A stretch of 64,000 nucleotides of DNA. It comes from an uncultured delta proteobacterium (lineage in GTDB: Bacteria; Myxococcota_A; Polyangia; Fen-1088). The translations under genes were made by a program, and so were the position numbers. The number at the start of each line of letters is the position of its first letter. Positions within the stretch are counted from its first letter, which is position 1. The notes beneath the pieces were generated by a model that made no database searches, was not told where the DNA came from, and worked only from the letters and a program-made list of their open reading frames with translations. This document shows positions 1-64,000 of the stretch, piece after piece. The stretch lies in the NCBI GenBank assembly GCA_963782545.1, contig CAWAKD010000007.1, positions 1,104,378 through 1,168,377 on the forward strand, in the 5' to 3' direction.

Positions 1-23
1 CTTCAGCGTAGGGGGTTTCAACT

Positions 24-2022
24 ATGCACGACAGTTTCAGAGGAACGTTCATTGGCTTGGCGGCGCTCCTCGCCTTTGGCGGTTGCAGCACCGGTGGCGT
101 GACGTACCAAGGACCCGACAACAACGACGCCGGGACGGACACGCCCACCGTCAAACAAGACGCTGCCCCCGACATCGTCGTGCGGGTGAACCTCGACGGC
201 CCCGGCTTGGCCGATTTGGGGCAGATTACCTGCACCGTTTCCGACGCCGGTTCCCATTGCGCGGTGCAGACCTGCGGCAATGGCATTCTGGAAGGCAGCG
301 AAGAGTGCGACGATGGCAATACCACGTCGGGCGAGGGTTGCACGTCGGACTGCAAGCTCGAGACCGATTGGGTGTGCCCCACGCCTGGTTCGCCCTGTAT
401 CTCGACCGTGGTCTGCGGCGATGGCCGGATCTCGGGCAACGAAATCTGCGACGACCACAATACCTCCGATGGCGACGGCTGCTCTGGCGACTGCAGCGCC
501 GTGGAACCGGGTTGGACCTGTCCGGCGCCCGGCGTGAGATGCCAACCCAAGTGCGGCGACGGTCTGATCACGGGCTGGGAGCAATGCGATGACGGCAACG
601 CCACTTCCGGTGACGGCTGCAGCGAATCGTGCACGACCGAGACTGGCTACGCCTGTCCGACGCCCGGTGAGGCCTGCCATCTAACCGTCTGCGGCGACGG
701 CAAGCAAGAGGGAGCCGAGTCGTGCGACGACGGCAACACCGTCCCCGGCGATGGCTGTACCATGGACTGCAAAGCCGAGCCGGAGTGCACAGGCAGCGAC
801 GGCTGCACCTCGCCGTGCGGCGATGGCCTGAAGCTGCCCGAGGAAGAGTGCGACGACGGCAACCGGACTTCGGGCGACGGCTGCTCGGCCGATTGCAAGC
901 TCGAAACCGGTTGGGATTGCAAGGACGTCGTGGACGCCACGACGTCGGTTCCCGTTCTCTTCCGCGACATGATCCCGTCGAACGCTACGATCACGGATTC
1001 CGCCGCCCCATCCCAACTTCGAGGTTCCCACGCCGTCCGGCAGGGTGGTCCCGAACATCGTCCTCGACACGCTCGGGGCCGATCGCGAGCCGCAGTACAA
1101 CCCGGATGTGGACACAACCGTCTCCATGACCACCAATGCCGATGACTTCAATTCCTGGTACCACGACTCGAACTACTCGAAGGTCGTGGTCGATAGCCTG
1201 CCGCTGGTCCAGCAGACCAACGGCACCGCCGTCACTTTCGTCTACGATCACTCTGGGACGTACAGCAGGGCTACCGGTACCTGGACGACCCCGCCCTTCT
1301 TCCCCCTCGACGATCGCGGCTGGGCCACGCCGCCGGACGGACCTGAGATCCCGTTCCTCGAGGCGAGCACGGATAATGCCCTGCATAACTTCTCCTTCAC
1401 CAGCGAAGTCCGCTACTGGTTCGAGTACCAGGGCGGCGAGAGCCTGTCCTTCATCGGCGACGACGATGTGTGGGTCTTCGTGAACGGCAGGCTGGCGGTG
1501 GACCTCGGTGGTGTGCACCAGGCAGCATCCGGCAGCATCACCCTCGATGCAACGGCCGCCACGACATTCAACCTCACCGTCGGCAACATCTACGAGATCG
1601 TCGTCTTTCAGGCCGAACGACGGGTGACCCAATCGAGCTACAAGTTGACCTTGGGCGTGTTCAACCGCACGCACACCGTGTGTAGCCCGAGGTGCGGCGA
1701 TGGCGTCGTCAACGGAACCGAGTCCTGCGACAACGGGCCCGACAACTCGGACACGGCCTACGGCGGTTGCACCACCCAGTGCACCTTCGGCCCCTACTGT
1801 GGCGATGGCAACGTCGATACGGCGGCCGGCGAGGAATGTGACGATGGGGCCAACCTCACCAGCTACGGCCACACCACCGGCTGCGGCCCTGGCTGCCGAA
1901 TACCCCACTACTGCGGCGACGGCAAGGTCGACAGCCTATTCGGCGAGAAATGCGACAACGGGGCCGAGAACGGCCAGAGCCTGAGCCTGTGCACCGCGAA
2001 TTGTCAGAGCATCGTCCCATGA
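24..2022 (+). CDS. Secreted/lipoprotein carrying 5 N-terminal plus 3 C-terminal Myxococcales Cys-rich repeats (TIGR02232 type) flanking a fibro-slime (PA14-like, TIGR02148 type) domain. Reading needs a +1 frame change near 990-1010.
   Basis: Track ORFs 24..1145 (signal peptide MHDSFRGTFIGLAALLAFGGC, then repeated CGDGx..EECDDGNxxSGDGCSxDC) and 1045..2022 (HNFSFTSEVRYWFEYQGGESLSFIGDDDVWVFVNGRLAVDLGG, the fibro-slime core, then more CGDG repeats) are consecutive parts of one protein in frames 0 and 1. The junction falls in a C-rich run, ccgcccca. Confidence 0.8.
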
Positions 2023-2708
2023 ACCGGGCCCGCATTACAGCACGACGCGTTGTGCTATCGTGCTGGATCTCCGTCCTGCTCGGCGCCTGCGGAGGCGGCG
2101 ACTCGGGCGGCGGCGTCGATGCAAACACCGTCGTATGCGGCACCCATGACGACCCCGGCGTGCTCCAGGTCATCGACATCTTGCCAGCCCTAGGATCGAC
2201 GGTAGTCAACCAGGGTATCGTGCATGGCTTCACGGTGGTCAATGCCCCGGCCATCTTCAGCAATTTCACGCTGCTTTATGGCTCCACGCACACCGCGGGT
2301 CTGTCGACCCCATCGGACCCGACGTTCCAGATCACGGAATCGGGCAGCAACCTCCTCTACCGACTCACGGTGGATTCATGGTCGCGCGCCCCTGGCCACG
2401 TCGAGCTTCGTGCCAGCGGCGGATACGATACCTCGAAGGGTTGTTCATGGGTGTTCCCCTCGCCGCTCTTTTCCTACGACGTGACCCCGGTGCCAGTCGG
2501 TGATGCCGGTGGAGAAGCCGGTGCCGCCGTGGACGGAGGACTCGGCCCCGCGGATGTCCCCCTCGACATCTCCCCCAGGCTCGACGTTTCCACCGGCGTG
2601 GACGGATCCGGGGCCATCGACGCTTCCAGCGAAATCGACGTGCCCATCGCACTCGACGGACCGGCCGCCGTCGACGGCGAGCCCCCCACCGAGGCAGGGG
2701 CAAACTAG
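2019..2708 (+). CDS. Hypothetical lipoprotein, translationally coupled to the upstream gene by an ATGA overlap.
   Basis: Internal Met of ORF 1950..2708 (MNRARITARRVVLSCWISVLLGACGGG gives a lipobox). Its start overlaps the upstream stop (ccATGAac). Gly/Asp-rich C-terminus. Confidence 0.6.
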   Translation: MNRARITARRVVLSCWISVLLGACGGGDSGGGVDANTVVCGTHDDPGVLQVIDILPALGSTVVNQGIVHGFTVVNAPAIFSNFTLLYGSTHTAGLSTPSDPTFQITESGSNLLYRLTVDSWSRAPGHVELRASGGYDTSKGCSWVFPSPLFSYDVTPVPVGDAGGEAGAAVDGGLGPADVPLDISPRLDVSTGVDGSGAIDASSEIDVPIALDGPAAVDGEPPTEAGAN

Positions 2709-2711
2709 CCG

Positions 2712-3206
2712 CTAGAGTTGACCGCGCACTTCCAAAAGCATCAGATTCTTCGCCTCGGGGTGCTCGGCCAGGTAAGCATCGAGCAGCTTGAGAAATTGCT
2801 TCTTCTCCCTGGCAGTCATGTGGTGCACGGGCGGCGCCTTGCCTTCCTTCGCGGCCGGCGCTCCCTCCTTTCCCGGAGCGGCCGCACCCGAGTCATCGTC
2901 CTTTGCCGCCGGCTTCCCCTGCTCCTTGCCTTCGGCGCGCGCCTTCTCCTCTTGCTCCTTCGCCTGCTTGGTGGCGGCCTCGATTTCCTTTTGGAACTCC
3001 TTTTGTCTCGCTTCCTCGCAGCCCTTGGGTTCGCATTCGCCCGGACAACCGCACTTGGCCTTCTTTTGGCAAAAGCAGCTACCGTTATCTCGGTAGCAAC
3101 CACAGGCGTTGACGGATTGCTTATCCGCGCGGGCGAGCTGGGCGTTCGCCATGGGAAAGACAAGGACAGCGCAAACCAGCAGGTTCTTGACCAGCGTCTT
3201 CATCAT
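2712..3206 (-). CDS. Small secreted Cys-rich, Lys/Glu-rich protein (hypothetical).
   Basis: ORF with signal peptide MMKTLVKNLLVCAVLVFPMANA and a GGAAGA RBS 5' of ATGATG. Cys cluster CGCYRDNGSCFCQKKAKCGCPGECEPKGC followed by a KE-rich tail. Confidence 0.55.
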   Translation of the reverse strand: MMKTLVKNLLVCAVLVFPMANAQLARADKQSVNACGCYRDNGSCFCQKKAKCGCPGECEPKGCEEARQKEFQKEIEAATKQAKEQEEKARAEGKEQGKPAAKDDDSGAAAPGKEGAPAAKEGKAPPVHHMTAREKKQFLKLLDAYLAEHPEAKNLMLLEVRGQL

Positions 3207-3307
3207 CTAATCTTCCTCTCTCATTAGGGTCCGTCGGGCGCACTAATAGCCGACAACCGCCCCGCGTGCAACCTCGGCGTGGTGCGAAGACTGCGAAGAT
3301 GCCCCCA

Positions 3308-4423
3308 TCAGTAAAAGCTCAGGTTGCCGATGCAGAAATCGAAACTGGTCGGTCCGAGATACGTGGTGAGATTGGTCGCGGGATCCGTGTAGTAGTCCTT
3401 GGCCTGCCAGTCCATGTTGAGCATGTGAGCACGATTGAACGGGATGGTCCTGCCCCATCCCTCCTGCGTCATGGACGAGAATGGAATGGTCACCACGACC
3501 GAGCCCGCCGACGTCGCGGTCGTGGCGCAGGCCCAGGACGAGTAGCCATTGAAGCAAGAAAAGCCTGCGGTAGTCGCGAAGGAAACGGGGGTCAGCCACG
3601 CGCCGTACACATCGTCGCAGTCGTTGGTCAAGGTACTCGACGACTCGCACGTGCCGCCCTTGGTGGTTGCGACCGAGGCGATGTCGGATGTCAGGATGGC
3701 AAAACGCACCCTACCTCCCGTGACCGTGCCCTGGATGGTGAAGGTGACGCCATTGTGGACGGAACCGTCGTAATTGCAGGAATTGCCGGATGTATCGGCG
3801 TCGAGCGACACCCCGAGCCCCGCGCCCCAGGTGGTGAAGCCGGAGCCGGACGTGCAAATCCACCCGGGCGTGGTCGCCAGCGCCGCTGCATCGGCTGGCT
3901 GCTGCGAGCCGGAACCGTCGTTGAAAGTAAACCAGCCGCCCGAACGACCATCCTGCGGGAGGATCGCGCCGTCCCCGTCGGCCATGTTGTCGATAAGCGG
4001 ATAGAGCCCGGTGGCCTTCGTCGGTACGCATGCCGTGGCACCGCCGGTGCTCGCCACGCCTCCGGTGCCTGGCACGCCTGCGATTCCGCCGCCTGCGGCG
4101 ACGACTCCGCCTGCGCCAGGGGCGGTCGTCGTCCCGACCATGCCACCCGTAGCCGCTCGGCCCCCAGTGCCGGGAAGAGCGATCCCGCCCTGCCCGGCCC
4201 CACCGGTTCCGACCACACCGCCCTTGCCGTTTACGGGTGGAAGATTGGCGGGCGTATAGCACCTGCTATCGACCGGTGAACAGACGTAGCCGTCTGGACA
4301 CCGCTTGCTCCCCGTGTAGCACTGCTGGGCCCCTTCCTCGGGATGCGGGCTGTAGGTGCACGCGTAGAGCGCCGAGCAGACGACGGCGCCAATCAACAAG
4401 CCGCCTTGAATGCTGGCTGGCAT
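3308..4423 (-). CDS. Secreted protein: signal peptide, Gly-rich linker, then a beta-rich C-terminal domain (possible carbohydrate-binding-like fold). Hypothetical.
   Basis: Starts at the internal Met of ORF 3308..4573 (MPASIQGGLLIGAVVCSALYA). The ATG overlaps the upstream stop as TGATG. Long G/T/A linker; C-terminal domain unrecognised. Confidence 0.6.
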   Translation of the reverse strand: MPASIQGGLLIGAVVCSALYACTYSPHPEEGAQQCYTGSKRCPDGYVCSPVDSRCYTPANLPPVNGKGGVVGTGGAGQGGIALPGTGGRAATGGMVGTTTAPGAGGVVAAGGGIAGVPGTGGVASTGGATACVPTKATGLYPLIDNMADGDGAILPQDGRSGGWFTFNDGSGSQQPADAAALATTPGWICTSGSGFTTWGAGLGVSLDADTSGNSCNYDGSVHNGVTFTIQGTVTGGRVRFAILTSDIASVATTKGGTCESSSTLTNDCDDVYGAWLTPVSFATTAGFSCFNGYSSWACATTATSAGSVVVTIPFSSMTQEGWGRTIPFNRAHMLNMDWQAKDYYTDPATNLTTYLGPTSFDFCIGNLSFY

Positions 4424-5604
4424 CAGAATCCCCCTTGTGCGCTGAGACCAGCCCCACCTGGAAAGACCGCGGGCACGAGCGCAACCTCTTGTGACCTGGC
4501 CGAGACTGCACCGATGCCATAGAGCGCGGCGCCGGTTGCGACAAGGCCCGCGCCCACACCGTACCCCACCCACTGGAGGGTCTCGTAGAGCTTGCCCCTA
4601 CTGTCGAAATTCGGATTGAAGATCTTCCCTGTTTCGACCGAGTGGGAATAAGCGCTCGCCTCGGCCCCGAAAAAGATGCCCGCCCCGATCGCACCCACAC
4701 CTACGGAACCGCAGACGATACCAGCCACGCGCAGGCCTCTACCGGGGCTGGTGGCCGCGGGCGTTGGTGTCGCCGTAGCCTGGACGATGCCGGGCTGGGT
4801 TTGCGGCGCGCCGGGAGCGGCACCCGATGGATATGGATAGGCTACGGCTGACCCGTAAGCTGGGGCAGGATAGGGGCCTGGAGCGGGGACGGCCGCTGAC
4901 GGTGGGTAGGCCGCCGGGCCAGTGGCAGGCGCAGGCGTAGCTGGCCAGGCTTCGGTGGGCGGAGCGTAGGGTGCCGGCCCTGTGGCTGGTGCCGGCGAAG
5001 CCATCGTGGCCGGTGAAGGCGCGGCAGCTGCAGCGGCCGGCGGCGAGGTCGTGGCCGGCGCCGCAACCGGAGCAGCCGCCGCGGACGGTGACGAATAGTC
5101 CGCCGGTGCGGCCGTGACCGGGGCCGTGCTTGGCGCGTACACCGGCGGGGGAACCCGTGCCGGCATCGTCGCGGGCGGAGCCGCCCCCGGAGAGGCCGCG
5201 CCCGAGGTCGTGGCGTTGCGGACAGGCGGCTTGACCTCGGGCCCAGCCGCCTCGATCTGCTTCTGCAGGGCCTCAATGCGTTCCTCGACTTCCGCGCGCT
5301 GCGGGCTCTTGGGTGCCTTGATCAGGTAGTTCTTGTACAGATCGAGCGCACGCTTGGCGTCCCCCTTGCGACGGTAGGATTGCGCCATGTTGTAGAGAAA
5401 GACGGGATCGTTGCGAAGGGCATAGGCCTTCTCGAACTCCCCGGCCGCATCATCCCAGCGCCCGACATCGAAGAGCTGCCTTCCTCTCTGAAAATGCTGT
5501 CTCGCCTCCTCCGTCGCCGAGTCGTCTCCCCGCGCAGTCCCCACGGGCAGTACCAGCGCCATCGCCAATCCCGCAACTAGAAATAGTGCCACCGTGGCTT
5601 TCAT
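4423..5604 (-). CDS. TPR-repeat protein with a long Pro/Ala-rich low-complexity region and a C-terminal Gly-zipper/TM segment.
   Basis: ORF 393 aa. Signal peptide MKATVALFLVAGLAMALVLPVG. TPR-like AYALRNDPVFLYNMAQSYRRKGDAKRALDLYKNYL. PA-rich spacer about 180 aa. C-terminal GxxxG-rich hydrophobic stretch. Confidence 0.65.
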   Translation of the reverse strand: MKATVALFLVAGLAMALVLPVGTARGDDSATEEARQHFQRGRQLFDVGRWDDAAGEFEKAYALRNDPVFLYNMAQSYRRKGDAKRALDLYKNYLIKAPKSPQRAEVEERIEALQKQIEAAGPEVKPPVRNATTSGAASPGAAPPATMPARVPPPVYAPSTAPVTAAPADYSSPSAAAAPVAAPATTSPPAAAAAAPSPATMASPAPATGPAPYAPPTEAWPATPAPATGPAAYPPSAAVPAPGPYPAPAYGSAVAYPYPSGAAPGAPQTQPGIVQATATPTPAATSPGRGLRVAGIVCGSVGVGAIGAGIFFGAEASAYSHSVETGKIFNPNFDSRGKLYETLQWVGYGVGAGLVATGAALYGIGAVSARSQEVALVPAVFPGGAGLSAQGGF

Positions 5605-5727
5605 GCAGCTACCTCGTCATAGTCCAGTCCCGAGCTCGAAGCTCGGGCTCCAGGCTCGAAGCGGATAATCTACATCAAAAGCCGTCCGAGTATTTACCCG
5701 GCGAGCCCGAGGCCCTAGCCTGGCGAC

Positions 5728-8100
<2,373 letters not shown>

Positions 8101-8199
8101 GCGTCTCTCTCAAACTTAGGCGGGGTCGCGCTTGGCCGCAAGCCCGCGGGCTGGAAAAATGGCGGTCCATCGGTGCAGGTGGGTGTGGCTTGTCGCACA

Positions 8200-9142
8200 T
8201 CAAAAACTCCGGGGTTTTCCTGTCTTAGCACGCCGGTCGAATTCCTCGACCAAATGGCGCGTTTCCGCGTCGGCGGGATCGAGTTTCGGCACTACGATCT
8301 CGATGCGGCAAAGCTGGTCGCCGCGCGCGCCGTCCGGGCCCTTGACCCCCTTGCCGCGCAGGCGAAGCTTGGCGCCGCTCGAGGTTCCACCAGGAATGGT
8401 GAGTTTGACCGATCCGTCTATGGTGGGGACGTCCACCTGCGTGCCGAGACAAGCCTCGGCCACGGTGAGCGGCAGGGACAGCTCGATATCGCGGCCCACC
8501 CGTCGCAGGTGCGGATCCGGCAGCACGACCACGTCGAGGTAGAGGTCGCCCGGTCGCCCGCCGCGGGCGGCCTGACCGCCTTGGCCGGGCACGCGTAGAT
8601 GAGCGCCGCTGTCGACGCCGGCCGGCACGTTGACCTCCACGGTCTTGCCCGAGCCGGCGCGAAGGGTGCGCCGGGTGCCGAGCGCGGCCTCGCGGAAGCC
8701 GACCTCGATGGTGCCCTGCATGTCGCTACCGCGACCGTGGCCCCTGCCCTGGCCCACAGGGCCCGCTCCGCCGCCAAAGAGCGTGGAAAAGAGGTCGCCA
8801 AGATCGGCAAACCCGCCCGGCGCTCCACCGCCTCTGCCACCGCCGGGCCGGCCACTCACGCGAAAATCGCCGAAAATCTGCGAGAAGGTGTCGGCGTCGA
8901 ATCCCTGCGGCATGCCGTCGGCGCCCACTGGAGCTTGACGAAGCCGGTCGTACTCCTGACGTTTCTTGGCATCCGAGAGGACCGCGTAGGCGTCGCCGAT
9001 CTCCTTGAAGCGCTCGGTCTTCTTCTTGTCGCCGCCGGTCGCGTCAGGGTGGTTCTGCTTGGCGAGCTTGCGGTAGGCCTTCTTGATAGCCTCCGCGTCC
9101 GCGCTCTCGGGCACCCCGAGTATGGCGTAGAGAATCCTTCAT
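8200..9142 (-). CDS. cbpA: DnaJ-class co-chaperone of the CbpA type: J domain + G/F region + C-terminal substrate domains, no zinc finger. The first ~5 codons are in a different frame.
   Basis: ORF 8200..9114 carries the J domain (ILGVPESADAEAIKKAYRKLAKQNHPD) but has no ATG. An ATG (MKDSL) sits one frame away at 9140-9142, 1 nt after the clpB stop, implying a 1-nt indel right after the start codon. Confidence 0.8.
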
Positions 9143-9143
9143 G

Positions 9144-11741
<2,598 letters not shown>

Positions 11742-11821
11742 GGTTTCTGCGCAACAAGGTAAGCACGGGCCGCATGAGGACAAGGAATGTGCCACCGGCG
11801 CGCCATGGGCGGTTGGCGTGC

Positions 11822-12583
11822 CTATTTCTTCTTCTTCGGAAGCGTGAACAGGGTGGCCGGGAAGTGCTCATCGAAGGCAATGTCGACGATGCGACCCTCC
11901 ATGGTGACCGGGCCAACCGTGACGTCCTCTTGGTGCCAGACCAGGACACCGTCGACCGGGCGCCAGTCGGAGAACCTGGTGATGTAGGGAACCTGCCCGC
12001 CTTGCGAGGCTTGCACGCCCTTTTCCAGAATGCGCAGGTGGGTCTTGCGGTCGAAACACACGACCGTCGGCGGGCCCTCGACCTTGTCGAGCTCGACGCA
12101 TTCCCAGGATTGGCCGGCGGGCACAGACACCGGCGGGGGAACCGCGTGGGCCTTGGCGTAGACCTCGCCCAGCCGCCATTCCGAGTCCCAGGTGGCAGCG
12201 ATGCGAACATCCTCGGCCTCGGCACCCTTGAGCACGCGCAATCCGTTGATGGGATCCTCGGCCCACGCCGTGTGCCCGTCCGAGCCGCGCAGGAAGACGC
12301 CCATCTTCGGCATTTCCGAGGTACTCAGGATCTTGCCACCGCGTGCAATGCGGGTTTCCTCGATGCTGGTGAAGTGCATGGCCTTGACCGACACCTCGCG
12401 TCTGACCCGCATGGTCTTATGCTTCTTCCAGGCCTTCTCGTCGCCGATGGCCTTGGCGTAGTCGGCGAGGATCGACTTGGCGTCGCGCAGGGAGGCTGGC
12501 GCGACCGCGGCGGGGAGAGAAGCCACGGGGCCGGCGTCGATGGCGAAGACCAATGCAAAGAGGGCGATCATGATGTGGCCCAT
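11822..12583 (-). CDS. Hypothetical secreted protein.
   Basis: ORF with signal peptide [30 protein letters not shown] and a poly-Lys C-terminus. No recognisable catalytic motif. Confidence 0.55.
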
Positions 12584-12633
12584 GCTTGAGCCAGAAGCAA
12601 GATTACGTCAAGCACCGAGGGCGTGCTCGCCCG

Positions 12634-14085
12634 CTACTTTCCCGAACGCGCCACAACCAGTGCCTCGTCGAGCACGGGATCGTGTCCGGCGAGCAAGGCG
12701 GCGCGGGTTTCAAGCACGCGGTGGTCGGGTTGTACGCCGCGGCCTTCGATGGCGATCCCGCTCGGTGTCTTGAATCCCGCGACCGGGATCTGCATGACGG
12801 CGCCACCCGGAAGCGCTTCGATGGTCGAACCCAAGGCGGCGCCCACGGTGCTCTCACCCACCACGATGGCGCGCTTCGCTTCTTGCAACCCGGCGGCAAG
12901 GATCTCGGAGGTGGAGGCGCTGCCCTCGTCGGTCAGGATGATGACCTTGCCGGTGAAGGATTTCACGCCCAGCGATGGCGCGGCCACCAGATTGTTGGTG
13001 AAGTCGCGAAACTGGATCGTGCCCAAGCTGGTCTCGTGCGAAACCAAGCGGGCGGCGACCGGAATGGCCATCCCGCCGAAGCCACCCGGGTTGCCGCGCA
13101 GGTCGAGAATGATCGCCTTCGCCCCGCTTCGCCGGAAGCCCTCGATGGCTTTCTGGACTTCGCCCAGGATGGGTTCGAGCAGGAAGAAATTGAACGCGAT
13201 GATGCCGACATCGCCCACGCGCGAGACGCGCACCTCGGGCACGATAGGTGGCATGAGCAGGGCCTGGACCGCCGTTCGCGCGGGTGGGTCGCGGGTCAGC
13301 ATTGCCTCGTGCGCATGGTCGGCGCCGTCGAGGAAACCTATGCTTACCTTGCTGCCCACGGGACCGGACAAGCGGTTGGCGACCTGCCTGCGCAAGCGAA
13401 AGCGCTCTTCCACGGGACGCAGGGGGCGCGGTGACGGGGGCAGCGAGCCGAGGGCGCGCCCGCCGACGTGCGTGACGATATAGCCTGGCCGCAGCCCGGC
13501 CCGTGCCGCAGAGGATCCGGGACGCACCCAGGTCACGGTCGGCTTGCCCTCGATCGAGCGAACCACCAGCCCCGGATCGCCGGTGCCCATCCCGACCTCG
13601 ATCACCTCTGCCGAGCCCGGAGGCCGTGCCTGCGCCGACTCTTCGACCTGCGCGTCGGCCTCGTCGCCGGGGCCGTGTACTTCGAGGTGCGACTGATCGA
13701 GCGCTCCCAACATCTGGTTGAGCAGACGGTAGAAGGTCGGCTCGTCGGGCGCAGCCAAGGCCAACGGCCGATACTTCGCGCGCATCGCTTCCCAGTCGAC
13801 GCCAGCCAAGGTCTTGTCGAAGTCCTTGTCGCGAACCGCGGTCCATGCGGCGTCGAAGATCGCCTCGCGGATCTTCAGCCGCACGTTGCTCGCCCCCAGG
13901 GCCGCGGGGGCGGGACCGGCGGAGGCTTGCAAGGGCGTGAAAGCCGGCGGATCGGTGGAACGAGCGGCATCGGGCGCCGCCATCGCGGTCGGCGCCCGCG
14001 GGGGCGGAGTCTGGCCCGCGCACGCAGGCGAGAGTGCAGCCACTAGCAGTACCGAGCGCGCAGCGAATCGGTTCATGTTGGCCAC
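12634..14085 (-). CDS. ctpA: C-terminal processing (tail-specific) peptidase, family S41, with a PDZ domain.
   Basis: Signal peptide. AIILDLRGNPGGFGG and the catalytic region ILTDEGSASTSEILAAGLQE...VVGESTVG are typical of Ctp/Prc peptidases. Confidence 0.85.
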   Translation of the reverse strand: MANMNRFAARSVLLVAALSPACAGQTPPPRAPTAMAAPDAARSTDPPAFTPLQASAGPAPAALGASNVRLKIREAIFDAAWTAVRDKDFDKTLAGVDWEAMRAKYRPLALAAPDEPTFYRLLNQMLGALDQSHLEVHGPGDEADAQVEESAQARPPGSAEVIEVGMGTGDPGLVVRSIEGKPTVTWVRPGSSAARAGLRPGYIVTHVGGRALGSLPPSPRPLRPVEERFRLRRQVANRLSGPVGSKVSIGFLDGADHAHEAMLTRDPPARTAVQALLMPPIVPEVRVSRVGDVGIIAFNFFLLEPILGEVQKAIEGFRRSGAKAIILDLRGNPGGFGGMAIPVAARLVSHETSLGTIQFRDFTNNLVAAPSLGVKSFTGKVIILTDEGSASTSEILAAGLQEAKRAIVVGESTVGAALGSTIEALPGGAVMQIPVAGFKTPSGIAIEGRGVQPDHRVLETRAALLAGHDPVLDEALVVARSGK

Positions 14086-14144
14086 ATTTTAGCAGGCCCG
14101 TGGCGTCAGGATAATTAACCACGGAAATCAAACCGTTCGCTGTT

Positions 14145-14633
14145 CTAGTAGCGAACCTTCCCGGGAACCTCGGCGTAAGCCACGAACGGCGCCTCGGCGT
14201 CCGCGCAAAGCACGTGCTCGCGCACCATCGGCGGTTCGCCACCCGCGGCGTCGAACGCTCGATAGAAAACCGCATCGTCGAAGCCGGCGGAGGCGGCGGA
14301 CTGGCGCGTGGCCGCGTAGTAGACGGCGCGCGGCCGTGCCCACAGGATGGCGCCCAGACACATGGGACAGGGCTCGCAGCTCGCGTAGACATCGCAGCCA
14401 TCGAGCTGAAAGGATCCGAGCGCGGCACACGCGGCGCGGATGACCTGCACTTCGGCGTGCGCGGTCGGGTCGTTGTTGGCCACCACCGCGTTGGCGGCCT
14501 TGGCGATCACGACGCCGTCCTTGACCACCACCGCGCCGAACGGCCCGCCCTGCCCCGTCTGTGCGCCGCGCACGGCCTCGGCGATGGCCAAGCCCAAAAA
14601 ACGCCGTTTGTCGTCCAGCGATGGCACGCTCAC
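14145..14633 (-). CDS. CMP/dCMP-type zinc deaminase (TadA/GuaD-like nucleoside or nucleotide deaminase).
   Basis: C-terminal 162 aa of track ORF 14145..15566. Zinc motifs HAE and PCPMC. The GTG start overlaps the yggS stop as GTGA. Confidence 0.75.
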   Translation of the reverse strand: MSVPSLDDKRRFLGLAIAEAVRGAQTGQGGPFGAVVVKDGVVIAKAANAVVANNDPTAHAEVQVIRAACAALGSFQLDGCDVYASCEPCPMCLGAILWARPRAVYYAATRQSAASAGFDDAVFYRAFDAAGGEPPMVREHVLCADAEAPFVAYAEVPGKVRY

Positions 14634-15355
14634 GTGCGCGCTCCGAAGATCGCGGTGCCCACGCGGATGATGGTCGCGCCCTCGGCGATTGCCACCTCCA
14701 GATCGTGGCTCATGCCCATCGAGAGGTCGGCCAACACCACGTTGGGACGGAGCCGCTCGCGCTGCTCGTCGCGTAGCCGGCGCAGGGCCGCGAAGTGTGG
14801 CCGCGACAGCGCCGGATCTTCGTCGTAGGGGGGAATGACCATCAGACCCGTGCAACGCACGTGCGAATACCGAGCGAAGCTGTCGAGGGTGGCTGCCAGG
14901 TCCGAAGGTGCGATGCCGCTCTTTTGCGCCTCGCCGGCCACGTTGACCTGAACCAGGCAGTCTTGAACCACGTCGAGAGCGGCAGCCTTGCGTTCGATCT
15001 CGGCCAGGACCTCGGGCGAACCGACCGAGTGAACCAGCACCACCTTGCCAGCCACGTACTTGACCTTGTTGCTTTGCAGCGGCCCGATGAAATGCCAGCG
15101 CGGCGACGGCAAGGCCGGCAGGGCGGCGACCAGGCCGGCCACTGCCGCGTGCTTGTCGCGGAACTCCTGCCCATAGCTCTCGGCGAAATCGCGCTGTCCA
15201 GCGGCCAGCGCCGCGACGATGTCCTCGGCGGGAACGGTCTTGCTGACCGCGAGCAGACACAGGGTTTCGGAGGAGCGGCGTATGGCCCGGAGGGCGGCAT
15301 CCACCCTCTTGCGCACCGCGTGCAGATTGACGGCGATCTGCTCGGCTCGGGTCAC
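14630..15355 (-). CDS. yggS: YggS-family PLP-binding homeostasis protein (alanine-racemase fold).
   Basis: C-terminal 241 aa of track ORF 14630..16270 (LLAVSKT...FIGPLQSNK...LSMGMSHD). The GTG start overlaps the maf stop as GTGA. Confidence 0.8.
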   Translation of the reverse strand: MTRAEQIAVNLHAVRKRVDAALRAIRRSSETLCLLAVSKTVPAEDIVAALAAGQRDFAESYGQEFRDKHAAVAGLVAALPALPSPRWHFIGPLQSNKVKYVAGKVVLVHSVGSPEVLAEIERKAAALDVVQDCLVQVNVAGEAQKSGIAPSDLAATLDSFARYSHVRCTGLMVIPPYDEDPALSRPHFAALRRLRDEQRERLRPNVVLADLSMGMSHDLEVAIAEGATIIRVGTAIFGART

Positions 15356-15966
15356 GGCGAAACCCCGAAGGCCGGTGGCGGATAGCCCGGCAAGGCTTCG
15401 AGCGCGCGCAAGTCGGCCAGAACCTCGGCCACCGGAAGGCCGACGACGTTGGTGAACGAGCCGCGCACCTCGGTGACGAAGCTGCCCGCGATGCCTTGGA
15501 TCGCATACGCGCCGGCCTTGCCGCGCCACTCGTCCGAGGCCAGATAGGCCGCGACTTCCGCAGCATCGAGGGAGCGGAAGGTCACGAAGGTGCTCACGAG
15601 CCGCTCGACCGCGCGCGCGCCCAGCCGAATGCGATAGGCGGTCAGCACCTCGTGGCGGCGCCCGGCCAGGCGCTGCAACATCGCTTCGGCCTGCGCCCCG
15701 TCGACGGGCTTGCCGAGGATTTCGTTCTCGATCGAAACGACGGTGTCGGCGGCCAACACCGCCAGCGCGGCGGGGCCGTGGCGAGCGACCGCAGCGTCGC
15801 ACTTCTCGGCGGCCATACGCACGGCGTAGTCGCGCACGGGTTCGCCCTCGCGCGCGGCCTCGTCGATGTCGACCGGCTCGACGGCGAGAACCAGACCCAG
15901 CTTCGCCAGCAACTCGCGCCGCCGCGGCGACGCCGAGGCAAGTATGAGATCGGGGGAACGGCTCAC
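15352..15966 (-). CDS. maf: Maf-family nucleoside triphosphate pyrophosphatase (septum-formation protein Maf).
   Basis: LILASASPRRRELL...GKP...YAIQG motifs. Start placed at the internal GTG (VSRSPDLIL). Using the track's upstream ATG would overlap the divergent radical SAM gene. Confidence 0.8.
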   Translation of the reverse strand: MSRSPDLILASASPRRRELLAKLGLVLAVEPVDIDEAAREGEPVRDYAVRMAAEKCDAAVARHGPAALAVLAADTVVSIENEILGKPVDGAQAEAMLQRLAGRRHEVLTAYRIRLGARAVERLVSTFVTFRSLDAAEVAAYLASDEWRGKAGAYAIQGIAGSFVTEVRGSFTNVVGLPVAEVLADLRALEALPGYPPPAFGVSP

Positions 15967-16118
15967 GATGCGGAGAGTATATCGTCCCGGTGAACGCGGC
16001 ACCAAACTCAGCCCGGTGGCCCGCGATAACTGCAGGCAGGCGAGGTCGTGGTCGTGGTCGTGGTTGGGAACGGGCTCTAGCCCAGTGCCAAACTCCGTGG
16101 CATGAATAGGCGGAAAGG

Positions 16119-17231
16119 ATGACGCCGACACTCGAACGACCCGCGATCCTGCGCTGGCTCTCCGAAACGAACGCCTCGCGGCTCGGCGAGCTGTGGCAGG
16201 AGGCCGACCGCGTGCGCAAGGAGCATGTGGGTGACGAGGTGCACCTGCGCGGTCTCATCGAGATTTCCAATCACTGCCTGCGCCAGTGTCACTACTGCGG
16301 GTTGCGCGCGGGCAATCGCGACATCACGCGATACCGGATGACCGAAGACGAGATCGTAGCCTGCGCGAAGCAGGCCCGAGATCTGGACTACGGGACGGTC
16401 GTGCTACAAGCCGGCGAGGACGAAGAGCTCACTCTCGGCTCCGTCGCTCAGACCATCAGACGCATCAAGGCCGAAACCGCCTTGGCCGTCACCTTGAGTC
16501 TGGGCGAGCGCACGGTCGACGAACTGCGCGCCTGGCGCGAGGCGGGGGCCGATCGCTACTTGCTCCGCTTCGAAACCTCCAACAGCGACTTGTTTTCGCG
16601 CATGCATCCGCCGCGCGGCGGACGGCGGCCGTCGCGCATGAGCCTGATTCGCCAGCTCGGGCCGCTCGGCTACGAGGTGGGAAGCGGCGTCATGATCGGC
16701 ATTCCGGGCCAGAGCTACCAGGATCTGGCCAACGACCTCGATCTGTTCCGCGCGCTGGACCTGGACATGATTGGGGTCGGCCCGTTCATCCCCCACCCCG
16801 CCACGCCGCTTGGCCAAGTCGAGCGCGCAGCTTCCGAGAACCAGGTGCCGGCCAGCGAGCTCATGACCTACAAGATCATGGCCCTCGCGCGCTTGTTGTG
16901 CCCGCGGGCCAACATTCCCAGCACCACCGCCCTGGCCACCCTGAATATCGACCAGGGTCGCGAACTGGGCTTGCAGCGCGGCGCCAACGTCGTCATGCCC
17001 AACCTGACGCCGCCCGCGTACCGGCTTTACTACGAGATCTATCCGGGCAAGGCCTGCGTGCGCGAAACCGCTGACCTATGCAATCGCTGCATTACCGGCC
17101 GGATCGAGAAGCTCGGGCGCGAGATCGGCAAGGGGCCAGGCCCCTCGCCCAATCGGCGCCGCCGTGACCTGGACAAGAGGACGCAGCTCGAAAGGGTCGC
17201 GGCGAGAACACGCGCCCCACGCCGGCCCTGA
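16119..17231 (+). CDS. Radical SAM enzyme of the HydE/BioB/ThiH family, closest in motif spacing to [FeFe]-hydrogenase maturase HydE.
   Basis: IEISNHCLRQCHYCGLRAGNRD (CxxxCxxC), then VVLQAGEDEE...LRFETSN...IGIPGQSYQDLANDL...MIGVGPFIPHP. GGAAAGG RBS. Confidence 0.75.
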   Translation: MTPTLERPAILRWLSETNASRLGELWQEADRVRKEHVGDEVHLRGLIEISNHCLRQCHYCGLRAGNRDITRYRMTEDEIVACAKQARDLDYGTVVLQAGEDEELTLGSVAQTIRRIKAETALAVTLSLGERTVDELRAWREAGADRYLLRFETSNSDLFSRMHPPRGGRRPSRMSLIRQLGPLGYEVGSGVMIGIPGQSYQDLANDLDLFRALDLDMIGVGPFIPHPATPLGQVERAASENQVPASELMTYKIMALARLLCPRANIPSTTALATLNIDQGRELGLQRGANVVMPNLTPPAYRLYYEIYPGKACVRETADLCNRCITGRIEKLGREIGKGPGPSPNRRRRDLDKRTQLERVAARTRAPRRP

Positions 17232-17247
17232 GGCTGGGACACGAGGC

Positions 17248-18540
17248 CTAGGCCAAGGCCAGCGCCTCGTCGAGCGCGTCGATTAGATCGTCGGAATGTT
17301 CCAGGCCGACCGACAGGCGCACGAGATCCGGGGTCAAGCCACCCGCGCGCTGTTGCTGCTCCGAAAGCTGTGCGTGCGAGGTACTGGCGGGGTGAAGGAT
17401 GAGGCTCTTGGCGTCGCCCACGTTGGCAAGGTGCGAAAACAACTTGATGTTGTCGATGACCTTGACCGCGGACGGAAAGCCGCCCTTGACGCCGAACACC
17501 ACCATGCCGCCAAAGCCGTTCTTCAGATACTTGCCCGCTCGGTCGTAGCTCGGATCGTCCTTGAGGCCCGGGTAGCGCACCCACGCAACCTTCGCGTGCT
17601 TCTTGAGGTGCTCCGCGACCTTGAAGGCGTTTTCGCTATGACGGACCATGCGGACCGGCAAGGTCTCGATCCCTTGCAGGAAAAGGAAGGAGTTGTCGGG
17701 CGAGATGGCCGCGCCCAGGTTGCGCAGCGGCACCGTGCGCACGCGCAACGCGAAGGCGATGGGCGCCAAGGCCTCGGGCAGATCGTGCGCCCAGCGCAGG
17801 CCGTGGTAGTTGCTGTCGGGCTCGTTGAGCAAGGGGAAACGCGGGTTGTTCTTCCACTGGAACTTGCCCGAGTCGGTGATGATGCCACCGATGGCGGATC
17901 CGTGGCCACCGAGCCATTTGGTAAGCGAGTTCACGACGATGTCGGCGCCGTGGTCGATGGTACGCAGGAGGTATGGCGTGGTGAAGGTGCCGTCCACGAT
18001 GAGGGGAAGACCGTGCTTGTGTGCGACCTCGGCCAGGGCAGCCACGTCGGTGAAATCGAGCACCGGGTTGCCGATGGTCTCGACGAAGACGGCACGCGTC
18101 TTGTCGGTGATGGCCTTGGCGAAGTTCTTCGGATCCTTGGCGTCGACGAAGTTCACCTTGATGCCGAACTGGGGCAGGATGGAGTCGAACTGCGTGTAGG
18201 TGCCACCGTAAAGATTGTTGGCCGAGACGATCTCGTCGCCGGACCGCGCCAGGGTGATGATGGCGTAGAAGATCGCCGCGGTACCGGAGGCCAGCGCCAC
18301 CGAGGCCGCGCCACCCTCGAGCTGCGACACCCGCTGTTCGAGGATGTCGGTGGTCGGATTCATCAGCCGCGTGTAGATGTTGCCCAGCTCCTTGAGCGCG
18401 AAGAGGTTGGCGGCATGCTCCGTGTTCTTGAAGACGTAGGAGGTTGTCCGGTAGACCGGCACTCCGCGCGACAGGGTCGCGTCGGGGGTCTGTCCAGCGT
18501 GCAGGGCTAGGGTTTCGAATCGGTAGGGTTTCGCGCTCAT
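17248..18540 (-). CDS. metY: O-acetylhomoserine/O-acetylserine sulfhydrylase (PLP, Cys/Met metabolism family).
   Basis: 430 aa with the PLP-lysine region VVNSLTKWLGGHG. Near-canonical OAH sulfhydrylase throughout. Confidence 0.9.
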   Translation of the reverse strand: MSAKPYRFETLALHAGQTPDATLSRGVPVYRTTSYVFKNTEHAANLFALKELGNIYTRLMNPTTDILEQRVSQLEGGAASVALASGTAAIFYAIITLARSGDEIVSANNLYGGTYTQFDSILPQFGIKVNFVDAKDPKNFAKAITDKTRAVFVETIGNPVLDFTDVAALAEVAHKHGLPLIVDGTFTTPYLLRTIDHGADIVVNSLTKWLGGHGSAIGGIITDSGKFQWKNNPRFPLLNEPDSNYHGLRWAHDLPEALAPIAFALRVRTVPLRNLGAAISPDNSFLFLQGIETLPVRMVRHSENAFKVAEHLKKHAKVAWVRYPGLKDDPSYDRAGKYLKNGFGGMVVFGVKGGFPSAVKVIDNIKLFSHLANVGDAKSLILHPASTSHAQLSEQQQRAGGLTPDLVRLSVGLEHSDDLIDALDEALALA

Positions 18541-18570
18541 GGTCTGTCCTCTTTCCGTTGTGTCGACGCG

Positions 18571-18632
18571 GTTGTAGCACGCCGTATATCGCCGTCAACC
18601 ATAAAGGAATTGTGTCCTATATTATGGACACC
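18571..18632 (-). promoter_or_regulatory. Candidate metY promoter (TTGACG-N16-TACAAC, then an AGAGGA RBS) with an upstream palindrome GTGTCC-N8(tatattat)-GGACAC at 18613-18632.
   Basis: Sequence inspection of the metY 5' region; the AT-rich palindrome is conspicuous in a GC-rich genome. Confidence 0.3.
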
Positions 18633-18710
18633 AATACGGGGCGGTTCGTGAATTGCCCGGGTTTCCCGCGCGACGCCACGGCAACCCCGTATCGAATGAT
18701 GGACAACGTG

Positions 18711-19362
18711 CTAGCGCGCGTAAATGATCAGGTCGTGGTAGCGCCCCTCCGAGGTGCCCGGGTTCTCGTAAGCGTGGGCCTCGTCGGCGCGGAAGGAGAT
18801 CGAATCTCCCGGGGCCAGCGCGTAGACCTCGATGCCCACGCGCAGGTTGAGCGTGCCGCTCAGGACCACGACGATTTCGCGGGTTCCGGCGGCATGCGGA
18901 TCCGAGGCATGCGAGGCCCGCGCGGCCAGCCGCAACTCGTAGAGCTCCACCCAGGGATTCGAGCCGGCCGGTGACAGTGGGCGACTCTCCATCTTTCCGT
19001 CGGCCGAACGCAACACCTGGGCCTCGCTCCGGCGAAGCACGGACACCCCGTGTTCTTGCCCACCGATGAGATCGGAGAACGGGAATACCAAGGCCCACCG
19101 CGATCTTCCACAACACGCCGAGCGAAGGATTGCTCTTGTATAGCTCGATCTGCGACAAGGCGGCGCGACTGACCCCTGACGCCACGGCCAGCTCGTCGAG
19201 CGAGAGACCGCGCGCCTTGCGTTTTTCTCGCAGTTGCGTTCCGACTCGCTTGGCCAGGTCGGCGGCACCCACGTCGTCACCAGGCGGGAGCGGGGCCCTG
19301 CGCAAGCTCGCTGCCGGCGCCCGCTTACTTCTTGTCTGGACGGGTGTCTTTTCTTTCTTCAT
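18711..19362 (-). CDS. XRE-family HTH transcriptional regulator with a C-terminal cupin sensor domain. A 1-nt frame break lies between the HTH and the cupin.
   Basis: The HTH (LSLDELAVASGVSRAALSQIELYKSNPSLGVLWKIAVGLGIP) is in track ORF 18622..19362; the cupin (FSDLIGGQEHGVSVL...GDSISFRADEAHAYENPG) is in ORF 18711..19280. Junction at ggt att ccc g ttc. GAGGG RBS. Confidence 0.75.
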
Positions 19363-19614
19363 GTCGCCCTCGTTCCGCGCACCATACCATCAGCCCGCTG
19401 CCGCGACAGGCAGGACACGGGGCATGGCGCCGCGGCGTCCTCCCACAGGGGTGAACGTAGGTGCGGGCGAGTGTTCCCCAGCACGCGAAACCATCAAAAA
19501 GATTGGCGGTCGCCGCCGGAACAGCGATATTGCCCAGAGCCCGCAAGTTGGGTGTTGTTACTTCTGGACTTCATCGCGGGTCCCTCTCACCCTTGTCGAA
19601 ATCAGGAGTACAAA

Positions 19615-20949
19615 ATGCGGTTTGGTGTTGTACCGACTCTACGATGTTCGTCGCCACTTCATTCCTGGCCTGCGTTGCCAACACGCATTTCACCGAGACA
19701 TACCGCTGGGAGTGCGGGCGGCCAGCTCCAGCTTCGGGCGGCACCACCTCTTCCGGCGGTAACACATCCTCCGGCGGTTCCATCTCCTCGGGCGGTTCTT
19801 CGGCCTCGGGCGGCACAAATCCTCCGGGGGCGCCTTGGCCTCGGGCGGCATCACTCGTCCGGCGGTTCTTCGGCTCGGGCGGCACCGCCTCCTCGGGGGG
19901 CGCGTCAGCTTCGGGCGGCACCACATCCTCGGGTGGAGTGACCTGCTCGGGCGGTTCGGGGGGACCACCAGCCATCGTGACCGGCCCCTGCACCGACGTT
20001 CCCCGCCCGATCAATCCAACCATGCGCGGACTGGCTGGCTTGGGGCAACTGCGCAACCAGCTGGTTCGTGGACAACAACTACTGCAACAAGACGTGCGGC
20101 CGCTGCGGCGGCGGTGGCGTGACCGGTTCCGGCGGCGTGACCAGTTCCGGCGGTTCGTCGGCACGCGGCGGTTCGGGAGGGGCAGCGGGCTCGGGCGGGA
20201 GAACTTCCTCGGGCGGGGTGACCGGCTCGGGCGGTTCCGCCGGCAGTGGCGGTAGCACCAGCCCGGGAGGCACCAATCCACAGTTCACGGGCACGAATGG
20301 CTGGGCAAGCCGCTATTGGGACTGCTGCAAGCCTTCGTGTGGATGGACGGCCAATTCCAATCCTCCAGTTCCGAGCTGCGCCAAGGACGGGACGGGCCGA
20401 GTCGGCGTAGACAGCAAGAACGGCTGCGAGGGCGGGGGGTCGGCCTTCGAATGCTACGACTTTTCGCCCTGGTACGATGCGAGCACCAATATGTCGTACG
20501 GTTTCGCGGCCTACAATGGGGTCGCCTGCGGCACCTGTTTCATGCTGCAATTCACGGGCAGCAGCAACTCCGGCCCCAACGACGGCGCCGCCGCGATCAA
20601 AGGCCAGCAGATGGTCGTGCAAGTCATCAATATCGGCGGCATCCAGGCCAACCAGTTCGACCTCCTGATCCCAGGTGGCGGCGTAGGCGCCATGAATGGT
20701 TGCGCGACCCAGTGGGGGTCGTCGACCGACCTCGGCGTGCAGTACGGCGGCCTGCTTTCGGAATGCGGCGGCGACCCTGCCTGCATGAAGGGCAAGTGCT
20801 CCTCGGTTTTCGGCAATGTTTCGTCGGTGTTCAAGGCCGGCTGCGACTGGTTCACGGGTTGGTTCAGCTCGGCCGACAATCCCAATCTGGTCTACAAGCA
20901 GGTATCGTGCCCCTCGCAGCTCACCTCGAAGACCGGCCTCTCGAAGTAG
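19615..20949 (+). CDS. Glycoside hydrolase family 45 endoglucanase with an N-terminal signal, Gly/Ser/Thr linkers and a small Cys/Trp-rich CBM10-like module. Several frame disruptions in the linker-coding repeats.
   Basis: The catalytic domain in ORF 20068..20949 matches GH45 hallmarks (SRYWDCCKPSCGW; QMVVQVINIGG..QFDLLIPGGGVG; ADNPNLVYKQVSCP), including both catalytic Asp contexts. CADWLAWGNCATSWFVDNNYCNKTCGRCG resembles CBM10. A strong AGGAG RBS precedes the ATG at 19615. Confidence 0.75.
19730..19985 (+). repeat. Degenerate tandem DNA repeats (ggcggYwcYtcYtcSggc units) encoding SGG(T/S)(T/S)SSGG linkers.
   Basis: Visible periodicity. The correct linker reading switches frame three times within about 50 nt (around 19830, 19855 and 19876). 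Confidence 0.6.
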
Positions 20950-21138
20950 CCAAGAGAGGTGCGACGGCGCGTGCCGGCGGAGTCAGAGCCGGCATCCATG
21001 CCTTCGCCGTGAGCAGGCGCACACGATGGTCTTCGCTCGCACAAGCCGGTGGGGGTAACTTTCCACGGGATTCGTCGAAATCCCCGGCTGTTTCAGCGAA
21101 TTCAGGCCACAGCCGCTGCCACAATCGGGTAGAGTTTA

Positions 21139-21158
21139 GTTCATAGAGGTTCATAGAG
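21139..21158 (+). promoter_or_regulatory. Perfect tandem direct repeat GTTCATAGAG x2, 7 nt upstream of the ATG of the downstream fibro-slime gene.
   Basis: Seen directly. The 10-bp period resembles OmpR/PhoB-type response-regulator direct-repeat sites; the core TCATA resembles a Pho box half-site. Confidence 0.3.
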
Positions 21159-21165
21159 ATTCTCC

Positions 21166-23149
21166 ATGCGGTCCTTTCCACCTTTGCTGCTCGTCGCGGT
21201 TTCGGGTTCCCTATTCATGGTCGCGTGTGTGTCGGCCAACATCATTCAGACGGGCCCCACGGGTGGAGGGGGCGATGAGGCCGATGCAAACACCATCCAT
21301 CTCGATGCGCCATCGACAACTTTCAAGCTCGATGGGAGCACTTTGTCGCGCGCCGGATCTGACGCTCCTCCCGGACCGAATTGCGGCAACGGCGAGCGGA
21401 CCAGCGACGAGGCCTGCGACGACGGCAATACGGTATCGGGCGACGGCTGCGCCAACAACTGCCTCAGCGTCGAGCCGGGTTTTTCGTGCGTCCCCCCAGG
21501 AAAGCCCTGCCGCCCGGTGGCTCGCTGCGGTGATGGCTTGGTGGTGTTCCCCGAACAGTGTGACGACGGCAACCTTGCAGCCGGCGACGGCTGTTCGGCC
21601 GGCTGCAAGGTCGAGATCGGCTGGAAGTGCGATGGCAACCCCAGCACCTGCTCGCACACCACATGCGGCGACCACACGATCGAAGGCGCCGAGGGCTGCG
21701 ACGACGGCAACAGCATGCCCTTCGACGGCTGCTCGGCCGATTGCCAAAACGAGCCCTCCTGCAAAGGCAGCGGCGCCTGCACCTCGCGATGTGGTGACGG
21801 CATCGTGCTAAACGAGGAATGCGACGACGGCAACAACACCGACGGCGACGGTTGCTCGCACGACTGCAAGATCGAGTCTGGTTTCAAGTGTTCGCAACCC
21901 GATATCGGCGACAAGATGATGGTGCCGGCCGTGTACCGCGACTTCAACTACCACAACCCGACCGACTTCGAGGCCGGGGTCACCGGTTCGAAGACCCCCA
22001 CCACGGGCCTGGTCAAGAGCGACCTCGATGCCAACGGCAAGCCGGTGTACACCGGGGTCACCGGCAACGCTGTTCACATCGAAAGCGCAGCCTCGCTCGC
22101 CAAGTGGTACACCAACGTCGACGGAGTGAACCACGCGACCACGGGCAAGCTGACCCTGTGGGACAACGGCAAGGGCGGCTACGTGAATCGGTACAAGGAG
22201 GACGGAACCCAATACTTCAACACCGAGCCGGCCTACTACTGCGGAAACGTCGGTTCGGAGAAGACCGACGCCAACGGAGACCCGATCCCGTGCACCTCCA
22301 TGTACGCGACGGCCACCAATTGCGACGAAATGGCCGCCAAGGGCGAGGAGATGCTGCCGGGGAGCTGCATCTCCACCAACGGTTCGTACAGCGCCAAGTT
22401 CATCGTTTCGAAGATGGATGGCAACCCTTGCTTCTTCCCCGTCGACAACGACAACTTCTCGAAGGACAGGAATTACGCCGCAGATTCCTCCCTACTACGA
22501 CGCCTCGAAGTCGTGGCCGAAACAGGTCGACGACGCCGGGAACGTGATCATGCACAACTTCAGCTTCACCAGCGAGGTGCGCTACTGGTTCAAGTTCGAC
22601 AAGAGCAAGACCTACACCCTCGACTTTACCGGCGACGACGATGTCTGGGTGTTCATCAACGGCAAGCTCGCAGTCGACCTGGGCGGCATCCACTCGCCGG
22701 TCAGCGGCAGCATCGTGATCGGCTCGAACGGCAACGGTACCACCACGGTGACCTCGTACGATGACCAGGGCGTCGCCACCACCCCGACCACGTCGACCGC
22801 CGACCTCGGCTTGCAGGACGGCAAGGTTTACGAGGCCGCCGTCTTTCAAGCCGAGCGCCAGACCACCGGCTCGTCCTACAAGTTGACACTGAGCGGCTTC
22901 AATGCCGCACCCAGCGACTGCCACCCCGATTGCGGCGACGGCGTTCTGGAGATCGGCGAAGAGTGCGACGATGGTCCGGACAATGGCAAGGGTGGCTACG
23001 GCAGCTGTGGTGCAGACTGCACCTTGCAGGCCGGCTTCTGCGGCGACAACGTGGTCCAGGAGGGCGAGGACTGCGACGAAGGCGCCCTGAACGGCACCGG
23101 CGCCGACCACTGCCCGTCCGGTTGCCACTACCTCATCCCGATTCTCTGA
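21166..23149 (+). CDS. Second Cys-rich-repeat + fibro-slime domain secreted protein, a paralog of the gene at 24..2022. A +1 frame change falls inside the fibro-slime domain near 22470-22495.
   Basis: ORF 21166..22764 (signal MRSFPPLLLVAVSGSLFMVACVSA, four CGDG..CDDGN repeats, start of fibro-slime YRDFNYHNPTDFEAG) continues in ORF 22418..23149 (HNFSFTSEVRYWFKFD..GDDDVWVFINGKLAVDLGG, then C-terminal repeats). Confidence 0.8.
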
Positions 23150-23207
23150 TTCATCGCTGCGGGGACTGGCAGCGCGGCACGAAGTCGTCGTACACTCGGG
23201 CATCTCC

Positions 23208-24473
23208 ATGCTCGACATTCGACTCGTCCGTGAAAAACCCGATGAGGTCCGCGCAGGGCTGCGCAAGCTGGCCGCGGACGTGGACCTCGACGCCCTGCAT
23301 CGCCCTCGACGAGGGCGTGCGCAAGCTCAAGAACGATTCCCAGGCCATCCAGGCCGACCAGAATCGCCTGTCCAAGGAAATCGCCAAGGCGCCCAGCCCC
23401 GAAGCGCGTGCGGAGATCAAGGCCAAGGGCGCCGCACTCAAGGAAAGGAACGAGCAGCTGCTCAAGGATCTGGCCGCGCAGGAGGCCGCTCTCGACGAGA
23501 AGTTGCTGGAGTTGCCCAACCTGCCCCACCCGTCGGTGCCCGTGGGCAAGGATGAAAGCGAAAACCGCATCGTGCGCGAGGAAGGCGCGAAGCGCGCCTT
23601 CGCCTTCACCCCGAGGCCCACTGGGATCTGGGTCCGCGCTGGGGCATCATCGACTTCGACCGCGGGGTCAAGATCTCGGGCAGCCGCTTCTACGTGCTCA
23701 AGGATTGGGGCGCCCGCCTGCAACGCGCGCTGATCTCGTTCATGCTCGACCTGCACACCCGCAAGCACGGCTACACCGAGGTCCTGCCGCCCTACATGGT
23801 TCGACGCGAGTGCCTGGTGGGCACGGGCAATCTGCCCAAGTTCGGCGACAATCTGTACCACGACGCCAGCGAGGATTTCTGGTTCATCCCCACCGCCGAG
23901 GTGCCCGTCACCAACCTCTACCGCGATGAGGTTCTCGACGGCGCACGGCTCCCCATCAAGCACGTGGCCTTCACCGCGTGCTTCCGCCGCGAGCAGATGG
24001 CCGCCGGCCGCGACACCCGCGGCATCAAGCGCGGCCACCAGTTCGACAAGGTCGAGCTGGTCAAATTCGTCAGGCCGGAAAACTCCATGGACGAGCTCGC
24101 TGGGCTGCTCTCCGACGCGGAGGATGTCCTCAAAGCGCTGGAGCTCCCCTACCGCGTGGTCGAGATGTGCACCGGCGACCTTTCCTTTTCGGCTATGGTC
24201 AAGTTCGACCTCGAGTTGTGGGCGCCCGGCTGCGGCGAATGGCTCGAAGTCAGCTCGTGCTCGAACTTCGGCGACTTCCAGGCTCGTCGCGCGAAGATCC
24301 GTTTCAAGGATGGCAAGGAGAAGAACCGTTTCGTCCACACCCTCAACGGCTCCGCTTTGGCCTTGCCAAGAACCCTGATTGGTGTTCTCGAAACCTACCA
24401 GCGGGCGGATGGAAAGCTAGACGTCCCCCTGGCGCTTCGACCATACTTCGATGGTATCGACGTGCTCGGGTAG
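23208..24473 (+). CDS. serS: Seryl-tRNA synthetase. The reading frame is broken twice (about 23300 and 23618) and restored.
   Basis: N-terminus MLDIRLVREKPDEVRAGLRKLAADVDLDAL (frame 0); coiled-coil arm IALDEGVRKLKND...AFAFTPRP (frame 1, track ORF 22930..23733); catalytic core HWDLGPRWGIIDFDRGVKISGSRFYVLKDWGARL...FRREQ... (frame 0, ORF 23694..24473). Confidence 0.85.
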
Positions 24474-24479
24474 TCCAAC

Positions 24480-25349
24480 GTGGAAGGCAAGCCGCTCGCA
24501 CTGGCCGTTTTCTTCTCTGGCGTCTTCGCCATCGCCATGGGTGTGCTGATCCTCCATGCCGCCAGCGCGCCGCCACCCACGCCCAAGCGCCCGGAACCCC
24601 CGCCGCCCCCCTCGGCGATGATCAACTCGGACATGCGCTTTTCGGTCGTCTACTACAAGGCGCTCATCGAGCAGGATGCCAAGTCCTACGGCATTGCGCC
24701 GCCCTCCTACGAGGATCTCTTGCAACCCAACCCCTACTTCGATGAACTGCGCGAACGGCAGCACCTGCACGTCAAGTCGCCCATCGAAACCCGTCATCTG
24801 CGCATCACCCTGGAGGTACTCAAGGAGACCACGATCATCGAGTCCCATTCCCTGTCTACCGACCACCTGGTGTTACGCATCGAAAATCGCACGCCGCTCT
24901 TCCTCGCCTACCGCGTCCGCACGACGGTTCCCGACAAGCAGAAGTGCGCGATGAAGGCCGAGCTGGCGCACAACGCCATCGCCCTCGAACCCGAGCAGAC
25001 CATCCTGCGCACCGAGTGCCTGTTTCGAAAGGATGCGCGCATCGACGTCACCAGCATCGAGGTCATCGAATTGCCCGCTCTTTCCGCCTACTACGTGTCT
25101 CGCGTGCCACCCAACAGCACCTTCTACGATCCGAGAACTTCGGCTGGCCACACGCCCCCACGAGGAGTCATGTGCCCGCAGACCTTCTCCTGGCGAGACA
25201 TCAGGGAAGGCATCGAAAAGAAGCAACTGGGCTGGCGCGACGTGATGGACTTCTATGCGCGTCACAACTGCAGTGAATACTCATTTTTCAAGTCCTATCG
25301 TTACCGCAGGGATCCATCGGAACCCCTGCCCGCCCGTTCACTCGACTAA
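24480..25349 (+). CDS. Hypothetical protein with a single N-terminal TM anchor.
   Basis: ORF with a GTG start; hydrophobic LALAVFFSGVFAIAMGVLIL followed by a Pro-rich stretch. No recognisable domain. Confidence 0.5.
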   Translation: MEGKPLALAVFFSGVFAIAMGVLILHAASAPPPTPKRPEPPPPPSAMINSDMRFSVVYYKALIEQDAKSYGIAPPSYEDLLQPNPYFDELRERQHLHVKSPIETRHLRITLEVLKETTIIESHSLSTDHLVLRIENRTPLFLAYRVRTTVPDKQKCAMKAELAHNAIALEPEQTILRTECLFRKDARIDVTSIEVIELPALSAYYVSRVPPNSTFYDPRTSAGHTPPRGVMCPQTFSWRDIREGIEKKQLGWRDVMDFYARHNCSEYSFFKSYRYRRDPSEPLPARSLD

Positions 25350-25383
25350 CCCTTTGATATTCGCTACATTACCCGAATCGGTT

Positions 25384-25728
25384 ATGACCAAGGCTGACCT
25401 CATCGCGGTGGTCGCGGACAAGCTCAAGTTCCCTTGGGCACGTGCGGAGCTTCTCGTCGATCAGATTTTTTCTTGTATGACCCAGGCCCTGCAGCAGGGG
25501 GAAGGCATCGAAATCCGCGGCTTTGGCAGCTTCACGGTGCGCGAGTACAAGGCTTACGAGGGACGAAATCCGCGCACCGGCGATACCGTCCATGTCAAAC
25601 CAAAGCGCCTTGCCTTCTTCAAGGTCGGCAAAGAACTGCGCGAGCGCGTGAACCACGGTCGCTCCTTTGCGCCACCGGTCAGCGTCCCCGGGCCACCCAG
25701 CAATCCGCTGCCGCCAGACAACGCATGA
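25384..25728 (+). CDS. ihf: Integration host factor / HU family DNA-binding protein with a short Pro-rich C-terminal tail.
   Basis: Internal Met of ORF 25255..25728: MTKADLIAVVADKL...GEGIEIRGFGSFTVREYKAYEGRNPRTGDTVHVKPKRLAFFKVGKELRERVN. Confidence 0.85.
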   Translation: MTKADLIAVVADKLKFPWARAELLVDQIFSCMTQALQQGEGIEIRGFGSFTVREYKAYEGRNPRTGDTVHVKPKRLAFFKVGKELRERVNHGRSFAPPVSVPGPPSNPLPPDNA

Positions 25729-25738
25729 ACGTGGCCGG

Positions 25739-27835
25739 TTAGTCCGACCGCACGCCCGCTTGGGGACCGCCAGAGCCTTCCGCGGGATCCTCCGCGAGTC
25801 GAACGACCAAGCCCGCGTCGCCGTCGACCAGCACCATGTCGCCGTCGGAAAACACCGCGGACGCGCCCAGCGCGCCGACCACCGCGGGGATGCCGCGCTC
25901 GCGCGCCTGGGCCGCGACGTGGTCGAGCGGCCCGCCGGTTTCGCTCACGATGGCGATGGCGTCCAGCAGGGGCAATTCGGTGGGCAGAAGCGTCGTGGCT
26001 GCCAAGACGGCATCCCTAGCACCACGCGCGTGCGAGCCCGGACGATGCCAGAGCAGACGCCCGACGGCACGACCGCCCGTCCCCGCCCCGCGAACCCCCT
26101 TGCCGTCCGCCGCGACGGGCGAGGGTGGCGGATGTCCGCGCGCGTGCATCCATGCCTCGCGCCCTTCGGCGGCACGGGTGACGAGGTCGACGGCAGCTTC
26201 ACCGCCCGCCGCGACCCGGCGCACGAGCGAAAGCGGCAGGAAGAAGACATCCTCGATGGCGCGCAGGCGAGTCGCATGGTGCAGCCGCCCGCCCACCGCG
26301 AGAAGGGCGCGGCGAACCGCGGCCTGCGTGCGAGCGTAGAGCCAGTCGTCTGCCTCGCCCAGCGACACCGCCGCCCGCGCCGTGCCCAAGAGATGCCGCC
26401 ACCTCTCCCGCAGATGTGGAGCCAGTGCAGCCTCCACCCGGGCGCTCGCCTCCCTCCAGTCGAGCGGGGCGATCTCCGGCGTATGGCGAATGCTCTCGCG
26501 CAGGAAGGTGTCAGGGGTCTCGGCATAGGTTGGCTCGCTCACGTCCCAGACCGGCGCCTCGTCACCAAAGAGGGCCAGATAGTCGGCACGGGCGCGCTCC
26601 ACCTGGATCCCCCCGGAAGAGATCCGGGCTGCCCGCTCCCGCCGCTGGCTGGCCATGGATAACACACCGGCCCGTAGTGCGGGAAGCAAGGCGAGCCCGA
26701 CCTTTGCGTGGGTTTCGAGAAACACTCGCAGACTTTCGTGGGCTTGCCGCAGGGCCGGCTGAAGCACCCCGAAGATACGTTCGTAGGCGTACACGAACAA
26801 GGCAAGCGCCTTTTCCAGGTCAGGCTGCGCTCCCAGACCCGCCAGGTGCGCTTCGACCTCCGAGCGTAGCGAGGCGAAAAAATCGCCGGCATCCTCCGCC
26901 GCGATAGGTGGTGGAAGCGTGGCGTGGTCTCGGGTGTAGAAGAGGTAGCCGCCCAGTACCCGCTGGCGAATGCCGACGGCACACGCGCCATCCACGAGAT
27001 CGACCAGCCCAGCCTGCGCCGGTGACAGCGGAAGCGGGTTGTGGGCGGCGTCCCAGCGCCACGCGGCGGACGACGTCGACTGGTCGCCGAGAGCCGCGAA
27101 GCCCAGCCACGAGACGGGTGGAACGGGTGGTTGGAACGGCCGCGCTTGCAAGTAAATCACGCGGCCCTCGGCCAGGACCCACTCCACTTCGACCGGCCCG
27201 CGGGCATCCGCGAGCGCGGTCAGAGTCCTGCCAAGCGACGCTCTTGCCTCGACCGGCAACTGCCCGCGCCGAACCGCGACCAGAGGTACGGACATGCGCT
27301 CGTGTGCGAAAGCCGCACTCCCTTCGGCCTCGCCGGCAAAATACGCGTGCACCAGCACGGCCACGGGATCCCTGGCCGGTCGCTGCCCGTGGGCCATGGC
27401 GTAGGCCACCGCGCCCGGGGCCAGGGCCGAGCAAAGTACCTTTCGGATCGCCATTTCCACGTCGGGCGAAAGCACGTCCGTGCACGACTCATACACGCCA
27501 GGCGCGAGCTGGCCTGGAAGATCCTCGCATGCAAACGACGAGCGCACCGCGTAGCTTGGCGCCCGGATCCCTGCCAGGCGACCTTGCAGCTCGTCGAGAA
27601 AGCCGGCGGGCCAAGTTTCCTGCATGAGACGTGCGCGCGCACGATCGAGAGAAGCGAGAGCCACTTCGTCGAGGCGCTCGAAATCCGGCGCGCTTGGGCA
27701 AAGGGCGCGAAAAAGCGCGTCCGTGACGGCGAAACCGCTCGGTATGTGAAGTCCATGCTCGGCCAGCCAAGCGAGCGAATGGGCCTTGCCGCCCAGATGA
27801 GGACCCGCGGCGCGCATGTCCACCAGAAAGGGCAT
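25739..27835 (-). CDS. PEP-utilizing enzyme family protein: PPDK-N ATP-grasp plus a C-terminal phosphohistidine swivel domain. Rifampin-phosphotransferase/PEP-synthase-like; lacks a TIM-barrel PEP domain.
   Basis: N-terminus MPFLVDMRAAGPHLGGKAHSLAWLAEHGLHIPSGFAV; C-terminus GSHARGARDAVLAATTLLPTELPLLDAIAIVSETGGPLDHVAAQARERGIPAVVG. Confidence 0.7.
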   Translation of the reverse strand: MPFLVDMRAAGPHLGGKAHSLAWLAEHGLHIPSGFAVTDALFRALCPSAPDFERLDEVALASLDRARARLMQETWPAGFLDELQGRLAGIRAPSYAVRSSFACEDLPGQLAPGVYESCTDVLSPDVEMAIRKVLCSALAPGAVAYAMAHGQRPARDPVAVLVHAYFAGEAEGSAAFAHERMSVPLVAVRRGQLPVEARASLGRTLTALADARGPVEVEWVLAEGRVIYLQARPFQPPVPPVSWLGFAALGDQSTSSAAWRWDAAHNPLPLSPAQAGLVDLVDGACAVGIRQRVLGGYLFYTRDHATLPPPIAAEDAGDFFASLRSEVEAHLAGLGAQPDLEKALALFVYAYERIFGVLQPALRQAHESLRVFLETHAKVGLALLPALRAGVLSMASQRRERAARISSGGIQVERARADYLALFGDEAPVWDVSEPTYAETPDTFLRESIRHTPEIAPLDWREASARVEAALAPHLRERWRHLLGTARAAVSLGEADDWLYARTQAAVRRALLAVGGRLHHATRLRAIEDVFFLPLSLVRRVAAGGEAAVDLVTRAAEGREAWMHARGHPPPSPVAADGKGVRGAGTGGRAVGRLLWHRPGSHARGARDAVLAATTLLPTELPLLDAIAIVSETGGPLDHVAAQARERGIPAVVGALGASAVFSDGDMVLVDGDAGLVVRLAEDPAEGSGGPQAGVRSD

Positions 27836-27900
27836 GTCGGGAAATCTATCAGGCCGGCGCTGGAAATGCCGACCCCCCGAATAGCGATTGCCGCGCGCCC

Positions 27901-28476
27901 TTGGGGCCTCCTATAGTGCGCGCCATGCGCGGCCCCTTGTTTTCGGGAGCCCTCGGCAGCCCGGCAACGCTCGGCCGGGTGTGCGAACTCGTGCGCGCCC
28001 ATGCGCCCGTGGTGGTGCTATCCGCTCTCTGGCTGGCCGAGGCCCTCGCCGGCGAATTCGACGTGCTGGTCCTGGTCGAGACGGACAAGCGCCGTGCGGC
28101 CGCGCGCGCGTTGCGACGAGCGCGCAAGCTCGGGCATCCGCTCGCCGTCGTGATCGCGGCCGCGGAAGTCCCGCTGGCGATGGGTTCCGTGGGCGCGGTC
28201 CTGGTGGATAACCTGGTCGACATCGAAGATCAACCCGCGGCCCGAGATCTCATCGTCGCGCTCTTGCCCGCGCTCAAGTCCGACGGAATCGTCGTTTCGC
28301 TCGACGCCACCAAGAGCCCGGCGCTCGAAGCACGCGCCTCCGAGATCTTCCTCGCGGCGAGTGTCTCCGGCATCACGCAAATCCGTCCCCGCGAGGGAGC
28401 GCTGGTCACCGCGGGACATGCGCCCCACCCGGCCGTCATTGCGGCCCGCGTGCGCGCCCTCGCTTCCGAGCAATGA
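27901..28476 (+). CDS. Hypothetical protein.
   Basis: Open frame with the codon bias of its neighbours. No motif recognised; start uncertain (MGPPIV or MRGPLF). Confidence 0.4.
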   Translation: MGPPIVRAMRGPLFSGALGSPATLGRVCELVRAHAPVVVLSALWLAEALAGEFDVLVLVETDKRRAAARALRRARKLGHPLAVVIAAAEVPLAMGSVGAVLVDNLVDIEDQPAARDLIVALLPALKSDGIVVSLDATKSPALEARASEIFLAASVSGITQIRPREGALVTAGHAPHPAVIAARVRALASEQ

Positions 28477-28517
28477 GTGAGTGAAGCCGCTTGTCGGGCG
28501 GTCTATCCTCTTTGAAA

Positions 28518-29936
28518 ATGCGCCGCATCCTGCTGGCTTTGACCATTTCGCTGGCCGTCCACCTCGCTGTGGTCGGGATCGCGGCGGGGGTCGGCTTGTG
28601 GCGCGCGCTATCGCTCGTGCCCGCCATCAAGGTACAGCCGATTGCCATCGGCATCGTGAGGGATCTCCCCCTCGGCCCGCCTCCCGACAAACAGGCGCCC
28701 ACCCAAAACCAGCCACGAGCGCACCACCACAAGCCCAGGGTTCACGTCGCCTCCACTCACCAGGGCGTCACCGTCCCCGCCACGCCCGACGCCGGCGCGC
28801 CCCAGCTCGCGAGCGATGCCGCCGCCAGCGCCAAAACCGCTTCCCGTGACGGCAGCATCGACGGCGGTCGCCTCCGTCCCGGGGATTTACGCAAGAGCGG
28901 CCCGGAGGGTTCTCGCCTGATCGCGCTCTTGCGCCTGGACCGCTTGCGTGCCGCGCCTGACAGCGACACGACCATCGCGGCGGTGGATCGACTGCTCCTT
29001 CTGCTGCCCGACCGCCACCGCCTGATCGACGACACGGGGCTCGATCTCTATCGCGACTTCGACTCTCTGCTCATCGCCACCCCCAACCCCGCCGACGACG
29101 CGGTGACCTTCTTGGCGGCGCGCCATCACCTGCCGGACGCCGCGCTCGAAGCGGCCCTCGACCGGGGAGCCAAGGCGGCCCGAAAACCCATCGCCTGGCG
29201 AACCATCGCAGGACGACCGGTGGGGCTCAGACAGCGAAGCAAGAGCCAGTCCCAGGTGGGGCTCGATCGCGACGATCGCATCCTGGTGCTACCCACACCG
29301 GCCCTGGCCATCATGGCCACACCGGCGTATGCCGCGGAACTGCTGGGCGGAGACATGGTGCCTTCACCCAGCGCGACCGGTGCCGTCGATGCAGGGAGGG
29401 CCGGCGCGCACGCGGGCGGCGGGCGGGGAAGCCCTTCCGGCCACCCGAACTGGCGCGAGATCGCAGCCCGTATCGAGGCCGAGGAGAGCGCCCTGCCCGA
29501 CGACGCCGCGTTCATGATGGCCGCCACCAACCTGTTCGGCGCTCCGGCGAGCCCTGGCTACGTCGTTCCTGGTACCCGCGGCGCCAGCGATGACAGTCCG
29601 CTCCAGCCGGTCGGCGGCGACATCGGCCCGATACCCCAATCGCTCACGCTGGTGGTGGGCGCGGAATCACCCTTCATCGAGATCCTCGCCGACTTCCAGA
29701 CCGCTGCCGAGGCCGACAAGTGGGAGCGCGACCTGCCGGCCTGGAAGCGCAAGCTCGCCATCAATCCCGTGGTTCTTTTGAGCGGCTTCTCCACCCTCGT
29801 CAGCCGCGCCGAGATCACCCGCGAAGGCAGCACCTTGCAGGTGCGCGTGGAGACATCGACCGCCGACCTGCAACGCCTGCTCAGCCTCGTCGCCAACCTG
29901 ACTCAAACCGCGCTGGCCCGTCGCCCCGGCCCTTGA
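28518..29936 (+). CDS. Hypothetical membrane-anchored protein (N-terminal TM, then a Pro-rich segment).
   Basis: Internal Met of ORF 28491..29936: MRRILLALTISLAVHLAVVGIAAGVGLW. No catalytic motif. Confidence 0.5.
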   Translation: MRRILLALTISLAVHLAVVGIAAGVGLWRALSLVPAIKVQPIAIGIVRDLPLGPPPDKQAPTQNQPRAHHHKPRVHVASTHQGVTVPATPDAGAPQLASDAAASAKTASRDGSIDGGRLRPGDLRKSGPEGSRLIALLRLDRLRAAPDSDTTIAAVDRLLLLLPDRHRLIDDTGLDLYRDFDSLLIATPNPADDAVTFLAARHHLPDAALEAALDRGAKAARKPIAWRTIAGRPVGLRQRSKSQSQVGLDRDDRILVLPTPALAIMATPAYAAELLGGDMVPSPSATGAVDAGRAGAHAGGGRGSPSGHPNWREIAARIEAEESALPDDAAFMMAATNLFGAPASPGYVVPGTRGASDDSPLQPVGGDIGPIPQSLTLVVGAESPFIEILADFQTAAEADKWERDLPAWKRKLAINPVVLLSGFSTLVSRAEITREGSTLQVRVETSTADLQRLLSLVANLTQTALARRPGP

Positions 29937-29940
29937 GTTA

Positions 29941-30762
29941 CTAGTGCCGCCTCGATCGTCGGCTGAGTTTGCGACTGGGTTCTCCGGCCGGGCGTTCGAA
30001 CGCCAAGGTCATGGGGAAGGTCGCACGCAGGACGATGCCGGAATGGGGGGCCGCAGGGGCGTCGCTGATGCGCACCTTGCGCATGAGCGAAACCGCGCAA
30101 TCGGCGGCCGCTGGATCGAGCGAGCCTTCCGAGGCGAACCCCACGGAGCCCACCGAACCACCGGGTTCGACGTAGGCGATGACGTCCACATCCGTGTGGC
30201 CAAGAGATCCGCAACCCGCCAGATCGGTCGAGATGCCGTAGAGGTGCCGGGCCATTTCTTCACCGCTCCATGGAATGACGGTGCGCTCCCCTGTGGACCG
30301 GAAGGTCATCGAGTACTCGAAGTCGGTGCCGCGCCGGCCTTCCGGCGCCGGAAAGACGATCTGCTTGCCCTCGCACACAAGACAACTCTCGACGGGATAA
30401 CTCCCGAGCGCGTTCCTGATCACCTGAACGTCGGACACCTGGCCGCTGTCCGTGACCACGAAGCGCATGACGACTTGGCCGGAAAGGTACTGGCGCGCGT
30501 CGCCGGCCTTGGAAAAGCAGGCGGACATCGCGCGCACGTGGGGCTTGATGGCGCGGTCCACGGCACGTTCGTCGAGCACACCCATGGACATCTCCATGTC
30601 CATCGCCTTGTCGTCGCCTGCGACCTCGCCCGTCGCCCAGCCGTTTCTCGCACCTCTTGCGTGCCGGTCCTTGCCATGGTCCTTGCGAACCTCGGGTTCG
30701 GAAGCACAACCAAGCTCGATCACCGCGAACAAGCCCGTGAGGAGAAGAATATAGTGCCTCAT
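29941..30762 (-). CDS. Lipoprotein with an AgmX/PglI-type C-terminal (TonB-C-like) domain.
   Basis: Start MRHYILLLTGLFAVIELGC. C-terminal pattern ...CFSKAGD...GQVVMRFVV...G.VSDVQVI...SCLVCEGKQIVFP...FEYSMTF. AT-rich 5' region with a perfect TATAAT. Confidence 0.55.
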   Translation of the reverse strand: MRHYILLLTGLFAVIELGCASEPEVRKDHGKDRHARGARNGWATGEVAGDDKAMDMEMSMGVLDERAVDRAIKPHVRAMSACFSKAGDARQYLSGQVVMRFVVTDSGQVSDVQVIRNALGSYPVESCLVCEGKQIVFPAPEGRRGTDFEYSMTFRSTGERTVIPWSGEEMARHLYGISTDLAGCGSLGHTDVDVIAYVEPGGSVGSVGFASEGSLDPAAADCAVSLMRKVRISDAPAAPHSGIVLRATFPMTLAFERPAGEPSRKLSRRSRRH

Positions 30763-30960
30763 GCTTAGTAAGGCATTATACACATTTTACGTAATACTAG
30801 AAATAAGATCGCCGCTATTTCGACACCCGCCGCGCGTGCCGCCAGCCTACACTGGCGCCACTAGGCGCTACGAGCGCGCATGGCCCGAGCGGTGTAGCCG
30901 AGCAATGAGCGGGCTACTCGGATCGGCGGCCCAATACGGCCTGACTTCTGACGGGCGGGT

Positions 30961-31398
30961 CTAGTACTGCGGCTCGAACTTGTATTCGTACTGGATGTCG
31001 CCCGCGCGGTCGACCTTGGGGAACTCGAACTGCTTGATGGTCTCAACCAGGCAGCTCTCGACATCCTTGTTGTTGAGCGTGCCGCCCATGACGCGCACGG
31101 CCCGTGCGGTGCCGTTGGTGTTGAGGGAAAGCAGAATCTTTACCGTGCCCTGGAACTCGCGGGTCTTCTTCTCGTTGAGGACGTCCTGGTAGCACCTGCG
31201 CGCGGATGCATCGCGCTGCTGCAAGACCAGATAGACGTCGGCCTGCTTGTCCGGCGGAATTCCCCCCGTGTCGACTCTGACCTCTTCGCCACCGCGCACC
31301 ACGACCGGGACGGGCTGGTCATCGCCGGAACCACTCGTAGCGCATGCGCCCAGCGCAAGACAGGCACCCATGGCGAACAAGATCGCGATCTTCTTCAT
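30961..31398 (-). CDS. Small lipoprotein with an AgmX/PglI-type C-terminal domain.
   Basis: MKKIAILFAMGACLALGAC lipobox, then RRCYQDVL...GTVKILLSLNTNGTARAVRVMGG...SCLVETIKQFEFPKV...QYEYKFEP. Confidence 0.6.
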   Translation of the reverse strand: MKKIAILFAMGACLALGACATSGSGDDQPVPVVVRGGEEVRVDTGGIPPDKQADVYLVLQQRDASARRCYQDVLNEKKTREFQGTVKILLSLNTNGTARAVRVMGGTLNNKDVESCLVETIKQFEFPKVDRAGDIQYEYKFEPQY

Positions 31399-31440
31399 TG
31401 CCTAACCCTCCGCGTCAAGTATCTCAGGGACTCCTCGGTC

Positions 31441-32580
31441 TTATTCCTTTAGCAAGGCAGATGCAATGCCCAGTCGCTGTATCTCGTTCGTGCCCTCGTA
31501 GATCTCCGTGACCTTGGCATCACGGAAGTGTCGCTCGACCGAAAACTCGGCCAGGCAGCCGTTGCCGCCCAGGATTTGTACGGCCTCGCTGGCCACGCGG
31601 CTCGCGACCTCGGAGGCGACGAGTTTGGCCATGGAGGCCTGCGCGCCCAGCGACGCGCCGCCGTCGCGCAACGCCGCCGCCCGCCAGGTCAGCAAACGCG
31701 CGGCATCGATCTGCGTCGACATGTCGGCGATTTTGAACTGAATGGCCTGATGCTCGGCGATGGGCTCGCCCTTCGTGCGCCGGGCGAGGGCATAGCGAGT
31801 CGCGGCGGTGAAAGCGGCGCGCGCGATGCCCACGCCGAGCGCCGCGGCACCGATGCGGCCCCCTTCGAGGGCGAAGCGTACGACCTCACGGCCCCCTCCC
31901 TCTGTCCCAAGCAGGGCGCTGGCCGGGAGGCGCGCGTCCTCGATGGTCATGGTAGCCGCGATGGCGCCGCGCAGTCCAAGCTTGTCGTAGGCGGCGCCGA
32001 ACGAAATCCCGGCCGTGTCCGTTGGGACCAGGAACGCGGACAGGGTGGACTTGTCCGCCTGCGAAGTGCCGGCGAAGAGCAAGGCGAGCTGCGCGTCTGG
32101 GCCACAGGTCACGAATCTCTTGATTCCCCGCACGACCCACCCGTCGCCTTCGCGCCGGGCAAGGGTGGTGACGCCGTCGAGATCCGAGCCGCTGCCGGGC
32201 TCGGTCAGTGCGAAGCAACCGAGCTTGGCGCCGCTGGCCAGTCCGGGCAGCCAGGCACGCCGCTGTGCCTCGTTGCCGAAGTGAAGAACGGGCTCGCATA
32301 CCATCAGGTTCTGCAACCCGGCGATGGCGGCGGTCGACGCGCATGCGCTGGCCAGTTCCTCGATCATCAGCGCGCAGGCGATGGTGTCGAGCCCCATCCC
32401 ACCCCACGCGCCGGGCACCGTCACGCCCAGCATCCCGGATTTGGCCAGGCAGTCGACGGCTTGACGAGGAAAGCGCTGCTGGCGGTCGATCTCGGCGGCC
32501 TTGGGGGCAAGCTCGCGCGACGAGATTTCCCGAGCCTGTTCGCGTAGGGTCTTCTGGGCATCCGATAGGTCTAAATCCAC
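31441..32580 (-). CDS. Acyl-CoA dehydrogenase.
   Basis: 379 aa with a canonical ACAD fold throughout, including the C-terminal catalytic-base region YEGTNEIQRLGIA. Confidence 0.9.
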   Translation of the reverse strand: MDLDLSDAQKTLREQAREISSRELAPKAAEIDRQQRFPRQAVDCLAKSGMLGVTVPGAWGGMGLDTIACALMIEELASACASTAAIAGLQNLMVCEPVLHFGNEAQRRAWLPGLASGAKLGCFALTEPGSGSDLDGVTTLARREGDGWVVRGIKRFVTCGPDAQLALLFAGTSQADKSTLSAFLVPTDTAGISFGAAYDKLGLRGAIAATMTIEDARLPASALLGTEGGGREVVRFALEGGRIGAAALGVGIARAAFTAATRYALARRTKGEPIAEHQAIQFKIADMSTQIDAARLLTWRAAALRDGGASLGAQASMAKLVASEVASRVASEAVQILGGNGCLAEFSVERHFRDAKVTEIYEGTNEIQRLGIASALLKE

Positions 32581-32677
32581 GGCCCTTCTTTACCATTCCC
32601 GGCCGGGATTTCCGCCCCCTAACGCCATCATTTTTGCTCTATTCTGGGATTGCGCCCTATCCGACCGCTTCACTTCC

Positions 32678-33472
32678 ATGCCTGAAATCACCAGCGCACG
32701 CACCCACACGTTCTTCGCTGCCGCCTTCGTGGAAAACCTTCCGCTCAAGGACTTGGCGCCGGCCTACCCCGAGGCCAAGCGCTCGCCGCGCGTACTCTGG
32801 TTCCAGCCCGCCTCGGGCGGCACCGTGTTCATCTATCCCTTCGGCGCCGTGGTCTTTCTCGATGTCGCGCCCGAGGCTCGCGAGTCCGAGTTGCAGCGCC
32901 TGGCGCGGGTCAGGCCGGGGCTCACCAAGTCGCAGGTGCTCAACGAAGAGCTGAGCGTGCACGAGTCACCCGAGGCGCGTCCCGACGTCGACGATGGCAT
33001 CTTGATGGTCGATGTCCTTTCCTTCGAGCGCGCCACCGTGGTGGCCATGACCGTCGCGCAGAGCGCGGCCATGGAGTACTACGAACGCATCGTGGATCAG
33101 ATGTTCGTCACCACCGATAAGCTGGGCGAGGAGTTGCAGAGGGTCGGCACCATGCCCATGCGCACGCGACACCTGGCCAAGTTCATCGGTGCCGCGGTGG
33201 GCACGCGCGGCGAGGTGCTTTCCGTCCTGCACCTGCTCGACAGGCCCGACGCGGCCTGGGACGATCCCGGCGCGGACCGCATCTACGTGAAACTGCGCTC
33301 GGAGTTCGATCTGGTCGATCGCTTCCAGTCGCTGGAGCTCAAGTTGCGCGCCGTGCAGGATACCCTGGAGATCATCACCGATGTGGCCCGCGATCGCCGG
33401 CTGTTCGTCCTAGAAGCCACGGTGGTACTGCTCATCCTTCTCGAAATCGTGCTCAGCCTGGTTCGGCACTAG
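32678..33472 (+). CDS. RMD1/DUF155-family protein with a C-terminal TM helix.
   Basis: Internal Met of ORF 32501..33472. C-terminus LELKLRAVQDTLEIITDVARDRRLFVLEATVVLLILLEIVLSLV is typical of DUF155. Confidence 0.6.
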   Translation: MPEITSARTHTFFAAAFVENLPLKDLAPAYPEAKRSPRVLWFQPASGGTVFIYPFGAVVFLDVAPEARESELQRLARVRPGLTKSQVLNEELSVHESPEARPDVDDGILMVDVLSFERATVVAMTVAQSAAMEYYERIVDQMFVTTDKLGEELQRVGTMPMRTRHLAKFIGAAVGTRGEVLSVLHLLDRPDAAWDDPGADRIYVKLRSEFDLVDRFQSLELKLRAVQDTLEIITDVARDRRLFVLEATVVLLILLEIVLSLVRH

Positions 33473-33539
33473 CGGCCGTGGTCGATGTCACCCAGCGAAT
33501 CGCTCGCTGGCACGCGCGGAGCAGGTCAGCCGCGTCTGG

Positions 33540-33797
33540 TCAGCGACCGCGCTGGTGCTCTTCCATCAGTCGGATGACGTCATCCACAGTGTGCAACTCC
33601 ATGAGAGTGTCGACATCGGGGTCGAACTCGTACTTCTCGGAGATGCATGAGACCACCTCGATCCGCTTCAAACTGTCGAGATTGAGGTCCTCGTTCAGCC
33701 GAAGGGCACCCTCGATGCGTTCCACCGGCAGGCCCGAAACCTCGGCGAGAACGGGATAGAGCTCGGCACGGAACTGTTCAATATCTACGTTCGACAA
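33540..33797 (-). CDS. Acyl carrier protein.
   Basis: LNEDLNLDSLKRIE carries the phosphopantetheine-Ser motif DSL. TTG start 7 nt after an AGGAG RBS. Confidence 0.75.
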   Translation of the reverse strand: MSNVDIEQFRAELYPVLAEVSGLPVERIEGALRLNEDLNLDSLKRIEVVSCISEKYEFDPDVDTLMELHTVDDVIRLMEEHQRGR

Positions 33798-33859
33798 GAT
33801 TTGACTCCTTGATAGGCAAACGCCTGCCTGGTGGCCAAGAACGCCCGGCAGGCTCCAGT

Positions 33860-35590
33860 TCACGGCAAACCCGTTCCACGGTAAAGCACCTCTAGATCGT
33901 GTGCGAGATAGCGCTGCTTCATGAGTTGGCGCCGAAGTTTGCCACTCGTGGTCTTGGCCACGTTGCCTTTGCAGACGAGCAAGACATCGTAGGGCACAAT
34001 CTCACAACAAGCCAAGACCGCCTTCGTGATGAGCGGAATCGTCTCGCCTAAATCGCAGCTCGTGAACTTGGGCTCCACTTCTTGAATGATGACCAGCGAT
34101 TCCTCATCGCCCAGGTCAATCGAGAAAGCCACGGCGCAGCCGGCTCTGAGCGCGGGGTGGCTCGCGGACACGCCGTGCTCGATGTCCTGCGGGTAGTAGT
34201 TGCGCCCTTTGACGATGATCAGGTCTTTGCGGCGGCCGGTGACGAAAAGCTCGCCGCGATCGAGGTAGCCGAGATCTCCAGTCCGCAGATAGGGGCCTTC
34301 CCCTCTGGCCAGGCGCCCGCCAAAGCTTTCATCGCTCTGCTCGGGCCGGCCCCAGTAGCCCGGCGCCACGGACGGGCCAGCCACCCAGATTTCGCCGATC
34401 TCACCATCCGCACATACGGCGAGGGTTCGCGGGTTCACCACCTGCACTTCCGTACCGTCGATCGCCGTGCCACACCCCACGAGAGTCCTACCCGGGCGGC
34501 CCGCGGCCGGGCGGGCTACGTCCGCCGCCAGTGCTTCGGCATCGAGCGTCTGGGTAACGAGCGGGGCCGAGTACCCGCTGGCAGTGACCATCAGGGACGC
34601 CTCGGCCAGCCCGTAGCAGGGATGGAGCGCATGGGGCGGTAGGCCGACGGGCTCGAACTTCGCGCGGAAGGCCGCGAGCGAGCTGGCGCGGATGGGCTCG
34701 GCGCCGCAGAACGCGACTTTCCACGAGCGGAGGTCGAGATGGGACATCTCCTCGGGCCTGATACGCGCCACGCACAGATCGAACGCGAAGTTGGGCCCGC
34801 CGCTGATCGTGGCGGCGAAATGCGTGATCGCCTCCAGCCATTTGATGGGCCGCAGGACGAACGCCATCGGCGACATGAGGTAGACGGGAAACCCCGCAAA
34901 CAAGGGCTGCAGGATGCCGCCGATCAAGCCCATATCGTGATACGGCGGCAGCCAGATGCAGCCCACGGAGCCGGCATGGCTTTGAAAGTTCTTTTGGATA
35001 GCCTGCAGGTTGTCGAGCAGATTCCGATGGCTGAGCATGACCCCCTTGGGCTCGGCGGTGGACCCCGAGGTGTACTGCAGGAATGCGATCGAATCCCCAC
35101 GGCGAGGGACCGGCATGGGCCTGCCCGCGTCCGCGCCGGCCGGATCCTCGTTGACGATCCAGTCGAACGGGGGCCGAGCGGCAGCGTGGACATGAGAGGC
35201 CAGCTTCTGGGCAATGGCCGTCGACGTGAGCGCGGCGCGCGGGCGAGCATCCTCGATGATGGACCGAATGCGATCGAAGCTCTTGTAGTACTGGGGAGGA
35301 TAGACGGGTACCGCGATGGCGCCCGCGTAGAGACAGCCGTAGAAGGCGGCGATGTAGTCGAGGCCCGGCAGATGACAGACGAGAACCCTGTCGTCTTCCT
35401 TCACCACGGTGGAAAGGCGCGCCGCCACGGCCAGTGCCCGCGCGTGCAACTCGCCGTACGTACAGGGGCTCTCGTCCAGCCTGCTGCCGAGAAAGCTGTA
35501 GGCAATCGTATCGGGCGTCGCCTGAGCGCGATGCTGCAAAATCTCAACCAGGGTGGTCCAAGGCAAGTCCTTCACCGTAGCAGGCGGCAA
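33860..35590 (-). CDS. Fatty acyl-AMP ligase (FAAL).
   Basis: LQYTSGSTAEPKGVMLSHRNLLDNL. The FAAL-type insertion and C-terminal region are present; it sits directly upstream of the ACP. Confidence 0.9.
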   Translation of the reverse strand: MPPATVKDLPWTTLVEILQHRAQATPDTIAYSFLGSRLDESPCTYGELHARALAVAARLSTVVKEDDRVLVCHLPGLDYIAAFYGCLYAGAIAVPVYPPQYYKSFDRIRSIIEDARPRAALTSTAIAQKLASHVHAAARPPFDWIVNEDPAGADAGRPMPVPRRGDSIAFLQYTSGSTAEPKGVMLSHRNLLDNLQAIQKNFQSHAGSVGCIWLPPYHDMGLIGGILQPLFAGFPVYLMSPMAFVLRPIKWLEAITHFAATISGGPNFAFDLCVARIRPEEMSHLDLRSWKVAFCGAEPIRASSLAAFRAKFEPVGLPPHALHPCYGLAEASLMVTASGYSAPLVTQTLDAEALAADVARPAAGRPGRTLVGCGTAIDGTEVQVVNPRTLAVCADGEIGEIWVAGPSVAPGYWGRPEQSDESFGGRLARGEGPYLRTGDLGYLDRGELFVTGRRKDLIIVKGRNYYPQDIEHGVSASHPALRAGCAVAFSIDLGDEESLVIIQEVEPKFTSCDLGETIPLITKAVLACCEIVPYDVLLVCKGNVAKTTSGKLRRQLMKQRYLAHDLEVLYRGTGLP

Positions 35591-35716
35591 TGCGCAGCCT
35601 TGCTTCTCCTTGGCGAAGATAGTGCCACGGCGTGATTGGACTCGTCCATTCCAGGAGGACTGACTGGGTGAATTGATCGAGGGGACCGTGGCGGCCGTGG
35701 CGGTTGTGGCACAATC

Positions 35717-37147
35717 TCATGCTCGGCTTGGTTCGGCGCCAGCGGTCGTGGAGAAGCGGAAACGCGCGCCGCCCTCGGGGCCGCGGTCGACCTTCACGGC
35801 GCTGCCGTGGTCGCGCGCGATCTCCGCCACGAAGGCCAGTCCGAGCCCCGTGCCACGCTCCCGCGTGGTGAAGAAGGGCGTGAAGATCTTGGCGCGTATC
35901 TCATCGGGCACGCCCGGACCGCTGTCGCGAACCTCCCATTCGATGCGTTGGCGATCGGACGCTTCCGCGCGCGCCGCGAGCACGACCCGCCCGGATGCGC
36001 CAGCGGCCGTGGTCGCGTTCTTGGCCAGATTGAGCAGGGCGCGGCGCAGTTGCGCTCGATCCGCGCGCGCCACCATCCCGGACGCGCACTCCACGGAAAA
36101 GGCGGGCCCGCCTGCCGCCGGGCGCGAGATCTCCGCGATTTCATCGAGCAGGGTGGAAACCGGAAACGCCTCCATCGCCGGGACTGGGCGTCGGGCGAAG
36201 TCGATGAAGTCGCTCACCACGTTCTTGAGGTAGCCGATCTCGCGCTCGATCCGCGCGATCTCGGCCAAGCGCTCGGGCTGCTGCACCAGCCCCTCACGCA
36301 GCAGTCCGGCGTACAGCTCGAGGCCGCCCAAGGGATTGCGAACCTCGTGCGCGATCCCCGCCAGCATCATCTGCATACGCTCGTCACGCGCGTGGAGCGC
36401 GCCCCTCATCTCGTCGAGACGCCCAGCCAGGTAGCCGATCTCGTCCCGCGTTTCGGCCACCACCGTGCCTGCCAGATCGCCCTGTCCGATGCGTTCGGCG
36501 GCCACGGCCAAGCGTTCGAGCGGTCCGGTCATGCGCCGGGAAAGCCACGCTGCCAAGACCACGATCATCGCCAGGCTGACGATCCCGCCCACCACCAGCC
36601 AGCGACGGAACAGGGCCAGCGCATCGAGGTATTCGGCACTGGCCTCGACCATCGCGAAACCGGTGCCGCCGACGCGTGCGTAACCGCGCTTGTAGGGCAA
36701 GCCGTCGCGACCGATGAAGAGCGGCGAGGCGGTGGCCTGGCCGGCGCCGGCCTTCTCGATCTCGGGCGCGTCCGCGCCAAGCTCGCGGGCCGGCGCGCCC
36801 AGAGGCAGTACGTTCTCGCTGTCCGCCCGCACGGTCAGATCGCGCGCCACCAGCATGACCCTGCGCACGGCCAGACGCTCACGTGCTTGTTCGACCCGAT
36901 GGCGGAGATTGGCGTAGGTCATCGATGTCTCATCGCCGGGCCCGATCGCGGCGAGTTGTTCGGGCAAGACCAGCATGGACACCGCCGTCGCGGCCGTGGC
37001 CAACCGCCGCCCGAGCTCCTGTTCCAGCACGCGCCGCGCAACCTCGTGCGCTGCGGCCCCGAAGAGCGCCAGGGCAAGCGTGGCGGGCACGAGCATGGCC
37101 ACGAGCAACTTGGCGAGCAGCCTTCCGCGCGGCAGGCGAACCGACAT
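35717..37147 (-). CDS. Sensor histidine kinase: 2 TM, periplasmic loop, HAMP, HisKA and HATPase_c.
   Basis: Internal Met MSVRLPRGRLLAKLLVAMLV of ORF 35717..37345. H-box IAHEVRNPLGGL; N/G boxes present. Confidence 0.85.
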   Translation of the reverse strand: MSVRLPRGRLLAKLLVAMLVPATLALALFGAAAHEVARRVLEQELGRRLATAATAVSMLVLPEQLAAIGPGDETSMTYANLRHRVEQARERLAVRRVMLVARDLTVRADSENVLPLGAPARELGADAPEIEKAGAGQATASPLFIGRDGLPYKRGYARVGGTGFAMVEASAEYLDALALFRRWLVVGGIVSLAMIVVLAAWLSRRMTGPLERLAVAAERIGQGDLAGTVVAETRDEIGYLAGRLDEMRGALHARDERMQMMLAGIAHEVRNPLGGLELYAGLLREGLVQQPERLAEIARIEREIGYLKNVVSDFIDFARRPVPAMEAFPVSTLLDEIAEISRPAAGGPAFSVECASGMVARADRAQLRRALLNLAKNATTAAGASGRVVLAARAEASDRQRIEWEVRDSGPGVPDEIRAKIFTPFFTTRERGTGLGLAFVAEIARDHGSAVKVDRGPEGGARFRFSTTAGAEPSRA

Positions 37148-37241
37148 GCCACCTAGTGTAGCGGTGACGCGAGAGGAGCGCGACTCCGGCGACTCACGGG
37201 CAGCCGGCGTAGGCGCATGCCCAGCACCGGCCGTCGCCGAG

Positions 37242-37794
37242 TCATCTCGTGAGTAATCGCAAAGCGACCAGCGCCAACCACGCGCATCCGACCACGCTGA
37301 CAAGCGCTGCGATCCAAGCGCGCCGTCGTCCCCACGCCGTAACATCCTTCCGCCCCAGCGCGCGCACGGACAGGACGAGGGAATAGGGATGAACCAGGCC
37401 CATCAACCATAGGCTGACCAGCGCGACCCGCATGGCCCGGTAGGCCGCGCGGTCGCCGGGGCCGATAAGCCCGTCGTCATCTTTGTCCTGTTCCACGGGC
37501 TGTCCACGACCCGATTCGAGCGAGGCTTCTCCAGCATCCGCAAGGTCGGCTGCTTCCGACACCCCCGGATGTTGCAAGATCTGTTTGGCTCGCTCCAGGT
37601 CCGCGCGGCGCACTTGCACGCGAATGCCACCGATCGCTCGGTTGAGGTGCCAGGTCTGCGCCGCCATGATCTGGTCGGGAATGAAGCACTCGAGCCCTTC
37701 CGCGTCTAGGCGACCGCACAGCAGTTGCGCCGCCGTCAGCTCACCGCAATGGGTGAGAGTAACGACTTCCTCGGGATCTTCGCGGTCAGACACA
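37242..37794 (-). CDS. DUF2007-like small protein with a C-terminal TM segment.
   Basis: GTG start (VSDREDPEEVVTLTHCGELTAAQLLCGRLDAEGLECFIPD). Weak family call. Confidence 0.45.
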
Positions 37795-37896
37795 GGCCGA
37801 CAGTAGCACGCGCGGGCGGGCCGTGGGCGACGGCCAGCAGAGGGTCGGGCTGACCATCCTTCGTCGGGGGTGTATCCTGACAGGCGGCGAGTCGCG

Positions 37897-38463
37897 ATGC
37901 TGTCCAGGGTCCTGCACGAGTTGCAATCCGATCCCGCGAAGTGGGAACGATGCAAGGGATTCTTCAAGGTGTTGAAGATTCCAGCGAAGACCTCCCTGCT
38001 TCGTGAAGGCGAGGTCGCCCGCTCCATGTATTTCGTGAAGGAGGGATGTTTGCGCCTTTGGTTCAACAAGGACGGCAAAGACGTGACGTTCCAGTTCTTC
38101 TTGGAAAACCAAGGGGTTTCCTCCATGGAGAGCTTCCTGGGCGGTGGACCGAGCCTGTTTTCCTTGGAAAGCATCGAGCCGACGACGGTGGCGGCGATCG
38201 GTCGCCAGGACTGGGACCGACTTCACGAGGTCTACCCGAATCTGCGCGACTTGTTCCAGCAGATCGTCCTCAAGCGGATGGAGAACTACGGTCGGCTCTT
38301 CCTATCCCGGATCAAGGACAGCCCGCGCGAGCGCTACGAGGATTTGCTGCGCGAGTACCCCGAGATCGTTCGAAGAATTCCCCAGCACTTCATCGCGTCC
38401 TACCTGGGCATCACGCCCGTTTCGCTGAGCCGCATCCGAAATCGCATCCACAAGAAGCGCTGA
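37897..38463 (+). CDS. Crp/Fnr-family transcriptional regulator (cNMP-binding domain plus C-terminal HTH).
   Basis: Effector-domain beta roll (GEVARSMYFVKEGCLRLWF) and C-terminal HTH FIASYLGITPVSLSRIRNRI. Confidence 0.85.
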   Translation: MLSRVLHELQSDPAKWERCKGFFKVLKIPAKTSLLREGEVARSMYFVKEGCLRLWFNKDGKDVTFQFFLENQGVSSMESFLGGGPSLFSLESIEPTTVAAIGRQDWDRLHEVYPNLRDLFQQIVLKRMENYGRLFLSRIKDSPRERYEDLLREYPEIVRRIPQHFIASYLGITPVSLSRIRNRIHKKR

Positions 38464-38496
38464 CGGCGATTTCTTATCAAAGGTTATCGTCGCTGG

Positions 38497-38763
38497 ATGG
38501 GCCCCGGCGTTATTGGTGGATCCATGGCTCCGCTCTTCTCCAACCGCCGTCTGCCCGGAACGCGCTTCGTGGAATTCGACTCGCACAAGTGCCAGGCCTG
38601 TTGGTCTTGTGTCGACGCCTGTCCGAACCACGTGATCGGGAAGGTGTCGGTGCTGTGGCACAAGCATGCGGCGCTCCGCAAAGGCGAGGACTGCGTCGGG
38701 TGTTTCAAGTGCGTCGCGGCCTGCCGGGCAGGCGCCTTGCAACGGCGGACCGTGGCGCCATGA
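38497..38763 (+). CDS. 4Fe-4S dicluster ferredoxin-like protein.
   Basis: Two Cys clusters: CQACWSCVDACP and CVGCFKCVAAC. Confidence 0.7.
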   Translation: MGPGVIGGSMAPLFSNRRLPGTRFVEFDSHKCQACWSCVDACPNHVIGKVSVLWHKHAALRKGEDCVGCFKCVAACRAGALQRRTVAP

Positions 38764-39242
38764 GGCCGGCGTCCCTGCGAGGCTCGATCAACGTTGGTCT
38801 GCTGATCGCCGGCACGGCGTCGTTGGTGTCGGGCTTTCTTATCCAGGCGACCTACCACATGGGTCACGGAGTTTGGGCCGGCCGCACCGTGTGGGGCTGG
38901 GGCCGTCCGACCTGGGCACTGTTCCACCAGATTTCCTCGGCAGCGTTGCTGGCCTTCGCCGCGTGGCACCTGAACTTGAACCGCAAGCCGTTGCTCGCAA
39001 CCCTTCGACGCAGCGATGCGTGGCGAAGCCTTGGCCCGGTCCTATTCGGGACTTTTGCAGCCGCGGTCACCACCGCGCTGGTTGCATGGGCCGCCGCCGT
39101 AGGCTTCGACCACCACCTCGCGGAGCGAGCCATGGTGGAAATCCACGACAAGATCGTGATCCCGATGTCCGTCCTTCTTGCGCTGCATGTTTGGCAGAGG
39201 CGTTCCCGGTTACTGCCGCGCTCGCGCCCAATTGGACGATAG
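38760..39242 (+). CDS. DUF4405-like integral membrane protein (4 TM), ATGA-coupled to the upstream ferredoxin.
   Basis: Internal Met MRPASLRG of ORF 38046..39242. Four hydrophobic helices with conserved His. Confidence 0.55.
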   Translation: MRPASLRGSINVGLLIAGTASLVSGFLIQATYHMGHGVWAGRTVWGWGRPTWALFHQISSAALLAFAAWHLNLNRKPLLATLRRSDAWRSLGPVLFGTFAAAVTTALVAWAAAVGFDHHLAERAMVEIHDKIVIPMSVLLALHVWQRRSRLLPRSRPIGR

Positions 39243-39370
39243 CGTGTGGTCCGGCTACGCCTCGACCAGCATCACCAGGGTCTCGGCCAGCACTCCATCG
39301 TGCGCCATGGCCTCGGCAGCACCTGGCGTCGGGAAAAGAACGGCCTTCGGATCTGCGACGGTCACGCCCG

Positions 39371-40456
39371 TCAGTAGCGCTCGCTGTCGTCCTTGGGCGA
39401 CATCGGCCAGGCCTGGGTGGCACGTCCGTTGATGGTGGTTCCGCCGAACACGATGGGGGCACCGTTGGCAATGAAGTCGGCCGGGAAGCTCAGGGTCGGC
39501 TTCGACAGGGCGTCCAGCTTCGCGACGTGGGCGGCTTCGAGACGGACGTCAAGCCCGGCCAGATTGTCTTCCAGTTGCGCAAGCGTCCGCGCCCCGATGA
39601 TGGTCGAGGCGACACCCGGACGCGCCTGTACCCACGCCAGCGCCACCCGCGCCACCGTGGTGCCCAAGGCCTTGGCAATTCTGGCCATCTCTTCAAGAAG
39701 GTCGTACGCCTTGTCGTTGAGAGCGCTCAGTGCCCAGGGGCCGCGGCCGGCGTCGTGCTGACCGTGTTTGTCGCGCGTGTACTTTCCCGACAGCACGCCG
39801 CTCTTCAAGGGCGACCACGGGGTCACGCCGAGGCCCAGCTCGAGGGCCATCGGAATCAGCTCGCCTTCCACCGTGCGTTCGAGCAGCGAATACTCGATTT
39901 GCAGTGCGATCAGGGGCGCCCAGCCGCGAAAGCGGGCGATGGTTTGTGCCTCGGCACATTTCCAGGCCGGCGTATCCGAGAAGCCGATGTAGCGAACCTT
40001 GCCTTCCCGGACCAGGTCGTCGAGGGCGCGCAGGGTTTCTTCGATGGGCGTGGTGGCGTCCCAGGCGTGCATCCAATAGAGGTCGATATACGGCGTCTGC
40101 AACCGTCGCAAGGACTGCTCGCACGCCGAAACAATCGCCTTGCGGTGCGAGCCGCCGCCGTTGGGATCGCCACGGTAAAGGTTGCTGAGGAATTTCGTTG
40201 CCAAAACCACGCGGTCGCGTTTGCTCGGGTGCCGGCCGATGTGGTCCCCGATGATCTTCTCCGAATGGCCCTTGGTGTAGGCGTTGGCGGTGTCGATGAA
40301 GTTGCCACCCCGTTCGAGAAAGCGATCGATGATGGCCTGCGAGTCGGCCACCGAGGAGCCCCAGCCCCAGTCTTCCCCGAAGGTCATCGCGCCAAGACAC
40401 ATGGGCGAAACACGCAAGCCGGATCTTCCAAGTGTCACGTAGTTGTCGAGTGGCAT
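39371..40456 (-). CDS. Aldo/keto reductase.
   Basis: LGAMTFGEDWG..., IDTANAYTKGHSE, and a standard AKR catalytic tetrad context. Confidence 0.9.
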   Translation of the reverse strand: MPLDNYVTLGRSGLRVSPMCLGAMTFGEDWGWGSSVADSQAIIDRFLERGGNFIDTANAYTKGHSEKIIGDHIGRHPSKRDRVVLATKFLSNLYRGDPNGGGSHRKAIVSACEQSLRRLQTPYIDLYWMHAWDATTPIEETLRALDDLVREGKVRYIGFSDTPAWKCAEAQTIARFRGWAPLIALQIEYSLLERTVEGELIPMALELGLGVTPWSPLKSGVLSGKYTRDKHGQHDAGRGPWALSALNDKAYDLLEEMARIAKALGTTVARVALAWVQARPGVASTIIGARTLAQLEDNLAGLDVRLEAAHVAKLDALSKPTLSFPADFIANGAPIVFGGTTINGRATQAWPMSPKDDSERY

Positions 40457-40676
40457 GTTCCCTGCCTTTCACGCGGGATCTACCCAATCGCTCCGGGGCG
40501 TGCCAGCAACAAAGTAGTTGATAAATTGGCAAATCCCGTCAAGCGGCGGCTTTCGTCACTGCTCTGTCCGGGTTCCCAATCCCATGCCGGCGCCAATGTG
40601 ATGAATCGCACGGTCGGTACGCCCTCCTCGGGGCGTGCGACTTGATGAAAAATCCGTATTGCACGAAGCTCGTATC

Positions 40677-41444
40677 ATGTTCATTCGACGATTGCGATGG
40701 TTCGGGCTTCTCGCGCTTGCTTGCGCTGCCACGGGGAGCGCGGGCTGCGGCGGTTCGTCGTGTGGCAAATGTGCCGGCCCAATGCCCTACGACACACGCA
40801 CGGTCACGCCGGACGAGCAGACGGCGCTCGGCTTCTCGGCCAATGACGTGAAGGCCCGCCTCGTCGGGCCGTGGGTGGGAACCCTGGCCTGGGTTGCCGA
40901 TCCGGCCACGGTCACAGCCCATCCCGCCGCCGGAACGACCACGGTCACGATCGCTCTCCGCTACGCCTTCGACGAGCGATCGATCATGGCCTACGAGCCG
41001 TCCGCGGTGTACACCGACGCGTCCGCTTCGATCCTGCATATGGAGCTTCCGATCCACCTGCTCGTCACCACCGCCGATGGCGCGCTCGCCGAGGACCACC
41101 TGACGGCCATCAGGGCCACGGGCGCCTCGCAGGGTACGCTTCTCGACCTCTTCGGCGCCACACGGGGCACGCCGGTGCAGGGAAGCTACACCGCGACGGC
41201 AGTGGACGCTGCTCGCTACCTCGGCACCGAGAACGAATTGAAGGTCGAGCTCGCTCCCGAGACCGCGACCGGCGGCCTCATCTTGTACGGCCTGGGAAGC
41301 GCCAAGAGCGCGGACGGCACATCGGACATCAAGATCGCCGACGAGCTTCCCGTCGCGACCTTCGCGGCCGCCGCCATCGCGGACATCGCCCAGGTCGATA
41401 GCGGTGCCGGCCCGGTGGACGGAGCGGTCTCGGCTGATCGATGA
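40677..41444 (+). CDS. Hypothetical lipoprotein.
   Basis: MFIRRLRWFGLLALACAATGSAGCGG lipobox. Confidence 0.55.
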   Translation: MFIRRLRWFGLLALACAATGSAGCGGSSCGKCAGPMPYDTRTVTPDEQTALGFSANDVKARLVGPWVGTLAWVADPATVTAHPAAGTTTVTIALRYAFDERSIMAYEPSAVYTDASASILHMELPIHLLVTTADGALAEDHLTAIRATGASQGTLLDLFGATRGTPVQGSYTATAVDAARYLGTENELKVELAPETATGGLILYGLGSAKSADGTSDIKIADELPVATFAAAAIADIAQVDSGAGPVDGAVSADR

Positions 41445-41532
41445 CCGCCGCGCAAGCGGCCCAAAGCAGGCGCCCGTCGGGCATATGCGACCAAGCGTTG
41501 TCTCGGCGGCCTTTGCGATGTATGGTGAGTGT

Positions 41533-41760
41533 ATGGCGCGTCTCACTTCAACCACGGTTCGACTAGGAGAGGATGATATCCGAGCTTTGAAGAAGGCTCG
41601 TGCTGCTGGGCATTCCGCTTCGGAGCTTGTCCGAAAGGGGTTGCGCGTTGTGGCCTCGCGGTACTACTCGGGCCGCCGCGCCCCTACGACCGGTCTGTTC
41701 GAGTCGACCGACAGCAAACTAGGCGACGAGTCTCTGCTCTTAAAGGATCTCAAGGATTGA
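41533..41760 (+). CDS. vapB: VapB-like ribbon-helix-helix antitoxin.
   Basis: Internal Met MARLTSTTVRLGEDDIRALKKARAAGHSASELVRKGL; overlaps vapC as TTGA. Confidence 0.6.
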   Translation: MARLTSTTVRLGEDDIRALKKARAAGHSASELVRKGLRVVASRYYSGRRAPTTGLFESTDSKLGDESLLLKDLKD

Positions 41761-42188
41761 AGTCAGCACTTGTCGCGGATACCGGTGGACTCCTCCAGGC
41801 ACTCGCGTGCGACCGAGCCGGTGCGCCAAGCTTTCCGGAGTACGAGGAGGCGCTGACGTCAGCGAGCTCAGTAATCGTGCCTGGGCTTGTCCTCGCCGAG
41901 GTTGACTACTTTCTCAGAGACAACCGTGCAGCGATGAGAAGGCTGATCGCGGACATCTTCGATCCAGAAACACGATATGAGTATGAACTGCCGCTATCGT
42001 CCGACATCGCCAGATCCATAGAACTGGACGCAAGGTTCGCAGGGCTCAGCCTCGGCCTGGTTGATGGCACCGTGGCCGCAGTGGCTGAACGACGGCGCGT
42101 CTACCGGGTCTTGACGACCGATCGGCGCGACCTTGGTGCCATACGAATCGGACCTCGCCTGTCGCAGGCCCTTGAATTGGTTCCATGA
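41757..42188 (+). CDS. vapC: PIN-domain toxin VapC.
   Basis: Conserved acidic residues (ALVADTGGL, ...VDGTVAAVAERRRVYRVLTTDRRDLGAI). Confidence 0.75.
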   Translation: MKSALVADTGGLLQALACDRAGAPSFPEYEEALTSASSVIVPGLVLAEVDYFLRDNRAAMRRLIADIFDPETRYEYELPLSSDIARSIELDARFAGLSLGLVDGTVAAVAERRRVYRVLTTDRRDLGAIRIGPRLSQALELVP

Positions 42189-42579
42189 AGGTGAGAGCAG
42201 GTCGGAACCGCGTGGAGATCCCTGGGTCCGATCGTGGTTAGCTCGGTGGGGCTGACTTCTGGATTCAGTCTCTAGCCGCCCGTTCGGGCCAAAGTGGCGC
42301 GTTGGTCGCCGTCGAACCCGGCGTTGAATTGACCGCGGCGGTGAAAGGCGTGCCACTGCCCGCCGAGGTCGATTTCCAAGTGGAGCTGGCCCGGTCGCAC
42401 CGACGGCGATCGGTTCCCCGGATCTCGATGCTATCTCTCGGAAATGTCGTGCGGCGGGCTTCGCCGCTGAACGGCAATGCGTTGGCAGTCGCGAGGACTC
42501 TTGTCATGTATCCGAGATCACAGCCAGCGTTTGCTCTGACTCCTGGGTGAAGCTACGCTGTTTGGAGAGGAACATCCCT

Positions 42580-42984
42580 ATGAAGAATCGCCTTTGGTTT
42601 GGTGCGCTCTTGGCAGTCGTCATCGCCGGGAGTTCGATTTCAGGATGTGGTGCTGGCCGAAAATGTCCAGCTGGATGCCCAGCGACCTATATGTCTGTCG
42701 TCTTTGATATTATGTCTTCTGCGGATGGAGGAGTAGTGAGTGACGTTGAAGTCGCCTTTTCTGGTCCATCCGAGGGCAACATGAAATGCGAAACCACAGA
42801 TGCGGGGACGGCATGCTTCTGGCCAAGCGGGCCGGTGACAGAAGGGACGTACTCGCTCCAGATTTCTGCTTCGGGCTACAAGGCGGCAAAGATCGATGCG
42901 AGGATGACGATCATTCCGGATCCGCAATGTGGTTGTACCGGCGCTGCGCTGAAGCCGTCCCAAGTAACTCTTGATCCTCTTTGA
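42580..42984 (+). CDS. Hypothetical lipoprotein in the low-GC island.
   Basis: MKNRLWFGALLAVVIAGSSISGCGAG; GC about 52%. Confidence 0.5.
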   Translation: MKNRLWFGALLAVVIAGSSISGCGAGRKCPAGCPATYMSVVFDIMSSADGGVVSDVEVAFSGPSEGNMKCETTDAGTACFWPSGPVTEGTYSLQISASGYKAAKIDARMTIIPDPQCGCTGAALKPSQVTLDPL

Positions 42985-43011
42985 CCAGGACATTCGCAGA
43001 CGGTGCGCCGC

Positions 43012-43191
43012 CTAACCGCGCGTTGAACGCGCAATCGTTGATATCACCACCTCGGGATGCACACGTGGCCCCGGCTCGGTTCCCGCGGAAATCGCGACCG
43101 CTTTCGCCGGATCGGCAAGTTGGTTGAAGAGCGCGGCCGCCATTTGCGACCGGCCGGCATTGTGAACACACGCAAATAGAATGGTCTTCAA
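43012..43191 (-). pseudogene. arsC: Arsenate reductase (LMW-PTP type ArsC): N-terminal fragment only (59 codons).
   Basis: AGGAGG RBS, TTG start, then MKTILFACVHNAGRSQMAAALFNQ...ISAGTEPGPRVHPEVV (Cys-X5-Arg P-loop). Stops after about 59 aa; no continuation in any frame. Confidence 0.5.
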
Positions 43192-43324
43192 GATTCCTCC
43201 TGGGAAGTTGCCACGAGCTGCGCCGGCACGGCATACCAGCGACGGGAGCCGACCCCGAGCCCCATGGCCAGAAATATCCACAGGGTGAGATGGCGATCGA
43301 CGCGCGAGAGCCGCCGGGTTTCGC

Positions 43325-44215
43325 TCACGGTTTTCTGGCCCGGACAAACGCGCTCATGACCGCGCCATCGAGCGCGGCGAGGGCCGGAGTCGGGTCGCTC
43401 CCGCAGCACGATGACGACGCCATCTCGGCCGCGTCGTCCTTGCTGTAGATCCGGGTCGCCTCGACCGTGACGTCGTGAAAACCGGCCGCGCGCAGCTTGC
43501 CGACGTAGTCGGATTCCACCAGGGCGCCCGCCACGCATCCTGTCCACAGGTTCAGGGATCCGCGCACGTCCTCAGGCAATTCACGACGAAGCACGATGTC
43601 GGACACGGCGAATCGCCCACCAGGCTTGAGCACGCGAAATGCCTCGCGCAGCACCTTGTCCTTGTCGGCCGACAGGTTGATGACACAATTCGAGATGATC
43701 ACGTCCACCGCGTTTTCCGGCAACGGGATGTCCTCGATGGCTCCCTTCAAGAACTCGACGTTGGTGGCGCCTGCCTTGGTCTTGTTCTTCTCCGCGAGAT
43801 CCAGCATCTCGTCGGTCATGTCGAGCCCGTAGGCCTTGCCGGTCGGCCCGACCCTTCTCGCGGACAGGAGCACGTCGATGCCGCCCCCGGCGCCGAGATC
43901 GAGGACGATTTCGCCCGGTCGTAGCTCGGCCAGCGCGGTCGGGTTGCCGCAGCCGAAGGACGCCAGAAGCGCCTCTTCGGGCAGGCCCTCGGTCTGCTCG
44001 GCGGCGTACAGGTCGCGTGTGATGGGATCGGTGCCTCCCATGCCGGCCGCCTTGGAGCCGCAGCAGCAAGGCTTGGCCCCCCGGATGACTTCCTTCACGG
44101 CCTGGCCGTAGCGCTCCTTGACGACCTCACGGATATTCTGCGCGGACGCAGGTTCGCCGGCGGAACAACGGGTCGATCCATGGTCAGGGTTCATGACGAC
44201 GAGGCGGGTGGACAT
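43325..44215 (-). CDS. arsM: Arsenite S-adenosylmethionine methyltransferase.
   Basis: AAGGAG RBS; SAM motifs [35 protein letters not shown]; conserved Cys pairs. Confidence 0.85.
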
Positions 44216-44289
44216 TTTGTTCTCCTTTATCGATGTTTCTCGATATAGCGGGCAACCGATGGATGATGAATCCTTGGGGGCAAGAACCT

Positions 44290-44694
44290 TCAGTCCGCGA
44301 ACTGGTCGGCAAACTGGAAAAGCTGCGCGCGTACGCTCTTGTCCACGGCGTAGTAGACCCACGTTCCCCGACGCTCGGCGGTTACCAGGCCCGCCTCGCG
44401 CAGCAGCCTCAGGTGATGCGAGATGGTGGGCTGACTCAAACTCTTGACGTGATCCTCGATCTGGCAGACGCAGACCTCGCCGCCCGCCGCGGCCAGAAAC
44501 CCGAGGATCGTGAGTCGGGTCTCGTCGCCGAGTGCCTTGAACAACCCGGCAAAGGTGGAAAGATTCCTGAACTTCGGCTTGGCACGCGGAGCACAGCAAG
44601 CGATTGCTGGTTCTCCTGGCTTGACGATGGCGAGAGGTCGGGGCACGCAGAGAGCATGGCGTCTATATCGACCGCTGTCAATATAGAAAATCAT
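44290..44694 (-). CDS. arsR: ArsR/SmtB-family metalloregulator.
   Basis: HTH with the metal-binding CVC (GGEVCVCQIEDHVKSLSQPTISHHLRLLREAGLV). Start codon uncertain. Confidence 0.75.
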   Translation of the reverse strand: MIFYIDSGRYRRHALCVPRPLAIVKPGEPAIACCAPRAKPKFRNLSTFAGLFKALGDETRLTILGFLAAAGGEVCVCQIEDHVKSLSQPTISHHLRLLREAGLVTAERRGTWVYYAVDKSVRAQLFQFADQFAD

Positions 44695-44795
44695 CGATGC
44701 AGGCGGCCGTCACGGCTGGGGCACCCCCTCACGGGTTTCCACCTCGCGGCGAGATGCGGCGTGCGGGAAGCCATAAACAAGGATAAGAAACCTCC

Positions 44796-46505
44796 ATGAT
44801 CGAGCGAGACACCATGAAAGCCGGCGTCGTCTTCGTCGGCGGCGGCCCGGCCGGGCTTTCCGGCGCCTTGCACCTGACCAAGCTCATCGCCAGGCACAAC
44901 GCGGCCGTGGCCAAGGGGGAAAAGCCGGGCACGCCCATCACCGAGGAAACCCTGGGCGTCGACATGGTGGTCGCGGTCATCGAGAAGGCCGCCAACCTGG
45001 GCGACCACATCCTGTCAGGCGCGGTCATGGAACCCAAGGCCCTGGCCGAGCTGATTCCCGACTACAAGGAGAAGGGCGCTCCCATCGAGGGCGAGGTGAA
45101 GAGCGAAGGGGTATACTTCCTCACGCGCAAGCGCGCCTTCAAGCTCCCGATGGTGCCGCCGCAGATGAACAACCACGGCAACCTGATCGTGTCGCTGGGC
45201 AGATTGGTAAAGTGGCTGGGCGAGCAGCTCTCCGCCGCCGGCGTCGATGCCCTCACCACGTTCGCGGCGCAGGAGGTGCTGTACGAGGGCAATCGCGTGA
45301 TCGGCGTGCGGCTCGGCGACAAGGGCAGAAATCCCGACGGCACGCCCAAGGGGATCTTCGAGGCCGGCCCCAACCTGCTGGGCAAGTGCACCGTCCTGTG
45401 CGAAGGGACGCGCGGCTCGTGCACCAAACAGCTCGTGAAGAAGCTGGGGCTCGACGAGGGCAAGAACCCGCAGGCCTACGCCACCGGGGTGAAGGAAGTC
45501 TGGGAGTTCGAGAAATCACCCCTGCCCGCCGGCCACGTCATCCACACCATGGGCTACCCCATGGATAGCCAGACCTTCGGCGGCAGCTTCATCTACGCCC
45601 TGTCCGGCAATCAGATCGGTCTCGGCGTGATCACCGGCCTCGACTACCACGACCCGCTCATCGATCCGCACGTGCAATTCTGCAGGTTCAAGCAGCATCC
45701 CTTCGTCCAAAAGCTGCTCGAGGGCGGCAAGGTCGTCTCGTATGGGGCCAAGACCATTCCCGAGGGCGGCTACTATTCCATGCCCAAGCTCGCCATGGAC
45801 GGCGCGCTCCTCTGCGGCGACAGCGCCGGTATGGTGGCCATGCCCAAGCTCAAGGGCGTCCACTACGCCATCAAGTCCGGCATCCTGGCCGCGGAGACGC
45901 TGCTTGAGGCCCTGGTGACTGGCGATTTCTCGTCCAAGCAGCTCGCGAAGTACGAACGCGCGGTGGAGACTTCGTACATCGTCAAGGACCTGTACCCAGC
46001 GCGCAACTTCCGCCAGCTCATGAAGGCGGGTCTCGTCGGCGGCACCCTCCACGCCGCGCTCATGACCGTCACCGGCGGGCGCTACCCCCTCGACAAGATC
46101 GTCATCGACGAGGACCACAAGGACACACGAAAACTGCTCGATGTGTACCCGCAGGGTGCCCCCGCGAGCGCCTTCAAGTACGACAACCAGGGCACCACCT
46201 TCGACAAGCTGACCGACGTCTACCACTCGGGCACGCGCCATGAGGAGAAGCAGCCCTGCCACCTGAAGGTCGACACCAGCCACTGCGAACGCTGCGCCGA
46301 GGAGTACGGTAACCCGTGCGAGAAGTTCTGCCCGGCCAATGTCTACGTGGTCGAGCGCGAGGAGGCCACCGGCAAGTTCCAGAAACTGCGCATCGACTTC
46401 TCGAACTGCGTACACTGCAAGACCTGCGATATCAAGGATCCCTACGGCGCCATCAACTGGGTCCCCCCGGAAGGCGGCGGCGGACCGCTGTACAAGAATC
46501 TGTAG
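44796..46505 (+). CDS. Electron-transfer flavoprotein:ubiquinone oxidoreductase (ETF-QO).
   Basis: FAD motif VVFVGGGPAGLSGA; C-terminal 4Fe-4S CVHCKTCDIKDP. Confidence 0.9.
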   Translation: MIERDTMKAGVVFVGGGPAGLSGALHLTKLIARHNAAVAKGEKPGTPITEETLGVDMVVAVIEKAANLGDHILSGAVMEPKALAELIPDYKEKGAPIEGEVKSEGVYFLTRKRAFKLPMVPPQMNNHGNLIVSLGRLVKWLGEQLSAAGVDALTTFAAQEVLYEGNRVIGVRLGDKGRNPDGTPKGIFEAGPNLLGKCTVLCEGTRGSCTKQLVKKLGLDEGKNPQAYATGVKEVWEFEKSPLPAGHVIHTMGYPMDSQTFGGSFIYALSGNQIGLGVITGLDYHDPLIDPHVQFCRFKQHPFVQKLLEGGKVVSYGAKTIPEGGYYSMPKLAMDGALLCGDSAGMVAMPKLKGVHYAIKSGILAAETLLEALVTGDFSSKQLAKYERAVETSYIVKDLYPARNFRQLMKAGLVGGTLHAALMTVTGGRYPLDKIVIDEDHKDTRKLLDVYPQGAPASAFKYDNQGTTFDKLTDVYHSGTRHEEKQPCHLKVDTSHCERCAEEYGNPCEKFCPANVYVVEREEATGKFQKLRIDFSNCVHCKTCDIKDPYGAINWVPPEGGGGPLYKNL

Positions 46506-46527
46506 TCGGCTACGAGTGGAGCAAGTC

Positions 46528-47523
46528 ATGACGGAGAATCAGGCGAAGACGACCAAGCTAGGCCAGACCGGACCGGAGGTCTTTCCTCTCGGGCTCGGTT
46601 GCATGGGCATGTCGGGGATGTACGGTGCGACCGACGACGCGGAGAGCGTCGCCACCATCCGGGCGGCCATCGACGCGGGCGTCACCTTGATCGACACCGG
46701 CGACTTCTACGGCATGGGCCACAACGAGATGCTGGTCGGCCGCGCCATCGCGGGCCGGCGCGACCGCGTGTTGCTCTCCGTGAAGTTCGGCGCGCTTCGC
46801 GGTCCCGACGGAAACTGGCTGGGCATCGACACGCGCCCCGCTGCCGTGAAGACCTTCTGTGCCTACAGCCTCAAGCGCCTCGGCGTCGACGTCATCGACG
46901 TCTACCGGCCCTCCCGTCTCGATCCCGCCGTGCCCATCGAGGACACCATCGGGGCCGTCGCGGATCTGGTGAAGGCCGGCTACGTGCGCCACATCGGGCT
47001 CTCCGAGGTCGGCGCGGAGACCATCGCGCGCGCCCAGCGCGTCCACCCCATCGTCGACCTGCAGATCGAATACTCCCTGGCCAGTCGCGGCCCGGAGCGC
47101 AGCATCTTTCCCGCCCTCGCTCGCCTGGGCATCGGCGCGACGCTGTACGGAATCTTCTCGCGCGGCTTGCTCACCGGCAGCAAGCCACAAGACAGGCGCG
47201 ATTTTCGCGCCTACCTTCCGCGCTTCGCGCCCGGCAACCTCGGCCACAACGACGCCGTCGTCGCGCAGCTCCAGCGCTTCGCCGCCGACCGGGGTATGAG
47301 CGCGGCACAGCTCGCTATCGCCTGGGCGCGGGCGCGCCAACCCGGGTTCGTGCCGCTGGTCGGAGCCAAGACGCGCCAGCAGCTCGCGGACGCGCTCGGC
47401 GCGATCGACAAACCTCTTTCGCCAAGCGACGCGGCCGCGCTCGAGGCGCTGGTCCCCGAAGGCGCGGTTGCGGGCACCCGCTACGGCACCGAACAAATGG
47501 CCCACCTCGATAGCGAAAAGTAG
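46528..47523 (+). CDS. Aldo/keto reductase.
   Basis: Internal Met MTENQAKTTKLG of ORF 46339..47523; LGCMGMSGMYG, IDTGDFYG. Confidence 0.9.
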   Translation: MTENQAKTTKLGQTGPEVFPLGLGCMGMSGMYGATDDAESVATIRAAIDAGVTLIDTGDFYGMGHNEMLVGRAIAGRRDRVLLSVKFGALRGPDGNWLGIDTRPAAVKTFCAYSLKRLGVDVIDVYRPSRLDPAVPIEDTIGAVADLVKAGYVRHIGLSEVGAETIARAQRVHPIVDLQIEYSLASRGPERSIFPALARLGIGATLYGIFSRGLLTGSKPQDRRDFRAYLPRFAPGNLGHNDAVVAQLQRFAADRGMSAAQLAIAWARARQPGFVPLVGAKTRQQLADALGAIDKPLSPSDAAALEALVPEGAVAGTRYGTEQMAHLDSEK

Positions 47524-47814
47524 GTCGCAGCATCTACGGCGTGGCGACTCCTGTCGGCTGCGCCGGTGCCCAAGCCACCACTCCAAGGCCGCCGTGGCGG
47601 TGAAGATGGCCATGGGCTATGCCCAGGCTCTCCCTCGGGCCGCCCCCGAGCCGAAGCCACAGTGATCTTGGCCAGATTCTGCGCGTGGTGAAATCTAGAC
47701 ACCTTCACCAGTCACGCCCAGCGACGCCTCCCGTGGACTGCGCTGTTCGGGGCCATCGTCCACTTCGGACGGGCTGACAGCAAGCTGGCCATCCTTTTGC
47801 ATGAGTCGCCGGCC

Positions 47815-48999
47815 ATGAAGATCGCCATCGTCACCGAGTACTACTACCCGACCTTGGGAGGAATTCAGGAACACGTTCATCATTTCGCCCGCACTGCACG
47901 CAAGCTGGGCCACGACGTGCGCATCATCGCGCCGGCAGTCGAAGACGGTCTGGCTTCCACGCGCCGTCGCGGCCCTGCGGCGAATGAACGCTCGATTGAC
48001 GAGCAGAACGGTGTCATCCGCATCGGAAGCTCCATTCCACTCTTGTCCGGCGGCTCGATCGCCCGCGTGTCGGTTGGAACCGCCCTGTCGCGGAAGATCG
48101 TCGATGTCTTGCGAGCCGAGCGATTCGATGTCTTGCACACGCATTCACCGCTGATGCCCACCTTGCCGCTGCTCGCGTTGCGCGCGTCCGATTGCGCGAA
48201 CGTGGGGACTTTTCACAGCGATTTCGAGCGCAACATCCTCTACTTTGCCCTCGCCCATTTCTTACAGCCGTACGTGGACCGCCTCGACGCCGCGATTGGT
48301 GTGTCGGAAACCGCACTGCGCGGATTGCGCCACTATTTCAAGGCTCGCTGGCGCGTGATCCCCAATGGCGTCGACGTGTCGATGTTCAGCTCGGGGCAAA
48401 GGCGACCAGAGTTCGACGACGGTCGGCTCAGCGTGCTTCACCTCGGCCGCTTCGACCCGCGCAACGGCGTGGACCGCGTGATCAAGGCATGGGTCGCCGT
48501 GCGCAGGTCCGGCACGGACGCGCGTTTGATCCTGGTCGGTGATGGGCCCTTGCGGCCCACGTACGAATCGATGGTTCCGTCGGATCTCCGCGCCGACGCA
48601 CATTTCGTCGGCTTTGTCGAAAGCGACGAACGTCCATCGTACTACGCTTCCGGCGATGTGTTGCTTTGTCCGGCGGTTGGCGGAACCTTCGGCATCATCG
48701 TGGTCGAGGCGATGGCGGCAGGTTGCGCCGTGGTCGCGGCGGACACGCCTGGGTTTCGCAACGTCATGGAAGACGGCGTGCAGGGGTTCATGGTCGACGT
48801 CGCCGCCGACCCGACCTGCGTGCAACTTGCAGAGCGCACCCGACAATTGCTGGACGATGCCCGCTTGCGCCAGCGTTGTGCCGAAGCCGGCCGTAGGGCC
48901 GCAGCGCGATTCGATTGGCCAGCGGTCGCCGATCAGGTTTTGCGCGTCTACGGCGAAATTCTTGGCGGAACGGAGATCGCAAGTTGCGCGAACCGATGA
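47815..48999 (+). CDS. Glycosyltransferase family 4 (PimA-like).
   Basis: MKIAIVTEYYYPTLGGIQEHV...; C-terminal EX7E region (FVESDERPSYYASGDVLLCPAVGGTFGIIVVEAMAAG). Confidence 0.85.
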   Translation: MKIAIVTEYYYPTLGGIQEHVHHFARTARKLGHDVRIIAPAVEDGLASTRRRGPAANERSIDEQNGVIRIGSSIPLLSGGSIARVSVGTALSRKIVDVLRAERFDVLHTHSPLMPTLPLLALRASDCANVGTFHSDFERNILYFALAHFLQPYVDRLDAAIGVSETALRGLRHYFKARWRVIPNGVDVSMFSSGQRRPEFDDGRLSVLHLGRFDPRNGVDRVIKAWVAVRRSGTDARLILVGDGPLRPTYESMVPSDLRADAHFVGFVESDERPSYYASGDVLLCPAVGGTFGIIVVEAMAAGCAVVAADTPGFRNVMEDGVQGFMVDVAADPTCVQLAERTRQLLDDARLRQRCAEAGRRAAARFDWPAVADQVLRVYGEILGGTEIASCANR

Positions 49000-50555
49000 G
49001 AGTCAGCGCGTCTGCCGCAGGTATCTGGCGCTCCCGAGCGTGGGTCATCGCCATTGTCTGCTGCGGGCTCCGTGCCGTCTCGCTCGTGCGGGTCTGCCTT
49101 TCGGACGACGAGGCCATCTACGCCGTTGTCGCCCGGGAAATGCTGGCAGGCCGGACCCTGTATCGCGATGTCGTCGATCACAAGCCGCCCCTCATCTACT
49201 TGGTCTACGCCTTCACCCAAGCCGTCGCCGGATTTCGCGGCGGAATGCTGCTCTTGCATCTGCTGGCCATCGCCGCGGTCTTTGCCACAGCGCTGGTGCT
49301 CCGGCGCATCGTTCATGAATTTGCCGGCCTGCCAGCCGACTCGCGCGCGCCATTTTGGGCAGCTCTTCTTTATGCGGTCTTCACAACCACGCTTCTGCCC
49401 TTCGATGCCTTGGCGGCAAATTGCGAATTGTTCATGATGCTGCCGCTTTCCGCATCCGTGCTGTTCTTCCTGCGCGGCGCCGGCAATCTGCGCACGCGCC
49501 CACTTCTTGCCACCGGCGCGCTGGTCGGTATTGCCGCCCTTTTCAAGTACCAGGCTGGCGTGCAGCTGGCCCTCTATGGGGCAAGCCTGACCGCCGCACA
49601 CTGCCGACGGATATCTCGGGTCCTGCTGGCGGGTGCAGCCATTGGCGTCGGCGTGGCTGCGGTGTTCGGGATTGCGCTCGCCCTCATGCAGTCCGCCGGG
49701 AGCCTCGACGCCGCATGGTTCTGGTTTCGCTTCAACTTCAGCTACATCAAGACCGGCTTCCATCCCATGGACACGGTCAAACGAGCGACGATCCGCATTT
49801 CCTTCGTGTCCGGCGCGGCGGCCTTTCTGTGGATTCTCGCAACGGCAGCGGCATTCAAGTCGATCAGGGCAAAGCCGGAGCAAAGCGGCGTCGGCTTCAT
49901 TCGTGTTGTCTCCCTTTGGGCCCTTGTCAGCGCGTTGGCCATCACCACCGGCGGTCGCTTCTTCGGTCACTATTTCCACCAAATCACCGCACCCCTGGCC
50001 GTGCTGGCGGCGCCCGCTGCCGCGCGGCTCTGGCGAGCCCGCCGGCGCCTCGTGATGACCGCGGTGGGGGGGCCGGCGGCCGCGTTCCTCCTGCTGGGCA
50101 TCTTCGATGTCCCGGTATTCGCCGCCGTGGGCGAGCCAGTGCCCGACTACCGGCGCATGGCCGACCTTGTCGAGGCAAACGCGCGGCCGGGCGACGGGCT
50201 GGTCGTGTGGGGCAACTTGCCGGTTCTCTACTTCCTGGCCGAGCACCCGCTTGGCACGCGATTCGTCTTTTCGAATTACATGACCGGACTTTCACCAGCC
50301 ACGCCATCGCAATCGGATCCCTCGGTCGATGCCTCCCCCAACATCGTCCCAGAGAGTTGGGCCATGTTCGAGGCGGATATCGCCAAGCGAAGGCCGCGTA
50401 TTCTCGTCGATACGTCGCCTGGCAATGTGGCGGCGTACGGTAAGTTTCCACCGTCGAGTTTTCCACGCTTGCAAGCCCTTCTCGACCGCGCCTATCGGCC
50501 CGTGGGCGAGACCGCCGGCGTTCGCGTCTTCGTCCGCCGAGAAGGGGCCGACTGA
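48996..50555 (+). CDS. ArnT/PMT-like (GT39/GT83-type) polytopic membrane glycosyltransferase.
   Basis: ATGA overlap with the GT4 gene. DEAIYAVVAREMLAGRTLYRDVVDHKPPLIY loop motif; about 11 TM helices. Confidence 0.8.
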   Translation: MRVSASAAGIWRSRAWVIAIVCCGLRAVSLVRVCLSDDEAIYAVVAREMLAGRTLYRDVVDHKPPLIYLVYAFTQAVAGFRGGMLLLHLLAIAAVFATALVLRRIVHEFAGLPADSRAPFWAALLYAVFTTTLLPFDALAANCELFMMLPLSASVLFFLRGAGNLRTRPLLATGALVGIAALFKYQAGVQLALYGASLTAAHCRRISRVLLAGAAIGVGVAAVFGIALALMQSAGSLDAAWFWFRFNFSYIKTGFHPMDTVKRATIRISFVSGAAAFLWILATAAAFKSIRAKPEQSGVGFIRVVSLWALVSALAITTGGRFFGHYFHQITAPLAVLAAPAAARLWRARRRLVMTAVGGPAAAFLLLGIFDVPVFAAVGEPVPDYRRMADLVEANARPGDGLVVWGNLPVLYFLAEHPLGTRFVFSNYMTGLSPATPSQSDPSVDASPNIVPESWAMFEADIAKRRPRILVDTSPGNVAAYGKFPPSSFPRLQALLDRAYRPVGETAGVRVFVRREGAD

Positions 50556-53158
50556 TGGGCTTGGGTGCGACGGCGGCGGCGAACGGCGACACCGACGGTG
50601 GCCAAGCCTTGCCGAGTCGCCTTCATGGCTACGTCGACTTTCTCGCACGCCGCAGTCTGCCGATTTCGATCGGCGCGCTGGTTCTGTTCGTGCTCGGCGT
50701 TGCAGCGGCTTCCCGCCTGCAGTTGAGGTCGGACTTCACGGAGTTGCTTCCCGAGGACGATCCGGAAGTCGCACGATTGAAAGACCTGGGCGACAAGATC
50801 GGCACGCCCTCGACGCTGGTCGTGGCCGTCGAGGGACCCGATCCGACCTCGAACGAGAGCTTTGCCGAAGCGCTGGTCGAGAACCTGCGCCCGCTGATCG
50901 GCACGGATCTGCGGGCGATCGACTACCGCGCAGACGCCAGCCGTCCGTTTTTCGAGCGCAACCAGGCGCTCTACGCGAATTTGCGAGACCTGCAACGTAT
51001 CGACGACGACGTCAAGAAGCTGATCGTTTCCAAGAAGAATCCGATGTTTCTGCCCTTCGCCGATCCCGACAAGGGCGAGGTGGACGACGACCCGGCCACG
51101 GATCTGCGCAGGCTTAGGCAGCAGCTGGAAACGCAGAAACCCAGAGGCGCCTTTCCATCCGGCTACTACGAAACCTCGGACCGGCGTCTGCTCGCCATCA
51201 TCACCTGGACGGTTTCGTCCGGGACCGGCGATTGGTCCGGCTTTCGCATCCGCGACGACGTGCAGCGGGTCATCGAGCAGACACATACGGCGTCTTTCGG
51301 CGACGTCAAGGCAAGCATCACCGGCGATGTCGCTACCGCCATCGAAGAGCACGACGCGCTCAAGTCCGACATCGCGTGGGTCTCCATCGTGTGCACGGTG
51401 CTGGTCTTGCTGGTGATCATGCTGTATTTCCGCAGCATCATCGCCCTTGGTTACGTTTTCTTTCCCACTCTGCTCGGGGTGGCCGTCGCGTTCGGCATCA
51501 CCGCCTTGACGATCGGCTACCTCAACACCAACACCGCCTTCCTTGGCTCGATCATCATCGGCAACGGCATCAATTTCGGCATCATTCTGCTTGCCCGCTA
51601 TCGCGAGGAACGACAGGGCGCCCCGACCGATCCGCCGACCAGTGCGATGACCAAGGCCATCGCGGCGACCGTTCGCCCGACGCTCGCCGCCGCGCTGGCC
51701 GCTGGCATCGCCTACGCCAGCCTGACCTTGACCGGTTTCCGCGGATTTCGCCAATTCGGGTTCGTCGGCGGAACGGGCATGGTCCTCTGTTGGCTGGCGA
51801 CGTACAGCTATTTTCCGGCCCTGGTCTTCTTCTGGGAGAGACTGCGCAGAAACCCCGCACCCAAACCCCAGTCTTCCCACCGTCGGCTGGTTGCCGTCGC
51901 GAATTCCCTGCTGAGGCATCGACGCATGCTGATTGGACTCGTAGCTGCCGTCAGCCTCCTTGCGGCGTGTGTCGTGGCGCCATTGCTGTCGAACCCGTTC
52001 GAATATGACTTCTCCAAACTACGCAACCAGCACAGTCGCAAGCACGGCGCGGGCGAGCTGTACGCACGGGTTGGCAAGATCTTTCCGCAGGACATTTCGC
52101 CGGTCGGCGTCGCGCTCTTGGCGTCGCCCGAAGATGCGGCCCTTTACGCCCAAGCCGTCCTCGAAAAGGACTGTAGGGACGGCCTTTCGCGTGCCCATTC
52201 GAGCGTTGCAGCGAGCGCCGCGACCCTGGCCCGGGAATGTGCGCGGCGAGTCGCCGCCGGGGAGCCCACCGGAGGTCTGCTTTCCAAGGTGTCGACGGCG
52301 TTCGACTATCTGCCCAAAGACCAAGACGTCAAGCTCACGCTGATAGCCGACATCCGCAGGCGCCTGAGTGACCGAGCCCTACAGACCGTATCGGAGGCAG
52401 ATCGCAGACTCGTCGCAGATTGGATGCCTGCCGCCAATCTTCACCGGCTGACACCGGCCGATCTGCCGGAGGCGATTGCGCGGCGATTCCGCGAGTTCGA
52501 CGGCACCGTCGGTCGGGTGGCCCTGCTCTTTCCCGTTCGCGTGTGGGCGAATTGGGATGGGCACAACTTGATCCGTCTTGCGGACGTGACCAAGGACGTT
52601 GTCCTGCCCAGCGGCCACGTCGCATCAGCCGCGGGGCACACCTCGCTGTTCGCGGCCATGCTCCGCTCGATTGCGCACGACGGCCCCATCGCGACCGTGG
52701 CAGCCATGATCGGCGTCGCCATCATGGTGCTGCTGCTCTTCCGCAACCTGCGCAGCACGGCGATGGTGCTCTTGTCGCTGGGCGTGGGTGTGTTGTGGAT
52801 GGGGGGAGCGGGCGTGCTCCTGCACATGAAGCTCAATTTTCTCAATTTCGTGGCGTTGCCGATCACCTTCGGTATCGGCGTCGATTATGCGGTCAACATT
52901 TTCGCACGCATGGCCAGTGAGCCGCCGGAACGGCGCGCGCATGCGCTTGCGGAAACCGGGAGCGCGGTCGCGCTTTGTTCCTCGACCACCATCATCGGCT
53001 ACAGCTCACTCCTCATCGCATCCAATGGTGCACTGGTTTCCTTCGGCAAACTTGCGAATCTGGGCGAGGTCGGCTGCCTACTTGTTGCGCTCCTGCTGGT
53101 GCCCTCGGTCTCCAGACGCCACCGTGCCAAGCGGGCCATGCAGGCAACCCCGGTCTGA
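50555..53158 (+). CDS. MMPL/RND-superfamily lipid exporter (HpnN-like).
   Basis: 867 aa with two 6-TM bundles and two periplasmic domains; start overlaps the upstream stop (TGATG). Confidence 0.8.
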   Translation: MGLGATAAANGDTDGGQALPSRLHGYVDFLARRSLPISIGALVLFVLGVAAASRLQLRSDFTELLPEDDPEVARLKDLGDKIGTPSTLVVAVEGPDPTSNESFAEALVENLRPLIGTDLRAIDYRADASRPFFERNQALYANLRDLQRIDDDVKKLIVSKKNPMFLPFADPDKGEVDDDPATDLRRLRQQLETQKPRGAFPSGYYETSDRRLLAIITWTVSSGTGDWSGFRIRDDVQRVIEQTHTASFGDVKASITGDVATAIEEHDALKSDIAWVSIVCTVLVLLVIMLYFRSIIALGYVFFPTLLGVAVAFGITALTIGYLNTNTAFLGSIIIGNGINFGIILLARYREERQGAPTDPPTSAMTKAIAATVRPTLAAALAAGIAYASLTLTGFRGFRQFGFVGGTGMVLCWLATYSYFPALVFFWERLRRNPAPKPQSSHRRLVAVANSLLRHRRMLIGLVAAVSLLAACVVAPLLSNPFEYDFSKLRNQHSRKHGAGELYARVGKIFPQDISPVGVALLASPEDAALYAQAVLEKDCRDGLSRAHSSVAASAATLARECARRVAAGEPTGGLLSKVSTAFDYLPKDQDVKLTLIADIRRRLSDRALQTVSEADRRLVADWMPAANLHRLTPADLPEAIARRFREFDGTVGRVALLFPVRVWANWDGHNLIRLADVTKDVVLPSGHVASAAGHTSLFAAMLRSIAHDGPIATVAAMIGVAIMVLLLFRNLRSTAMVLLSLGVGVLWMGGAGVLLHMKLNFLNFVALPITFGIGVDYAVNIFARMASEPPERRAHALAETGSAVALCSSTTIIGYSSLLIASNGALVSFGKLANLGEVGCLLVALLLVPSVSRRHRAKRAMQATPV

Positions 53159-53464
53159 ATTCGGGCGGATGTGCCGCTGTCCGAAACCTGACACCGGTTG
53201 ACGGCGCTCAACACGATCTGACATCCGCGCCGCATGTTTGCGGCGACTCGATGGCTGGCCGCTCGATTGCATTCGAGCTTCGACCATGGACCGCATAGCT
53301 ACTGCCACCAAGAAAGCCTGGGCCATGGTGACGCTCCTCGCGTCAACCCTGCTGTCTTACGCGAAGATCGTCGGTGTCGTTGTTTCCGAACGGCTCTGGC
53401 GAATTCCGCAGCGCCACCTTCGCACGGCAGGAGATTTCGCACGCAGCGCTGGCAGGAGGATGTC

Positions 53465-54370
53465 ATGAATTTTCTGGCGAGACTCGGCGGCTCGTCCGCG
53501 GACCTGATCTTCCTCGTCTCCTTTTCGGCCGCCGCATTGGTCCCCTTCGCAACCTACGTCTGCCTCTGGCTCTTGGGCGTAGAGTCTTTGCCCCCCCCGA
53601 AGGACGAAGGCGCAGGCCGTCGCCTGCTCGGCCCGCTCTTCATCGGCTTCTACTATTGGCTGCTCGGTCCGTTCCTCCACTTGGCCAAGCGCACCGGGCT
53701 TACCCCGAACCAGTTCACGCTGGCGTCTCTGGTGGCGAGCATTCCCACGGGTCTGGCCATCGCGACCGGGCACTTCGCGCTGGCATCCGTGCTGCTCATC
53801 GTCGGGACCACGCTCGACGTGGTGGACGGGCATCTCGCGCGCAGCAAGGGCCTGGTCAGCAAGGCAGGCGCGTTCCTCGACTCCACCGTCGATCGCGTCT
53901 GCGACGGTATGATCCTCGGCGGATTCGCGGTGTATTACGCAGGGACGCCAACCCTATTGGCGGCGCTGGGCGCATTGATCATGTCGTTCGCCACCAGCTA
54001 CGCGCGCGCACGCGGCGAGTCGCTCGGGGCCTCAGGCTCGGAAGGCCTGATCCAGCGGGCCGACCGGCTGGTCATTCTGAGCTTGGCCCTGGCCCTGTCG
54101 CCCTGCTTGGGACACCGCATGGAAGGCTTCGTTCCCCATCCTTCTTACGCGATTGCGAAAGCCGCTCTTTGGCTACTCGCGATCCTGAGCACGTTCACGG
54201 CAGCCACGCGCGTCGCATGGATCATGAAGAAGTTACAGCCGAAAGGCGCGGAGGCGGCCAGGCCCGTGGCGCTTTCCGTGCGAGCCATCCGCCCCTTTGC
54301 GGTCACCCCAGTCCACTCCCTCACAACCACGGATGCGGGAAAGACGCCAACAGGGCCAGCCGATGCCTAG
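53465..54370 (+). CDS. CDP-alcohol phosphatidyltransferase-family enzyme.
   Basis: Signature DVVDGHLARSKGLVSKAGAFLDSTVDRVCD, i.e. D-G-x2-A-R-x8-G-x3-D-x3-D. Confidence 0.8.
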   Translation: MNFLARLGGSSADLIFLVSFSAAALVPFATYVCLWLLGVESLPPPKDEGAGRRLLGPLFIGFYYWLLGPFLHLAKRTGLTPNQFTLASLVASIPTGLAIATGHFALASVLLIVGTTLDVVDGHLARSKGLVSKAGAFLDSTVDRVCDGMILGGFAVYYAGTPTLLAALGALIMSFATSYARARGESLGASGSEGLIQRADRLVILSLALALSPCLGHRMEGFVPHPSYAIAKAALWLLAILSTFTAATRVAWIMKKLQPKGAEAARPVALSVRAIRPFAVTPVHSLTTTDAGKTPTGPADA

Positions 54371-55455
54371 CAGCTCCGGGGCCGAAGAGTCGACCACTCG
54401 GCGGGCAGCATGGTGGGGGCTCGGCCTACGTGGGCTGATACTGTCTGCCGCTCTGGTCTTCCTGGTTCGAGGCGTACACTGGCATGACATGAGCGGCGCA
54501 ATTGGACGGTCCGGCTTTCTGTTGCCAGCCGTCGTGGTTGCCATGAACGCCTGCATGATGAGCCTTCGGGCACTGCGACTGCGTATCCTGCTCCAGGGAA
54601 ACATCTCTTTCTCTTCGTCGTTCGTGACCCTGTTGACCTCGTCCGCAATCAACAACATCACGCCATTCCGCGGTGGCAATGTGGCGCGCCTGTGGATGCT
54701 CGAACGTGCCGCCGGGGTGACCAAGTCGGCCGCAATTGCGCTGACCGTGGTCGAAAATCTGCTCGAAGTCCTAGTGTTGGCGGCGGTTGGCTTCGCGGCA
54801 TCGTGGTTCGTTGCAGGTCAACGCTGGGCCGCCGTCGCGACCCCCGTGGTGTTCTCGGCCGCCATCGCCGTGCTGGTCCTGCTGCGAGTGACCGCCGGAC
54901 GCGCGGCCGACTCGGCCACGGCGGCTCGTCCAGGCCTCGGCTGCCCAGGTTGGATTCGAGAAAGCCCGCCGGCTGCGCGCGCGGCTCGAACCTGGCGTTC
55001 GTGCGCTGTCGAAGCCAGGTGTCCCTGCACAGGCGTTGCTGCTGTCGCTTCTGGCGTGGACCTGCGAGGCGACCATGATCCTCATCTGCGCGCGGTCGAT
55101 GGAGCTGCGAGTTTCTTTTGCGCTGGCCACGGTCGTATTGCTCGGAATCAACCTGGCGCTCGCGTTGCCGTCGACCCCGGCCGGGGCCGGGCCGTTCGAG
55201 GGCGCGGCGGTCGCGGTCCTCATGCTGGCTGGCGTCGCCAAAGGCCCTGCCGTCGCCTTCGCGCTTTTCTATCACGCGATTCAGGTCATTCCGGTGACGT
55301 TGGCAGGAGTGACCGTCGTGCTATCGACGAAGCGCCGGCAAGCGCGCCAAGCGGGCCGACTCTTCGCGGCTCCTAACTGCGCCGCTGTCTGCCCCAGCGC
55401 AGAAAGCGCAGGTCGATGTGGCGCCGCTCGGCGACTTCCGCGGCCTTGTGCATGA
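54363..55455 (+). CDS. UPF0104/MprF-flippase-like (LPG-synthase TM domain) membrane protein. Frame break near 54890-54920; the 3' end is uncertain because it overlaps the convergent gene.
   Basis: N-terminal half in ORF 54297..55376 (from MPSSSG); C-terminal half in ORF 55036..55455 (LLSLLAWTCEATMILICARSMELRVSFALATVVLLGINLALALPSTPAGAGPFE). ATG overlaps the upstream stop. Confidence 0.65.
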
Positions 55456-56644
55456 GCAACCGGAGCCCGTCCCGGCCATCGTCGTGGAAGATCAGGTTGA
55501 TGAGCCCGCTCGACACGGTGCCGGGTTGGGGCTCGCTGCGAACCATTGCCGTGTCCGGACACAAGCGGCGGCCGATCTGCTCGATCAGGCCGGATGCGGG
55601 CAACTGGCCGACGGGGGCGTCGAGCAATCGGCCTGCCATCCTGAACGCGAAGCTCAAGGCGCGGACAGCACCCAGCTTGCGGGCATCGCTCCACAGCCGT
55701 TCCCAGTCGATAGTGGCCTGCCAGCACCGGCAAATCTCGGCGATGTCGACCAGCCACTTGAGCCCAGCTCGGAACCGGTGCGTCGCGAGGTGAAGGCTCA
55801 CGGACAGTAGCAGATCGGTCGGCGCGAGGCTCGGCAAGTCCCCGTCCACCGTACGCACGCGGCCCAAGCGGCCGTGCCATCCGGCCACCACCTTCTCAAA
55901 GTCGAAGAATCCATAGGTCGGCTGCCAGTGCAGCTCGAACATCATCTGCCGGTTGCCGACGGGCTTCACAAGCGAGACGTGATGGTAATAGTCGCGCTGG
56001 ACCGCGACGTAGCCAGTCTCAACGAAACCCCGGTTCCGCAAGATTCCCAACACCTGCTCGAACTGATCTGGACGGCAGAGCAGATCGACGTCGCACATGG
56101 AGCGGAAGCCGAGGTTCGCATAGACACCGCGACCGATGAGAGCGATTCCTTTGAGGGGAATCATTGCCACGCCCTTGGCGCCGGCCTCCGCGCACAATGC
56201 GACGGTTTCGCGCAGGAGCATGCGGTTTGTCGCTTCAGTGTGCAGGCTGGCCAGGGCCAGGTTGCGTTGCAGGCCTCCAAGCCCGAGCTGGCGCAGATTG
56301 CGTTCCACCAGCCCGGCGATTCCCCCGCGCAGGGCGAGCGCGGCTACATCCTGCCAGTCGATGCCGGTTTGGGCACGAAGGAACCGCGCACCCTCGTCGT
56401 CGATATCCTGGCGGGCCAGTCGCAGCAGCGCGCGTTCCTCGGCACTCAGGTCGCTCGGCGTTGCGCTTGCCACGCGCCGAACAGACTGCGAACTCGCCGT
56501 CGAGTCAAGACACGGCAGGGCAGGCCCCGTTCCCGCCTTTCCCCAATGGAGGCGTTGGGGGACGCTCGGTGCGCTCGTCTCCACGGGCGGATCCTGCCTC
56601 GGAGCACCCCCGGCCGCCCGCACGCCGAGCTTGTATCTGCGCAA
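55373..56644 (-). CDS. Pol-beta-superfamily nucleotidyltransferase (uncharacterised NTP_transf_5-like).
   Basis: GIALIGRGVYANLGFRSMCDVDLL matches G[SG]-x9-13-DhDh. Confidence 0.65.
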   Translation of the reverse strand: MRRYKLGVRAAGGAPRQDPPVETSAPSVPQRLHWGKAGTGPALPCLDSTASSQSVRRVASATPSDLSAEERALLRLARQDIDDEGARFLRAQTGIDWQDVAALALRGGIAGLVERNLRQLGLGGLQRNLALASLHTEATNRMLLRETVALCAEAGAKGVAMIPLKGIALIGRGVYANLGFRSMCDVDLLCRPDQFEQVLGILRNRGFVETGYVAVQRDYYHHVSLVKPVGNRQMMFELHWQPTYGFFDFEKVVAGWHGRLGRVRTVDGDLPSLAPTDLLLSVSLHLATHRFRAGLKWLVDIAEICRCWQATIDWERLWSDARKLGAVRALSFAFRMAGRLLDAPVGQLPASGLIEQIGRRLCPDTAMVRSEPQPGTVSSGLINLIFHDDGRDGLRLLMHKAAEVAERRHIDLRFLRWGRQRRS

Positions 56645-56946
56645 GAACTTGCCTCAGCGTGCGACGGAGTTTCACTGGAATCATGCATCATCAGGTCGAG
56701 CTCGGCCTGAAGTAAGCTCGGCGCGCGGGCGGCCAGGAGCGTTCCGCCGAGACGCATGGAGGCGCTCCGGCCGTCTGCGGCCGGACGCCAGCCAACATCC
56801 GAGTCCATCAACGACGCGCTAAGCGCGTCCGAAGATGGACGTTCCCGGCGGAGCGCTCCTGGCGCAAGCCCGCACAAGCCGAGCGCCGCTCTCCCGGATC
56901 TCAACCTGGCGCGGCTGTCACCTCTCGCCTACTCTAAGCCCTGCTC

Positions 56947-58782
56947 ATGCCCGGAAGCCTCCACATCGTCGCCGAGAAGCTCAGGCGCGGGCTCTCGCTA
57001 TTACCTCACTTCCCGCGCACCCTGGGCCTGGTCTGGGCCGCGGCCCCGGGCTGGACGCTCGCCTGGGTCGTGCTGCTGGCCGTGCAAGGGCTGCTCCCGG
57101 TCGCCACCGTAACCCTCACTCGGGCCGTGGTGGACAGCCTGGTGTCGGCCCTGCGCCGGGGCGCCACCTGGCCGGCCGTGTGGCCGAGCCTGCTACCGCT
57201 GGGCTTGATGGCGGCCGTCCTGCTGGCCAGCGAGATCCTGAACAGCGCAGGCGGTTGGGTGCGCGCCAGCTTGTCCGAGCTGGTCCAGGACCACATCCGA
57301 GCTCTGATTCATCGCAAGTCCGTCGAGGTCGATCTGTCCTACTACGACCTTCCCGACTACTTCGATCATCTCCACCGCGCGCAGAACGAGGCCACCTACC
57401 GGCCGGTGATGCTACTCGATAACCTGGGCACCATGCTCCAGCACGGTATCACCCTGGTCGCCATGGTTGCGGTGTTGCTTCCCTACGGCGTGTGGCTACC
57501 CTTCGCGCTGGTCATCAGCACGCTGCCCGCGTTCTTCGTGGTGCTGCACCATCGCGTGCGGCTGTACAGCTGGCGCCTGCAGGCGAGCGCTAGCGAGCGC
57601 CGGAGCTGGTACTTCGACTGGTTGCTCACCGCGCGCGAGGCTGCGGCGGAGCTGCGTCTTTTGGATCTTGGCGCACACTTTCAGTCGGCCTACGAGGCGG
57701 TGCGGAGCAAGCTGCGCGGCGAGCGGCGCCAGCTCGTCCGCAACCAGGGGCTGGCCGAGGCTGCGGCGGGCGCTTGCGGCCTCGTCGTCACCGCGCTCGC
57801 GGCCCTGTGGATGGTGCGGCGAACGGTGCAGCAGCAGTCGAGCCTCGGCGACCTCGCGCTGTTCTTTTCGGCCTTCAATCAGGGGCAGCGGCTAGCGCGC
57901 TCGCTGCTCCAGAGCGTGGGCGAGGCCTACAGCAACAGCATGTTCCTGGGCGACCTTTTCGAGTTTCTGTCGCTCGAACGCAAGGTGGTGGACCAGGAGC
58001 GCGCGCTGCCCGCGCCGCCGGCCCCGAGCCAGGGCATCGCTATCGAGAAGGTCAGCTTCCGCTACCCCGGAAGCAATCGGCAAGCGCTGCAGGATTTCAG
58101 CCTGGCGATTCCCGCCGGCCGGATTACCGCCGTGGTGGGCCGCAACGGCGCGGGCAAGAGCACGCTGGTGAAGCTCCTTTGTCGCCTCTACGATCCCGAT
58201 GCGGGGAAGGTCAGCGTCGACGGCGTGGACCTACGCCAACTGCGGGTGCGCGACATCCGGCGCCTGGTCACCGTGCTGTTACAGGAGCCGGTGCAGTACA
58301 GCACCACGGTGGCCGAGAACGTCGCGCTGGGGGACATCGATTCGCTGCCAGGACCAACTGCGGTCGAGAATTCAATAGACGAGGCCGGAGCCACGGAGAT
58401 CGTTGCCCGGCTGCCCGAGGGCCGCGCGACCCTGCTCGGCAAATGGTTCGAGGGCGGCACCGACCTCAGCGTCGGCGAGTGGCAGCGCATCGCGCTCGCG
58501 CGCGCGTTCCAGCGACGCGCACCGGTCATCATCCTCGACGAGCCGACCAGCGCCATGGATCCCTGGGCCGAGGCCGACTGGTTGGAACGCTTTCGCAGGC
58601 TGGCGCGGGGACGCACCGCCCTCATCATTACCCATCGCTTCACCACCGCCATGCACGCCGACCGCATCCACGTCATGGACGATGGCCGGGTGATCGAGTC
58701 GGGCGGCCACGAGGAGCTCCTGGCCCAAGGCGGCGCCTACGCCCGCGCTTGGCAGCGCCAGATGCGGGTGGGGGCGGCATAG
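56947..58782 (+). CDS. ABC exporter with fused permease and ATPase (type I exporter).
   Basis: 6-TM N-terminal domain; Walker A GRNGAGKST; signature LSVGEWQR; Walker B ILDEPTSAMD. Confidence 0.9.
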   Translation: MPGSLHIVAEKLRRGLSLLPHFPRTLGLVWAAAPGWTLAWVVLLAVQGLLPVATVTLTRAVVDSLVSALRRGATWPAVWPSLLPLGLMAAVLLASEILNSAGGWVRASLSELVQDHIRALIHRKSVEVDLSYYDLPDYFDHLHRAQNEATYRPVMLLDNLGTMLQHGITLVAMVAVLLPYGVWLPFALVISTLPAFFVVLHHRVRLYSWRLQASASERRSWYFDWLLTAREAAAELRLLDLGAHFQSAYEAVRSKLRGERRQLVRNQGLAEAAAGACGLVVTALAALWMVRRTVQQQSSLGDLALFFSAFNQGQRLARSLLQSVGEAYSNSMFLGDLFEFLSLERKVVDQERALPAPPAPSQGIAIEKVSFRYPGSNRQALQDFSLAIPAGRITAVVGRNGAGKSTLVKLLCRLYDPDAGKVSVDGVDLRQLRVRDIRRLVTVLLQEPVQYSTTVAENVALGDIDSLPGPTAVENSIDEAGATEIVARLPEGRATLLGKWFEGGTDLSVGEWQRIALARAFQRRAPVIILDEPTSAMDPWAEADWLERFRRLARGRTALIITHRFTTAMHADRIHVMDDGRVIESGGHEELLAQGGAYARAWQRQMRVGAA

Positions 58783-58956
58783 GGTGAGCCACGAGGCTCC
58801 CCTACCAGGGGCCGAACGAGAAATTTCCGCATGGGGCACTCGAAATTGTGAGGGCCCAAGCCCCCGAGACCCGCGAGCGAGGCCGAGAATCGAGCGAAGA
58901 TGGGGTGCGATTCGCGTGGCCCAGATCTTGCTTTTCGCAGGAGCCGAGGAGCCATT

Positions 58957-61848
58957 ATGACGAAGCGAGCCGGATATTCCCTTCAGACCTCTGTCCTTGG
59001 CGGTGCTGCCATCCTTATACTTGCCGGCTGTGGTGGGATCACCCCGGCTGGTGGCGCGGGGGGCAGTGGAGGTGGCGCGGGCGGTGGTGCAGGTGGCGGT
59101 GGTAGCGGCACGAGCGGTGGTGCCGACGCGGGTGCTGCTGTGGATGGCGGCAGCCTTGATAGTACCGTCAGCCCGCCGTCGAGCCTCGCCGCGTACACGC
59201 TCAGCTACCGCAGCCAAGTGCGTGTCCCCGCGTCCGGTGCGGTCATGAGCTACGACGACTTCGCGGCGCAGGTCAGCCGATTGGACCCGCTCGCAGCCAA
59301 GCGCTGTCCGGTCAGCAACGACGCTGAATTTCAGACCGCCGTCGACGCCTTGGGCGGGATCAACTGGACCCACCCCGTCGACATCCTGAAGGACCTCAGC
59401 CAGCCTCCCCTCTACCGTGGGCATATTCCCCCCGCGCCACCCTACCCAGCGACGAGCGCGGCGGGTGCAACCAAGGATTCTGCGACGCCCACCATCGAGC
59501 GGCCCGACCTGGTCGGATACCAAGACAACACCGCCATCTTCCTTTCCCAGCGCCATGGCCTGCTCGCCGTGAACACCGCGGGGGAAAGGCCCGTGCTGAG
59601 CTGCGCCCTCAAGCTGCCCGGCAGTCCCAAGTACTTCTTCTACCACGGCAATGAAATCGTCTTGCTCGTCAATGGCATGTCCGTGAACGAAGCCGCTCTC
59701 CTGCGCTTCGGCGTCACCCCCACGGGCTTCGACTTCCTGGATGCGGTCATGCTGGACAACCAACAGATCCAAGATGCCCGCCTGTTCGACAGCACCCTGG
59801 TGATCTACGCCACCCTCTACAGCCCACCCGCTCCCGCCACGAGCTCCAACCCAGATGGAGGTGGCGTCGCCGCACCCGTCAGGAGCACTGCCGTCGCCGC
59901 CACGGGCGTGAAGGTGACCGTCGTGAAATGGGGCGCGCAGCTCAGCCTCGCCTGGGAGGAGGAGCTACTCAACGATCACACCAGCTCGGATCCCTTGGCC
60001 GGGCAGGACCTCGCTACGGCCGTGCAGCAGCTGACCGTCGGACAGGTCGTGGCGACCTACAAGAGCTACAAGCCATTCATCAGCGCCAGCGATAGCTACT
60101 TCGTGGTCAGCCGCGACGTCAGCAAGACGGTCTTCACCGGCACCCAGTCCCAGACCTATTCCTACTGCACCGCCAGTCACCCAGGCCCGGAGCACAGCGT
60201 GGAGTACTGCTATCCGAAGTACGAGCAGCGTGCGAATCCCGACTACAAGGATCCGCAATCCACCAAGGGCGACTATCCCTGCAACGGAAAGACGCTGCTC
60301 GATTGCATCCAGGAGGCAGCCCCCCAGGTCAGCAAGTACATCTACGTTCGCGTCGGGGAAACTTGCAACACGTACACCTACCACGACTACATCTGCGACA
60401 GCACGGAAACCCGGACGGTATCGTACCCGACCTACCGCACGGATACCGCCACGCAGTTCGTGGTGTGGCGCTACACCGACGGTGACTTCGTCAAGCTGGA
60501 CGAGCAGTTGTTCGAGATGGCGTCCCCAGGGACCACCACCGGCAGCGTGCCCTCGTTGACCTTCACCGGCGCGCCCCTGGAGGTCAGCGGGTCCATCGAC
60601 AGCAAAGGCGACCTGCAGTTCCAGCACGGGCAGTTCTACGTACTCACCAACCAGGGGCAGGCGCTGCACACTCTGCTCATTGCGGGCAACTCCATCGCCG
60701 AGCTGGGCGTGCAAGCGATACCGCGTCAGGGAGGAACCTACTCCTATTCCGGATCGCACTCGACCCTCTTCTCCGACACCCGCATGATGGTCTCGCGCGC
60801 CTACTACGACTCCACGGCGCCGCAAGGGATCAGCACCTGGTCGGACGTCATCATGATGGACCTCGGCGCCCCGTCGTTCCCGACCCAGATCAACCACTTC
60901 GGGATGCCGGGATCCAGCACCCAGCTCATCCTGGCCGGTGCCGGCGTCCTCGGCCCGGGCACGGTGAGCTTCACCAGCAGTGGCGTCGCGCGGAATCTGC
61001 AGAAGATCACGCTGTTCGATCAGGACAACGCCAGCGAGGTGGACAACGTCCTCTTGGGCACCGAATACAACGCGGACTTCACCCAGACCTGGCTCGGCAC
61101 CGCGGACGACCAGCGCATCCGTCTCGACTGGGGCAGCCAGCGTCTGTTCATGCCCTACGCGGGCTATCTTCACGCGCCCGATGCCATCTTCAATCCCGCC
61201 GCGCACCGTCTCAACATCACGGCGGTTGGCGTAGGCACGGGGCTTTCGTCCGAGATGACCTTCAACCTGGTCGAGGACGTCGTTCGCACCGTCTCCACCG
61301 ATTCGTCGCCAACCGCCGGACGCGCGCTGGCCTTTGGTGATTCGTCGATCTATGCCTTGGGCCAAGGCGCGCAGGGCTGGTCGCTGGACGTCCTCGAGGA
61401 ATACGCCACCCCCATCGCCGTGTATCGCATCAACGACACAGGCGACGTACACGCTCGCATCGACCGGATCGGCGCGCGCTGCGAGATTTCGACCTTCAGC
61501 GGGAGTCTCAACGCGTTCGCCCCGACTCAGCTGGCCACGGGGCCGACCATCGCCTGCCCGGAGTCTGGCTCGCCGATGGCCATCGGGCTCGACATCGTCT
61601 TCTCCGGCTCATCGACCGGCTGGCGCCTCGGTCCCGATGGCCTGTCCATCACGCCGCTCACCGCCGACGAGGTCAAGGAAGCGCTCACCCACGTGCGCAA
61701 TGACGAATACTGCGCGCTCGACGGAACCAAGGACGACGGCACCCCGGTCCCCTACCTCGACGCCGTGCCCACCTCCGTCCAGTGCTTCCCGTGGCAAACC
61801 GGCGTTGCCGTCGGCCCACTGCCTGGTGGAAGCACGGCGACGAACTAG
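58957..61848 (+). CDS. Large (963-aa) hypothetical lipoprotein.
   Basis: GAGGAG RBS; MTKRAGYSLQTSVLGGAAILILAGCGG lipobox; Gly-rich linker; then about 880 aa with no motif I recognise (many Cys, Tyr, Thr). Confidence 0.7.
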   Translation: MTKRAGYSLQTSVLGGAAILILAGCGGITPAGGAGGSGGGAGGGAGGGGSGTSGGADAGAAVDGGSLDSTVSPPSSLAAYTLSYRSQVRVPASGAVMSYDDFAAQVSRLDPLAAKRCPVSNDAEFQTAVDALGGINWTHPVDILKDLSQPPLYRGHIPPAPPYPATSAAGATKDSATPTIERPDLVGYQDNTAIFLSQRHGLLAVNTAGERPVLSCALKLPGSPKYFFYHGNEIVLLVNGMSVNEAALLRFGVTPTGFDFLDAVMLDNQQIQDARLFDSTLVIYATLYSPPAPATSSNPDGGGVAAPVRSTAVAATGVKVTVVKWGAQLSLAWEEELLNDHTSSDPLAGQDLATAVQQLTVGQVVATYKSYKPFISASDSYFVVSRDVSKTVFTGTQSQTYSYCTASHPGPEHSVEYCYPKYEQRANPDYKDPQSTKGDYPCNGKTLLDCIQEAAPQVSKYIYVRVGETCNTYTYHDYICDSTETRTVSYPTYRTDTATQFVVWRYTDGDFVKLDEQLFEMASPGTTTGSVPSLTFTGAPLEVSGSIDSKGDLQFQHGQFYVLTNQGQALHTLLIAGNSIAELGVQAIPRQGGTYSYSGSHSTLFSDTRMMVSRAYYDSTAPQGISTWSDVIMMDLGAPSFPTQINHFGMPGSSTQLILAGAGVLGPGTVSFTSSGVARNLQKITLFDQDNASEVDNVLLGTEYNADFTQTWLGTADDQRIRLDWGSQRLFMPYAGYLHAPDAIFNPAAHRLNITAVGVGTGLSSEMTFNLVEDVVRTVSTDSSPTAGRALAFGDSSIYALGQGAQGWSLDVLEEYATPIAVYRINDTGDVHARIDRIGARCEISTFSGSLNAFAPTQLATGPTIACPESGSPMAIGLDIVFSGSSTGWRLGPDGLSITPLTADEVKEALTHVRNDEYCALDGTKDDGTPVPYLDAVPTSVQCFPWQTGVAVGPLPGGSTATN

Positions 61849-61863
61849 TCGCAAATCACCCGA

Positions 61864-63267
61864 CTAACGCTGAGCCCCCAGAATGCTCAGCATTGCAGGG
61901 CCACAATCGATCAAGCGAAGATCGCGCAACTTCCCGGGCGTTGCCTGGGGCACGCGCGCCACGAACACGCCGGCGGTAGCGTGATTGGCGTGGTCTGGGC
62001 CGGTGTCGTTTTCCGCGACATGGATGGCGCCCGCGCCGATCGAGCCTATCGCTCGCCAATCGAGATCTCCGAAGTACACGATCAGGTCGGGCGGGGCGCC
62101 GCGACATTCGCGGTAGATGGCCTCGGGGCGAAACACCTTGGTTGCGATGGCGTGTCCGTCAGGCGCCGTGATGGCCAAGAGGCCGCTTTCGATCTGGCCC
62201 AGCAAGCGATCTCCTTCGCTTGGGTCCAAAGCCCCTAGCGGCTGGCGGCCGCGAATGTTGAGGAAGACCCTGCCGCAATGGCCACCCTCTGCCCAAGCCG
62301 TGGTGCGGCTCCAGTCGACCATCTCGGGTCGCAAGGAAGCGCGGCCATCGGGCGCGCTCGCGAGCACGAGATACTTCTGCGCGATCAGCCACTCATTGAC
62401 GGCGATTCCCCCCATCGATCGCTTGACCCCGTGGTCCGACATCACGAAGACCGCCGTGCCAGCGTCGATCTCTTGCAAGGTCGCGCCGATCTCCCGGTCG
62501 AGCAGACGATAGTAGTCGAGCACCGCGTGCTCGTGGGGCCCACCGGCGAGGTATCCAGGATGTTCGGGGTCGAACGCGCCCCAGAAGGCGTGGTGGAGGC
62601 GGTCGAGGCCGATCTCCACCATCATGGCGAAATCCCAGGGCTGGTTCGAAAGCAGATGGCGAAACAGGCGGAAGCGCTGTTCGGTCATCTCGCGCACCTC
62701 GCGTAGCAGCCGGTCGCGCTCGCCCGAGCGATAGGCTTCCACGTCTACGGCGTAGCGATCGGCAACCCGCGCGATGGTGTCGGCAAGAACCCGCGGATGG
62801 GTGGCCGGACGGCGCGTATCGGGCGAGAGAAAGCAACTGACGAAGCTGCCGCGTACGCGACGAGGCGGGTATCCGGGTGGCACGCCCACGACGATGACCG
62901 GGCGCCCTTGGCGCGAGAGCGTGTCCCAGACCGCTTCGGCGCGGACGTCGGTGGAATCGACCCAGCGTGCGGGGGTGTAGCTCGAGTGTAGATGGTGCCG
63001 GAACCCGTAGATACCGAGCTGTCCGGGATCGCGCCCGGTCATCGCGCACGCCCAGGCGGGAATCGTGATCGCCGGGATCACGCTTTCAAGAGATCCCCAT
63101 GCGCTCTCCGCACGCAGTCGGCCGAGGTGCGGCAGGTGGGGCGCAAACCGATGGAAGAGCAGCTCTGGCGGGGCCGAATCCAGCCCAATCACCAGCAGCT
63201 TGTTGGCCCGGCCAGCATGCGCCAGAGCCCAGCCTGCAAGACCGCTGCGGTCGACGGTCGTCGTCAC
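61864..63267 (-). CDS. Alkaline-phosphatase-superfamily type I phosphodiesterase / nucleotide pyrophosphatase.
   Basis: LLVIGLDSAPPEL (metal-site Asp), ...VMSDHG. Probable GTG start with a GTGA overlap to the sulfatase stop. Confidence 0.75.
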   Translation of the reverse strand: MTTTVDRSGLAGWALAHAGRANKLLVIGLDSAPPELLFHRFAPHLPHLGRLRAESAWGSLESVIPAITIPAWACAMTGRDPGQLGIYGFRHHLHSSYTPARWVDSTDVRAEAVWDTLSRQGRPVIVVGVPPGYPPRRVRGSFVSCFLSPDTRRPATHPRVLADTIARVADRYAVDVEAYRSGERDRLLREVREMTEQRFRLFRHLLSNQPWDFAMMVEIGLDRLHHAFWGAFDPEHPGYLAGGPHEHAVLDYYRLLDREIGATLQEIDAGTAVFVMSDHGVKRSMGGIAVNEWLIAQKYLVLASAPDGRASLRPEMVDWSRTTAWAEGGHCGRVFLNIRGRQPLGALDPSEGDRLLGQIESGLLAITAPDGHAIATKVFRPEAIYRECRGAPPDLIVYFGDLDWRAIGSIGAGAIHVAENDTGPDHANHATAGVFVARVPQATPGKLRDLRLIDCGPAMLSILGAQR

Positions 63268-64000
63268 TCCAGGTATCCCCACTGTCGCAATCGGCTGGCA
63301 ACCTCGGCGGCATCGTCATCCAGGAATTCGCCCCCGCGCGCGCGGGCCAGCTCGCCCCGCAGTCGAGTCGCGCCCGCTGCCAACTCGGGCGGGTTGCCGA
63401 GATCGCGCAGCTCACCCGGGTCATGGACCAGATCGAACGCCTGCCAGCGGTCCGTGCTCGGCTCCCAAACCTGCCGCCAGCGCGGGCCCGTAAGGGCAAA
63501 GGCGCTGTAGAGCCCGCTGGCCGTGGTGGGGCGTAAGGATGTCGTGATGCAGTCGTGATTGCGCACGCTGATGGCGTCCAATTCTTCGCCGACGCATCCT
63601 GTGTCGAGCACGCCGGCAAGGTTCCTGCCATCGCTATCGCCTGGCAAGGCCTCACACCGCCATCCCAGCAGGCCGGCCAAGGTCGGCATCACATCCACGT
63701 TGCGCACGAGCTGCGAAATCCGGCGCCCGGTCATGCCACCCGGCGGACGGATGATCCATGGCACGCGCAGCACCTCTTCGTGAAGGGCATTTCCGTGCAG
63801 ATCGAAAACGTCCTCGGGAACATCCTCGGGCGTGCGCTCACCCCAGGATTCCCCGTGATCGGCAGTGATCGAGAGCCAGCAGCGATCGAGGTCGAGGACC
63901 TCGAGCACCCGTTTCAGCCAAACCTCGCTGAAGCGCTCGATGGCATACCCGTACAGGCGTTGCACACCGGCACGCGCCGCGGGCCCGGCCCGCAACGCCG
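63264..64000 (-). CDS. Sulfatase-family enzyme, C-terminal part only; the N-terminus lies beyond the window edge.
   Basis: Sulfatase signature ITADHGESWGE; ORF open to the end of the window. Confidence 0.75.
   Translation of the reverse strand, partial: ALRAGPAARAGVQRLYGYAIERFSEVWLKRVLEVLDLDRCWLSITADHGESWGERTPEDVPEDVFDLHGNALHEEVLRVPWIIRPPGGMTGRRISQLVRNVDVMPTLAGLLGWRCEALPGDSDGRNLAGVLDTGCVGEELDAISVRNHDCITTSLRPTTASGLYSAFALTGPRWRQVWEPSTDRWQAFDLVHDPGELRDLGNPPELAAGATRLRGELARARGGEFLDDDAAEVASRLRQWGYLE

Follow-up and report, generated by a model that had tools for sequence, protein, structure and literature searches.

A GH45 cellulase gene with a predicted ShK-like cysteine module in an uncultured member of Polyangia

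Does a locus in the genome of an uncultured soil myxobacterium of the Polyangia encode a genuine GH45 cellulase, and what is the small cysteine-rich module that precedes its catalytic domain? GH45 cellulases are usually regarded as fungal or animal enzymes that bacteria hardly ever possess. The locus lies in a window of 64,000 nucleotides, the whole stretch of DNA that was analysed. The reading we favour, and hold with good confidence, is that of a modular, surface-tethered endo-beta-1,4-glucanase of uncultured Polyangia, of the subfamily A type of GH45, whose frameshifts are most likely errors of assembly.

Judged by its sequence, the locus is a real family-45 cellulase gene. The presence of a GH45 domain with both catalytic aspartates, proposed in the initial annotation, is borne out by profile searches, matches to known structures, invariant alignment columns and structural comparison. 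The domain scores 139.7 bits against PF02015 (cut-off 27, E 1.6e-40) over profile positions 2-212 of 214; assignment to another family, such as an expansin-like DPBB protein lacking the Asp pair, had been named as a possible outcome, and it is PF02015 that is assigned, with the pair kept. The motifs quoted from the domain, SRYWDCCKPSCGW, QFDLLIPGGGVG and ADNPNLVYKQVSCP, occur verbatim in the frame of the ATG at 19615. The catalytic codons occupy positions 20320-20322 (YWDCC) and 20659-20661 (QFDLL), and neither residue varies across 32 homologues (numbered D114 and D227 in the 322-aa query). They align with the corresponding residues of 1L8F and 5H4U, equivalent to Asp10 of EGV, the base in YWDCC, and Asp121, the acid in FDL. 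Springtail and fungal GH45 structures are matched by phmmer in the PDB at E 1e-35 to 1e-37, with both catalytic Asp aligned.

The closest resemblance among known structures is to the fungal and springtail enzymes of subfamily A (Humicola insolens EGV, 2ENG/4ENG; Melanocarpus albomyces Cel45A, 1L8F; Neurospora crassa Cel45A, 6MVI; Cryptopygus antarcticus, 5H4U), with which the domain shares 47-50% identity, its 14 Cys, and the catalytic Asp pair within YWDCCKPSC and FDLxIPGGGVG. An AlphaFold model with pLDDT ~90 across the catalytic domain superposes on EGV, Cel45A and 5H4U (TM 0.82-0.85, rmsd 2.2-2.6 A). Foldseek matches the model to 4ENG at E 6.5e-23 (TM 0.84), to GH45 structures of subfamily B (1WC2, 5XBU) at E ~1e-2, and to expansins at E 0.17-0.7; the modelled fold is an EGV-type six-stranded double-psi beta-barrel that resembles subfamily A more closely than it does subfamily B or expansins. 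Unlike these enzymes, the domain is of bacterial origin and sits at the C-terminus of a predicted lipoprotein stalk, with an ShK-like module in place of the CBM1 of the fungal proteins. The Polyangia family also has NQFD where fungal EGV has NHFD (Gln for His), and the Asp114 loop residue of EGV is without an equivalent in it, so that kinetics or specificity may differ.

The layout described initially (signal, linker, small Cys module, second linker, GH45) was recovered, the Cys/Trp-rich module lying between G/S/T-rich linkers. The claim of one gene or ORF from 19615 to 20949 did not hold, the ATG frame being interrupted by two stop codons (Table 1). The sole uninterrupted ORF, GTG 20068..20949 (293 aa), starts inside the Cys module, and the deposited annotation (P0001) consists of this same ORF. 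The reconstructed architecture, in a repaired protein of 445 aa, would comprise a lipoprotein signal, a G/S/T linker, an ShK-like module, a further G/S/T linker and GH45; intact orthologues of 430-490 aa have a lipobox, a linker, a six-Cys module, a linker and GH45 in this order. The proposed signal is absent from the ATG frame as written, which begins MRFGVVPTLRCSSPLHSWPAL..., but is of lipoprotein type in orthologues and appears here after correction at ~19639. The corrected signal peptide reads MRFGVVPT(x)TMFVATSFLAC, its lipobox Cys being encoded at 19671-19673, and orthologue N-termini read MRFGAVPT...AGFLAC, AGFVAC or similar; the lipobox ([LVI..][ASTVI..][GAS]C), found once the frame is corrected, is a pattern match only. 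TRF gives the repeat of linker 1 a period of 18, with 35/70 in place of 36/72. Linker 2 is predicted to be disordered (AlphaFold pLDDT <50, model residues 42-91). A scan for promoters and terminators gave no signal above background.

Table 1. Features of the GH45 locus and its immediate neighbours, in window coordinates
Feature	Position	Strand	Basis and remarks
Divergent XRE-HTH/cupin regulator	18711..19362	-	Pfam Cupin_2 and AraC_binding; frameshift ~19083
Shine-Dalgarno-like AGGAG	19604..19608	+	Sequence read directly; 6 nt before ATG; stretch conserved in orthologous loci L001 and L003 (DNA alignment)
Lipoprotein-type signal peptide	19615..19673	+	Frameshift-aware and DNA alignment; starts at the ATG; broken by 1-nt deletion ~19639
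Linker 1, G/S/T/A-rich, ~100 aa	19674..19988	+	18-nt (SGGTTS-like) repeat; frame uncertain in places
In-frame TGA, ATG frame	19939..19941	+	Translation
Second in-frame stop, ATG frame	19978..19980	+	Translation
ShK-like six-Cys module (predicted)	19989..20106	+	Broken by two 1-nt deletions, ~20003 and ~20020
Linker 2, ~63 aa	20107..20298	+	43% Gly, 22% Ser, 13% Thr
GH45 catalytic domain, subfamily A type	20299..20937	+	PF02015, PDB sequence matches, Foldseek
TAG stop codon	20947..20949	+	Sequence read directly
Cys-rich acidic repeat (DUF4215/TIGR02232) and PA14/fibro-slime protein	21166..23149	+	Frameshift ~22480

Relative to intact orthologues, the gene carries at least three 1-nt deletions, the three shown in the table and probably more in linker 1. 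These were mapped by frameshift-aware dynamic-programming alignment, including alignment to the orthologue P0002, together with DNA alignment. An ordinary tblastn search with an orthologue ran through the frameshifts because the linkers are of low complexity in every frame. The deletions total a multiple of 3 and thereby leave the ATG and the catalytic domain in one frame, which explains why a single gene was initially seen. Neighbouring genes are damaged as well: the essential serS has two frameshifts, and the XRE-cupin gene, the fibro-slime gene and one further gene have at least one each, which gives a total of at least 8 indels in ~13 kb, while the syntenic orthologues are intact. Indel sites outside the cellulase gene lie at 19083, 22480, 23298, 23614 and 25134. 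The 217-aa catalytic domain is without defect and >80% identical to its orthologue. The 35/70 period of the linker repeat also speaks for errors of assembly. Since serS and other neighbours are frameshifted too, the deletions are most likely assembly errors and not pseudogenisation, and the disruption of the gene can most likely be ascribed to an error-prone MAG assembly. The 1.87-Mb contig, the indel pattern, and the occurrence of the closest orthologues in MFD long-read MAGs suggest that the source is probably a long-read MAG. Through indels of this kind, a good secreted enzyme can appear truncated and signal-less in public annotation.

The small Cys-rich module had been likened to CBM10. 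It is not a CBM10 and is predicted to adopt an ShK-toxin-like fold. PF02013 gives no match at E<=10 to two reconstructions of the module and none among 45 family modules, no CBM10 chain is found by the family profile in the PDB at E<=1, and CBM_2/CBM2a is not found in Pfam searches even at E<=10. CBM10 has four Cys and two disulfides; the present module departs from this pattern, having six invariant Cys in the ShK spacing C-x-D-...-C-...-C-...-C-x3-C-x2-C. The invariant columns of the 45 family modules are C3, D5, C15, C24, C35, C39 and C42, and all seven residues are present in the window copy, reconstructed as CTDVPPPDQS(N/K)PCADWLAWGNCATSWFVDNNYCNKTCGRC, once its two 1-nt deletions are repaired. 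PF01549 matches 30 of the 45 modules at E<=0.01 (best 2.7e-7); the window's own copy reaches 16.4 bits, under the gathering threshold of 20.9. In the PDB the profile built from the 45 modules matches OspTx2a (4.2e-5), OspTx2b (6.4e-5), 2MCR (1.8e-4) and 7L2G (3.5e-3). The AlphaFold model was made for the 44-aa module of an orthologue, 93% identical to the closest relative, and has two short helices (pLDDT 87.5); the one Foldseek match is a weak one to Acan1 (6DRI; E 1.2, TM 0.58-0.63).

ShK/ShKT domains (PF01549) are known as K+ channel toxins of sea anemones and as accessory domains of nematode astacins, MMP23, CRISPs, and plant and algal prolyl hydroxylases. The module shares with them the six Cys in ShK spacing, the Asp after Cys1 and the TCGxC end, and among PDB chains its family profile picks out OspTx2a/b, BmK1 and an ShTK protein. 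It differs from the known members in its bacterial host and its fusion to a glycoside hydrolase, and falls into a subgroup marked by a Pro-rich segment following Cys1 (C-T-D-x-P-P-P) and by helices rich in W/Y. Unlike the ShK toxins, this subgroup recurs on beta-1,4-glycanases and expansins, with no sign of a toxin role. The conserved aromatic residues of the module are also typical of ShK cores in general.

The genes around the cellulase gene encode a metY-like protein, the XRE-cupin regulator, the fibro-slime protein, serS and HU. The initial annotation had placed a fibro-slime gene beside the GH45 gene, in agreement with the matches of the downstream protein to TIGR02148 and TIGR02232. It had also proposed a flanking dedicated regulator. 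A divergent XRE-HTH/cupin regulator indeed lies upstream, and its orthologue carries HTH_3 and Cupin_2, but 'dedicated' is too strong, since the regulator is missing in two of the loci (L005 and L007). The fibro-slime gene is missing in another (L018), and all three retain GH45. The further idea of a cellulose-attack locus has to be abandoned: no further CAZyme turned up in the 21-kb syntenic locus or among the large ORFs scanned elsewhere in the window, whose products are Lon, ClpB, a kinase, MMPL and an ABC transporter, and the gene block lies between the metY-like gene and serS in housekeeping surroundings (Lon, ClpB). The GH45 gene is situated among housekeeping genes, outside any cellulose-utilisation cluster.

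The GH45 family is common in uncultured Polyangia. There are 320 confirmed family loci among GTDB species-representative genomes, the best 80 of which come nearly all from Polyangia/Myxococcales MAGs, and the clade comprises >1,100 protein clusters from uncultured soil and peat Polyangia. The view that GH45 is rare in bacteria holds for cultured genomes, with 31 of 16,401 RefSeq bacteria carrying it (PMC13084967), but not for Polyangia. In the syntenic genomes the flanking metY-like and serS genes are 84-97% identical. Recent horizontal transfer was rejected, as the GC content of the gene equals that of its flanks and the gene is syntenic across genomes; an ancient inter-kingdom transfer is conceivable. 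A large Polyangia clade of GH45 is relevant both to the identity of soil cellulose degraders and to the debate about movement of the family between kingdoms.

Under the favoured reading, a signal peptide of lipoprotein type would direct the protein into Sec export and its lipobox Cys would be acylated, the most likely destination being the outer membrane or the cell surface. A G/S/T linker of ~100 aa, the ShK-like module of 40 aa with its six Cys, and a linker of ~60 aa would space the catalytic domain from the cell, and beta-1,4-glucan would be cleaved by the inverting GH45 mechanism, with the Asp of YWDCC as the base and the Asp of QFDLL as the acid, as homology suggests. The deposited sequence, whose frame is interrupted by two stops and broken by three or more deletions, could instead represent a genuine pseudogene, in which signal peptide and Cys module have truly been disrupted by frameshifts and a secreted GH45 is no longer produced; several indels lie outside long homopolymers, and the public annotation amounts to a signal-less fragment of 293 aa only. 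We consider this improbable, given that within this window the essential serS is frameshifted twice and three more neighbours are broken, that the catalytic domain is free of defects and highly conserved, that orthologues are intact at 12 or more syntenic loci, and that the deletions add up to a multiple of 3. The activity of the domain might likewise be questioned, since GH45 and expansin domain 1 have the DPBB fold in common, and the Gln for His in NHFD and the missing equivalent of EGV Asp114 would be compatible with a non-hydrolytic expansin- or swollenin-like protein that is no active glucanase. This is very improbable in view of the invariance of both catalytic Asp, the 47-50% identity to active enzymes of subfamily A, and a structural match to expansins that is insignificant next to E 1e-22 for EGV.

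For an active, intact cellulase, it remains to weigh the part played by the Cys module and the nature of the substrate. Cellvibrio japonicus Cel45A has the architecture CBM2a-CBM10-GH45, and the present protein resembles it in being bacterial and in carrying GH45 at the C-terminus, behind a small disulfide module and Ser/Gly-rich, low-complexity linkers. A Cel45A-like enzyme in which the Cys module is a cellulose-binding CBM10 has nonetheless virtually no likelihood: PF02013 and CBM_2 are unmatched, the only PDB chains that the 45-module profile finds have the ShK fold, and the module has six Cys in ShK spacing; at the sequence level the idea is refuted. The linkers are G/S/T-rich here and poly-Ser in Cel45A, and the signal here is of lipoprotein type; as CBM10 and CBM2a are both missing, the parallel with Cel45A is limited to its general logic. 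We also regard it as rather unlikely that the enzyme, though active, naturally acts on the cellulose of oomycete or algal prey walls, or on glucomannan or xyloglucan, and not on plant cellulose, with the module targeting such walls or having a non-carbohydrate role (protein stabilisation or protein-protein contact). Myxobacteria are predators, and CAZyme-based predation on oomycetes is reported in work cited by PMC12093494; the animal GH45s tested also cleave xyloglucan (Busch 2019, as cited in PMC13084967). Green-algal expansin-like proteins, bacterial mannanases and also peptidases carry the module type, and the gene stands apart from any cellulolytic cluster. Against this, cellulose is the canonical substrate of GH45 subfamily A.

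On the favoured reading of a surface-tethered cellulase, the ShK-like module could serve as a small disulfide-stabilised, CBM-like substrate-targeting unit, a role that we hold possible while leaning slightly against it. An exhaustive profile HMM search found the module type in 909 proteins. A word-indexed profile search of a database of 5.8 billion sequences gave no match at E<=1e-3, the 42-position profile being too short for it. In the top 135 of the 909, the co-occurring Pfam domains belong mostly to beta-1,4-glycan enzymes: DPBB_1 occurs 7 times, GH5 6, GH26 4 and Expansin_C 3, and GH6, GH7, GH134 and polysaccharide deacetylase once each. In green algae as well as in bacteria, the module accompanies GH5, GH26, GH6 and GH7 enzymes and expansins, and its carriers include bacterial-lipoprotein-like proteins with GH26 and GH5. 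The majority of carriers are without a Pfam catalytic domain, and others are a trypsin-like peptidase, a transglutaminase-like protein and fasciclin proteins, so that carbohydrate binding is not required of the module. Its recurrence on beta-1,4-glycan enzymes and expansins points to a possible unclassified carbohydrate-binding module. In its wider form this proposal is tentative and, in our estimate, doubtful: that the module (C-T-D-x-P-P-P...C-x-x-W...C...W-F...Y-C-x-x-T-C-G-R-C) constitutes an unrecognised CBM family, which Polyangia share with green algae or other protists and which has repeatedly been joined to GH45, GH5, GH26, GH6, GH7, GH134 and expansin DPBB domains. If true, an unrecognised CBM would equip, in this lineage, a large clade of bacterial GH45 cellulases that are tethered to the surface and had so far escaped notice, and an ShK-toxin-type fold on the wall-degrading enzymes of bacteria and algae would be a candidate for a new CBM family. 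The architecture is without description in the literature searched for ShK together with glycoside hydrolase, expansin, mannanase or myxobacteria. Putative novel cysteine-rich CBMs have been reported from the GH9 cellulases of volvocine algae (Guerriero et al. 2018, PMC6032398), where they are joined by P/S-rich linkers and fall outside all CAZy CBM families. Compared by description only, they resemble the present module in being small, Cys-rich and linked to cellulases.

The gene at 19615-20949 (+) of the window, which belongs to an uncultured member of the Polyangia, is predicted, from its sequence and a structural model, to be a genuine subfamily A GH45 endoglucanase gene. The family assignment of the initial annotation is upheld by Pfam PF02015 (139.7 bits against a cut-off of 27, E 1.6e-40, nearly the full model covered), and the three motifs quoted there all occur verbatim in the frame of ATG 19615. 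phmmer matches the domain, which contains 14 cysteines, to springtail 5H4U, Melanocarpus Cel45A and Humicola EGV in the PDB (E 1e-35 to 1e-37; 47-50% identity across aligned columns), and both catalytic Asp residues align with the Asp pair of these enzymes, as had been claimed. The two Asp columns are invariant among 32 diverse homologues. An AlphaFold model on a 32-homologue alignment has a domain pLDDT of about 90 and disordered linkers, and a Foldseek search with it matches ten subfamily A structures (E about 1e-22, TM 0.82-0.85, rmsd 2.2-2.6 A), subfamily B enzymes reaching only E about 1e-2 and expansins being insignificant. The Asp pair and these structural matches therefore exclude an expansin-like DPBB protein devoid of the pair. 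The family to which the gene belongs differs consistently from EGV in replacing the His of NHFD by Gln and in having no equivalent of the loop residue Asp114. NQFD (window 20644-20661) is invariant in the bacterial clade, with NHFD in the fungal and springtail enzymes, and the bacterial active-site loop, lacking the Asp114 equivalent, is shorter by one residue.

The gene had been described as a single ORF, but the frame of ATG 19615, which has AGGAG six nucleotides upstream and terminates with TAG at 20947-20949, is interrupted by TGA at 19939-19941 and 19978-19980. The sole uninterrupted ORF in the interval is GTG 20068..20949, whose start falls within the Cys module; the public annotation of the 1.87-Mb contig gives exactly this ORF as its 293-aa product, P0001. 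The proposed signal peptide is missing from the N-terminus in the ATG frame, yet a hydrophobic MFVATSFLAC lies in a neighbouring frame. An intact orthologue of 452 aa, P0002 (82% identical), is encoded in the syntenic locus L001, and frameshift-aware protein-to-DNA alignment requires shifts at about 19639 and 20010. DNA alignment with L001 and another GH45 locus, L003, places 1-nt gaps of the window at about 19639, in the signal peptide, at about 20003 and 20020, both in the Cys module, and at further positions in the repetitive linker 1. Tandem Repeats Finder reports periods of 35 and 70 for the linker 1 repeat (window 19734-19954), against 36 and 72; deletions of 1 nt within a coding tandem repeat leave just such a compact signature. 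The 35/70 period, no multiple of three, accompanies an underlying 18-nt unit.

The neighbouring genes are broken as well, while the L001 copies of serS, XRE-cupin, fibro-slime and the next gene are all intact. The window carries at least eight indels across about 13 kb, and the density in housekeeping and neighbouring genes is about one frameshift per 1-2 kb relative to intact syntenic orthologues. Since the essential serS is broken twice, indels are this numerous and the highly conserved catalytic domain is flawless, the broken look of the GH45 gene is very probably an assembly error rather than decay. The whole window appears to derive from an indel-prone assembly, so ORF-based readings of it require frame repair.

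Frameshifts located by frameshift-aware alignment in genes neighbouring the GH45 gene
Gene	Window coordinates	Frameshifts	Approximate positions
XRE-cupin gene	18711-19362	one or two	19083, possibly 19196
fibro-slime gene	21166-23149	one	22480
serS (seryl-tRNA synthetase)	23208-24473	two	23298, 23614
next gene		one	25134

Elsewhere in the window, long same-strand ORFs overlap in different frames as pairs or triples at 12634-16270(-), 38046-40645(+) and 47797-55376(+), for example 38046..39242 with 38666..40645, and 47797..48999 with 48915..50555 and 50555..53158, as would be expected if frameshift errors had split single genes. The XRE-cupin gene as called in L001, 9061-9624(-), begins with about 27 residues not conserved elsewhere (coverage 0.86 from residue 28), in conflict with the HTH-containing N-terminus in the window; a frameshift in that MAG, or a wrongly called start, probably accounts for this.

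After frame repair, the window gene has the signal-linker-Cys module-linker-GH45 layout originally proposed, in the order seen across the family. Full-length members (430-490 aa) begin with MRFGAVPT...AGFLAC or similar, a lipoprotein signal with a lipobox, then continue with linker 1 (G/S/T, about 100 aa), the Cys module, linker 2 (about 60 aa) and GH45. The protein would be exported by Sec, acylated at the lipobox Cys and displayed on the cell envelope, where the catalytic domain, held on a long flexible tether, would cleave beta-1,4-glucan by the inverting two-Asp mechanism.

Judged by sequence profiles, the Cys module is ShK-like and not CBM10-like. The CBM10 likeness first suggested fails, as CBM_10 matches neither the window copy nor any of 45 distinct family modules even at E<=10, and Pfam ShK (PF01549) matches 30 of the 45 (best E 2.7e-7). 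Mended at two deletions, the window module reads CTDVPPPDQS(N/K)PCADWLAWGNCATSWFVDNNYCNKTCGRC, equal in length to that of its nearest orthologues; alone it scores below the ShK threshold (16.4 vs 20.9 bits). Six cysteines and the Asp after the first are invariant across the 45 modules, spaced C-x-D...C...C...C-x3-C-x2-C. Their profile retrieves only ShK-fold chains from the PDB: OspTx2a (4.2e-5), OspTx2b (6.4e-5), the Brugia ShK domain 2MCR (1.8e-4) and a ShTK protein (3.5e-3). An orthologue's module is modelled confidently, with two short helices (pLDDT 87.5), and Foldseek with so small a query gives no decisive match, the best being hookworm Acan1 (E 1.2). We found no description in the literature of a GH45 enzyme with a lipoprotein anchor and a ShK-like module.

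The rarity of GH45 in bacteria holds for cultured ones, with 31 of 16,401 RefSeq bacteria encoding it (PMC13084967), but not for the uncultured Polyangia lineage. Among GTDB species representatives, 320 GH45-encoding stretches were confirmed by scanning, and nearly all of the top 80 come from MAGs that bear the label Polyangiaceae, Polyangia, Myxococcales or delta-proteobacterium; several genomes have two copies, and a protein search returned more than 1,166 clusters. One top-80 locus, L077 (CAWEYP010000020.1), comes from a MAG with the label 'uncultured Chloroflexia bacterium', the others having Myxococcota-type labels; this could reflect a binning or label issue, or transfer. About a dozen loci, with flanking housekeeping genes 84-97% identical, share the gene order metY-like, XRE-cupin, GH45, fibro-slime protein, serS, consistent with vertical transmission as part of a core region of the chromosome. 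The GC content of the GH45 gene equals that of its flanks.

As anticipated, the downstream neighbour has fibro-slime (TIGR02148) and TIGR02232 repeats. The XRE-cupin gene, taken for a dedicated regulator, is absent from loci L005 and L007 although GH45 is retained, and locus L018 retains GH45 without the fibro-slime gene. Neither the 21-kb syntenic locus nor the set of large window ORFs that were scanned (Lon, ClpB, histidine kinase, MMPL, ABC transporter) includes another CAZyme. The proposed cellulose-attack locus with a dedicated regulator finds no support here; it is, with the intact ORF and the CBM10 module, one of three errors in the initial annotation. The downstream protein with Cys-rich repeats and a fibro-slime domain (DUF4215 and PA14) has a paralogue at window 24-2007, tblastn giving 48-53% identity at 414-989 and 1291-1902, in two frames.

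When the module profile was run over 81 GH45 loci and the window, all its matches fell in GH45 genes, those of 36 loci and that of the window. Of 1.84 billion representatives searched exhaustively, 909 proteins match at E<=1e-3, and co-occurring Pfam domains were tallied on the best 135. These include DPBB_1 (7), Expansin_C (3), GH5 (6), GH26 (4) and, once each, GH6, GH7, GH134 and polysaccharide deacetylase, alongside fasciclin (5), transglutaminase-like (2), trypsin-like, CAP and others. Being fused time and again to domains that act on beta-1,4-glycans is typical of CBMs, and a CBM-like targeting role is therefore the reading we favour, tentatively and at somewhat less than even probability; peptidase and transglutaminase fusions, and the many carriers without known domains, keep it a hypothesis. 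The module may be a candidate new CBM family common to bacteria and algae. Unclassified Cys-rich CBMs, which may or may not be the same module, have been proposed on algal GH9 cellulases (Guerriero et al., PMC6032398). Three copies occur in an expansin-like protein of the green alga Parachlorella kessleri (P0163), and two or three in each of the bacterial lipoprotein-like proteins P0234, P0278, P0290, P0175 and P0183, a group bearing GH26, GH5, trypsin-like peptidase and transglutaminase-like domains.

Follow-up and report, generated by a model that had tools for sequence, protein, structure and literature searches.

The gene that follows the GH45 endoglucanase gene in the window, by which we mean the whole 64,000-nucleotide stretch of DNA analysed here, is best read as encoding a lipid-anchored, exported, adhesin-like fibro-slime protein. 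This gene, termed gene B, is probably intact in the organism, and its GH45 neighbour appears to be transcribed separately; we place the probability of this reading at about 55%. The window has a G+C content of 62-69%. Soils, fens, and peat are the sources of its nearest relatives, which are MAGs of uncultured Polyangia/"Myxococcales". Gene B and its paralogue, gene A, are listed with the other features of the window in Table 1.

Table 1 Features of the window, with positions on the 64,000-nucleotide stretch; gene B coordinates refer to the sequence as given, including the extra G at 22480.
Feature	Position	Strand	Basis and remarks
Gene A, paralogue of gene B with the same layout	24..2022	+	ORFs, HMMs, BLASTP
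Gene A lipobox Cys (…AFGG-C21)	84	+	Pattern only
Gene A N-terminal Cys repeats, 5	273-896	+	
Gene A fibro-slime domain	948-1662	+	
Gene A C-terminal Cys repeats, 3	1681-2013	+	
HTH_3 + Cupin_2 regulator gene, divergent	18622..19362	-	Pfam of orthologous genes, synteny; frameshifted, +C at 19080
GH45 endoglucanase gene	19615..20949	+	PF02015, 1.4e-40; catalytic domain ~20299-20937; N-terminal third broken by frameshifts
GC-rich hairpin, 8-bp, core GCCGGC-N9-GCCGGC	20971..20995	+	22 nt after the GH45 stop
Promoter-proximal block, ATCGGG-TAGAGT plus weakened Shine-Dalgarno (SD) sequence	21124..21165	+	Conserved in 20 orthologous loci; putative promoter
−10-like box of gene B, TAGAGT	21130-21135	+	
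10-bp tandem duplication of the SD region, GTTCATAGAG x2.4	21139..21162	+	TRF score 41
Degenerate, duplicated SD of gene B, AGAGG and AGAGA	21145-21149 and 21155-21159	+	
Gene B, fibro-slime/PA14 lipoprotein	21166..23149	+	Two-frame ORFs, orthologue alignment, HMMs; 660 aa after removal of the extra G at 22480
Gene B signal peptide with lipobox (…LFMVA-C21)	21166..21228	+	Sequence reading, pattern-based
Gene B N-terminal Cys-rich acidic repeats, 4 (DUF4215/TIGR02232, CGDG…CDDGN…GDGCS..C)	21382..21867	+	HMM
Gene B fibro-slime domain with PA14-like beta-sandwich core	21922..22900	+	Spans the extra G at 22480
Invariant GDDDVWVF motif in the gene B fibro-slime domain	22631-22654	+	
Gene B degenerate C-terminal Cys repeats, 2	22919..23134	+	BLASTP self-similarity to the N-terminal repeats

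The original prediction described genes A and B as diverged paralogues. Their coordinates and their divergence (~46% identity) hold, but both genes are split between two frames. On the frame-corrected proteins the proposed common layout is borne out: a signal sequence, four to five Cys-rich repeats, a fibro-slime/PA14-like domain, and two to three further repeats, with 5 + 3 N-terminal and C-terminal repeats in A and 4 + 2 in B. The profiles suggested for checking this layout (TIGR02232, TIGR02148, and PA14), also run on the frame-corrected proteins, all score above their cut-offs for both genes. TIGR02148 places both in the fibro-slime family with 89.3 bits for A and 72.5 bits for B against a curated cut-off of 45. 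TIGR02232 and PF13948 give 224.5 and 148.8 bits over 5-6 stretches in A, and 175.5 and 112.6 bits over 4-5 stretches in B. PA14 (PF07691), with a gathering score of 24, gives 38.4 bits for B and a borderline 24.6 for A. Cys21 is invariant in 57 full-length gene B orthologues, where it ends the consensus LLxxAC, and this pattern predicts that the gene B product is a lipidated bacterial lipoprotein. The same orthologues have in common the Cys framework and the motifs HNFxFTxEVxYWF, GDDDVWVF, and FQAER. With more than 6,800 homologues at E<=1e-10 the family is very large, and the gene B product is an ordinary member of this known myxobacterial fibro-slime/PA14 family. Our search of the searchable literature found no functional study of this family's members in myxobacteria.

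The fibro-slime domain of gene B, ~330 aa in length, has a PA14 beta-sandwich fold as judged by Foldseek matches that are weak (E ~1e-3). Its closest solved folds are the PA14 sugar-binding domains of adhesins, with other lectins also among the matches. The PA14 adhesins (RTX adhesin 6m8m, MpIBP 6x95, Cea1 5a3l, Flo5, and Epa1) and RsgI3 (6qe7), a polysaccharide sensor from C. thermocellum, are only 9-19% identical to it, and the fibro-slime domain is roughly double the length of these PA14 domains because it has an additional half at its N-terminal side and an insertion that contains Cys. A sequence search of the PDB with the domain returned no related solved structure, and to our knowledge binding by a fibro-slime domain has never been structurally defined. 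The Ca2+-binding Asp-Asp pair of PA14 lectins presumably falls where the invariant GDDDVWVF motif sits, although this equivalence is putative. By analogy with these lectins, the gene B protein is probably sugar-binding. The disulfide-rich repeats would form a rigid stalk, keeping the PA14-like domain clear of the outer membrane, and the domain could bind polysaccharide via a Ca2+/Asp-Asp site as in the PA14 domains of Flo, Epa, and RTX adhesins. More tentatively, the ligand might be a beta-glucan or cellulose surface, and the protein might keep the cell and its lipid-anchored GH45 enzyme on the substrate, a role that has been suggested for the fibro-slime proteins of Fibrobacter. We know of no function for the DUF4215/TIGR02232 repeat itself. 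The Myxococcus cysteine-rich repeat proteins have the same repeat, which in genes A and B is only a flanking scaffold. In the PDB sequence search the Cys repeat aligns to residues 881-918 of pappalysin-2 (PAPP-A2; 8sl1, E 2.4e-7), and a protein of diatom adhesive trails also contains DUF4215 repeats (bioRxiv 10.1101/2023.03.06.531300).

The neighbouring enzyme is recognizable as a GH45 endoglucanase with a PF02015 score of 139.9 bits. Its motifs YWDCCKP and QFDLLIPGGG, which we take to hold the two catalytic Asp residues (base and acid), are invariant over 22 homologues. The ORFs of its orthologues start with MRFGAVPT…GFLAC, a lipoprotein pattern, and also encode long linkers of Gly, Ser, and Thr and, internally, a Cys domain of the ShK-like kind; P0128, for example, combines PF01549 with PF02015. 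These patterns predict a surface tether for the products of both the GH45 gene and gene B, and such dual tethering would be compatible with the idea of attaching and cutting. A gene for an HTH_3/Cupin_2 protein is found beside GH45 in all syntenic loci, and by inference only this protein is a candidate local regulator. The observation that genes A and B bracket the region, which headed the original prediction, carries no functional meaning: between the two genes lie 19 kb that encode Lon, ClpB, an S41 peptidase, Maf, a radical-SAM protein, and metY, and with housekeeping genes in between we discarded the notion of an island.

A lack of fibro-slime/CAZyme linkage in related genomes had been set beforehand as the finding that would count against a partnership between gene B and the cellulase. 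Instead, GH45 is followed by a fibro-slime gene in ~23 related loci from genome and metagenome collections. With a single exception, all syntenic loci whose sequence extends far enough have GH45 directly 5' of the gene B orthologue (L001-L006, L009-L015, L017, L019, L025, L089-L091, and the loci of P0020 and P0022), and the adjacency covers fibro-slime identities down to ~64%. However, the adjacency by itself says little because the whole neighbourhood is collinear in those loci, in the order radical-SAM gene, metY, HTH/cupin gene, GH45, fibro-slime gene, serS, a gene for a 289-aa protein, HU, and a PPDK-like gene. Within the main clade, then, linkage is inseparable from general synteny that includes housekeeping genes.

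This collinearity is the starting point of the strongest alternative, in which the adjacency is inherited gene order without functional coupling. The gene B product would be one of many paralogous myxobacterial surface proteins, its gene placed by chance between GH45 and serS in a single clade, and its adhesion role would concern the matrix, other cells, prey, or surfaces in general. We consider this alternative a serious possibility, if one that we lean against. The exceptional locus, L024, speaks for it: synteny and GH45 are kept, and serS comes immediately after GH45 with no fibro-slime gene between them. Homologues of gene B at L008 (74% identity), L007 (61%), and P0059 (55%) likewise occur in unrelated contexts without CAZymes, and gene B has a predicted promoter of its own. 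In contrast, the GH45–fibro-slime pair of L017 is intact though serS is no longer downstream, and the nearest outgroup locus, L093, lacks both GH45 and a fibro-slime gene in a serS-HU-PPDK block that is present. Fibro-slime genes are also neighbours of GH45 in two further, separate clades of the GH45 tree, as they are in Fibrobacter. In one of these clades (L050, L057), the loci contain GH45, a Ser/Thr kinase gene, and a fibro-slime gene, and L050 has an additional B-like fibro-slime gene directly after GH45; in the other (L048, L052, L064), a convergent fibro-slime gene lies ~1.6 kb past GH45.

Counts of fibro-slime genes around GH45 genes outside the syntenic loci can be read on either side. 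Around 68 such genes the density shows no distance-dependent enrichment, which speaks for inherited gene order, with values that all come from small counts: 1.23 per 100 kb at 0-3.5 kb (5 in 408 kb), 1.22 per 100 kb at 3.5-7 kb (4 in 327 kb), and 0.40 per 100 kb at 7-10.5 kb (1 in 252 kb). Against this, these surroundings hold 10 fibro-slime genes in 987 kb, whereas 715 kb of a serS-centred metagenomic control, with four syntenic orthologues set aside, hold 0 extra ones; the control includes other taxa, so that taxonomy confounds the comparison. The enrichment statistics for proximity of GH45 and fibro-slime genes are weak. The claim that gene B works with the cellulase therefore survives in part. 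The conserved linkage, the other clades, and the Fibrobacter precedent speak for it, and the synteny, L024, the CAZyme-free homologues, and gene B's own promoter speak against it. That the gene B product teams with GH45 is plausible, a reasonable hypothesis and not a result.

Separate transcription of the two genes, which is part of our preferred reading, is suggested by the spacer between them. The GH45 ORF stops at 20949 and the ATG of gene B is at 21166, which leaves the 216 nt originally described. The spacers of 20 orthologous loci are 68-274 nt long, and only their last ~40 nt can be aligned. The conserved block found there, ATCGG-TAnAnT-N15-17-GGAGG-N6-7-ATG, can be read as a −10 box and a Shine-Dalgarno sequence with a short leader between them, and is a predicted promoter. 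The same block is present upstream of the 74%-identical homologue at the unrelated locus L008. Gene B seems to be separately transcribed because the −10-like box and SD are conserved and travel with the gene, which suggests that it is its own transcription unit rather than a downstream member of a GH45 operon. Co-transcription of GH45 and the fibro-slime gene as one operon, which the same-strand, conserved adjacency and a spacer of as little as 68 nt (in the L006 gene calls) could indicate, is improbable: by its sequence the spacer is predicted to contain a promoter, it is otherwise unalignable between loci, and GC-rich stem-loops are frequent 3' of the GH45 stop in orthologous loci. As a possible regulon signature, ATCGG-TAGATT has no other significant copy within the window.

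Two further elements of the spacer had been singled out in the original prediction, a palindromic hairpin and a tandem repeat. Both are present, and neither has the meaning of a signal. The hairpin core, at 20973-20993, occurs once in the window. Its sequence is unconserved in orthologous spacers, no T tract follows it, and its stability is no better than chance against shuffled sequences (z −1.07 for the spacer fold and −1.3 for the best hairpin). It is a weak terminator candidate at best, and we rejected it as a terminator or regulatory element. A search for structured RNA in the spacer gave no Rfam match at E<=1. The GTTCATAGAG repeat is private to the window, being missing from all 20 orthologous spacers including the closest (L009), and was rejected as a regulatory repeat since it is a window-specific copy of the SD region. 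Neither the hairpin nor the tandem repeat strengthens the case for a cellulase partnership.

Gene B, as the sequence stands, begins in one frame as 21166..22764 and goes on in the next as 22418..23149. DNA alignment with three orthologous loci (L009, L012, and L004) traces this break to one surplus G at 22480, ACGCC[G]CAGATT, and reveals no second frame-breaking difference along the entire gene. A programmed frameshift was ruled out, as the extra G is missing from all orthologues. Intact gene B orthologues of 640-670 aa are plentiful, with the full-length ones 60-86% identical. Other genes of the window are broken in a similar way. Gene A is split into 24..1145 and 1045..2022, with the change of frame somewhere in ~975-1010; the adjoining serS (seryl-tRNA synthetase) gene has +G at 23297 and −C at 23613 in alignments to orthologous loci and is readable only over three frames; and frameshifts upstream of 20068 have cost the GH45 gene its signal peptide, its linker, and its ShK-like domain. 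Identity to orthologues 3' of each indel is still 85-96%. The indels in genes A, B, and serS are very probably assembly errors, an explanation that we favour because the essential serS gene is broken twice beside otherwise undecayed genes. That gene B is truly a pseudogene in this organism, and gene A with it, as the spread of both over two frames might indicate, is highly improbable given that one inserted nucleotide is the sole lesion in gene B and brings no stop into the new frame, that the part 3' of the insertion keeps 85-90% identity to orthologues, that serS, the regulator gene, and GH45 have comparable indels in a pattern typical of assembly error, and that the closest relatives of the window are long-read MAGs. 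Owing to these frameshift errors, an ORF-level reading of the window miscalls genes.

To explain how Fibrobacter clings to cellulose without classical CBMs, fibro-slime proteins are the leading candidates. F. succinogenes S85 has 10 fibro-slime genes and 4 GH45 genes, and its GH45 gene Fisuc_1473 is immediately upstream of the fibro-slime pair Fisuc_1474/1475 (PMC3079729). The Fibrobacter proteins are cellulose-induced and extracellular or outer-membrane, antibody to them cut cellulose adhesion by 62%, and their proposed role is to keep the cell on cellulose beside endoglucanases (PMC4668043). Like gene B, the Fibrobacter proteins (Fisuc_1474/1475; 180-kDa cellulose-binding protein) match TIGR02148, are exported, and are encoded directly 3' of GH45. 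In contrast to gene B, they come from another phylum and have another architecture, the lipobox and the flanking DUF4215 Cys repeats being features of gene B, and it is the shared TIGR02148 HMM that relates the two. A role in cellulose adhesion has been demonstrated for Fibrobacter only, by antibody inhibition, whereas gene B is known from its sequence.

As it stands, the locus is a matter of routine annotation. A bolder proposal, which we offer as speculation and think rather unlikely, is that GH45 and a fibro-slime/PA14 lectin, both lipid-anchored, form a recurrent two-gene "attach-and-cut" surface module for CBM-less attack on cellulose that is common to uncultured soil Polyangia and rumen Fibrobacter. 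Its shared origin could lie in descent or transfer of a cassette, or in convergence. If such a module exists, the fibro-slime domain would be an unrecognised family of cellulose-binding modules. If the pairing is functional, the many intact orthologues from soil myxobacteria would be a second source of proteins, easy to express, on which cellulose binding by the fibro-slime domain could be tried.

The GH45 endoglucanase lipoprotein contains a ShK-toxin-like Cys domain, flanked by two Gly/Ser/Thr linkers, that is kept in all orthologues, and one homologue (P0128) combines PF01549 and PF02015 in a single protein. The GGT/S-rich linkers are encoded by 18-nt (also 35- and 70-nt) tandem repeats, which are likely a hot spot for assembly indels. 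Frame-breaking single-base indels cluster in five genes of the window, those for the HTH_3/Cupin_2 regulator, GH45, the fibro-slime lipoprotein (gene B), seryl-tRNA synthetase (serS), and the gene B paralogue (gene A); Lon, ClpB, metY, and the PPDK-like gene have unbroken frames. Three of the indels share a similar C-Y-^-C-A context (CC[G]CAG, CT[G]CAT, and CT[C]AGG), which might point to systematic base-calling error.

Features in the window and at other loci
Feature	Position	Strand	Detail
Indel, regulator	window 19080		
Indels, GH45 gene	window 19640-20060		
Indel, gene B	window 22480		
Indels, serS	window 23297 and 23613		
Indel, gene A	window ~1000		
ShK-toxin-like Cys domain, GH45 gene	window ~19990-20110	+	C..PC.DW..WG.C…NYCN.TCGRC
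Tandem repeats, GH45 GGT/S-rich linkers	window 19734-19933 and 20112-20153		18-nt unit (also 35- and 70-nt)
Cys-rich repeat module, gene B	window 21382-21867		
GH45 lipoprotein, Ser/Thr protein kinase, ~800-aa fibro-slime protein genes, in that order	L050 10771-16977; L057 10762-14457		
Region with promoter/SD block, gene B homologue	L008 9880-10003		74%-identical homologue, unrelated locus
289-aa conserved protein, between serS and HU	window 24480-25349	+	
Lipoprotein-like ORF adjoining gene A	window 1950-2708	+	lipobox-like N-terminus
Second lipoprotein-like ORF adjoining gene A	window 3308-4573	-	lipobox-like N-terminus

Loci L050 and L057 carry a second conserved GH45/fibro-slime gene arrangement, whose fibro-slime protein belongs to another subtype and has an insertion rich in Cys (CVPNASG…) within the domain. 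At the unrelated locus L008, the gene B homologue lies between ABC-F and ETF-QO genes and retains the ~45-nt promoter/SD block; this gene seems to have moved or been duplicated as a self-contained unit.

Pfam gave no match for the 289-aa protein, whose gene keeps its serS/HU position in all relatives, the outgroup L093 among them, or for either lipoprotein-like ORF beside gene A. The minus-strand ORF also encodes a linker rich in Gly, and its C-terminal domain, which contains Cys, could serve as a binding module.

Residues 881-918 of human pappalysin-2 (8sl1) align with the myxobacterial Cys-rich repeat (E 2.4e-7), and this alignment provides a solved structural template for DUF4215.

Follow-up and report, generated by a model that had tools for sequence, protein, structure and literature searches.

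The gene for seryl-tRNA synthetase (serS) in the window analyzed here, a 64-kb stretch of DNA from an uncultured myxobacterium, changes reading frame twice, and we put at roughly 0.9 the probability that both changes are indel errors in the consensus of the deposited assembly, introduced by base calling, assembly or polishing. The frame breaks are confirmed as real in this sequence and lie far beyond chance. The conclusion that they are errors draws on comparison with relatives and on patterns of evolution rather than on sequencing reads, and it is favored because the indels are unique to this lineage, the repaired gene is full length and undecayed, and the neighboring genes are split in the same manner. 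In the living cell, serS would be an ordinary uninterrupted gene of 421 codons encoding a class II seryl-tRNA synthetase (SerRS). The sequence-only reading of this DNA had likewise favored indel errors over biology, and this view is supported by the absence of the indels from all relatives compared, by purifying selection on the gene and by the lack of recoding signals.

Reading frames of serS and the two indel sites

On the forward strand between 23208 and 24473, serS leaves frame 0 at about 23297, continues in frame +1 as far as about 23613 and from there on is back in frame 0 (Table 1). Each of the three pieces was translated in its own frame (23208-23300 in frame 0, 23299-23619 in frame +1 and 23619-24473 in frame 0). 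Read from the ATG at 23208, frame 0 has the beginning shared by all bacterial SerRS (MLDIRLVREKPDEV...) and turns to junk after 30 codons, while the +1-frame piece taken alone matches Seryl_tRNA_N (PF02403) over profile positions 32-108 of 108 (E = 8e-13), and the last piece matches tRNA-synt_2b (PF00587) over positions 7-179 of 179 (E = 9e-40), its translation displaying motif 2 (FRRE...) and motif 3 (GSALALPRTLIGVLE). When the three are joined, they produce a 421-aa protein that matches PF02403 over positions 1-108 of 108 followed by PF00587 over positions 7-179 of 179, and that aligns with the TIGR00414 serS equivalog profile over positions 1-417 of 418 with a score of 494.4 bits, for which the trusted cut-off is 301.65 bits. 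As written, no single ORF encodes this protein, and three pieces in two frames are needed to recover it.

Table 1. Coordinates, within the 64-kb window, of the serS pieces, the indel sites and the other split genes
Feature	Position	Strand	Description
serS piece 1	23208..23297	+	codons 1-30 (MLDIRLVREKPDEVRAGLRKLAADVDLDAL), frame 0; Seryl_tRNA_N profile 1-41; start aligns with all relatives
serS piece 2	23299..23613	+	105-107 codons, coiled-coil tRNA-binding arm, frame +1 only
serS piece 3	23616..24473	+	class II catalytic core, frame 0, stop codon 24471-24473
Premature stop	23553..23555	+	ends unshifted frame-0 ORF 23208..23555 (115 aa)
Site 1, one extra base	23295..23298	+	frame 0 to +1; alignment columns 87-91
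Site 2, one missing base	23609..23614	+	frame +1 to 0; alignment column 407; resolution limit 23609-23619
Fibro-slime/DUF4215 gene 21166-23149	22480	+	one extra base, TACGCC[G]CAGATT; two frames
GH45-like secreted protein gene (ATG ~19615, to 20949)	19640..20019	+	eight single-base indels
XRE-HTH/cupin regulator gene 18711-19362	19084	-	one extra base, GGTAT[T]CCCG (minus strand)
Paralogous fibro-slime gene	~1005-1011		ORFs 12-1142 and 973-2019; junction ...ITDSAAP / PHPNFE...
LPG_synthase_TM (lysylphosphatidylglycerol-synthase-TM-like, flippase-like) gene	~54910-54955		ORFs 54297-55373 and 54892-55452

These translations and the matches to PF02403, PF00587 and TIGR00414 bear out two earlier statements, that serS passes from frame 0 to frame 1 and back, and that the intervening SerS arm is readable only in the shifted frame, the latter through the PF02403 match at E = 8e-13. 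The further description of the two changes as compensating holds arithmetically, as the shifts cancel, but it fails for translation, because frame 0 meets the stop codon at 23553-23555 before it reaches the second site. The repaired protein shares 92-94% identity with the SerRS of related Myxococcota MAGs, and its genes are set in a conserved neighborhood. In its arm, its core and motifs 2 and 3, it is the same as the bacterial type-1 seryl-tRNA synthetase (TIGR00414; PF02403 plus PF00587), whereas the ORF in the window is interrupted twice and the annotated product of the deposit is a 163-aa fragment that both begins and ends out of frame. A search with the first 178 residues of the protein recovered this product as P0150 (NCBI and ENA), and it coincides exactly with the window's ORF 23242-23733 in frame +1; its middle part alone is real SerRS, both ends being out-of-frame junk, and its source is one contig of 1,866,838 bp. 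Since P0150 matches the +1-frame ORF together with its out-of-frame ends, the indels sit in the public deposit. Five other frameshifted ORFs of the window (23208-23555, 23694-24473, 23742-24473, 22418-23149 and 18622-19362) have no exact protein record; the gene caller used for the deposit chose other starts.

The indels were placed by a DNA alignment with seven relatives and by parsing the gaps of pairwise alignments against 12 loci. At site 1 the window reads GAC GCC CTGC ATC GCC and the relatives GAC GCC GT-C ATC GCC, and each of the 12 loci spanning this position gives a +1 gap at 23297-23301. Leu results whether the G or the C after it is dropped, and the relatives have Val here; the alignment does not discriminate between these two candidates for the extra base, and a substitution may have occurred alongside the insertion. 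An extra C had been proposed at about 23300 (ccctg[c]atc), and of this the single extra base stands but its identity does not, as removal of the G or of the C both give Leu. At site 2 the window reads ACCCCG-AGGCC against ACGCCGCAGGCC in the relatives, or, by codon, ACC CCG -AG GCC CAC against ACG CCG CAG GCC CAC, and a -1 gap is found at 23609-23613 against 13 of 13 loci covering the site. Homologues carry FTPQA, FTPEA or FTPQP before HW, and the missing base would most parsimoniously be a C, either the first base of CAG or one from the C-run, giving TP(Q/E)AHWDLG. The loss of one base, which had been placed at about 23618, is thus upheld, but its location moves, most parsimoniously, to 23609-23614; the earlier placement lies 4-9 nt downstream, and the TPRPHWDLG that it would yield has the same length but is a less parsimonious solution. 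Pairwise alignment with the orthologous loci, which is close to one of the checks that had been suggested, returned the same two unpaired events (+1 and -1) every time.

Orthologous loci, selection and split neighbors

In a scan of species-representative genomes the nearest relatives were uncultured Myxococcota MAGs, and those at the top share 94% (L001), 93% (L008), 89% (L003) and 88% (L002) SerRS identity with the window, the others being lower. Both L001 and L008 are MAGs of the Microflora Danica project, and L003 has SPAdes-style contig names. In all 11 related Myxococcota loci compared, serS is uninterrupted, encodes 419-421 aa and is without both indels; this set includes seven Myxococcota MAG loci, compared by DNA alignment, and three JGI contigs. 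The best 120 protein matches are mostly 419-427 aa long and none has a frameshift. Against every relative, just two unpaired gaps in serS have a length not divisible by three, the +1 at 23297 and the -1 at 23613. The three JGI contigs carry the whole neighborhood as single genes, encoding a Cys/Met enzyme, a regulator, a GH45-like protein, a fibro-slime protein, SerS, a 289-aa protein, HU and a PPDK-like protein. As a side observation, the 90%-identity SerS cluster of P0001 includes two JGI proteins of 658-659 aa (P0124 and P0134) that are named 'fibro-slime domain-containing protein', which suggests that the fibro-slime and serS ORFs are fused on some contigs.

For the analysis of selection, the two sites were repaired and the gene was placed in a codon alignment with six orthologues. 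The dN/dS of the repaired serS is 0.08 between the window and L001 and 0.10 between the window and L008, compared with 0.08-0.19 for intact pairs, and in the out-of-frame segment it is 0.12-0.13 for the window against L001 and L008 and 0.09 for L001 against L008. When changes are polarized with outgroups, those assigned to the window's own branch divide into 47 synonymous and 5 nonsynonymous (24:4 for L001 and 22:6 for L008), and one of the nonsynonymous changes affects the codon at the site-1 junction. The repaired gene has no stop, nonsense codon, truncation or larger deletion and, like its orthologues, comprises 421 codons. As judged from these substitution patterns, the repaired serS is under purifying selection as strong as that on intact orthologues, the out-of-frame segment included. 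With its full orthologous length, the lack of stops and the low dN/dS, serS shows none of the marks of a gene long out of frame. A decaying pseudogene was rejected on the same grounds, as dN/dS is low and there is neither an excess of lineage-specific replacements nor any nonsense codon.

The genes just upstream of serS, which were probed in the window with the proteins of relatives, are broken as well. When ten syntenic genes of L084, one of the three JGI contigs with the whole neighborhood, are mapped to the window, six each stay within a single frame, and the other four, a contiguous block that starts with the regulator and ends with serS, are interrupted by frame changes. The fibro-slime gene, a myxococcal cysteine-rich repeat gene for which relatives have one ORF of 641-750 aa, matches the window at 21139-22479 in frame 1 and at 22481-23146 in frame 2, such that the cysteine-rich repeats and the Fibro_Slime domain are in different frames. 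The GH45-like gene contains the worst-affected stretch of the window, with eight indels in 380 nt (-1 at 19640, 19818, 19853, 19874, 19957, 20000 and 20019, and +1 at 19971), mostly in a low-complexity linker rich in Gly, Ser and Thr. The JGI contig L083 is ~95% identical to the window over 17879-20188 and its GH45-like frame is open; in L001 the GH45-like ORF is intact at 478 aa, and alignments at 19637 and 20020 give further evidence of the defect. The extra base in the regulator gene is seen against L001, L008, L003 and L083. Once repaired, the regulator is 216 aa long, which is typical among the 120 homologues listed (197-264 aa), and its best match (P0255), on the JGI contig L083, is 97% identical.

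Beyond serS, at least 12 further single-base indels are found in five other genes, bringing the count to at least 14 events in six genes. Two of these genes are far from serS: at ~1008, cysteine-rich repeats in one frame are followed by a Fibro_Slime/PA14 part in another, probably through another single-base frameshift to judge from the junction, and in the LPG_synthase_TM gene, far from the main cluster, one frame matches PF03706 over positions 4-173 and a second frame over 188-302. The main cluster consists of 12 indels in 4.5 kb (19.0-23.7 kb), all of single bases and eight of the 12 deletions, with no nonsense codons or larger lesions among the events, and its densest run lies in low-complexity, G+C-rich sequence. 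Every indel that can be verified against relatives falls within 19.0-23.7 kb; in the flanks that relatives cover (13.4-18.6 and 23.7-36.4 kb) there are no window-specific frame-breaking indels, and most other genes of the window look intact by Pfam coverage.

Origin of the indels and competing explanations

The most likely source of the deposited sequence is a long-read assembly that did not receive short-read polishing, because the contig is 1.87 Mb long, the organism is an uncultured soil-type myxobacterium, and its closest relatives come from a Nanopore-only project; that the technology was of the Nanopore type is what we infer. Microflora Danica assemblies are Nanopore-only and were built with Flye and one round of Medaka (PMC12313526), and indels are the dominant type of Nanopore error, a source of spurious pseudogenes and a problem that worsens at low coverage (PMC8103633). 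A comparison among the relatives served as a control for assembly-specific noise: within this neighborhood, two other genes are split between frames in L008, namely the PPDK-like gene (L008 ~14203-14210) and the 289-aa gene that follows serS (L008 ~11939-12048), and no such split occurs in L001 or L003. The events in the window resemble the consensus indels of long-read MAGs in being of single bases, mostly deletions, and absent from orthologues, in splitting conserved genes into adjacent ORFs, which swells the number of pseudogenes called, in being denser in low-complexity sequence, in occurring on a very long contig (1.87 Mb) and in the presence of the same symptom in L008. Long homopolymers are the classic context of Nanopore failure. 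Unlike the usual Nanopore errors, the serS sites lie outside such runs, as do the indels at 22480 and 19084, and the local density of 12 indels in 4.5 kb is far above that of the rest of the window.

This clustering, with its clean flanks, would also fit a consensus collapsed from co-occurring strains, one that jumps from haplotype to haplotype within a divergent stretch and acquires indels through their alignment, which would still be an artefact. The apparent substitution that accompanies the insertion at site 1 (CTGC against GT-C) points the same way. However, the divergence of serS by substitution is clean and shaped by selection, and frame splits also occur far from the cluster, at ~1008 and ~54.9 kb. 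The same strain is present in the Logan contigs of run ERR11571143, in which two intact window proteins are encoded; one contig (L081) has 1 mismatch in 2,895 bp over window positions 43823-46717 and another (L082) is 100% identical, with 0 mismatches in 1,089 bp, over 24354-25442, both away from the indel sites. That these contigs are short (1.1 and 2.9 kb) and that one breaks inside serS at 24354 fits branching or low coverage, but there is no direct sign of more than one strain, and we regard a strain mosaic as an improbable origin of the indels.

A very recent and genuine inactivation, with SerRS supplied by a second serS copy elsewhere or with a dying or defective variant having been sequenced, we consider very improbable. 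In its favor, the deposited contig carries the indels, and no intact copy of serS from the same strain was found: 19 guessed intact SerS sequences (L, C, R or V at the junction combined with QA, EA, RA, RP or KA, full length or cut at residue 392) had no exact match in a collection of 15 billion proteins, and searching JGI metagenome contigs for exact patterns that span site 2 gave no match. The window has one serS locus, and as the contig measures at least 1.87 Mb and the window spans 64 kb of it, a second copy could lie outside it. Nevertheless, serS is essential and has neither a nonsense codon nor an excess of nonsynonymous change (47 synonymous against 5 nonsynonymous, dN/dS 0.08-0.12), and its two independent indels would need to have arisen within a vanishingly short time, and four consecutive genes would need to have been hit at once, including eight indels in 380 nt at ~95% identity. 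Mutational decay proceeds mostly by substitutions and larger deletions rather than by single-base indels alone, yet here fourteen single-base indels, with essentially no other damage, are spread over six genes, one of them essential.

It would be more surprising still for the indels to be carried by the cell, with SerRS produced from a second copy or by paired recoding in opposite directions and with the split neighbors forming a locally hypermutated segment, and we give this reading very little credence. If the indels were real, paired opposite recoding in one gene would be unprecedented. Recoding itself, either by ribosomal shifts of +1 near 23297 and -1 near 23613 or by slippage of RNA polymerase, would account for the joining of the three pieces into a perfect full-length SerRS with shifts that cancel, but it can be dismissed as next to inconceivable, as neither shift is found in any orthologue, no slippery, slippage or stimulatory signal is present at either site, and the same account would have to be stretched to cover a dozen more sites, all in unrelated genes. 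Specifically, there is no X XXY YYZ heptamer at site 1 (GAC GCC CTG CAT CGC) or site 2 (TTC ACC CCG AGG CCC), no stop or hungry codon, long homopolymer, or A or T run for transcriptional slippage at either, and site 1 lacks the combination of an in-frame stop or rare codon and a Shine-Dalgarno-like element upstream of it. RNA folding downstream of sites 1 and 2 is unexceptional (z = -1.61 and -0.77), with 16 and 39 of 200 dinucleotide shuffles, respectively, folding as well or better, and the frameshift is conserved in none of the 11 related loci and in none of the best 120 protein matches. The only likeness to programmed frameshifting of the prfB type (+1) or the dnaX and IS type (-1) is that a functional protein is obtained through a change of frame; unlike those systems, serS lacks both a slippery sequence and a stimulatory element, its shifts are not conserved, and two opposite ones would be needed in one gene.

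Consequences for the annotation of the window

With consensus indel errors as the preferred explanation, the biological interest of serS itself is low, as it is an ordinary housekeeping gene, and the value of the finding lies in quality control. The window, and by extension the 1.87-Mb contig, would carry on average about one frameshifting indel per 4-5 kb, locally rising to as many as one per 50 nt. The earlier suspicion that serS casts doubt on other pseudogene calls in the window is vindicated, as three upstream genes and at least two further genes are split likewise, and any split ORF, 'pseudogene', truncated domain or odd small ORF within it should be presumed an artefact until checked against reads. 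Public protein databases already carry at least one junk product from the serS locus, P0150.

Several other candidates for frame breaks were tried and rejected. The frame switches called by a composition HMM at 9165 (between a ClpB and a DnaJ-like gene), at 12586 (between an S41 peptidase gene and its downstream neighbor), at 14643 and 15382 (Maf, YggS-like and deaminase genes) and at 33879 and 46515 are gene boundaries, the last two of them normal ones. The suspected truncation of a Crp-like gene at 38461 is a natural gene end. Suspected frameshift fusions of an ArsR gene with the ArsM-like SAM methyltransferase gene that follows it (43325-44709) and of a small ORF with a PIN-domain (VapC-like) gene (41404-42188) were also discarded, as both pairs look intact, the former with natural gene ends. 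Rfam and tRNA scans of the window returned no matches. Finally, a 2.2-kb segment at 33483-35716 that carries an AMP-binding (acyl-CoA-synthetase-like) gene is missing at this place in L001 and L008, and the AMP-binding ORF comes after the histidine-kinase gene at 35720-37402 on the minus strand and shares its frame, with one stop codon between them.

Follow-up and report, generated by a model that had tools for sequence, protein, structure and literature searches.

Integron Cassettes without an Integrase

Cury et al. (2016, PMC4889954) define the CALIN as a cluster of attC sites without an integron integrase, in which at least two co-oriented sites lie within 4 kb. The proposed origins of CALINs are the loss of intI, rearrangement, and insertion at secondary sites (PMC4889954). 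In sedentary chromosomal integrons, e.g., that of Vibrio cholerae, toxin-antitoxin (TA) cassettes are reported to stabilise the arrays (PMC13108822, PMC11023631). The locus described here lies in the window, the whole 64-kb stretch of DNA that was analysed. It resembles the CALINs in its co-oriented small cassettes, attC-type sites, lack of a nearby integrase, and foreign composition, and the origins proposed for CALINs also suit it. The difference lies in the sites, which are fragments (a pair of half-sites and a 33-nt mini site) scoring only 16–18 bits, compared with 46–76 bits for genuine sites. The relic is a decayed former CALIN that would probably fall below the IntegronFinder thresholds. 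The segment is likely an integrase-less relic of a cassette array, lying beside an independently decaying arsenic (ars) operon, with the junction between them produced by one deletion or illegitimate joining.

Base Composition and Searches for Mobile Elements

Among all intervals of 1.57 kb in the window, 41481–43047 has the lowest GC content, 0.588, the window averaging 0.652 (sd 0.021). Values this low occur in just 0.4% of such intervals, each of which overlaps the island. The second-lowest stretch, 24061–25627, keeps a GC3 of 0.80–0.83, and thus the dip of the island differs in kind: GC3 is 0.62 in vapB, 0.63 in vapC, 0.52 in lipoB, and 0.63 in the arsC stub, compared with 0.80–0.90 in the flanking genes. 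The first-pass annotation placed the GC content at about 52–56% across vapB, vapC, and a lipoprotein gene. The dip was correctly recognised, but it is milder, at 0.594 for 41450–43191 (vapBC 0.596, the 391-nt gap 0.621, lipoB 0.543), and values of 52–56% are confined to 300-nt intervals around lipoB. Horizontal acquisition, proposed in the same annotation, agrees with this foreign composition. On the contigs carrying integron integrases, the host flanks have a GC content of 0.68–0.69 and the cassette arrays 0.61–0.63, which may be compared with 0.65 and 0.59 in the window.

Deviant composition and accessory genes are also features of the islands associated with integrases and tRNA genes. Unlike those, the window has neither an integrase nor a tRNA gene, and the ends of the segment carry no direct repeats. 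The tblastn search of the 64-kb window with the L104 IntI gave a best E of 0.72, and the six-frame scan revealed no tyrosine-recombinase motif. No repeat joins 41440–41460 with 42985–43011, the proposed island ends, and the earlier observations that both an integrase and a target-site duplication are lacking were thus borne out. An integrase-borne genomic island was rejected on these grounds. Because the searched DNA is 64 kb of a 1.87-Mb contig, an integron integrase may be encoded elsewhere in the genome. The comparison of the island with plasmids and phages gave no match, no tandem repeats were found, no Rfam family was matched, and the promoter and terminator scan returned nothing above chance.

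The Two Cassettes

The segment contains two co-oriented gene cassettes with the following features.

41474–42198, + strand: vapBC cassette body, 90% identical in nucleotides to L199 positions 224–947
41533–41760, + strand: vapB, putative antitoxin of 75 aa, possibly ribbon-helix-helix (RHH)
41757–42188, + strand: vapC, predicted PIN-domain toxin of 143 aa, the TTG start of which overlaps the vapB stop
42490–43009, + strand: lipoB gene cassette, with attC-bounded homologues on L082, L091, and L093
42580–42984, + strand: lipoB, predicted lipoprotein of 134 aa

The vapBC cassette body begins about 30 nt short of the original 5′ end of the cassette and ends 10 nt past the vapC stop. On L199, the corresponding block is flanked by attC sites at 96–196 and 949–1026 (23.7 and 33.3 bits), the homology breaks off at the cassette borders, and the protein pair is 95–96% identical to that of the window (96% for VapB). 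The common part with other vapBC loci (L083–L090, 85–87% identity) is restricted to 41515–42188. These copies keep the 75-aa partner gene with the 4-nt overlap and have no adjoining attC sites, so the family is also found outside integrons. As annotated earlier, vapC encodes a PIN-domain protein coupled to vapB through its TTG start: it matches PF01850 with 25.2 bits (cut-off 23.6), and the acidic residues D8, E48, D103, and D122 can be read off the sequence. Its homologues (n = 2695, 75–94% identity) are distributed over several phyla. The vapB gene, described before as an RHH antitoxin, is real, but its match to RHH_1 is sub-threshold (E 0.026, 14.9 bits, cut-off 20.5). The pair therefore resembles the VapBC type II systems in its PIN toxin with four acidic residues, small overlapping upstream gene, and wide spread, and differs from them in that the antitoxin fold is only putative.

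Such a type II TA pair forming one cassette, as is seen on L199, among cassettes of unknown function recalls the TA cassettes of Vibrio cholerae. The differences are the identity of the pair (vapBC), the uncultured high-GC host, which probably belongs to the Polyangia, the number of cassettes (two), and the lack of an integrase. Since the array here consists of two cassettes without an integrase, an array-stabilising role of vapBC is an extrapolation. The putative pair presumably remains active, and it may have helped to keep the segment in the chromosome.

The small lipoprotein gene reported earlier proved to be real: its sequence shows both a signal peptide and a lipobox (ISGC). The homologues of lipoB form only 6 clusters. 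On L082, L091, and L093 they begin immediately 3′ of an attC R′ site, and on L093 an attC R′ site is also present on the 3′ side. The block homologous to these attC-flanked cassettes covers about 42470–43003, with 86% nucleotide identity between 42470–43001 and L082 positions 309–848. The best Pfam match of LipoB is CarboxypepD_reg (E 0.005, below threshold). The AlphaFold model suggests a beta-sandwich at low confidence (pLDDT 61.6), and the fold search gave no match with E below 0.1.

Relics of attC Sites

The attC family found on other contigs is genuine. It was described from an alignment of 40 sites, with 500 shuffles and slid alignments as controls. In the alignment 96.1% of the cells are paired and 9 pairs show compensatory changes; this pairing level is reached by none of the 500 shuffles, and the slid controls give 20–48%. 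The members form hairpins (fold z −3.5 to −5.3) and are arranged in arrays of 2–6 co-oriented sites at cassette spacing on 30 contigs. The covariation of L″/L′ and of the spacers is strong across the family. That of R″/R′ within the sites is no higher than in the between-site control, which is expected, because each recombination exchanges the R′ box. Integron integrases adjoin arrays of the same type on L104 and L183 (TIGR02249, 441 and 457 bits, cut-off 265), and on L098 a sequence near-identical to an integron integrase lies beside an attC array.

Separately, the family was seen to be abundant in soil, and its integrase to be co-oriented with the cassettes.

Within the window, pieces of such sites, overlooked in the first-pass annotation, are located at the borders of the cassettes.

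42200–42217, + strand: tentative candidate for a degenerate attC 5′ half (GGTCGGAACCGCGTGGAG), corresponding in position to the start of the attC of the L199 cassette
42311–42330, + strand: attC 5′ half-site, with R″ GTCGAAC, spacer, and L″ GTTGAA...
42447–42492, + strand: attC 3′ half, with L′ CCGCTGAAC, spacer, and R′ GTTGGCA, immediately 5′ of the lipoB cassette
43010–43044, + strand: mini-attC, with R″ GCCTAAC, palindrome GCGCGTT-G-AACGCGC, spacer, and R′ GTTGATA

On the + strand, lipoB is bracketed by the two top CM matches of the 64 kb, at a spacing of 520 nt. The best of them in the whole window is a 33-nt match to the mini-attC (43010–43042, 18.3 bits, rough E about 0.006), which lacks the inner 42 model positions, i.e., the inner stem. 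The other, 42311–42486, reaches 16.4 bits (rough E about 0.024) and contains the half-site 42311–42330, which has 3 mismatches to the consensus of the attC 5′ half. The arms of this match are non-complementary and its fold z of −0.44 indicates no hairpin; it probably consists of two unrelated half-sites. The 3′ half at 42447–42492 has lost about 59 nt of its 5′ part. It aligns to about 40 metagenome attC 3′ halves, mostly at 92–95% identity over 37–46 nt (the weakest at 85–90%), and 42464–42487 differs from the consensus of the 3′ half at 2 positions, compared with 6 for the next best stretch of the 64 kb. Among the direct repeats of the region, the best (42307–42328 with 43006–43027, 82%) pairs the two attC 5′ halves. 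The piece at 42200–42217 resembles attC weakly, and its assignment follows from the positional correspondence in the L199 alignment; it also falls in the left-arm region of an inverted repeat, 25 nt long and imperfect (42210–42234 with 42407–42431). Upstream of vapB, no attC is detectable.

The vapBC and lipoB blocks are separated by about 250 nt of attC debris. The 390-nt gap was also considered as a structured element. This was unconvincing: folding gives z −2.45 for 42195–42445, and the attC-like parts reach only −0.44 and −1.0.

The first-pass annotation read the segment as a single inserted TA island. A version of this reading, in which one non-integron island of vapBC and the lipoprotein gene deleted the 3′ half of arsC and the attC motifs arose by chance, is very hard to credit. 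The GC and GC3 dip does span the whole block, no integrase was found, and the attC scores in the window are low. The island, nonetheless, breaks into at least two independent integron cassettes, with vapBC matching L199 and lipoB matching L082, L091, and L093. These separate homology blocks have different partners elsewhere, both are known as attC-bounded cassettes, the close identity of 42447–42492 to so many attC sites is difficult to reconcile with chance, no repeat joins the proposed ends, and the decay of acr3 described below is unconnected with the island.

The Arsenic Operon

The distal end of the segment faces a convergent operon with the following features.

43012–43191, − strand: arsC stub, with 49 genuine codons (43191–43045) and 10 read-through codons into attC
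43188–43328, − strand: acr3 remnant of 46 codons, between arsM and arsC
43325–44215, − strand: arsM, arsenite methyltransferase, apparently intact
44290–44694, − strand: arsR, ArsR/SmtB metalloregulator (PF01022, 1.7e-14; NF033788, 92.3 bits)

The product of arsM covers profile positions 3–268 of 272 of NF008823 with 347.6 bits (cut-off 263), and is 78–80% identical to the homologues from Myxococcales/Polyangia MAGs. The operon had been described as arsR-arsM-arsC, and the 46-codon acr3 stub was overlooked; the original order is arsR-arsM-acr3-arsC. The stub overlaps both neighbours: its GTG start shares nucleotides with the arsM stop, and its TGA stop with the TTG start of arsC. Residues 5–27 align with the N-terminus of the L002 ACR3 (score 103, reached by 0 of 300 shuffles; tblastn E 7e-4), and the stub is far shorter than the full ACR3 efflux permease of about 350–390 aa. 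A complete acr3 occupies the same position on L002, L004, L005, and L006. The window shares with the operons of these loci the gene order, the start/stop overlaps, and 71–80% ArsM identity, and differs from them in retaining only 46 codons of acr3 and 49 of arsC; the C-terminal half of ArsC, with its redox cysteines, is missing.

The features recognised earlier in arsC, i.e., the ribosome-binding site (AGGAGG, 4 nt 5′ of the TTG start), the start, the CX5R P-loop (CVHNAGRS), and the lack of a continuation, were confirmed, but the genuine codons number 49 and not 59, the remaining 10 being read-through. Its TAG stop falls within the attC R″ box. The match to LMWPc covers profile positions 1–52 of 144 (E 2.4e-8), well short of the full LMW-phosphatase domain of about 130–140 aa with its C-terminal redox cysteines. 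The homology stops at codon 48–49 (residues 1–48 of the L004 ArsC in tblastn), where the homologues read HPEVV-x-[AV]-M and the window reads HPEVV-I-S-T. No remnant of the C-terminal part of arsC is present in any frame within the window. The earlier conclusion that arsC is truncated is upheld, as relatives such as L004 encode 138 aa. Short proteins are over-represented among the top ArsC matches, and a programmed truncation was therefore considered; it was rejected because their cut points differ and many of them are visibly frameshifted.

Because acr3 is also reduced to a stub, the operon bears two separate lesions. Both arsR and arsM are apparently intact, and arsenite is probably still methylated under their control. 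Since only these two genes can work, the locus can presumably methylate arsenite, but it can neither export it nor reduce arsenate.

Origin of the Junction

The likely course of events begins with an array of two co-oriented cassettes, the vapBC TA pair and the small lipoprotein, from which the integrase and the greater part of the recombination sites would have disappeared, leaving eroded attC pieces at the borders. Due to this erosion, the cassettes are now fixed and would not be excisable by an integrase. At its far end, the relic now abuts the 3′ end of the convergent operon, originally arsR-arsM-acr3-arsC. This operon would have decayed on its own account, with an internal deletion reducing acr3 to its 46-codon stub and arsC cut after codon 49. 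At the arsC-attC junction, a single deletion or illegitimate joining may have taken the 3′ half of arsC together with the DNA beyond the last cassette. An intact version of the locus was not found in any close relative, and we therefore infer both the order of these events and the deletion. The neighbourhood of the AKR gene is rearranged compared with the 90%-identical AKR relatives, and therefore the pre-insertion state was not recovered through them.

The other possible direction of the joining, with some small chance of being correct, is that the ars fragment is the newcomer, illegitimately joined beside an older cassette relic, so that arsC simply ends where the fragment ends. An arsR-arsM-stub-arsC 5′ module is common to the window and L003, with 74% nucleotide identity limited to 43084–44543; both flanks differ, and L003 has a similar acr3 stub, a different arsC cut, and a different genomic context. 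Across the 80 arsM loci compared, synteny with the window is confined to the ars genes, and the rearranged AKR neighbourhood points in the same direction. However, the GC3 of arsM is native-like (0.83) and the ends carry no transfer signatures. The window and L003 have retained different acr3 residues, which speaks for separate decay at each locus and against the transfer of a single module.

The position of the breakpoint also brings a secondary-site event into consideration, in which an integrase acting in trans would have joined attC to a GTT-like site in arsC and the other half would have been lost later. Only 7–8 nt separate the start of the arsC homology from the G|TT crossover point in the last attC (43037|43038), and such cassette insertion is one of the proposed origins of CALINs (PMC4889954). 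Even so, this course is decidedly improbable. The TTGATAT that follows the crossover would encode V-V-I-S-T, which departs from the V-V-x-[AV]-M of the homologues, and hence it is probably not arsC DNA. The 3′ half of arsC is missing from the other end of the block as well as from the window, and the attC concerned has no inner stem. The earlier proposal that the insertion itself deleted the 3′ half of arsC finds no support for related reasons, namely the absence of this half at the far end of the island and the defective state of the adjoining attC. The loss of this half is better accounted for by a deletion or an illegitimate joining event at the array end than by cassette insertion.

The in-frame acr3 stubs keep the translational coupling of arsM to arsC in two diverged lineages. 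It is unlikely that the junction records an event of integron recombination or of the attC hairpin that destroyed a resident gene and that, separately, the acr3 stubs are selected coupling devices rather than debris. If the first of these were true, cassettes escaping their platform would disrupt host genes in soil Myxococcota.

Biological Meaning of the Relic

The segment is a degenerate CALIN-like relic, i.e., ordinary genomic debris of a known kind, and not a new system. The current understanding of integrons and TA systems is unchanged by the finding. For the arsenic locus, the annotation is corrected to include an acr3 stub and a truncated arsC. The origin of a foreign island without an integrase can be traced through the same genes in intact cassette arrays elsewhere. 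The locus provides a further case in which integron cassettes, one of them carrying a TA pair, have been left behind in a chromosome and decay there; the host in this case is an uncultured soil bacterium of high GC content.

Composition and gene content of the island

The island (41481-43047) is compositionally foreign. Among window segments of equal length it has the lowest GC (0.588; mean 0.652, sd 0.021), and 41450-43191 has a GC content of 59.4% against a window mean of 65.2%. The GC fall reported in the first-pass annotation is therefore real, but 52-56% is reached solely in 300-nt windows around lipoB. The dip sits at the third codon position, and composition is not uniform on recalculation: GC3 is 0.62 in vapB, 0.63 in vapC and 0.52 in lipoB, versus 0.80-0.90 in flanking genes. 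The stretch that ranks next in low GC (24061-25627, 0.598) contains two genes with a GC3 of 0.80-0.83, so that the dip there stems from the amino acids encoded rather than from foreign ancestry. The island, unlike that stretch, is thus foreign and not merely odd in amino-acid content.

Genes of the island
41533-41760, + strand: vapB, putative antitoxin gene, 4-nt overlap with vapC; RHH_1 match sub-threshold
41757-42188, + strand: vapC, toxin gene, above the Pfam PIN threshold; D8, E48, D103 and D122 present
42580-42984, + strand: lipoB, small lipoprotein gene with signal peptide and ISGC lipobox; no Pfam or NCBIfam family assigned

The annotated gene content holds for the PIN-type VapC, the overlapping vapB and the lipobox of lipoB, while the RHH assignment of VapB is sub-threshold only.

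Two cassettes of separate origin

The segment had been described as a single vapBC-lipoprotein cassette. Comparison of the island DNA resolves instead two modules with separate relatives, each bounded elsewhere by attC, the integron cassette recombination site: 41515-42188 is 77-79% identical to vapBC loci L083-L090 and is also related to contig L199, and 42470-43001 is 86% identical to locus L082. The lipoB homologues are flanked by repeats in attC layout, R'' (RYYYAAC)-spacer-L''-variable loop-L'-spacer-R' (GTTRRRY), with three such sites in L091, two each in L093 and L094, and one in L082, after a Doc-toxin gene. Their predicted folds are the bulged hairpins typical of attC (z -3.5 to -5.3), and the R' site (G|TTrGGCAGTCGCGA...) marks the exact start of the lipoB cassettes. 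The arrangement identifies lipoB as an integron gene cassette; just six homologue clusters were found for it.

The attC motif alone led to contig L199, whose VapB and VapC share 96% and 95% identity with the window proteins. Two of its attC sites (96-196 and 949-1026) bracket vapBC, and a third is at 1457-1544. Homology with the window covers 41474-42198, ending 10 nt past the vapC stop, exactly at the L199 attC start, which identifies vapBC as an integron cassette as well. No attC was found beside the more distant loci L083-L090; therefore, the vapBC family exists outside integrons too. Judging by its 2695 homologues (75-94% identity) in Polyangia, Acidobacteriota, Methylomirabilota and even one archaeal MAG, the VapC family is very widespread.

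The gene upstream of vapBC (40635-41444, + strand) encodes a predicted lipoprotein of 269 aa with native-like GC3 (0.80). It matches neither Pfam nor NCBIfam, none of the fetched loci has a homologue, and homology to the vapBC cassette begins 30 nt beyond its stop codon.

The attC family and its integrases

This attC type forms a large family associated with integron integrases (IntI). A metagenome scan with the attC 3' half motif gave at least 120 contigs; the matches listed include at least 146 full sites and at least 30 contigs with 2-6 co-oriented sites at cassette spacing. In a 40-site alignment, 96.1% of cells pair, with compensatory changes at nine pairs (54 cells); none of 500 shuffles was as good, and slid controls reached 20-48%. 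IntI lies just upstream of the arrays in L104 and L183 (TIGR02249, 441 and 457 bits; cut-off 265), and an IntI-like sequence has the equivalent place in L098.

Integrases upstream of attC arrays (oriented coordinates)
L098:~9700-10825: IntI-like
L104:11074-12162: IntI
L183:789-1922: IntI

In all three contigs integrase and cassettes share one orientation, whereas in the classical integron they are divergent. The host flanks of L098 and L104 have 68-69% GC and the arrays 61-63%, a contrast similar to that in the window. Metagenomes from soil, peat and rhizosphere contain this attC family in abundance (at least 120 contigs), in high-GC hosts. One cassette array, in L205, includes a 172-aa tyrosine-recombinase fragment (2419-2934, oriented, - strand) with attC sites on either side.

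attC remnants in the window

A covariance model of 40 attC sites was run unfiltered over all 64 kb. The two best matches are both on the + strand and both flank lipoB, at 18.3 and 16.4 bits versus 46-76 bits for genuine sites.

attC remnants
43010-43042, + strand: mini-attC, E ~0.006; R'' GCCTAAC, palindrome GCGCGTT-G-AACGCGC, R' GTTGATA; no inner stem
42311-42486, + strand: attC-like pair of arms, 16.4 bits, E ~0.024; arms non-complementary, no hairpin fold (z -0.44)
42447-42492, + strand: attC 3' part, mostly 92-95% identical to 3' halves of ~40 attCs (weakest 85-90%)
42311-42330, + strand: attC 5' half, direct repeat with 43006-43027
42200-42217, + strand: possible further attC 5' half

The 3' part has 2 mismatches to the consensus (at least 6 elsewhere in the window); the attCs that it matches belong to a 105-nt subfamily, and its 5' 59 nt are absent. 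The preceding 248 nt (42199-42446), without a homologue in any of the fetched sequences, fold slightly better than shuffles (z -2.45) and may be what is left of at least one deleted cassette. A 25-nt inverted repeat within them is imperfect (42210-42234 and 42407-42431, 76%).

As first annotated, no integrase was found in the 64-kb window; nor were tRNA genes in the window or mobile-element genes in the island flanks. Such attC remnants, lacking these genes, suggest a decayed relic resembling a CALIN (attC cluster lacking integrase) in the sense of PMC4889954. The window sites would probably fall below the thresholds of IntegronFinder.

The arsenic operon and its two lesions

Genes of the arsenic operon
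44290-44694, - strand: arsR, present by profile match
43325-44215, - strand: arsM, intact (NF008823, 347.6 bits)
43328-43188, - strand: acr3 remnant, 46-codon ORF; its GTG start and TGA stop overlap the arsM stop and the arsC start, respectively
43191-43012, - strand: arsC stub; TTG start at 43191, four nt after AGGAGG; CVHNAGRS P-loop; LMWPc profile positions 1-52 of 144

The operon bears two lesions, in acr3 and arsC. The description of arsC as cut despite its ribosome-binding site, start and P-loop was confirmed, and relatives do not end at the same place (ArsC of L004 runs to 138 aa). The proposed order arsR-arsM-arsC has to be revised, since the 133-nt arsM-arsC interval forms the acr3 ORF, whose residues 5-27 (RRLSRVDRHLTLWIFLAMGLGVG) align with the N-terminus of ACR3 (score 103; 0/300 shuffles as high). 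An ArsM scan with one genome per species gave 80 loci, the closest in Myxococcales/Polyangia MAGs (71-80% identity). L004 carries arsR-arsM-acr3-arsC with ATGA overlaps between genes, and full acr3 also follows arsM in L002, L005 and L006. The ancestral order was thus arsR-arsM-acr3-arsC, with ~320 codons of acr3 since lost.

In L003 (ArsM 80% identical; homology with the window limited to 43084-44543), a 44-codon acr3 stub (10885-11019) retains residues 1-20 plus 337-349, unlike the window, and arsC is cut at ~codon 36, where unrelated DNA adjoins. Further acr3 stubs follow arsM on L054 (10594-10686) and L020 (10943-11248). Decay downstream of arsM is thus recurrent and independent of the island. 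The window and L003 stubs keep differing ACR3 residues, yet both are in frame with start/stop overlaps with arsM and arsC preserved, which may be chance or selection for translational coupling. Every one of the best 120 database matches to the ArsC N-terminal fragment (P0127-P0246) is short, at 48-104 aa. Many show evident frameshifts or end at differing positions, and some lie on 0.1-2 Mb contigs. Assembly indels or widespread arsC decay could account for this.

The arsC-attC junction

On the + strand the junction reads ...CAATCG|TTGATAT|CACCACCTCGGG..., where G|TT is the mini-attC crossover point (43037|43038). Antisense arsC homology begins at 43046. Homologues read HPEVV-x-[AV]-M and the window HPEVV-I-S-T, which makes it improbable that the seven nt in between derive from arsC. 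The arsC ORF runs on through attC to a TAG stop inside the R'' box, and the arsC 3' half was not found across the window. In the simplest reading, one deletion or illegitimate joining would have taken away the distal array together with the arsC 3' half. Integrase-mediated insertion at a secondary site in arsC is less simple, as it requires a further deletion and the non-native arsC sequence. The ars fragment may also have arrived late beside the cassettes, given that the DNA surrounding the ars module in L003 is unrelated to that in the window.

An assembly chimera is unlikely: a 2.26-kb span that reaches from the 3' part of vapB into the 3' part of arsM recurs on an independently assembled Logan contig (run ERR11571143).

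The locus lies in a rearranged neighbourhood with many toxin-antitoxin genes. The aldo/keto reductase (AKR) gene (39370-40512) is 90% identical in nucleotides to JGI contigs L216-L219, where it lies 80 bp from a homologue (80%) of window 58809-61816; in the window that gene is 18 kb away. In these contigs an Unstab_antitox (PF09720) gene precedes AKR, on the flank where the window has the island. The differing AKR neighbours indicate a plastic neighbourhood; no pre-event state of the locus was recovered from close AKR relatives.

Relation to known systems

The closest kinds are CALINs (PMC4889954) and, for vapBC, the toxin-antitoxin cassettes of chromosomal integrons (PMC13108822). Strict membership is only partial because the window attC sites are fragments, but the locus would once have worked alike, and the island is a further case of a kind already known.

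Follow-up and report, generated by a model that had tools for sequence, protein, structure and literature searches.

Within the window, i.e., the whole 64-kb stretch of DNA analysed here, which comes from an uncultured soil myxobacterium, positions 47815-55455 of the + strand carry a series of co-directional, translationally coupled genes representing five named families together with a sixth, small gene. The five originally named genes, all on the + strand, encode a GT4 (GT-B) glycosyltransferase (47815..48999), a membrane glycosyltransferase (GT-C; 48996..50555), an RND transporter (50555..53158), a CDP-alcohol phosphatidyltransferase (CDP-OH enzyme; 53465..54370) and a flippase-like protein (54363..55455). 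Read directly from the sequence, the GT4/GT-C junction is an ATGA overlap, the GT-C/RND junction a TGATG with a 1-nt overlap, and the CDP-OH/flippase-like junction an overlap of 8 nt. The RND and CDP-OH genes are separated by 306 bp, and this gap holds the sixth gene, a conserved small ORF (53286..53468, +), which is joined to the CDP-OH gene by a further ATGA overlap. The sequence-only reading had described a five-gene operon with ATGA/TGATG overlaps or very short gaps; the five families, their common strand and their coupling through ATGA, TGATG and 8-nt overlaps all hold, but the gene count is six and the RND-to-CDP-OH distance is not very short.

The five family assignments made in that reading also withstood a Pfam search, which returned Glyco_transf_4/Glycos_transf_1, PMT_2 (just below its cut-off), MMPL, CDP-OH_P_transf and LPG_synthase_TM. 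Pfam scans of most ORFs in the window detected neither a PIP phosphatase nor a PatA-like acyltransferase nor a polyprenyl-phosphate GT2, and an approximate Mtb Ino1 sequence used as query found no inositol-phosphate synthase in the window (64 kb of the genome) or in related loci.

A PIP-synthase-type enzyme preceded by a small ORF

The CDP-OH enzyme (301 aa, of which ~65 form an N-terminal extension) matched CDP-OH_P_transf (PF01066) at 56.9 bits (cut-off 22). Among NCBIfam models, the highest scores were for AIPS (NF040950, 135.8 bits vs a cut-off of 180) and PIPS (NF045883, 127.9 vs 170), neither equivalog cut-off being reached, while PgsA (18-28 bits), PssA (25) and ClsA (25) scored far lower. 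The best PDB match was mycobacterial PgsA1 (E 2e-18), and the signature D(x)2DG(x)2AR(x)8G(x)3D(x)3D is kept, with LDVVDGHLAR-SKGLVSKA-GAFLDSTVDR aligned to the PgsA1 motif. In Mtb PgsA1 a basic pocket binds the phosphate of inositol-phosphate (PMC6506517); when the PgsA1 alignment was mapped onto the residues listed in that paper, S132, Y133, K135, R137, R152, R155, R195 and R94 were all found to be conserved, K135 as R. Judged by these sequence features the enzyme is of the PIPS type rather than PgsA-like. A near-identical protein is labelled CDP-diacylglycerol--glycerol-3-phosphate 3-phosphatidyltransferase by JGI, an annotation that we reject given the gap between 18-28 bits for PgsA and 128-136 bits for PIPS/AIPS and the conserved inositol-phosphate pocket.

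The small ORF encodes 60 aa with one predicted TM helix and an ERLW motif, and had no Pfam match. It is called as a gene on an identical Logan contig, and genes of 71-72 aa are called at this place on two other contigs. In a DNA alignment its indels are in-frame and the changes mostly synonymous, and seven metagenome homologues were found. In every Polyangia-type locus it is the immediate upstream neighbour of the CDP-OH gene, even where the latter has been relocated.

A PimA-like GT4 with a remodelled donor site

Both domains of the GT4 protein (394 aa), Glyco_transf_4 and Glycos_transf_1, were matched by Pfam, and among solved structures M. smegmatis PimA comes closest, aligned over its full length (residues 1-385) with an E-value of 6e-50, compared with ~1e-14 for the next-best GT4 structures. 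By family, the protein is on this sequence evidence specifically PimA-like. The residues published as critical for PimA activity are Y9, Q18, Y62, N63, R68, H118, R196, E199, R201 and E274, and a residue check did not recover this set, or the GDP-mannose contacts, in full. Retained are Y9, G15, G16, Q18, R68, H118, R196, R201 and E282; lost are Y62, N63, N97, E199, K202, D252/D253 and E274. At the critical sites Y62 is replaced by S and N63 by G, with neither E199 nor E274 present. The GDP-mannose contacts show N at K202, E at D252, S at D253, R at K256 and T at S275, and E274 is again missing. The pattern of kept and lost residues is identical in all Polyangia-type orthologues. The donor site, as far as the alignment tells, is remodelled: replacement of the GDP-mannose contacts makes the donor uncertain, and with E274, E199, K202, Y62 and N63 gone it is probably not GDP-mannose. 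Nor can a role as a PI mannosyltransferase be assumed when Y62, N63, E199 and E274 are missing.

Membrane glycosyltransferase and transporter

The GT-C protein (519 aa) scored 23.7 bits against PMT_2 (PF13231; cut-off 26.1), although many of its orthologues carry a precomputed PF13231 match, and it had no NCBIfam match and no PDB sequence match to any solved GT-C. An AF2 model (pLDDT 85.6, pTM 0.88) was searched with Foldseek, giving ArnT (5f15) as the best match (E 8e-7, TM 0.59), followed by OST/PglB/AglB, AftB, Emb and PMT; all 15 matches with E up to 1e-3 were GT-C enzymes. The model places the protein in the GT-C fold and in the ArnT/PMT/OST structural class. D37, D38 and E39, which directly follow the first TM helix and are invariant in 26 homologues, make up an acidic motif in the first loop on the extracytoplasmic side. 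The GT39 label originally given to this protein goes further than the evidence, which reaches the GT-C fold with ArnT as top structural match.

The RND protein (867 aa, HAE3/MMPL type) contains two Pfam MMPL matches. Its top NCBIfam model was HpnN (TIGR03480, 233.7 bits vs a cut-off of 751.85), followed by BstA (175 bits) and HAE3 (168 bits), and a second HpnN model (NF052374) scored 137 against a cut-off of 1100. HpnN was also the best PDB match (E 8e-25). Orthology to HpnN was considered and rejected, since these scores are far under the cut-offs and no hopanoid biosynthesis genes were found among the window ORFs scanned.

The flippase-like gene and its frameshift

In the window the flippase-like gene is split, one frame matching LPG_synthase_TM (PF03706) over profile positions 4-173 and a different frame over 213-302. 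A 9.7-kb Logan contig assembled from short reads (L001) is 99.99% identical to the window with a single gap, a T at window position 54955 (+ strand) whose absence from L001 is the sole difference across 9,718 aligned bases. L001 encodes an intact protein of 363 aa that aligns without gaps to the orthologue on a second contig (L002). Two frameshifts also occur in serS of the same window, which makes an assembly indel error the likely cause; the extra T is probably such an error. The intact version passes TIGR00374 (66.9 vs 43.2 bits, profile positions 8-316 of 323), and a profile search with it gave no HpnL match. Its sequence places it in the MprF-type (PplT/UPF0104) family, for which lipid translocation is predicted; the related GpgF is likewise only a predicted flippase (PMC12713373).

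Conservation across Myxococcota

Synteny was counted with phmmer searches of six-frame ORFs lying no farther than ~10 kb from GT-C, the relatives examined all being uncultured MAGs. In Polyangia-type loci (n=15) the GT4 and the RND genes were each present in 14/15, and the CDP-OH and flippase-like genes each in 12/15; most of these loci combine all five families. The same gene order, including the small ORF, was seen on other contigs through independent gene calls with Pfam labels, and the CDP-OH/flippase-like pair has moved together with the small ORF as a block in L004, L005 and the P0020 contig. All four Haliangiales-type loci contain the five families, in rearranged order and strand and with proteins that are 28-34% identical (52% for GT-C); their GT4 is also PimA-like (E 1.5e-46) and their CDP-OH enzyme also PIPS/AIPS-like. 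The cluster is conserved in several myxococcal lineages, even where rearranged; such a synteny check had been proposed by the sequence-only reading. In Kofleriaceae-type loci (n=22) an RND gene lies near GT-C in 16 and a CDP-OH gene in one, so the GT-C/RND pair can exist without an adjacent PI module. A second type of locus in the same genomes (n=37) combines GT-C with a GT4 (25/37) and a flippase-like gene (23/37), and has no RND.

Relatives also add genes to the cluster, e.g., a GT2 whose best matches are the polyprenyl/dolichyl-phosphate sugar synthases AglJ, PpgS and ArnC, GT-C-like membrane proteins and sugar-modifying enzymes, additions which fit a lipid-linked donor for GT-C and a variable glycan. 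None of the genes flanking the cluster in the window was found near it in related loci. This applies to the AlkP-family phosphodiesterase and sulfatase, once suggested to be part of the same envelope locus, which are missing there even in the closest relatives.

Discussion

The original observation is confirmed in part, and the interpretation attached to it is partly supported. Between the two kinds of lipid modification it offered, the PI/PIM type gains from the profile and PDB sequence matches, which make the CDP-OH enzyme PIP-synthase-like and the GT4 PimA-like, whereas the aminoarabinose type loses ground, its Arn partner genes not having been found in the cluster or among the scanned window ORFs. 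That the six-gene operon makes a PIM-like inositol-phospholipid glycolipid, much as in the early phosphatidylinositol-mannoside (PIM) route of Actinobacteria, and provides for its flipping and export, is the explanation we favour, at about even odds. In such a pathway the PIPS-type enzyme would, going by its catalytic and pocket residues, condense inositol phosphate with CDP-diacylglycerol (or a CDP-ether lipid), possibly assisted by the 60-aa membrane micro-protein whose gene always precedes its own; inositol-phosphate synthase and PIP phosphatase would have to be encoded elsewhere. The PimA-like GT4 would then place a sugar on the inositol head group at the cytoplasmic face, and the MprF-type protein, by analogy with MprF and gpgSDF, could flip the glycosyl-PI to the periplasmic leaflet. 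There GT-C may extend the glycolipid from a polyprenyl-phosphate sugar, its presumed substrate, before the HAE3 RND transporter carries the completed molecule in the direction of the outer membrane, as HpnN and BstA would suggest. We infer the order in which these steps occur, which sugars are used and where the product ends up. A flip followed by extension, as first proposed, has precedents in the GT4 plus UPF0104 operons gpgSDF and hexSDF (PMC12713373) and in GT-B/PplT fusions.

The actinobacterial PI/PIM system (pgsA1-patA-pimA, later PimE, MptB and other GT-C enzymes) resembles the cluster in its PIP-synthase-type enzyme with the same motif and pocket, in PimA, by far the closest solved relative of the cluster GT4, and in a periplasmic GT-C step after a presumed flip. 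The cluster differs in its host, which belongs to the Gram-negative phylum Myxococcota, in lacking a PatA-type acyltransferase and PimB', in a GT4 without E274, E199, K202, Y62 and N63 of PimA, and in a GT-C of the ArnT/PMT/OST structural class rather than that of PimE; the actinobacterial operon has no counterpart of its flippase-like, RND and micro-protein genes. The gpgSDF (Pseudomonas aeruginosa) and hexSDF (Clostridioides difficile) operons likewise pair a lipid-head-group GT4 with a UPF0104/PplT flippase-like protein, but act on PG or glucosyl-diacylglycerol, include a deacetylase and have no lipid-synthase gene, GT-C or RND (PMC12713373); the similarity of the cluster GT4 to the GpgS-type NCBIfam model is generic (66 bits vs a cut-off of 480). 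Outside Actinobacteria, the inositol-lipid cluster of Bacteroides also reaches PI by the bacterial PIP-synthase route, but it carries MIPS and a phosphatase, feeds both sphingolipid and PI pools, and is without PimA-like GT4, GT-C, RND and flippase-like genes (PMC9246714).

A less favoured explanation, which we consider rather unlikely, is that one transcript carries two independent modules, i.e., a PI and glycosyl-PI module (small ORF, PIPS-like, PimA-like and flippase-like genes) and a separate GT-C/RND module acting on some other hydrophobic substrate (e.g., a sterol, a carotenoid, a glycan linked to polyprenyl or a further lipid of the outer membrane). GT-C and RND are indeed the most widely conserved pair, as the Kofleriaceae-type counts show, and the CDP-OH/flippase-like pair with its small ORF is movable as a block. 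Furthermore, the closest named relatives of the RND protein transport hopanoids and sterols: HpnN and BstA share its size (~870 aa), its MMPL-type architecture and the best sequence similarity, and by analogy with them the RND protein presumably delivers an inner-membrane lipid to the outer membrane. It differs from HpnN and BstA in scores far below the cut-offs of these families, in a neighbourhood free of hopanoid and sterol genes, and in its coupling to glycolipid genes. Against two separate modules, GT4 overlaps GT-C and GT-C overlaps RND in the window, which couples the PimA-like gene to the supposedly separate module; the five families are still together in the rearranged Haliangiales-type loci; and the paralogous loci pair GT-C with GT4 and flippase-like genes in the absence of RND.

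It is still less probable that GT-C serves a non-lipid or LPS acceptor, through ArnT-like decoration of lipid A/core or PMT-like protein O-glycosylation, with the PI-derived lipid a mere membrane component or sugar carrier. ArnT is the best structural match, followed by oligosaccharyltransferases and PMTs, and public pipelines name orthologues '4-amino-4-deoxy-L-arabinose transferase-like'. Against this, GT-C has no sequence-level match to any solved GT-C, ArnA/B/C/D-type genes are absent from the cluster and the scanned ORFs, and it would be left unexplained why GT-C so consistently keeps company with a PimA-like GT4 and a flippase-like gene for lipids. The ArnT/ArnC aminoarabinose system of lipid A shares its fold with GT-C and has a parallel in the ArnC/Dpm1-like GT2 that relatives carry beside GT-C; it differs in that GT-C is not similar to ArnT in sequence, ArnA/B/D genes are missing and the window has no GT2. 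Ordinary phospholipid metabolism in a generic envelope operon with the CDP-OH enzyme as PgsA, or hopanoid transport of the HpnN/HpnL type, contexts that the sequence-only reading had itself set against its proposal, is very improbable, for the JGI name and the leading position of HpnN in the NCBIfam and PDB lists are outweighed by the PgsA scores, the fully conserved pocket, the HpnN shortfalls (234 vs 752 and 137 vs 1100), a flippase-like protein with no HpnL match and the absence of hopanoid biosynthesis genes among the scanned ORFs.

To our knowledge, PIM-type glycolipids are regarded as an actinobacterial hallmark, and we know of no PIM-like synthesis or export system described for Myxococcota, nor of an identified flippase or exporter for mycobacterial PIM/LM/LAM. 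Little is generally understood of lipid flipping or of how glycolipids pass from inner to outer membrane, and an operon that combines synthesis, flipping, periplasmic extension and export offers testable candidates for both. In the literature consulted PI is described as typical of Actinobacteria and Bacteroidota; a conserved PIPS plus PimA-like cluster in Myxococcota would bring inositol glycolipids to this Gram-negative phylum. Returning to the glycosyl-PI pathway, we suggest only tentatively that this self-contained line gives uncultured Polyangia and Haliangiales glycolipids anchored on PI, as a Gram-negative equivalent of PIM/lipomannan. Were this so, the line would name candidates for two steps not yet assigned in mycobacteria, a glycolipid flippase (PplT/UPF0104) and an inner-to-outer-membrane exporter (HAE3 RND), the micro-protein would be a previously unrecognised partner of PIP synthase, and the outer membranes of these lineages could consist of such lipids to a major extent. 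A further outcome of the analysis is a conserved family of micro-proteins associated with a phospholipid synthase; it also corrects the public PgsA label of the CDP-OH enzyme.

Gene organisation of the cluster

The best-supported reading of the forward-strand genes at 47815-55455 is a five-step line that would build, flip and export an inositol glycolipid. Searches with Pfam profiles bore out the five protein families named in the sequence-only reading, namely a GT4 glycosyltransferase (Glyco_transf_4 and Glycos_transf_1, E ~1e-29), a polytopic glycosyltransferase of the GT-C class, an 867-aa RND transporter (MMPL; stop at 53158), a CDP-alcohol phosphatidyltransferase (CDP-OH_P_transf; 53465-54370) and a flippase-like UPF0104 protein (LPG_synthase_TM; 54363-55455). 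The narrower GT39 label for the GT-C protein is not established; its PMT_2 match of 23.7 bits falls under the cut-off of 26.1. The genes were also said to be translationally coupled, which is correct for most junctions (ATGA at 48996-48999, TGATG at 50553-50557 and an 8-nt overlap at 54363-54370) and incorrect for the RND and CDP-alcohol genes, which lie 306 bp apart. This interval is occupied by a forward-strand ORF of 60 aa (53286-53468) that is conserved and shares an ATGA with the start of the CDP-alcohol gene, and the operon therefore has six genes rather than five. A scan for promoters and terminators returned no more sites than shuffled sequence.

The small gene is also called on an identical public contig, with counterparts of 71-72 aa on two further contigs, and metagenome protein sets contain seven homologues. 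When its DNA was aligned with that of the two closest relatives, indels were all in-frame and differences mainly synonymous. A single hydrophobic helix with an ERLW-type motif after it is encoded directly 5' of the CDP-alcohol gene in every Polyangia-type locus, usually with ATGA coupling, and keeps this position even where the CDP-alcohol/flippase-like pair lies elsewhere or on the opposite strand. In the window GGAGG stands just 5' of the CDP-alcohol start. The micro-protein, which has no match in Pfam, may act as a subunit of the neighbouring synthase or as its assembly factor.

Conservation in related genomes

Homologues of the GT-C protein number in the hundreds, nearly all from uncultured Polyangia, and a genome scan gave 79 loci, all in MAGs and all from Myxococcota save a few Acidobacteriota. 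The synteny comparison across Myxococcota proposed in the sequence-only reading was made by searching the window proteins against six-frame ORFs within ~10 kb of each GT-C gene. All five families occur together in the four Haliangiales-type loci (GT4, RND, CDP-alcohol and flippase-like genes in 4/4 each) and in most of the 15 Polyangia-type loci, where GT4 and RND genes were each found in 14 and CDP-alcohol and flippase-like genes each in 12. Partner proteins of the Haliangiales type are only 28-34% identical to those of the window and are encoded in a changed order and strand; the GT4 is likewise PimA-like (E 1.5e-46) and the CDP-alcohol enzyme likewise resembles phosphatidylinositol-phosphate and archaetidylinositol-phosphate synthases (PIPS/AIPS). 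Because co-occurrence outlasts both rearrangement and deep divergence, it argues for a functional link among the cluster genes.

The main rival explanation is that the GT-C/RND pair acts on a different lipid and has only the transcript in common with the other genes. It draws on the 22 Kofleriaceae-type loci, of which 16 have an RND gene near the GT-C gene and one a CDP-alcohol gene (GT4 in six, flippase-like in one). The inositol-glycolipid line draws on the Polyangia- and Haliangiales-type loci, and the triad of GT-C, GT4 and flippase-like genes is repeated in a second, paralogous locus type of the same genomes, with a GT-C 32-43% identical (GT4 in 25 of 37 loci, flippase-like in 23).

This second type comprises the related loci L037-L062, L066-L070 and L074-L080 (e.g. 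L053:10001-13607). Its GT4 gene lies on the strand opposite the GT-C gene, the flippase-like gene is often present, and RND and CDP-alcohol genes are absent apart from one RND gene among the 37 loci. Its GT4, too, is missing the leading Glu of EX7E.

Assignment of the cluster proteins

In competitive NCBIfam scoring the CDP-alcohol enzyme reached 136 bits for AIPS and 128 for PIPS, both under the equivalog cut-offs; PgsA scored 28 and PssA and ClsA 25 each. Of the solved structures, mycobacterial PgsA1, a PIP synthase, is the best match. Judged through this alignment by the residues that PMC6506517 gives for M. tuberculosis PgsA1, the full catalytic motif and all of the phosphate-binding pocket are kept (S132, Y133, K135 as R, R137, R152, R155, R195 and R94). 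The enzyme thus appears to belong with those that use inositol phosphate, and on the competitive scores and pocket residues standard phosphatidylglycerol synthesis is rejected; the PgsA label that one public pipeline gives to a near-identical protein is probably wrong. A search of the window and related loci for inositol-phosphate synthase, with one unverified query sequence (M. tuberculosis Ino1), was negative.

The RND transporter is of the HAE3/MMPL type, with HpnN and BstA as its nearest named relatives and scores far under their cut-offs. A hopanoid context is rejected, given these scores, the lack of an HpnL match and the lack of hopanoid genes among the window ORFs scanned. The sequence-only reading had itself named orthologues in an HpnN context or in standard phosphatidylglycerol synthesis as grounds for refuting it, and neither is supported by scores and context.

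Neither the sequence nor the family profile of the GT-C protein matched any solved structure in the PDB. Its predicted structure is confident (pLDDT 85.6) and matched GT-C enzymes exclusively, ArnT first (TM 0.59), followed by oligosaccharyltransferases, AftB, Emb and PMTs; the model places the protein in the GT-C fold. The catalytic acidic motif of GT-C enzymes is located just past the first transmembrane helix, and D37-D38-E39, right after that helix, is invariant in 26 homologues. An aminoarabinose-type pathway, one of two proposed likenesses, was dropped as no Arn partners were found in the cluster or among the window ORFs scanned.

PimA of M. smegmatis aligns end to end with the GT4 protein (E 6e-50), against 1e-14 or worse for other solved GT4 enzymes, and the protein is specifically PimA-like. 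Among the residues reportedly critical in PimA (PMC9202250), it keeps Y9, G15-G16, Q18, R68, H118, R196, R201 and E282, changes Y62 to S, N63 to G, K202 to N and D252/D253 to E/S, and is without E199 and E274, the Glu that opens the EX7E motif. These replacements are constant in Polyangia-type orthologues. The GT4 looks like a distinct, maintained subfamily, probably with a sugar donor other than GDP-mannose. A defence-system reading was set aside, its weak GT4-conflict Pfam match being generic GT4 similarity only.

Proposed pathway and known systems

In the inositol-glycolipid line, the PIPS-type enzyme would form phosphatidylinositol phosphate, perhaps together with the micro-protein. Once an enzyme encoded elsewhere has removed the phosphate, the PimA-like GT4 would attach a sugar to the inositol at the inner leaflet. 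The MprF-type flippase-like protein would then carry the product across the membrane, the GT-C protein would extend it in the periplasm and the RND transporter would hand it on toward the outer membrane. The sequences themselves show the subfamilies, the retention of catalytic and pocket residues, the translational coupling and the recurrent co-occurrence; we infer the substrates, sugars, step order and flipping and export roles, and the whole case is drawn from sequences of uncultured organisms. Precedent for pairing GT4 with UPF0104 comes from gpgSDF of P. aeruginosa and hexSDF of C. difficile, where flipping is also putative (PMC12713373), and from natural GT-B/PplT fusions (bioRxiv 10.1101/2022.03.11.483950).

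Among known systems the nearest is the actinobacterial phosphatidylinositol/phosphatidylinositol-mannoside (PI/PIM) pathway, which the first steps of the cluster resemble. The cluster is nevertheless not a member, because its GT4 has lost several of the critical PimA residues, PatA and PimB' are missing and its GT-C protein falls in a structural class other than that of PimE. A literature search for PIM or PimA in Myxococcota found nothing relevant, and no described counterpart was found for a PIPS and PimA-like core joined by a flippase-like protein, an HAE3 RND transporter and a micro-protein. Myxococcus is already known to have inositol lipids, in the form of ceramide phosphoinositol (PMC9246714).

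Related loci contain further parts. A 554-aa protein, absent from the window, adjoins the GT-C gene at L004:12590-14251 (reverse strand), at L082:17192-18853 and in L005, L014, L015, L017 and L020; it joins an uncharacterised N-terminal half with Cys pairs to a C-terminal GT2 domain, and its best matches are polyprenyl/dolichyl-phosphate sugar synthases, among them AglJ, PpgS and ArnC. A polytopic membrane protein of ~550 aa, without a match in Pfam or NCBIfam, is encoded by an extra gene between those for the GT-C and RND proteins in several relatives (L006:10941-12668; L007, L013, L026, L034, L071), has distant copies in many paralogous loci and could be a further glycosyltransferase or polymerase. 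L082 adds a further PMT_2-like protein and a further GT4, and L008 a UDP-GlcNAc 2-epimerase, a GDSL hydrolase, a Gfo/Idh/MocA oxidoreductase and a class-III aminotransferase. Such modular extras fit a glycolipid whose glycan is lineage-specific and a GT-C protein that takes its sugar from a lipid-linked donor.

One 5-kb stretch between the GT-C and RND genes (L026:11500-16640) has a G+C of 0.60, against ~0.72 in the same gap of L006, L007 and L034. With ORFs similar to a group II intron reverse transcriptase and to toxin-antitoxin genes, this stretch has the look of a mobile element inserted into the cluster.

Frameshift and surrounding genes

In the window the LPG_synthase_TM match is split over two frames (profile positions 4-173, then 213-302). 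A 9.7-kb contig from run ERR11571143 differs from the window over 9,718 aligned positions solely by one T, at 54955, which is present in the window and breaks the flippase-like frame. The contig version is intact (363 aa), aligns without gaps to an orthologue and passes TIGR00374. The seryl-tRNA synthetase gene serS (~23207-24473, forward strand) also changes frame twice within ~400 bp, near 23300 and 23560, and as serS is essential this indicates assembly indel errors. Because the identical contig is intact and serS is broken too, the frameshift is most likely an assembly indel, a real pseudogene being less likely, and caution is warranted over any other apparent pseudogene in the window. The flippase-like ORF overlaps the convergent NTP_transf_5 gene by 83 nt (55373-55455), and its final ~30 residues, unconserved in orthologues, look like read-through beyond the conserved protein end.

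The flanking genes encode an aldo/keto reductase, ETF-QO, NTP_transf_5, an MsbA-like ABC transporter, a 982-aa protein, an AlkP-family phosphodiesterase and a sulfatase fragment, none of which is found again beside the cluster in any related locus, the closest included. NTP_transf_5, the ABC transporter and the 982-aa protein were rejected as members on this ground, and the suggestion that the phosphodiesterase and sulfatase belong to the same locus is unsupported, since neither adjoins the cluster in relatives. The 982-aa ORF (58900-61848, forward strand) has high GC3; its protein has no match in Pfam or NCBIfam and was not found in exact form in a public assembly index, possibly owing to a differing start call. 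The remainder of the window encodes housekeeping genes, with no paralogues of the cluster genes and no match in tRNA and Rfam scans. Two forward-strand genes (973-2022 and 21157-22764) encode proteins with DUF4215 repeats, one also with a PA14 domain; this cysteine-rich repeat is presumably typical of myxobacteria and would fit a Myxococcota origin of the window.
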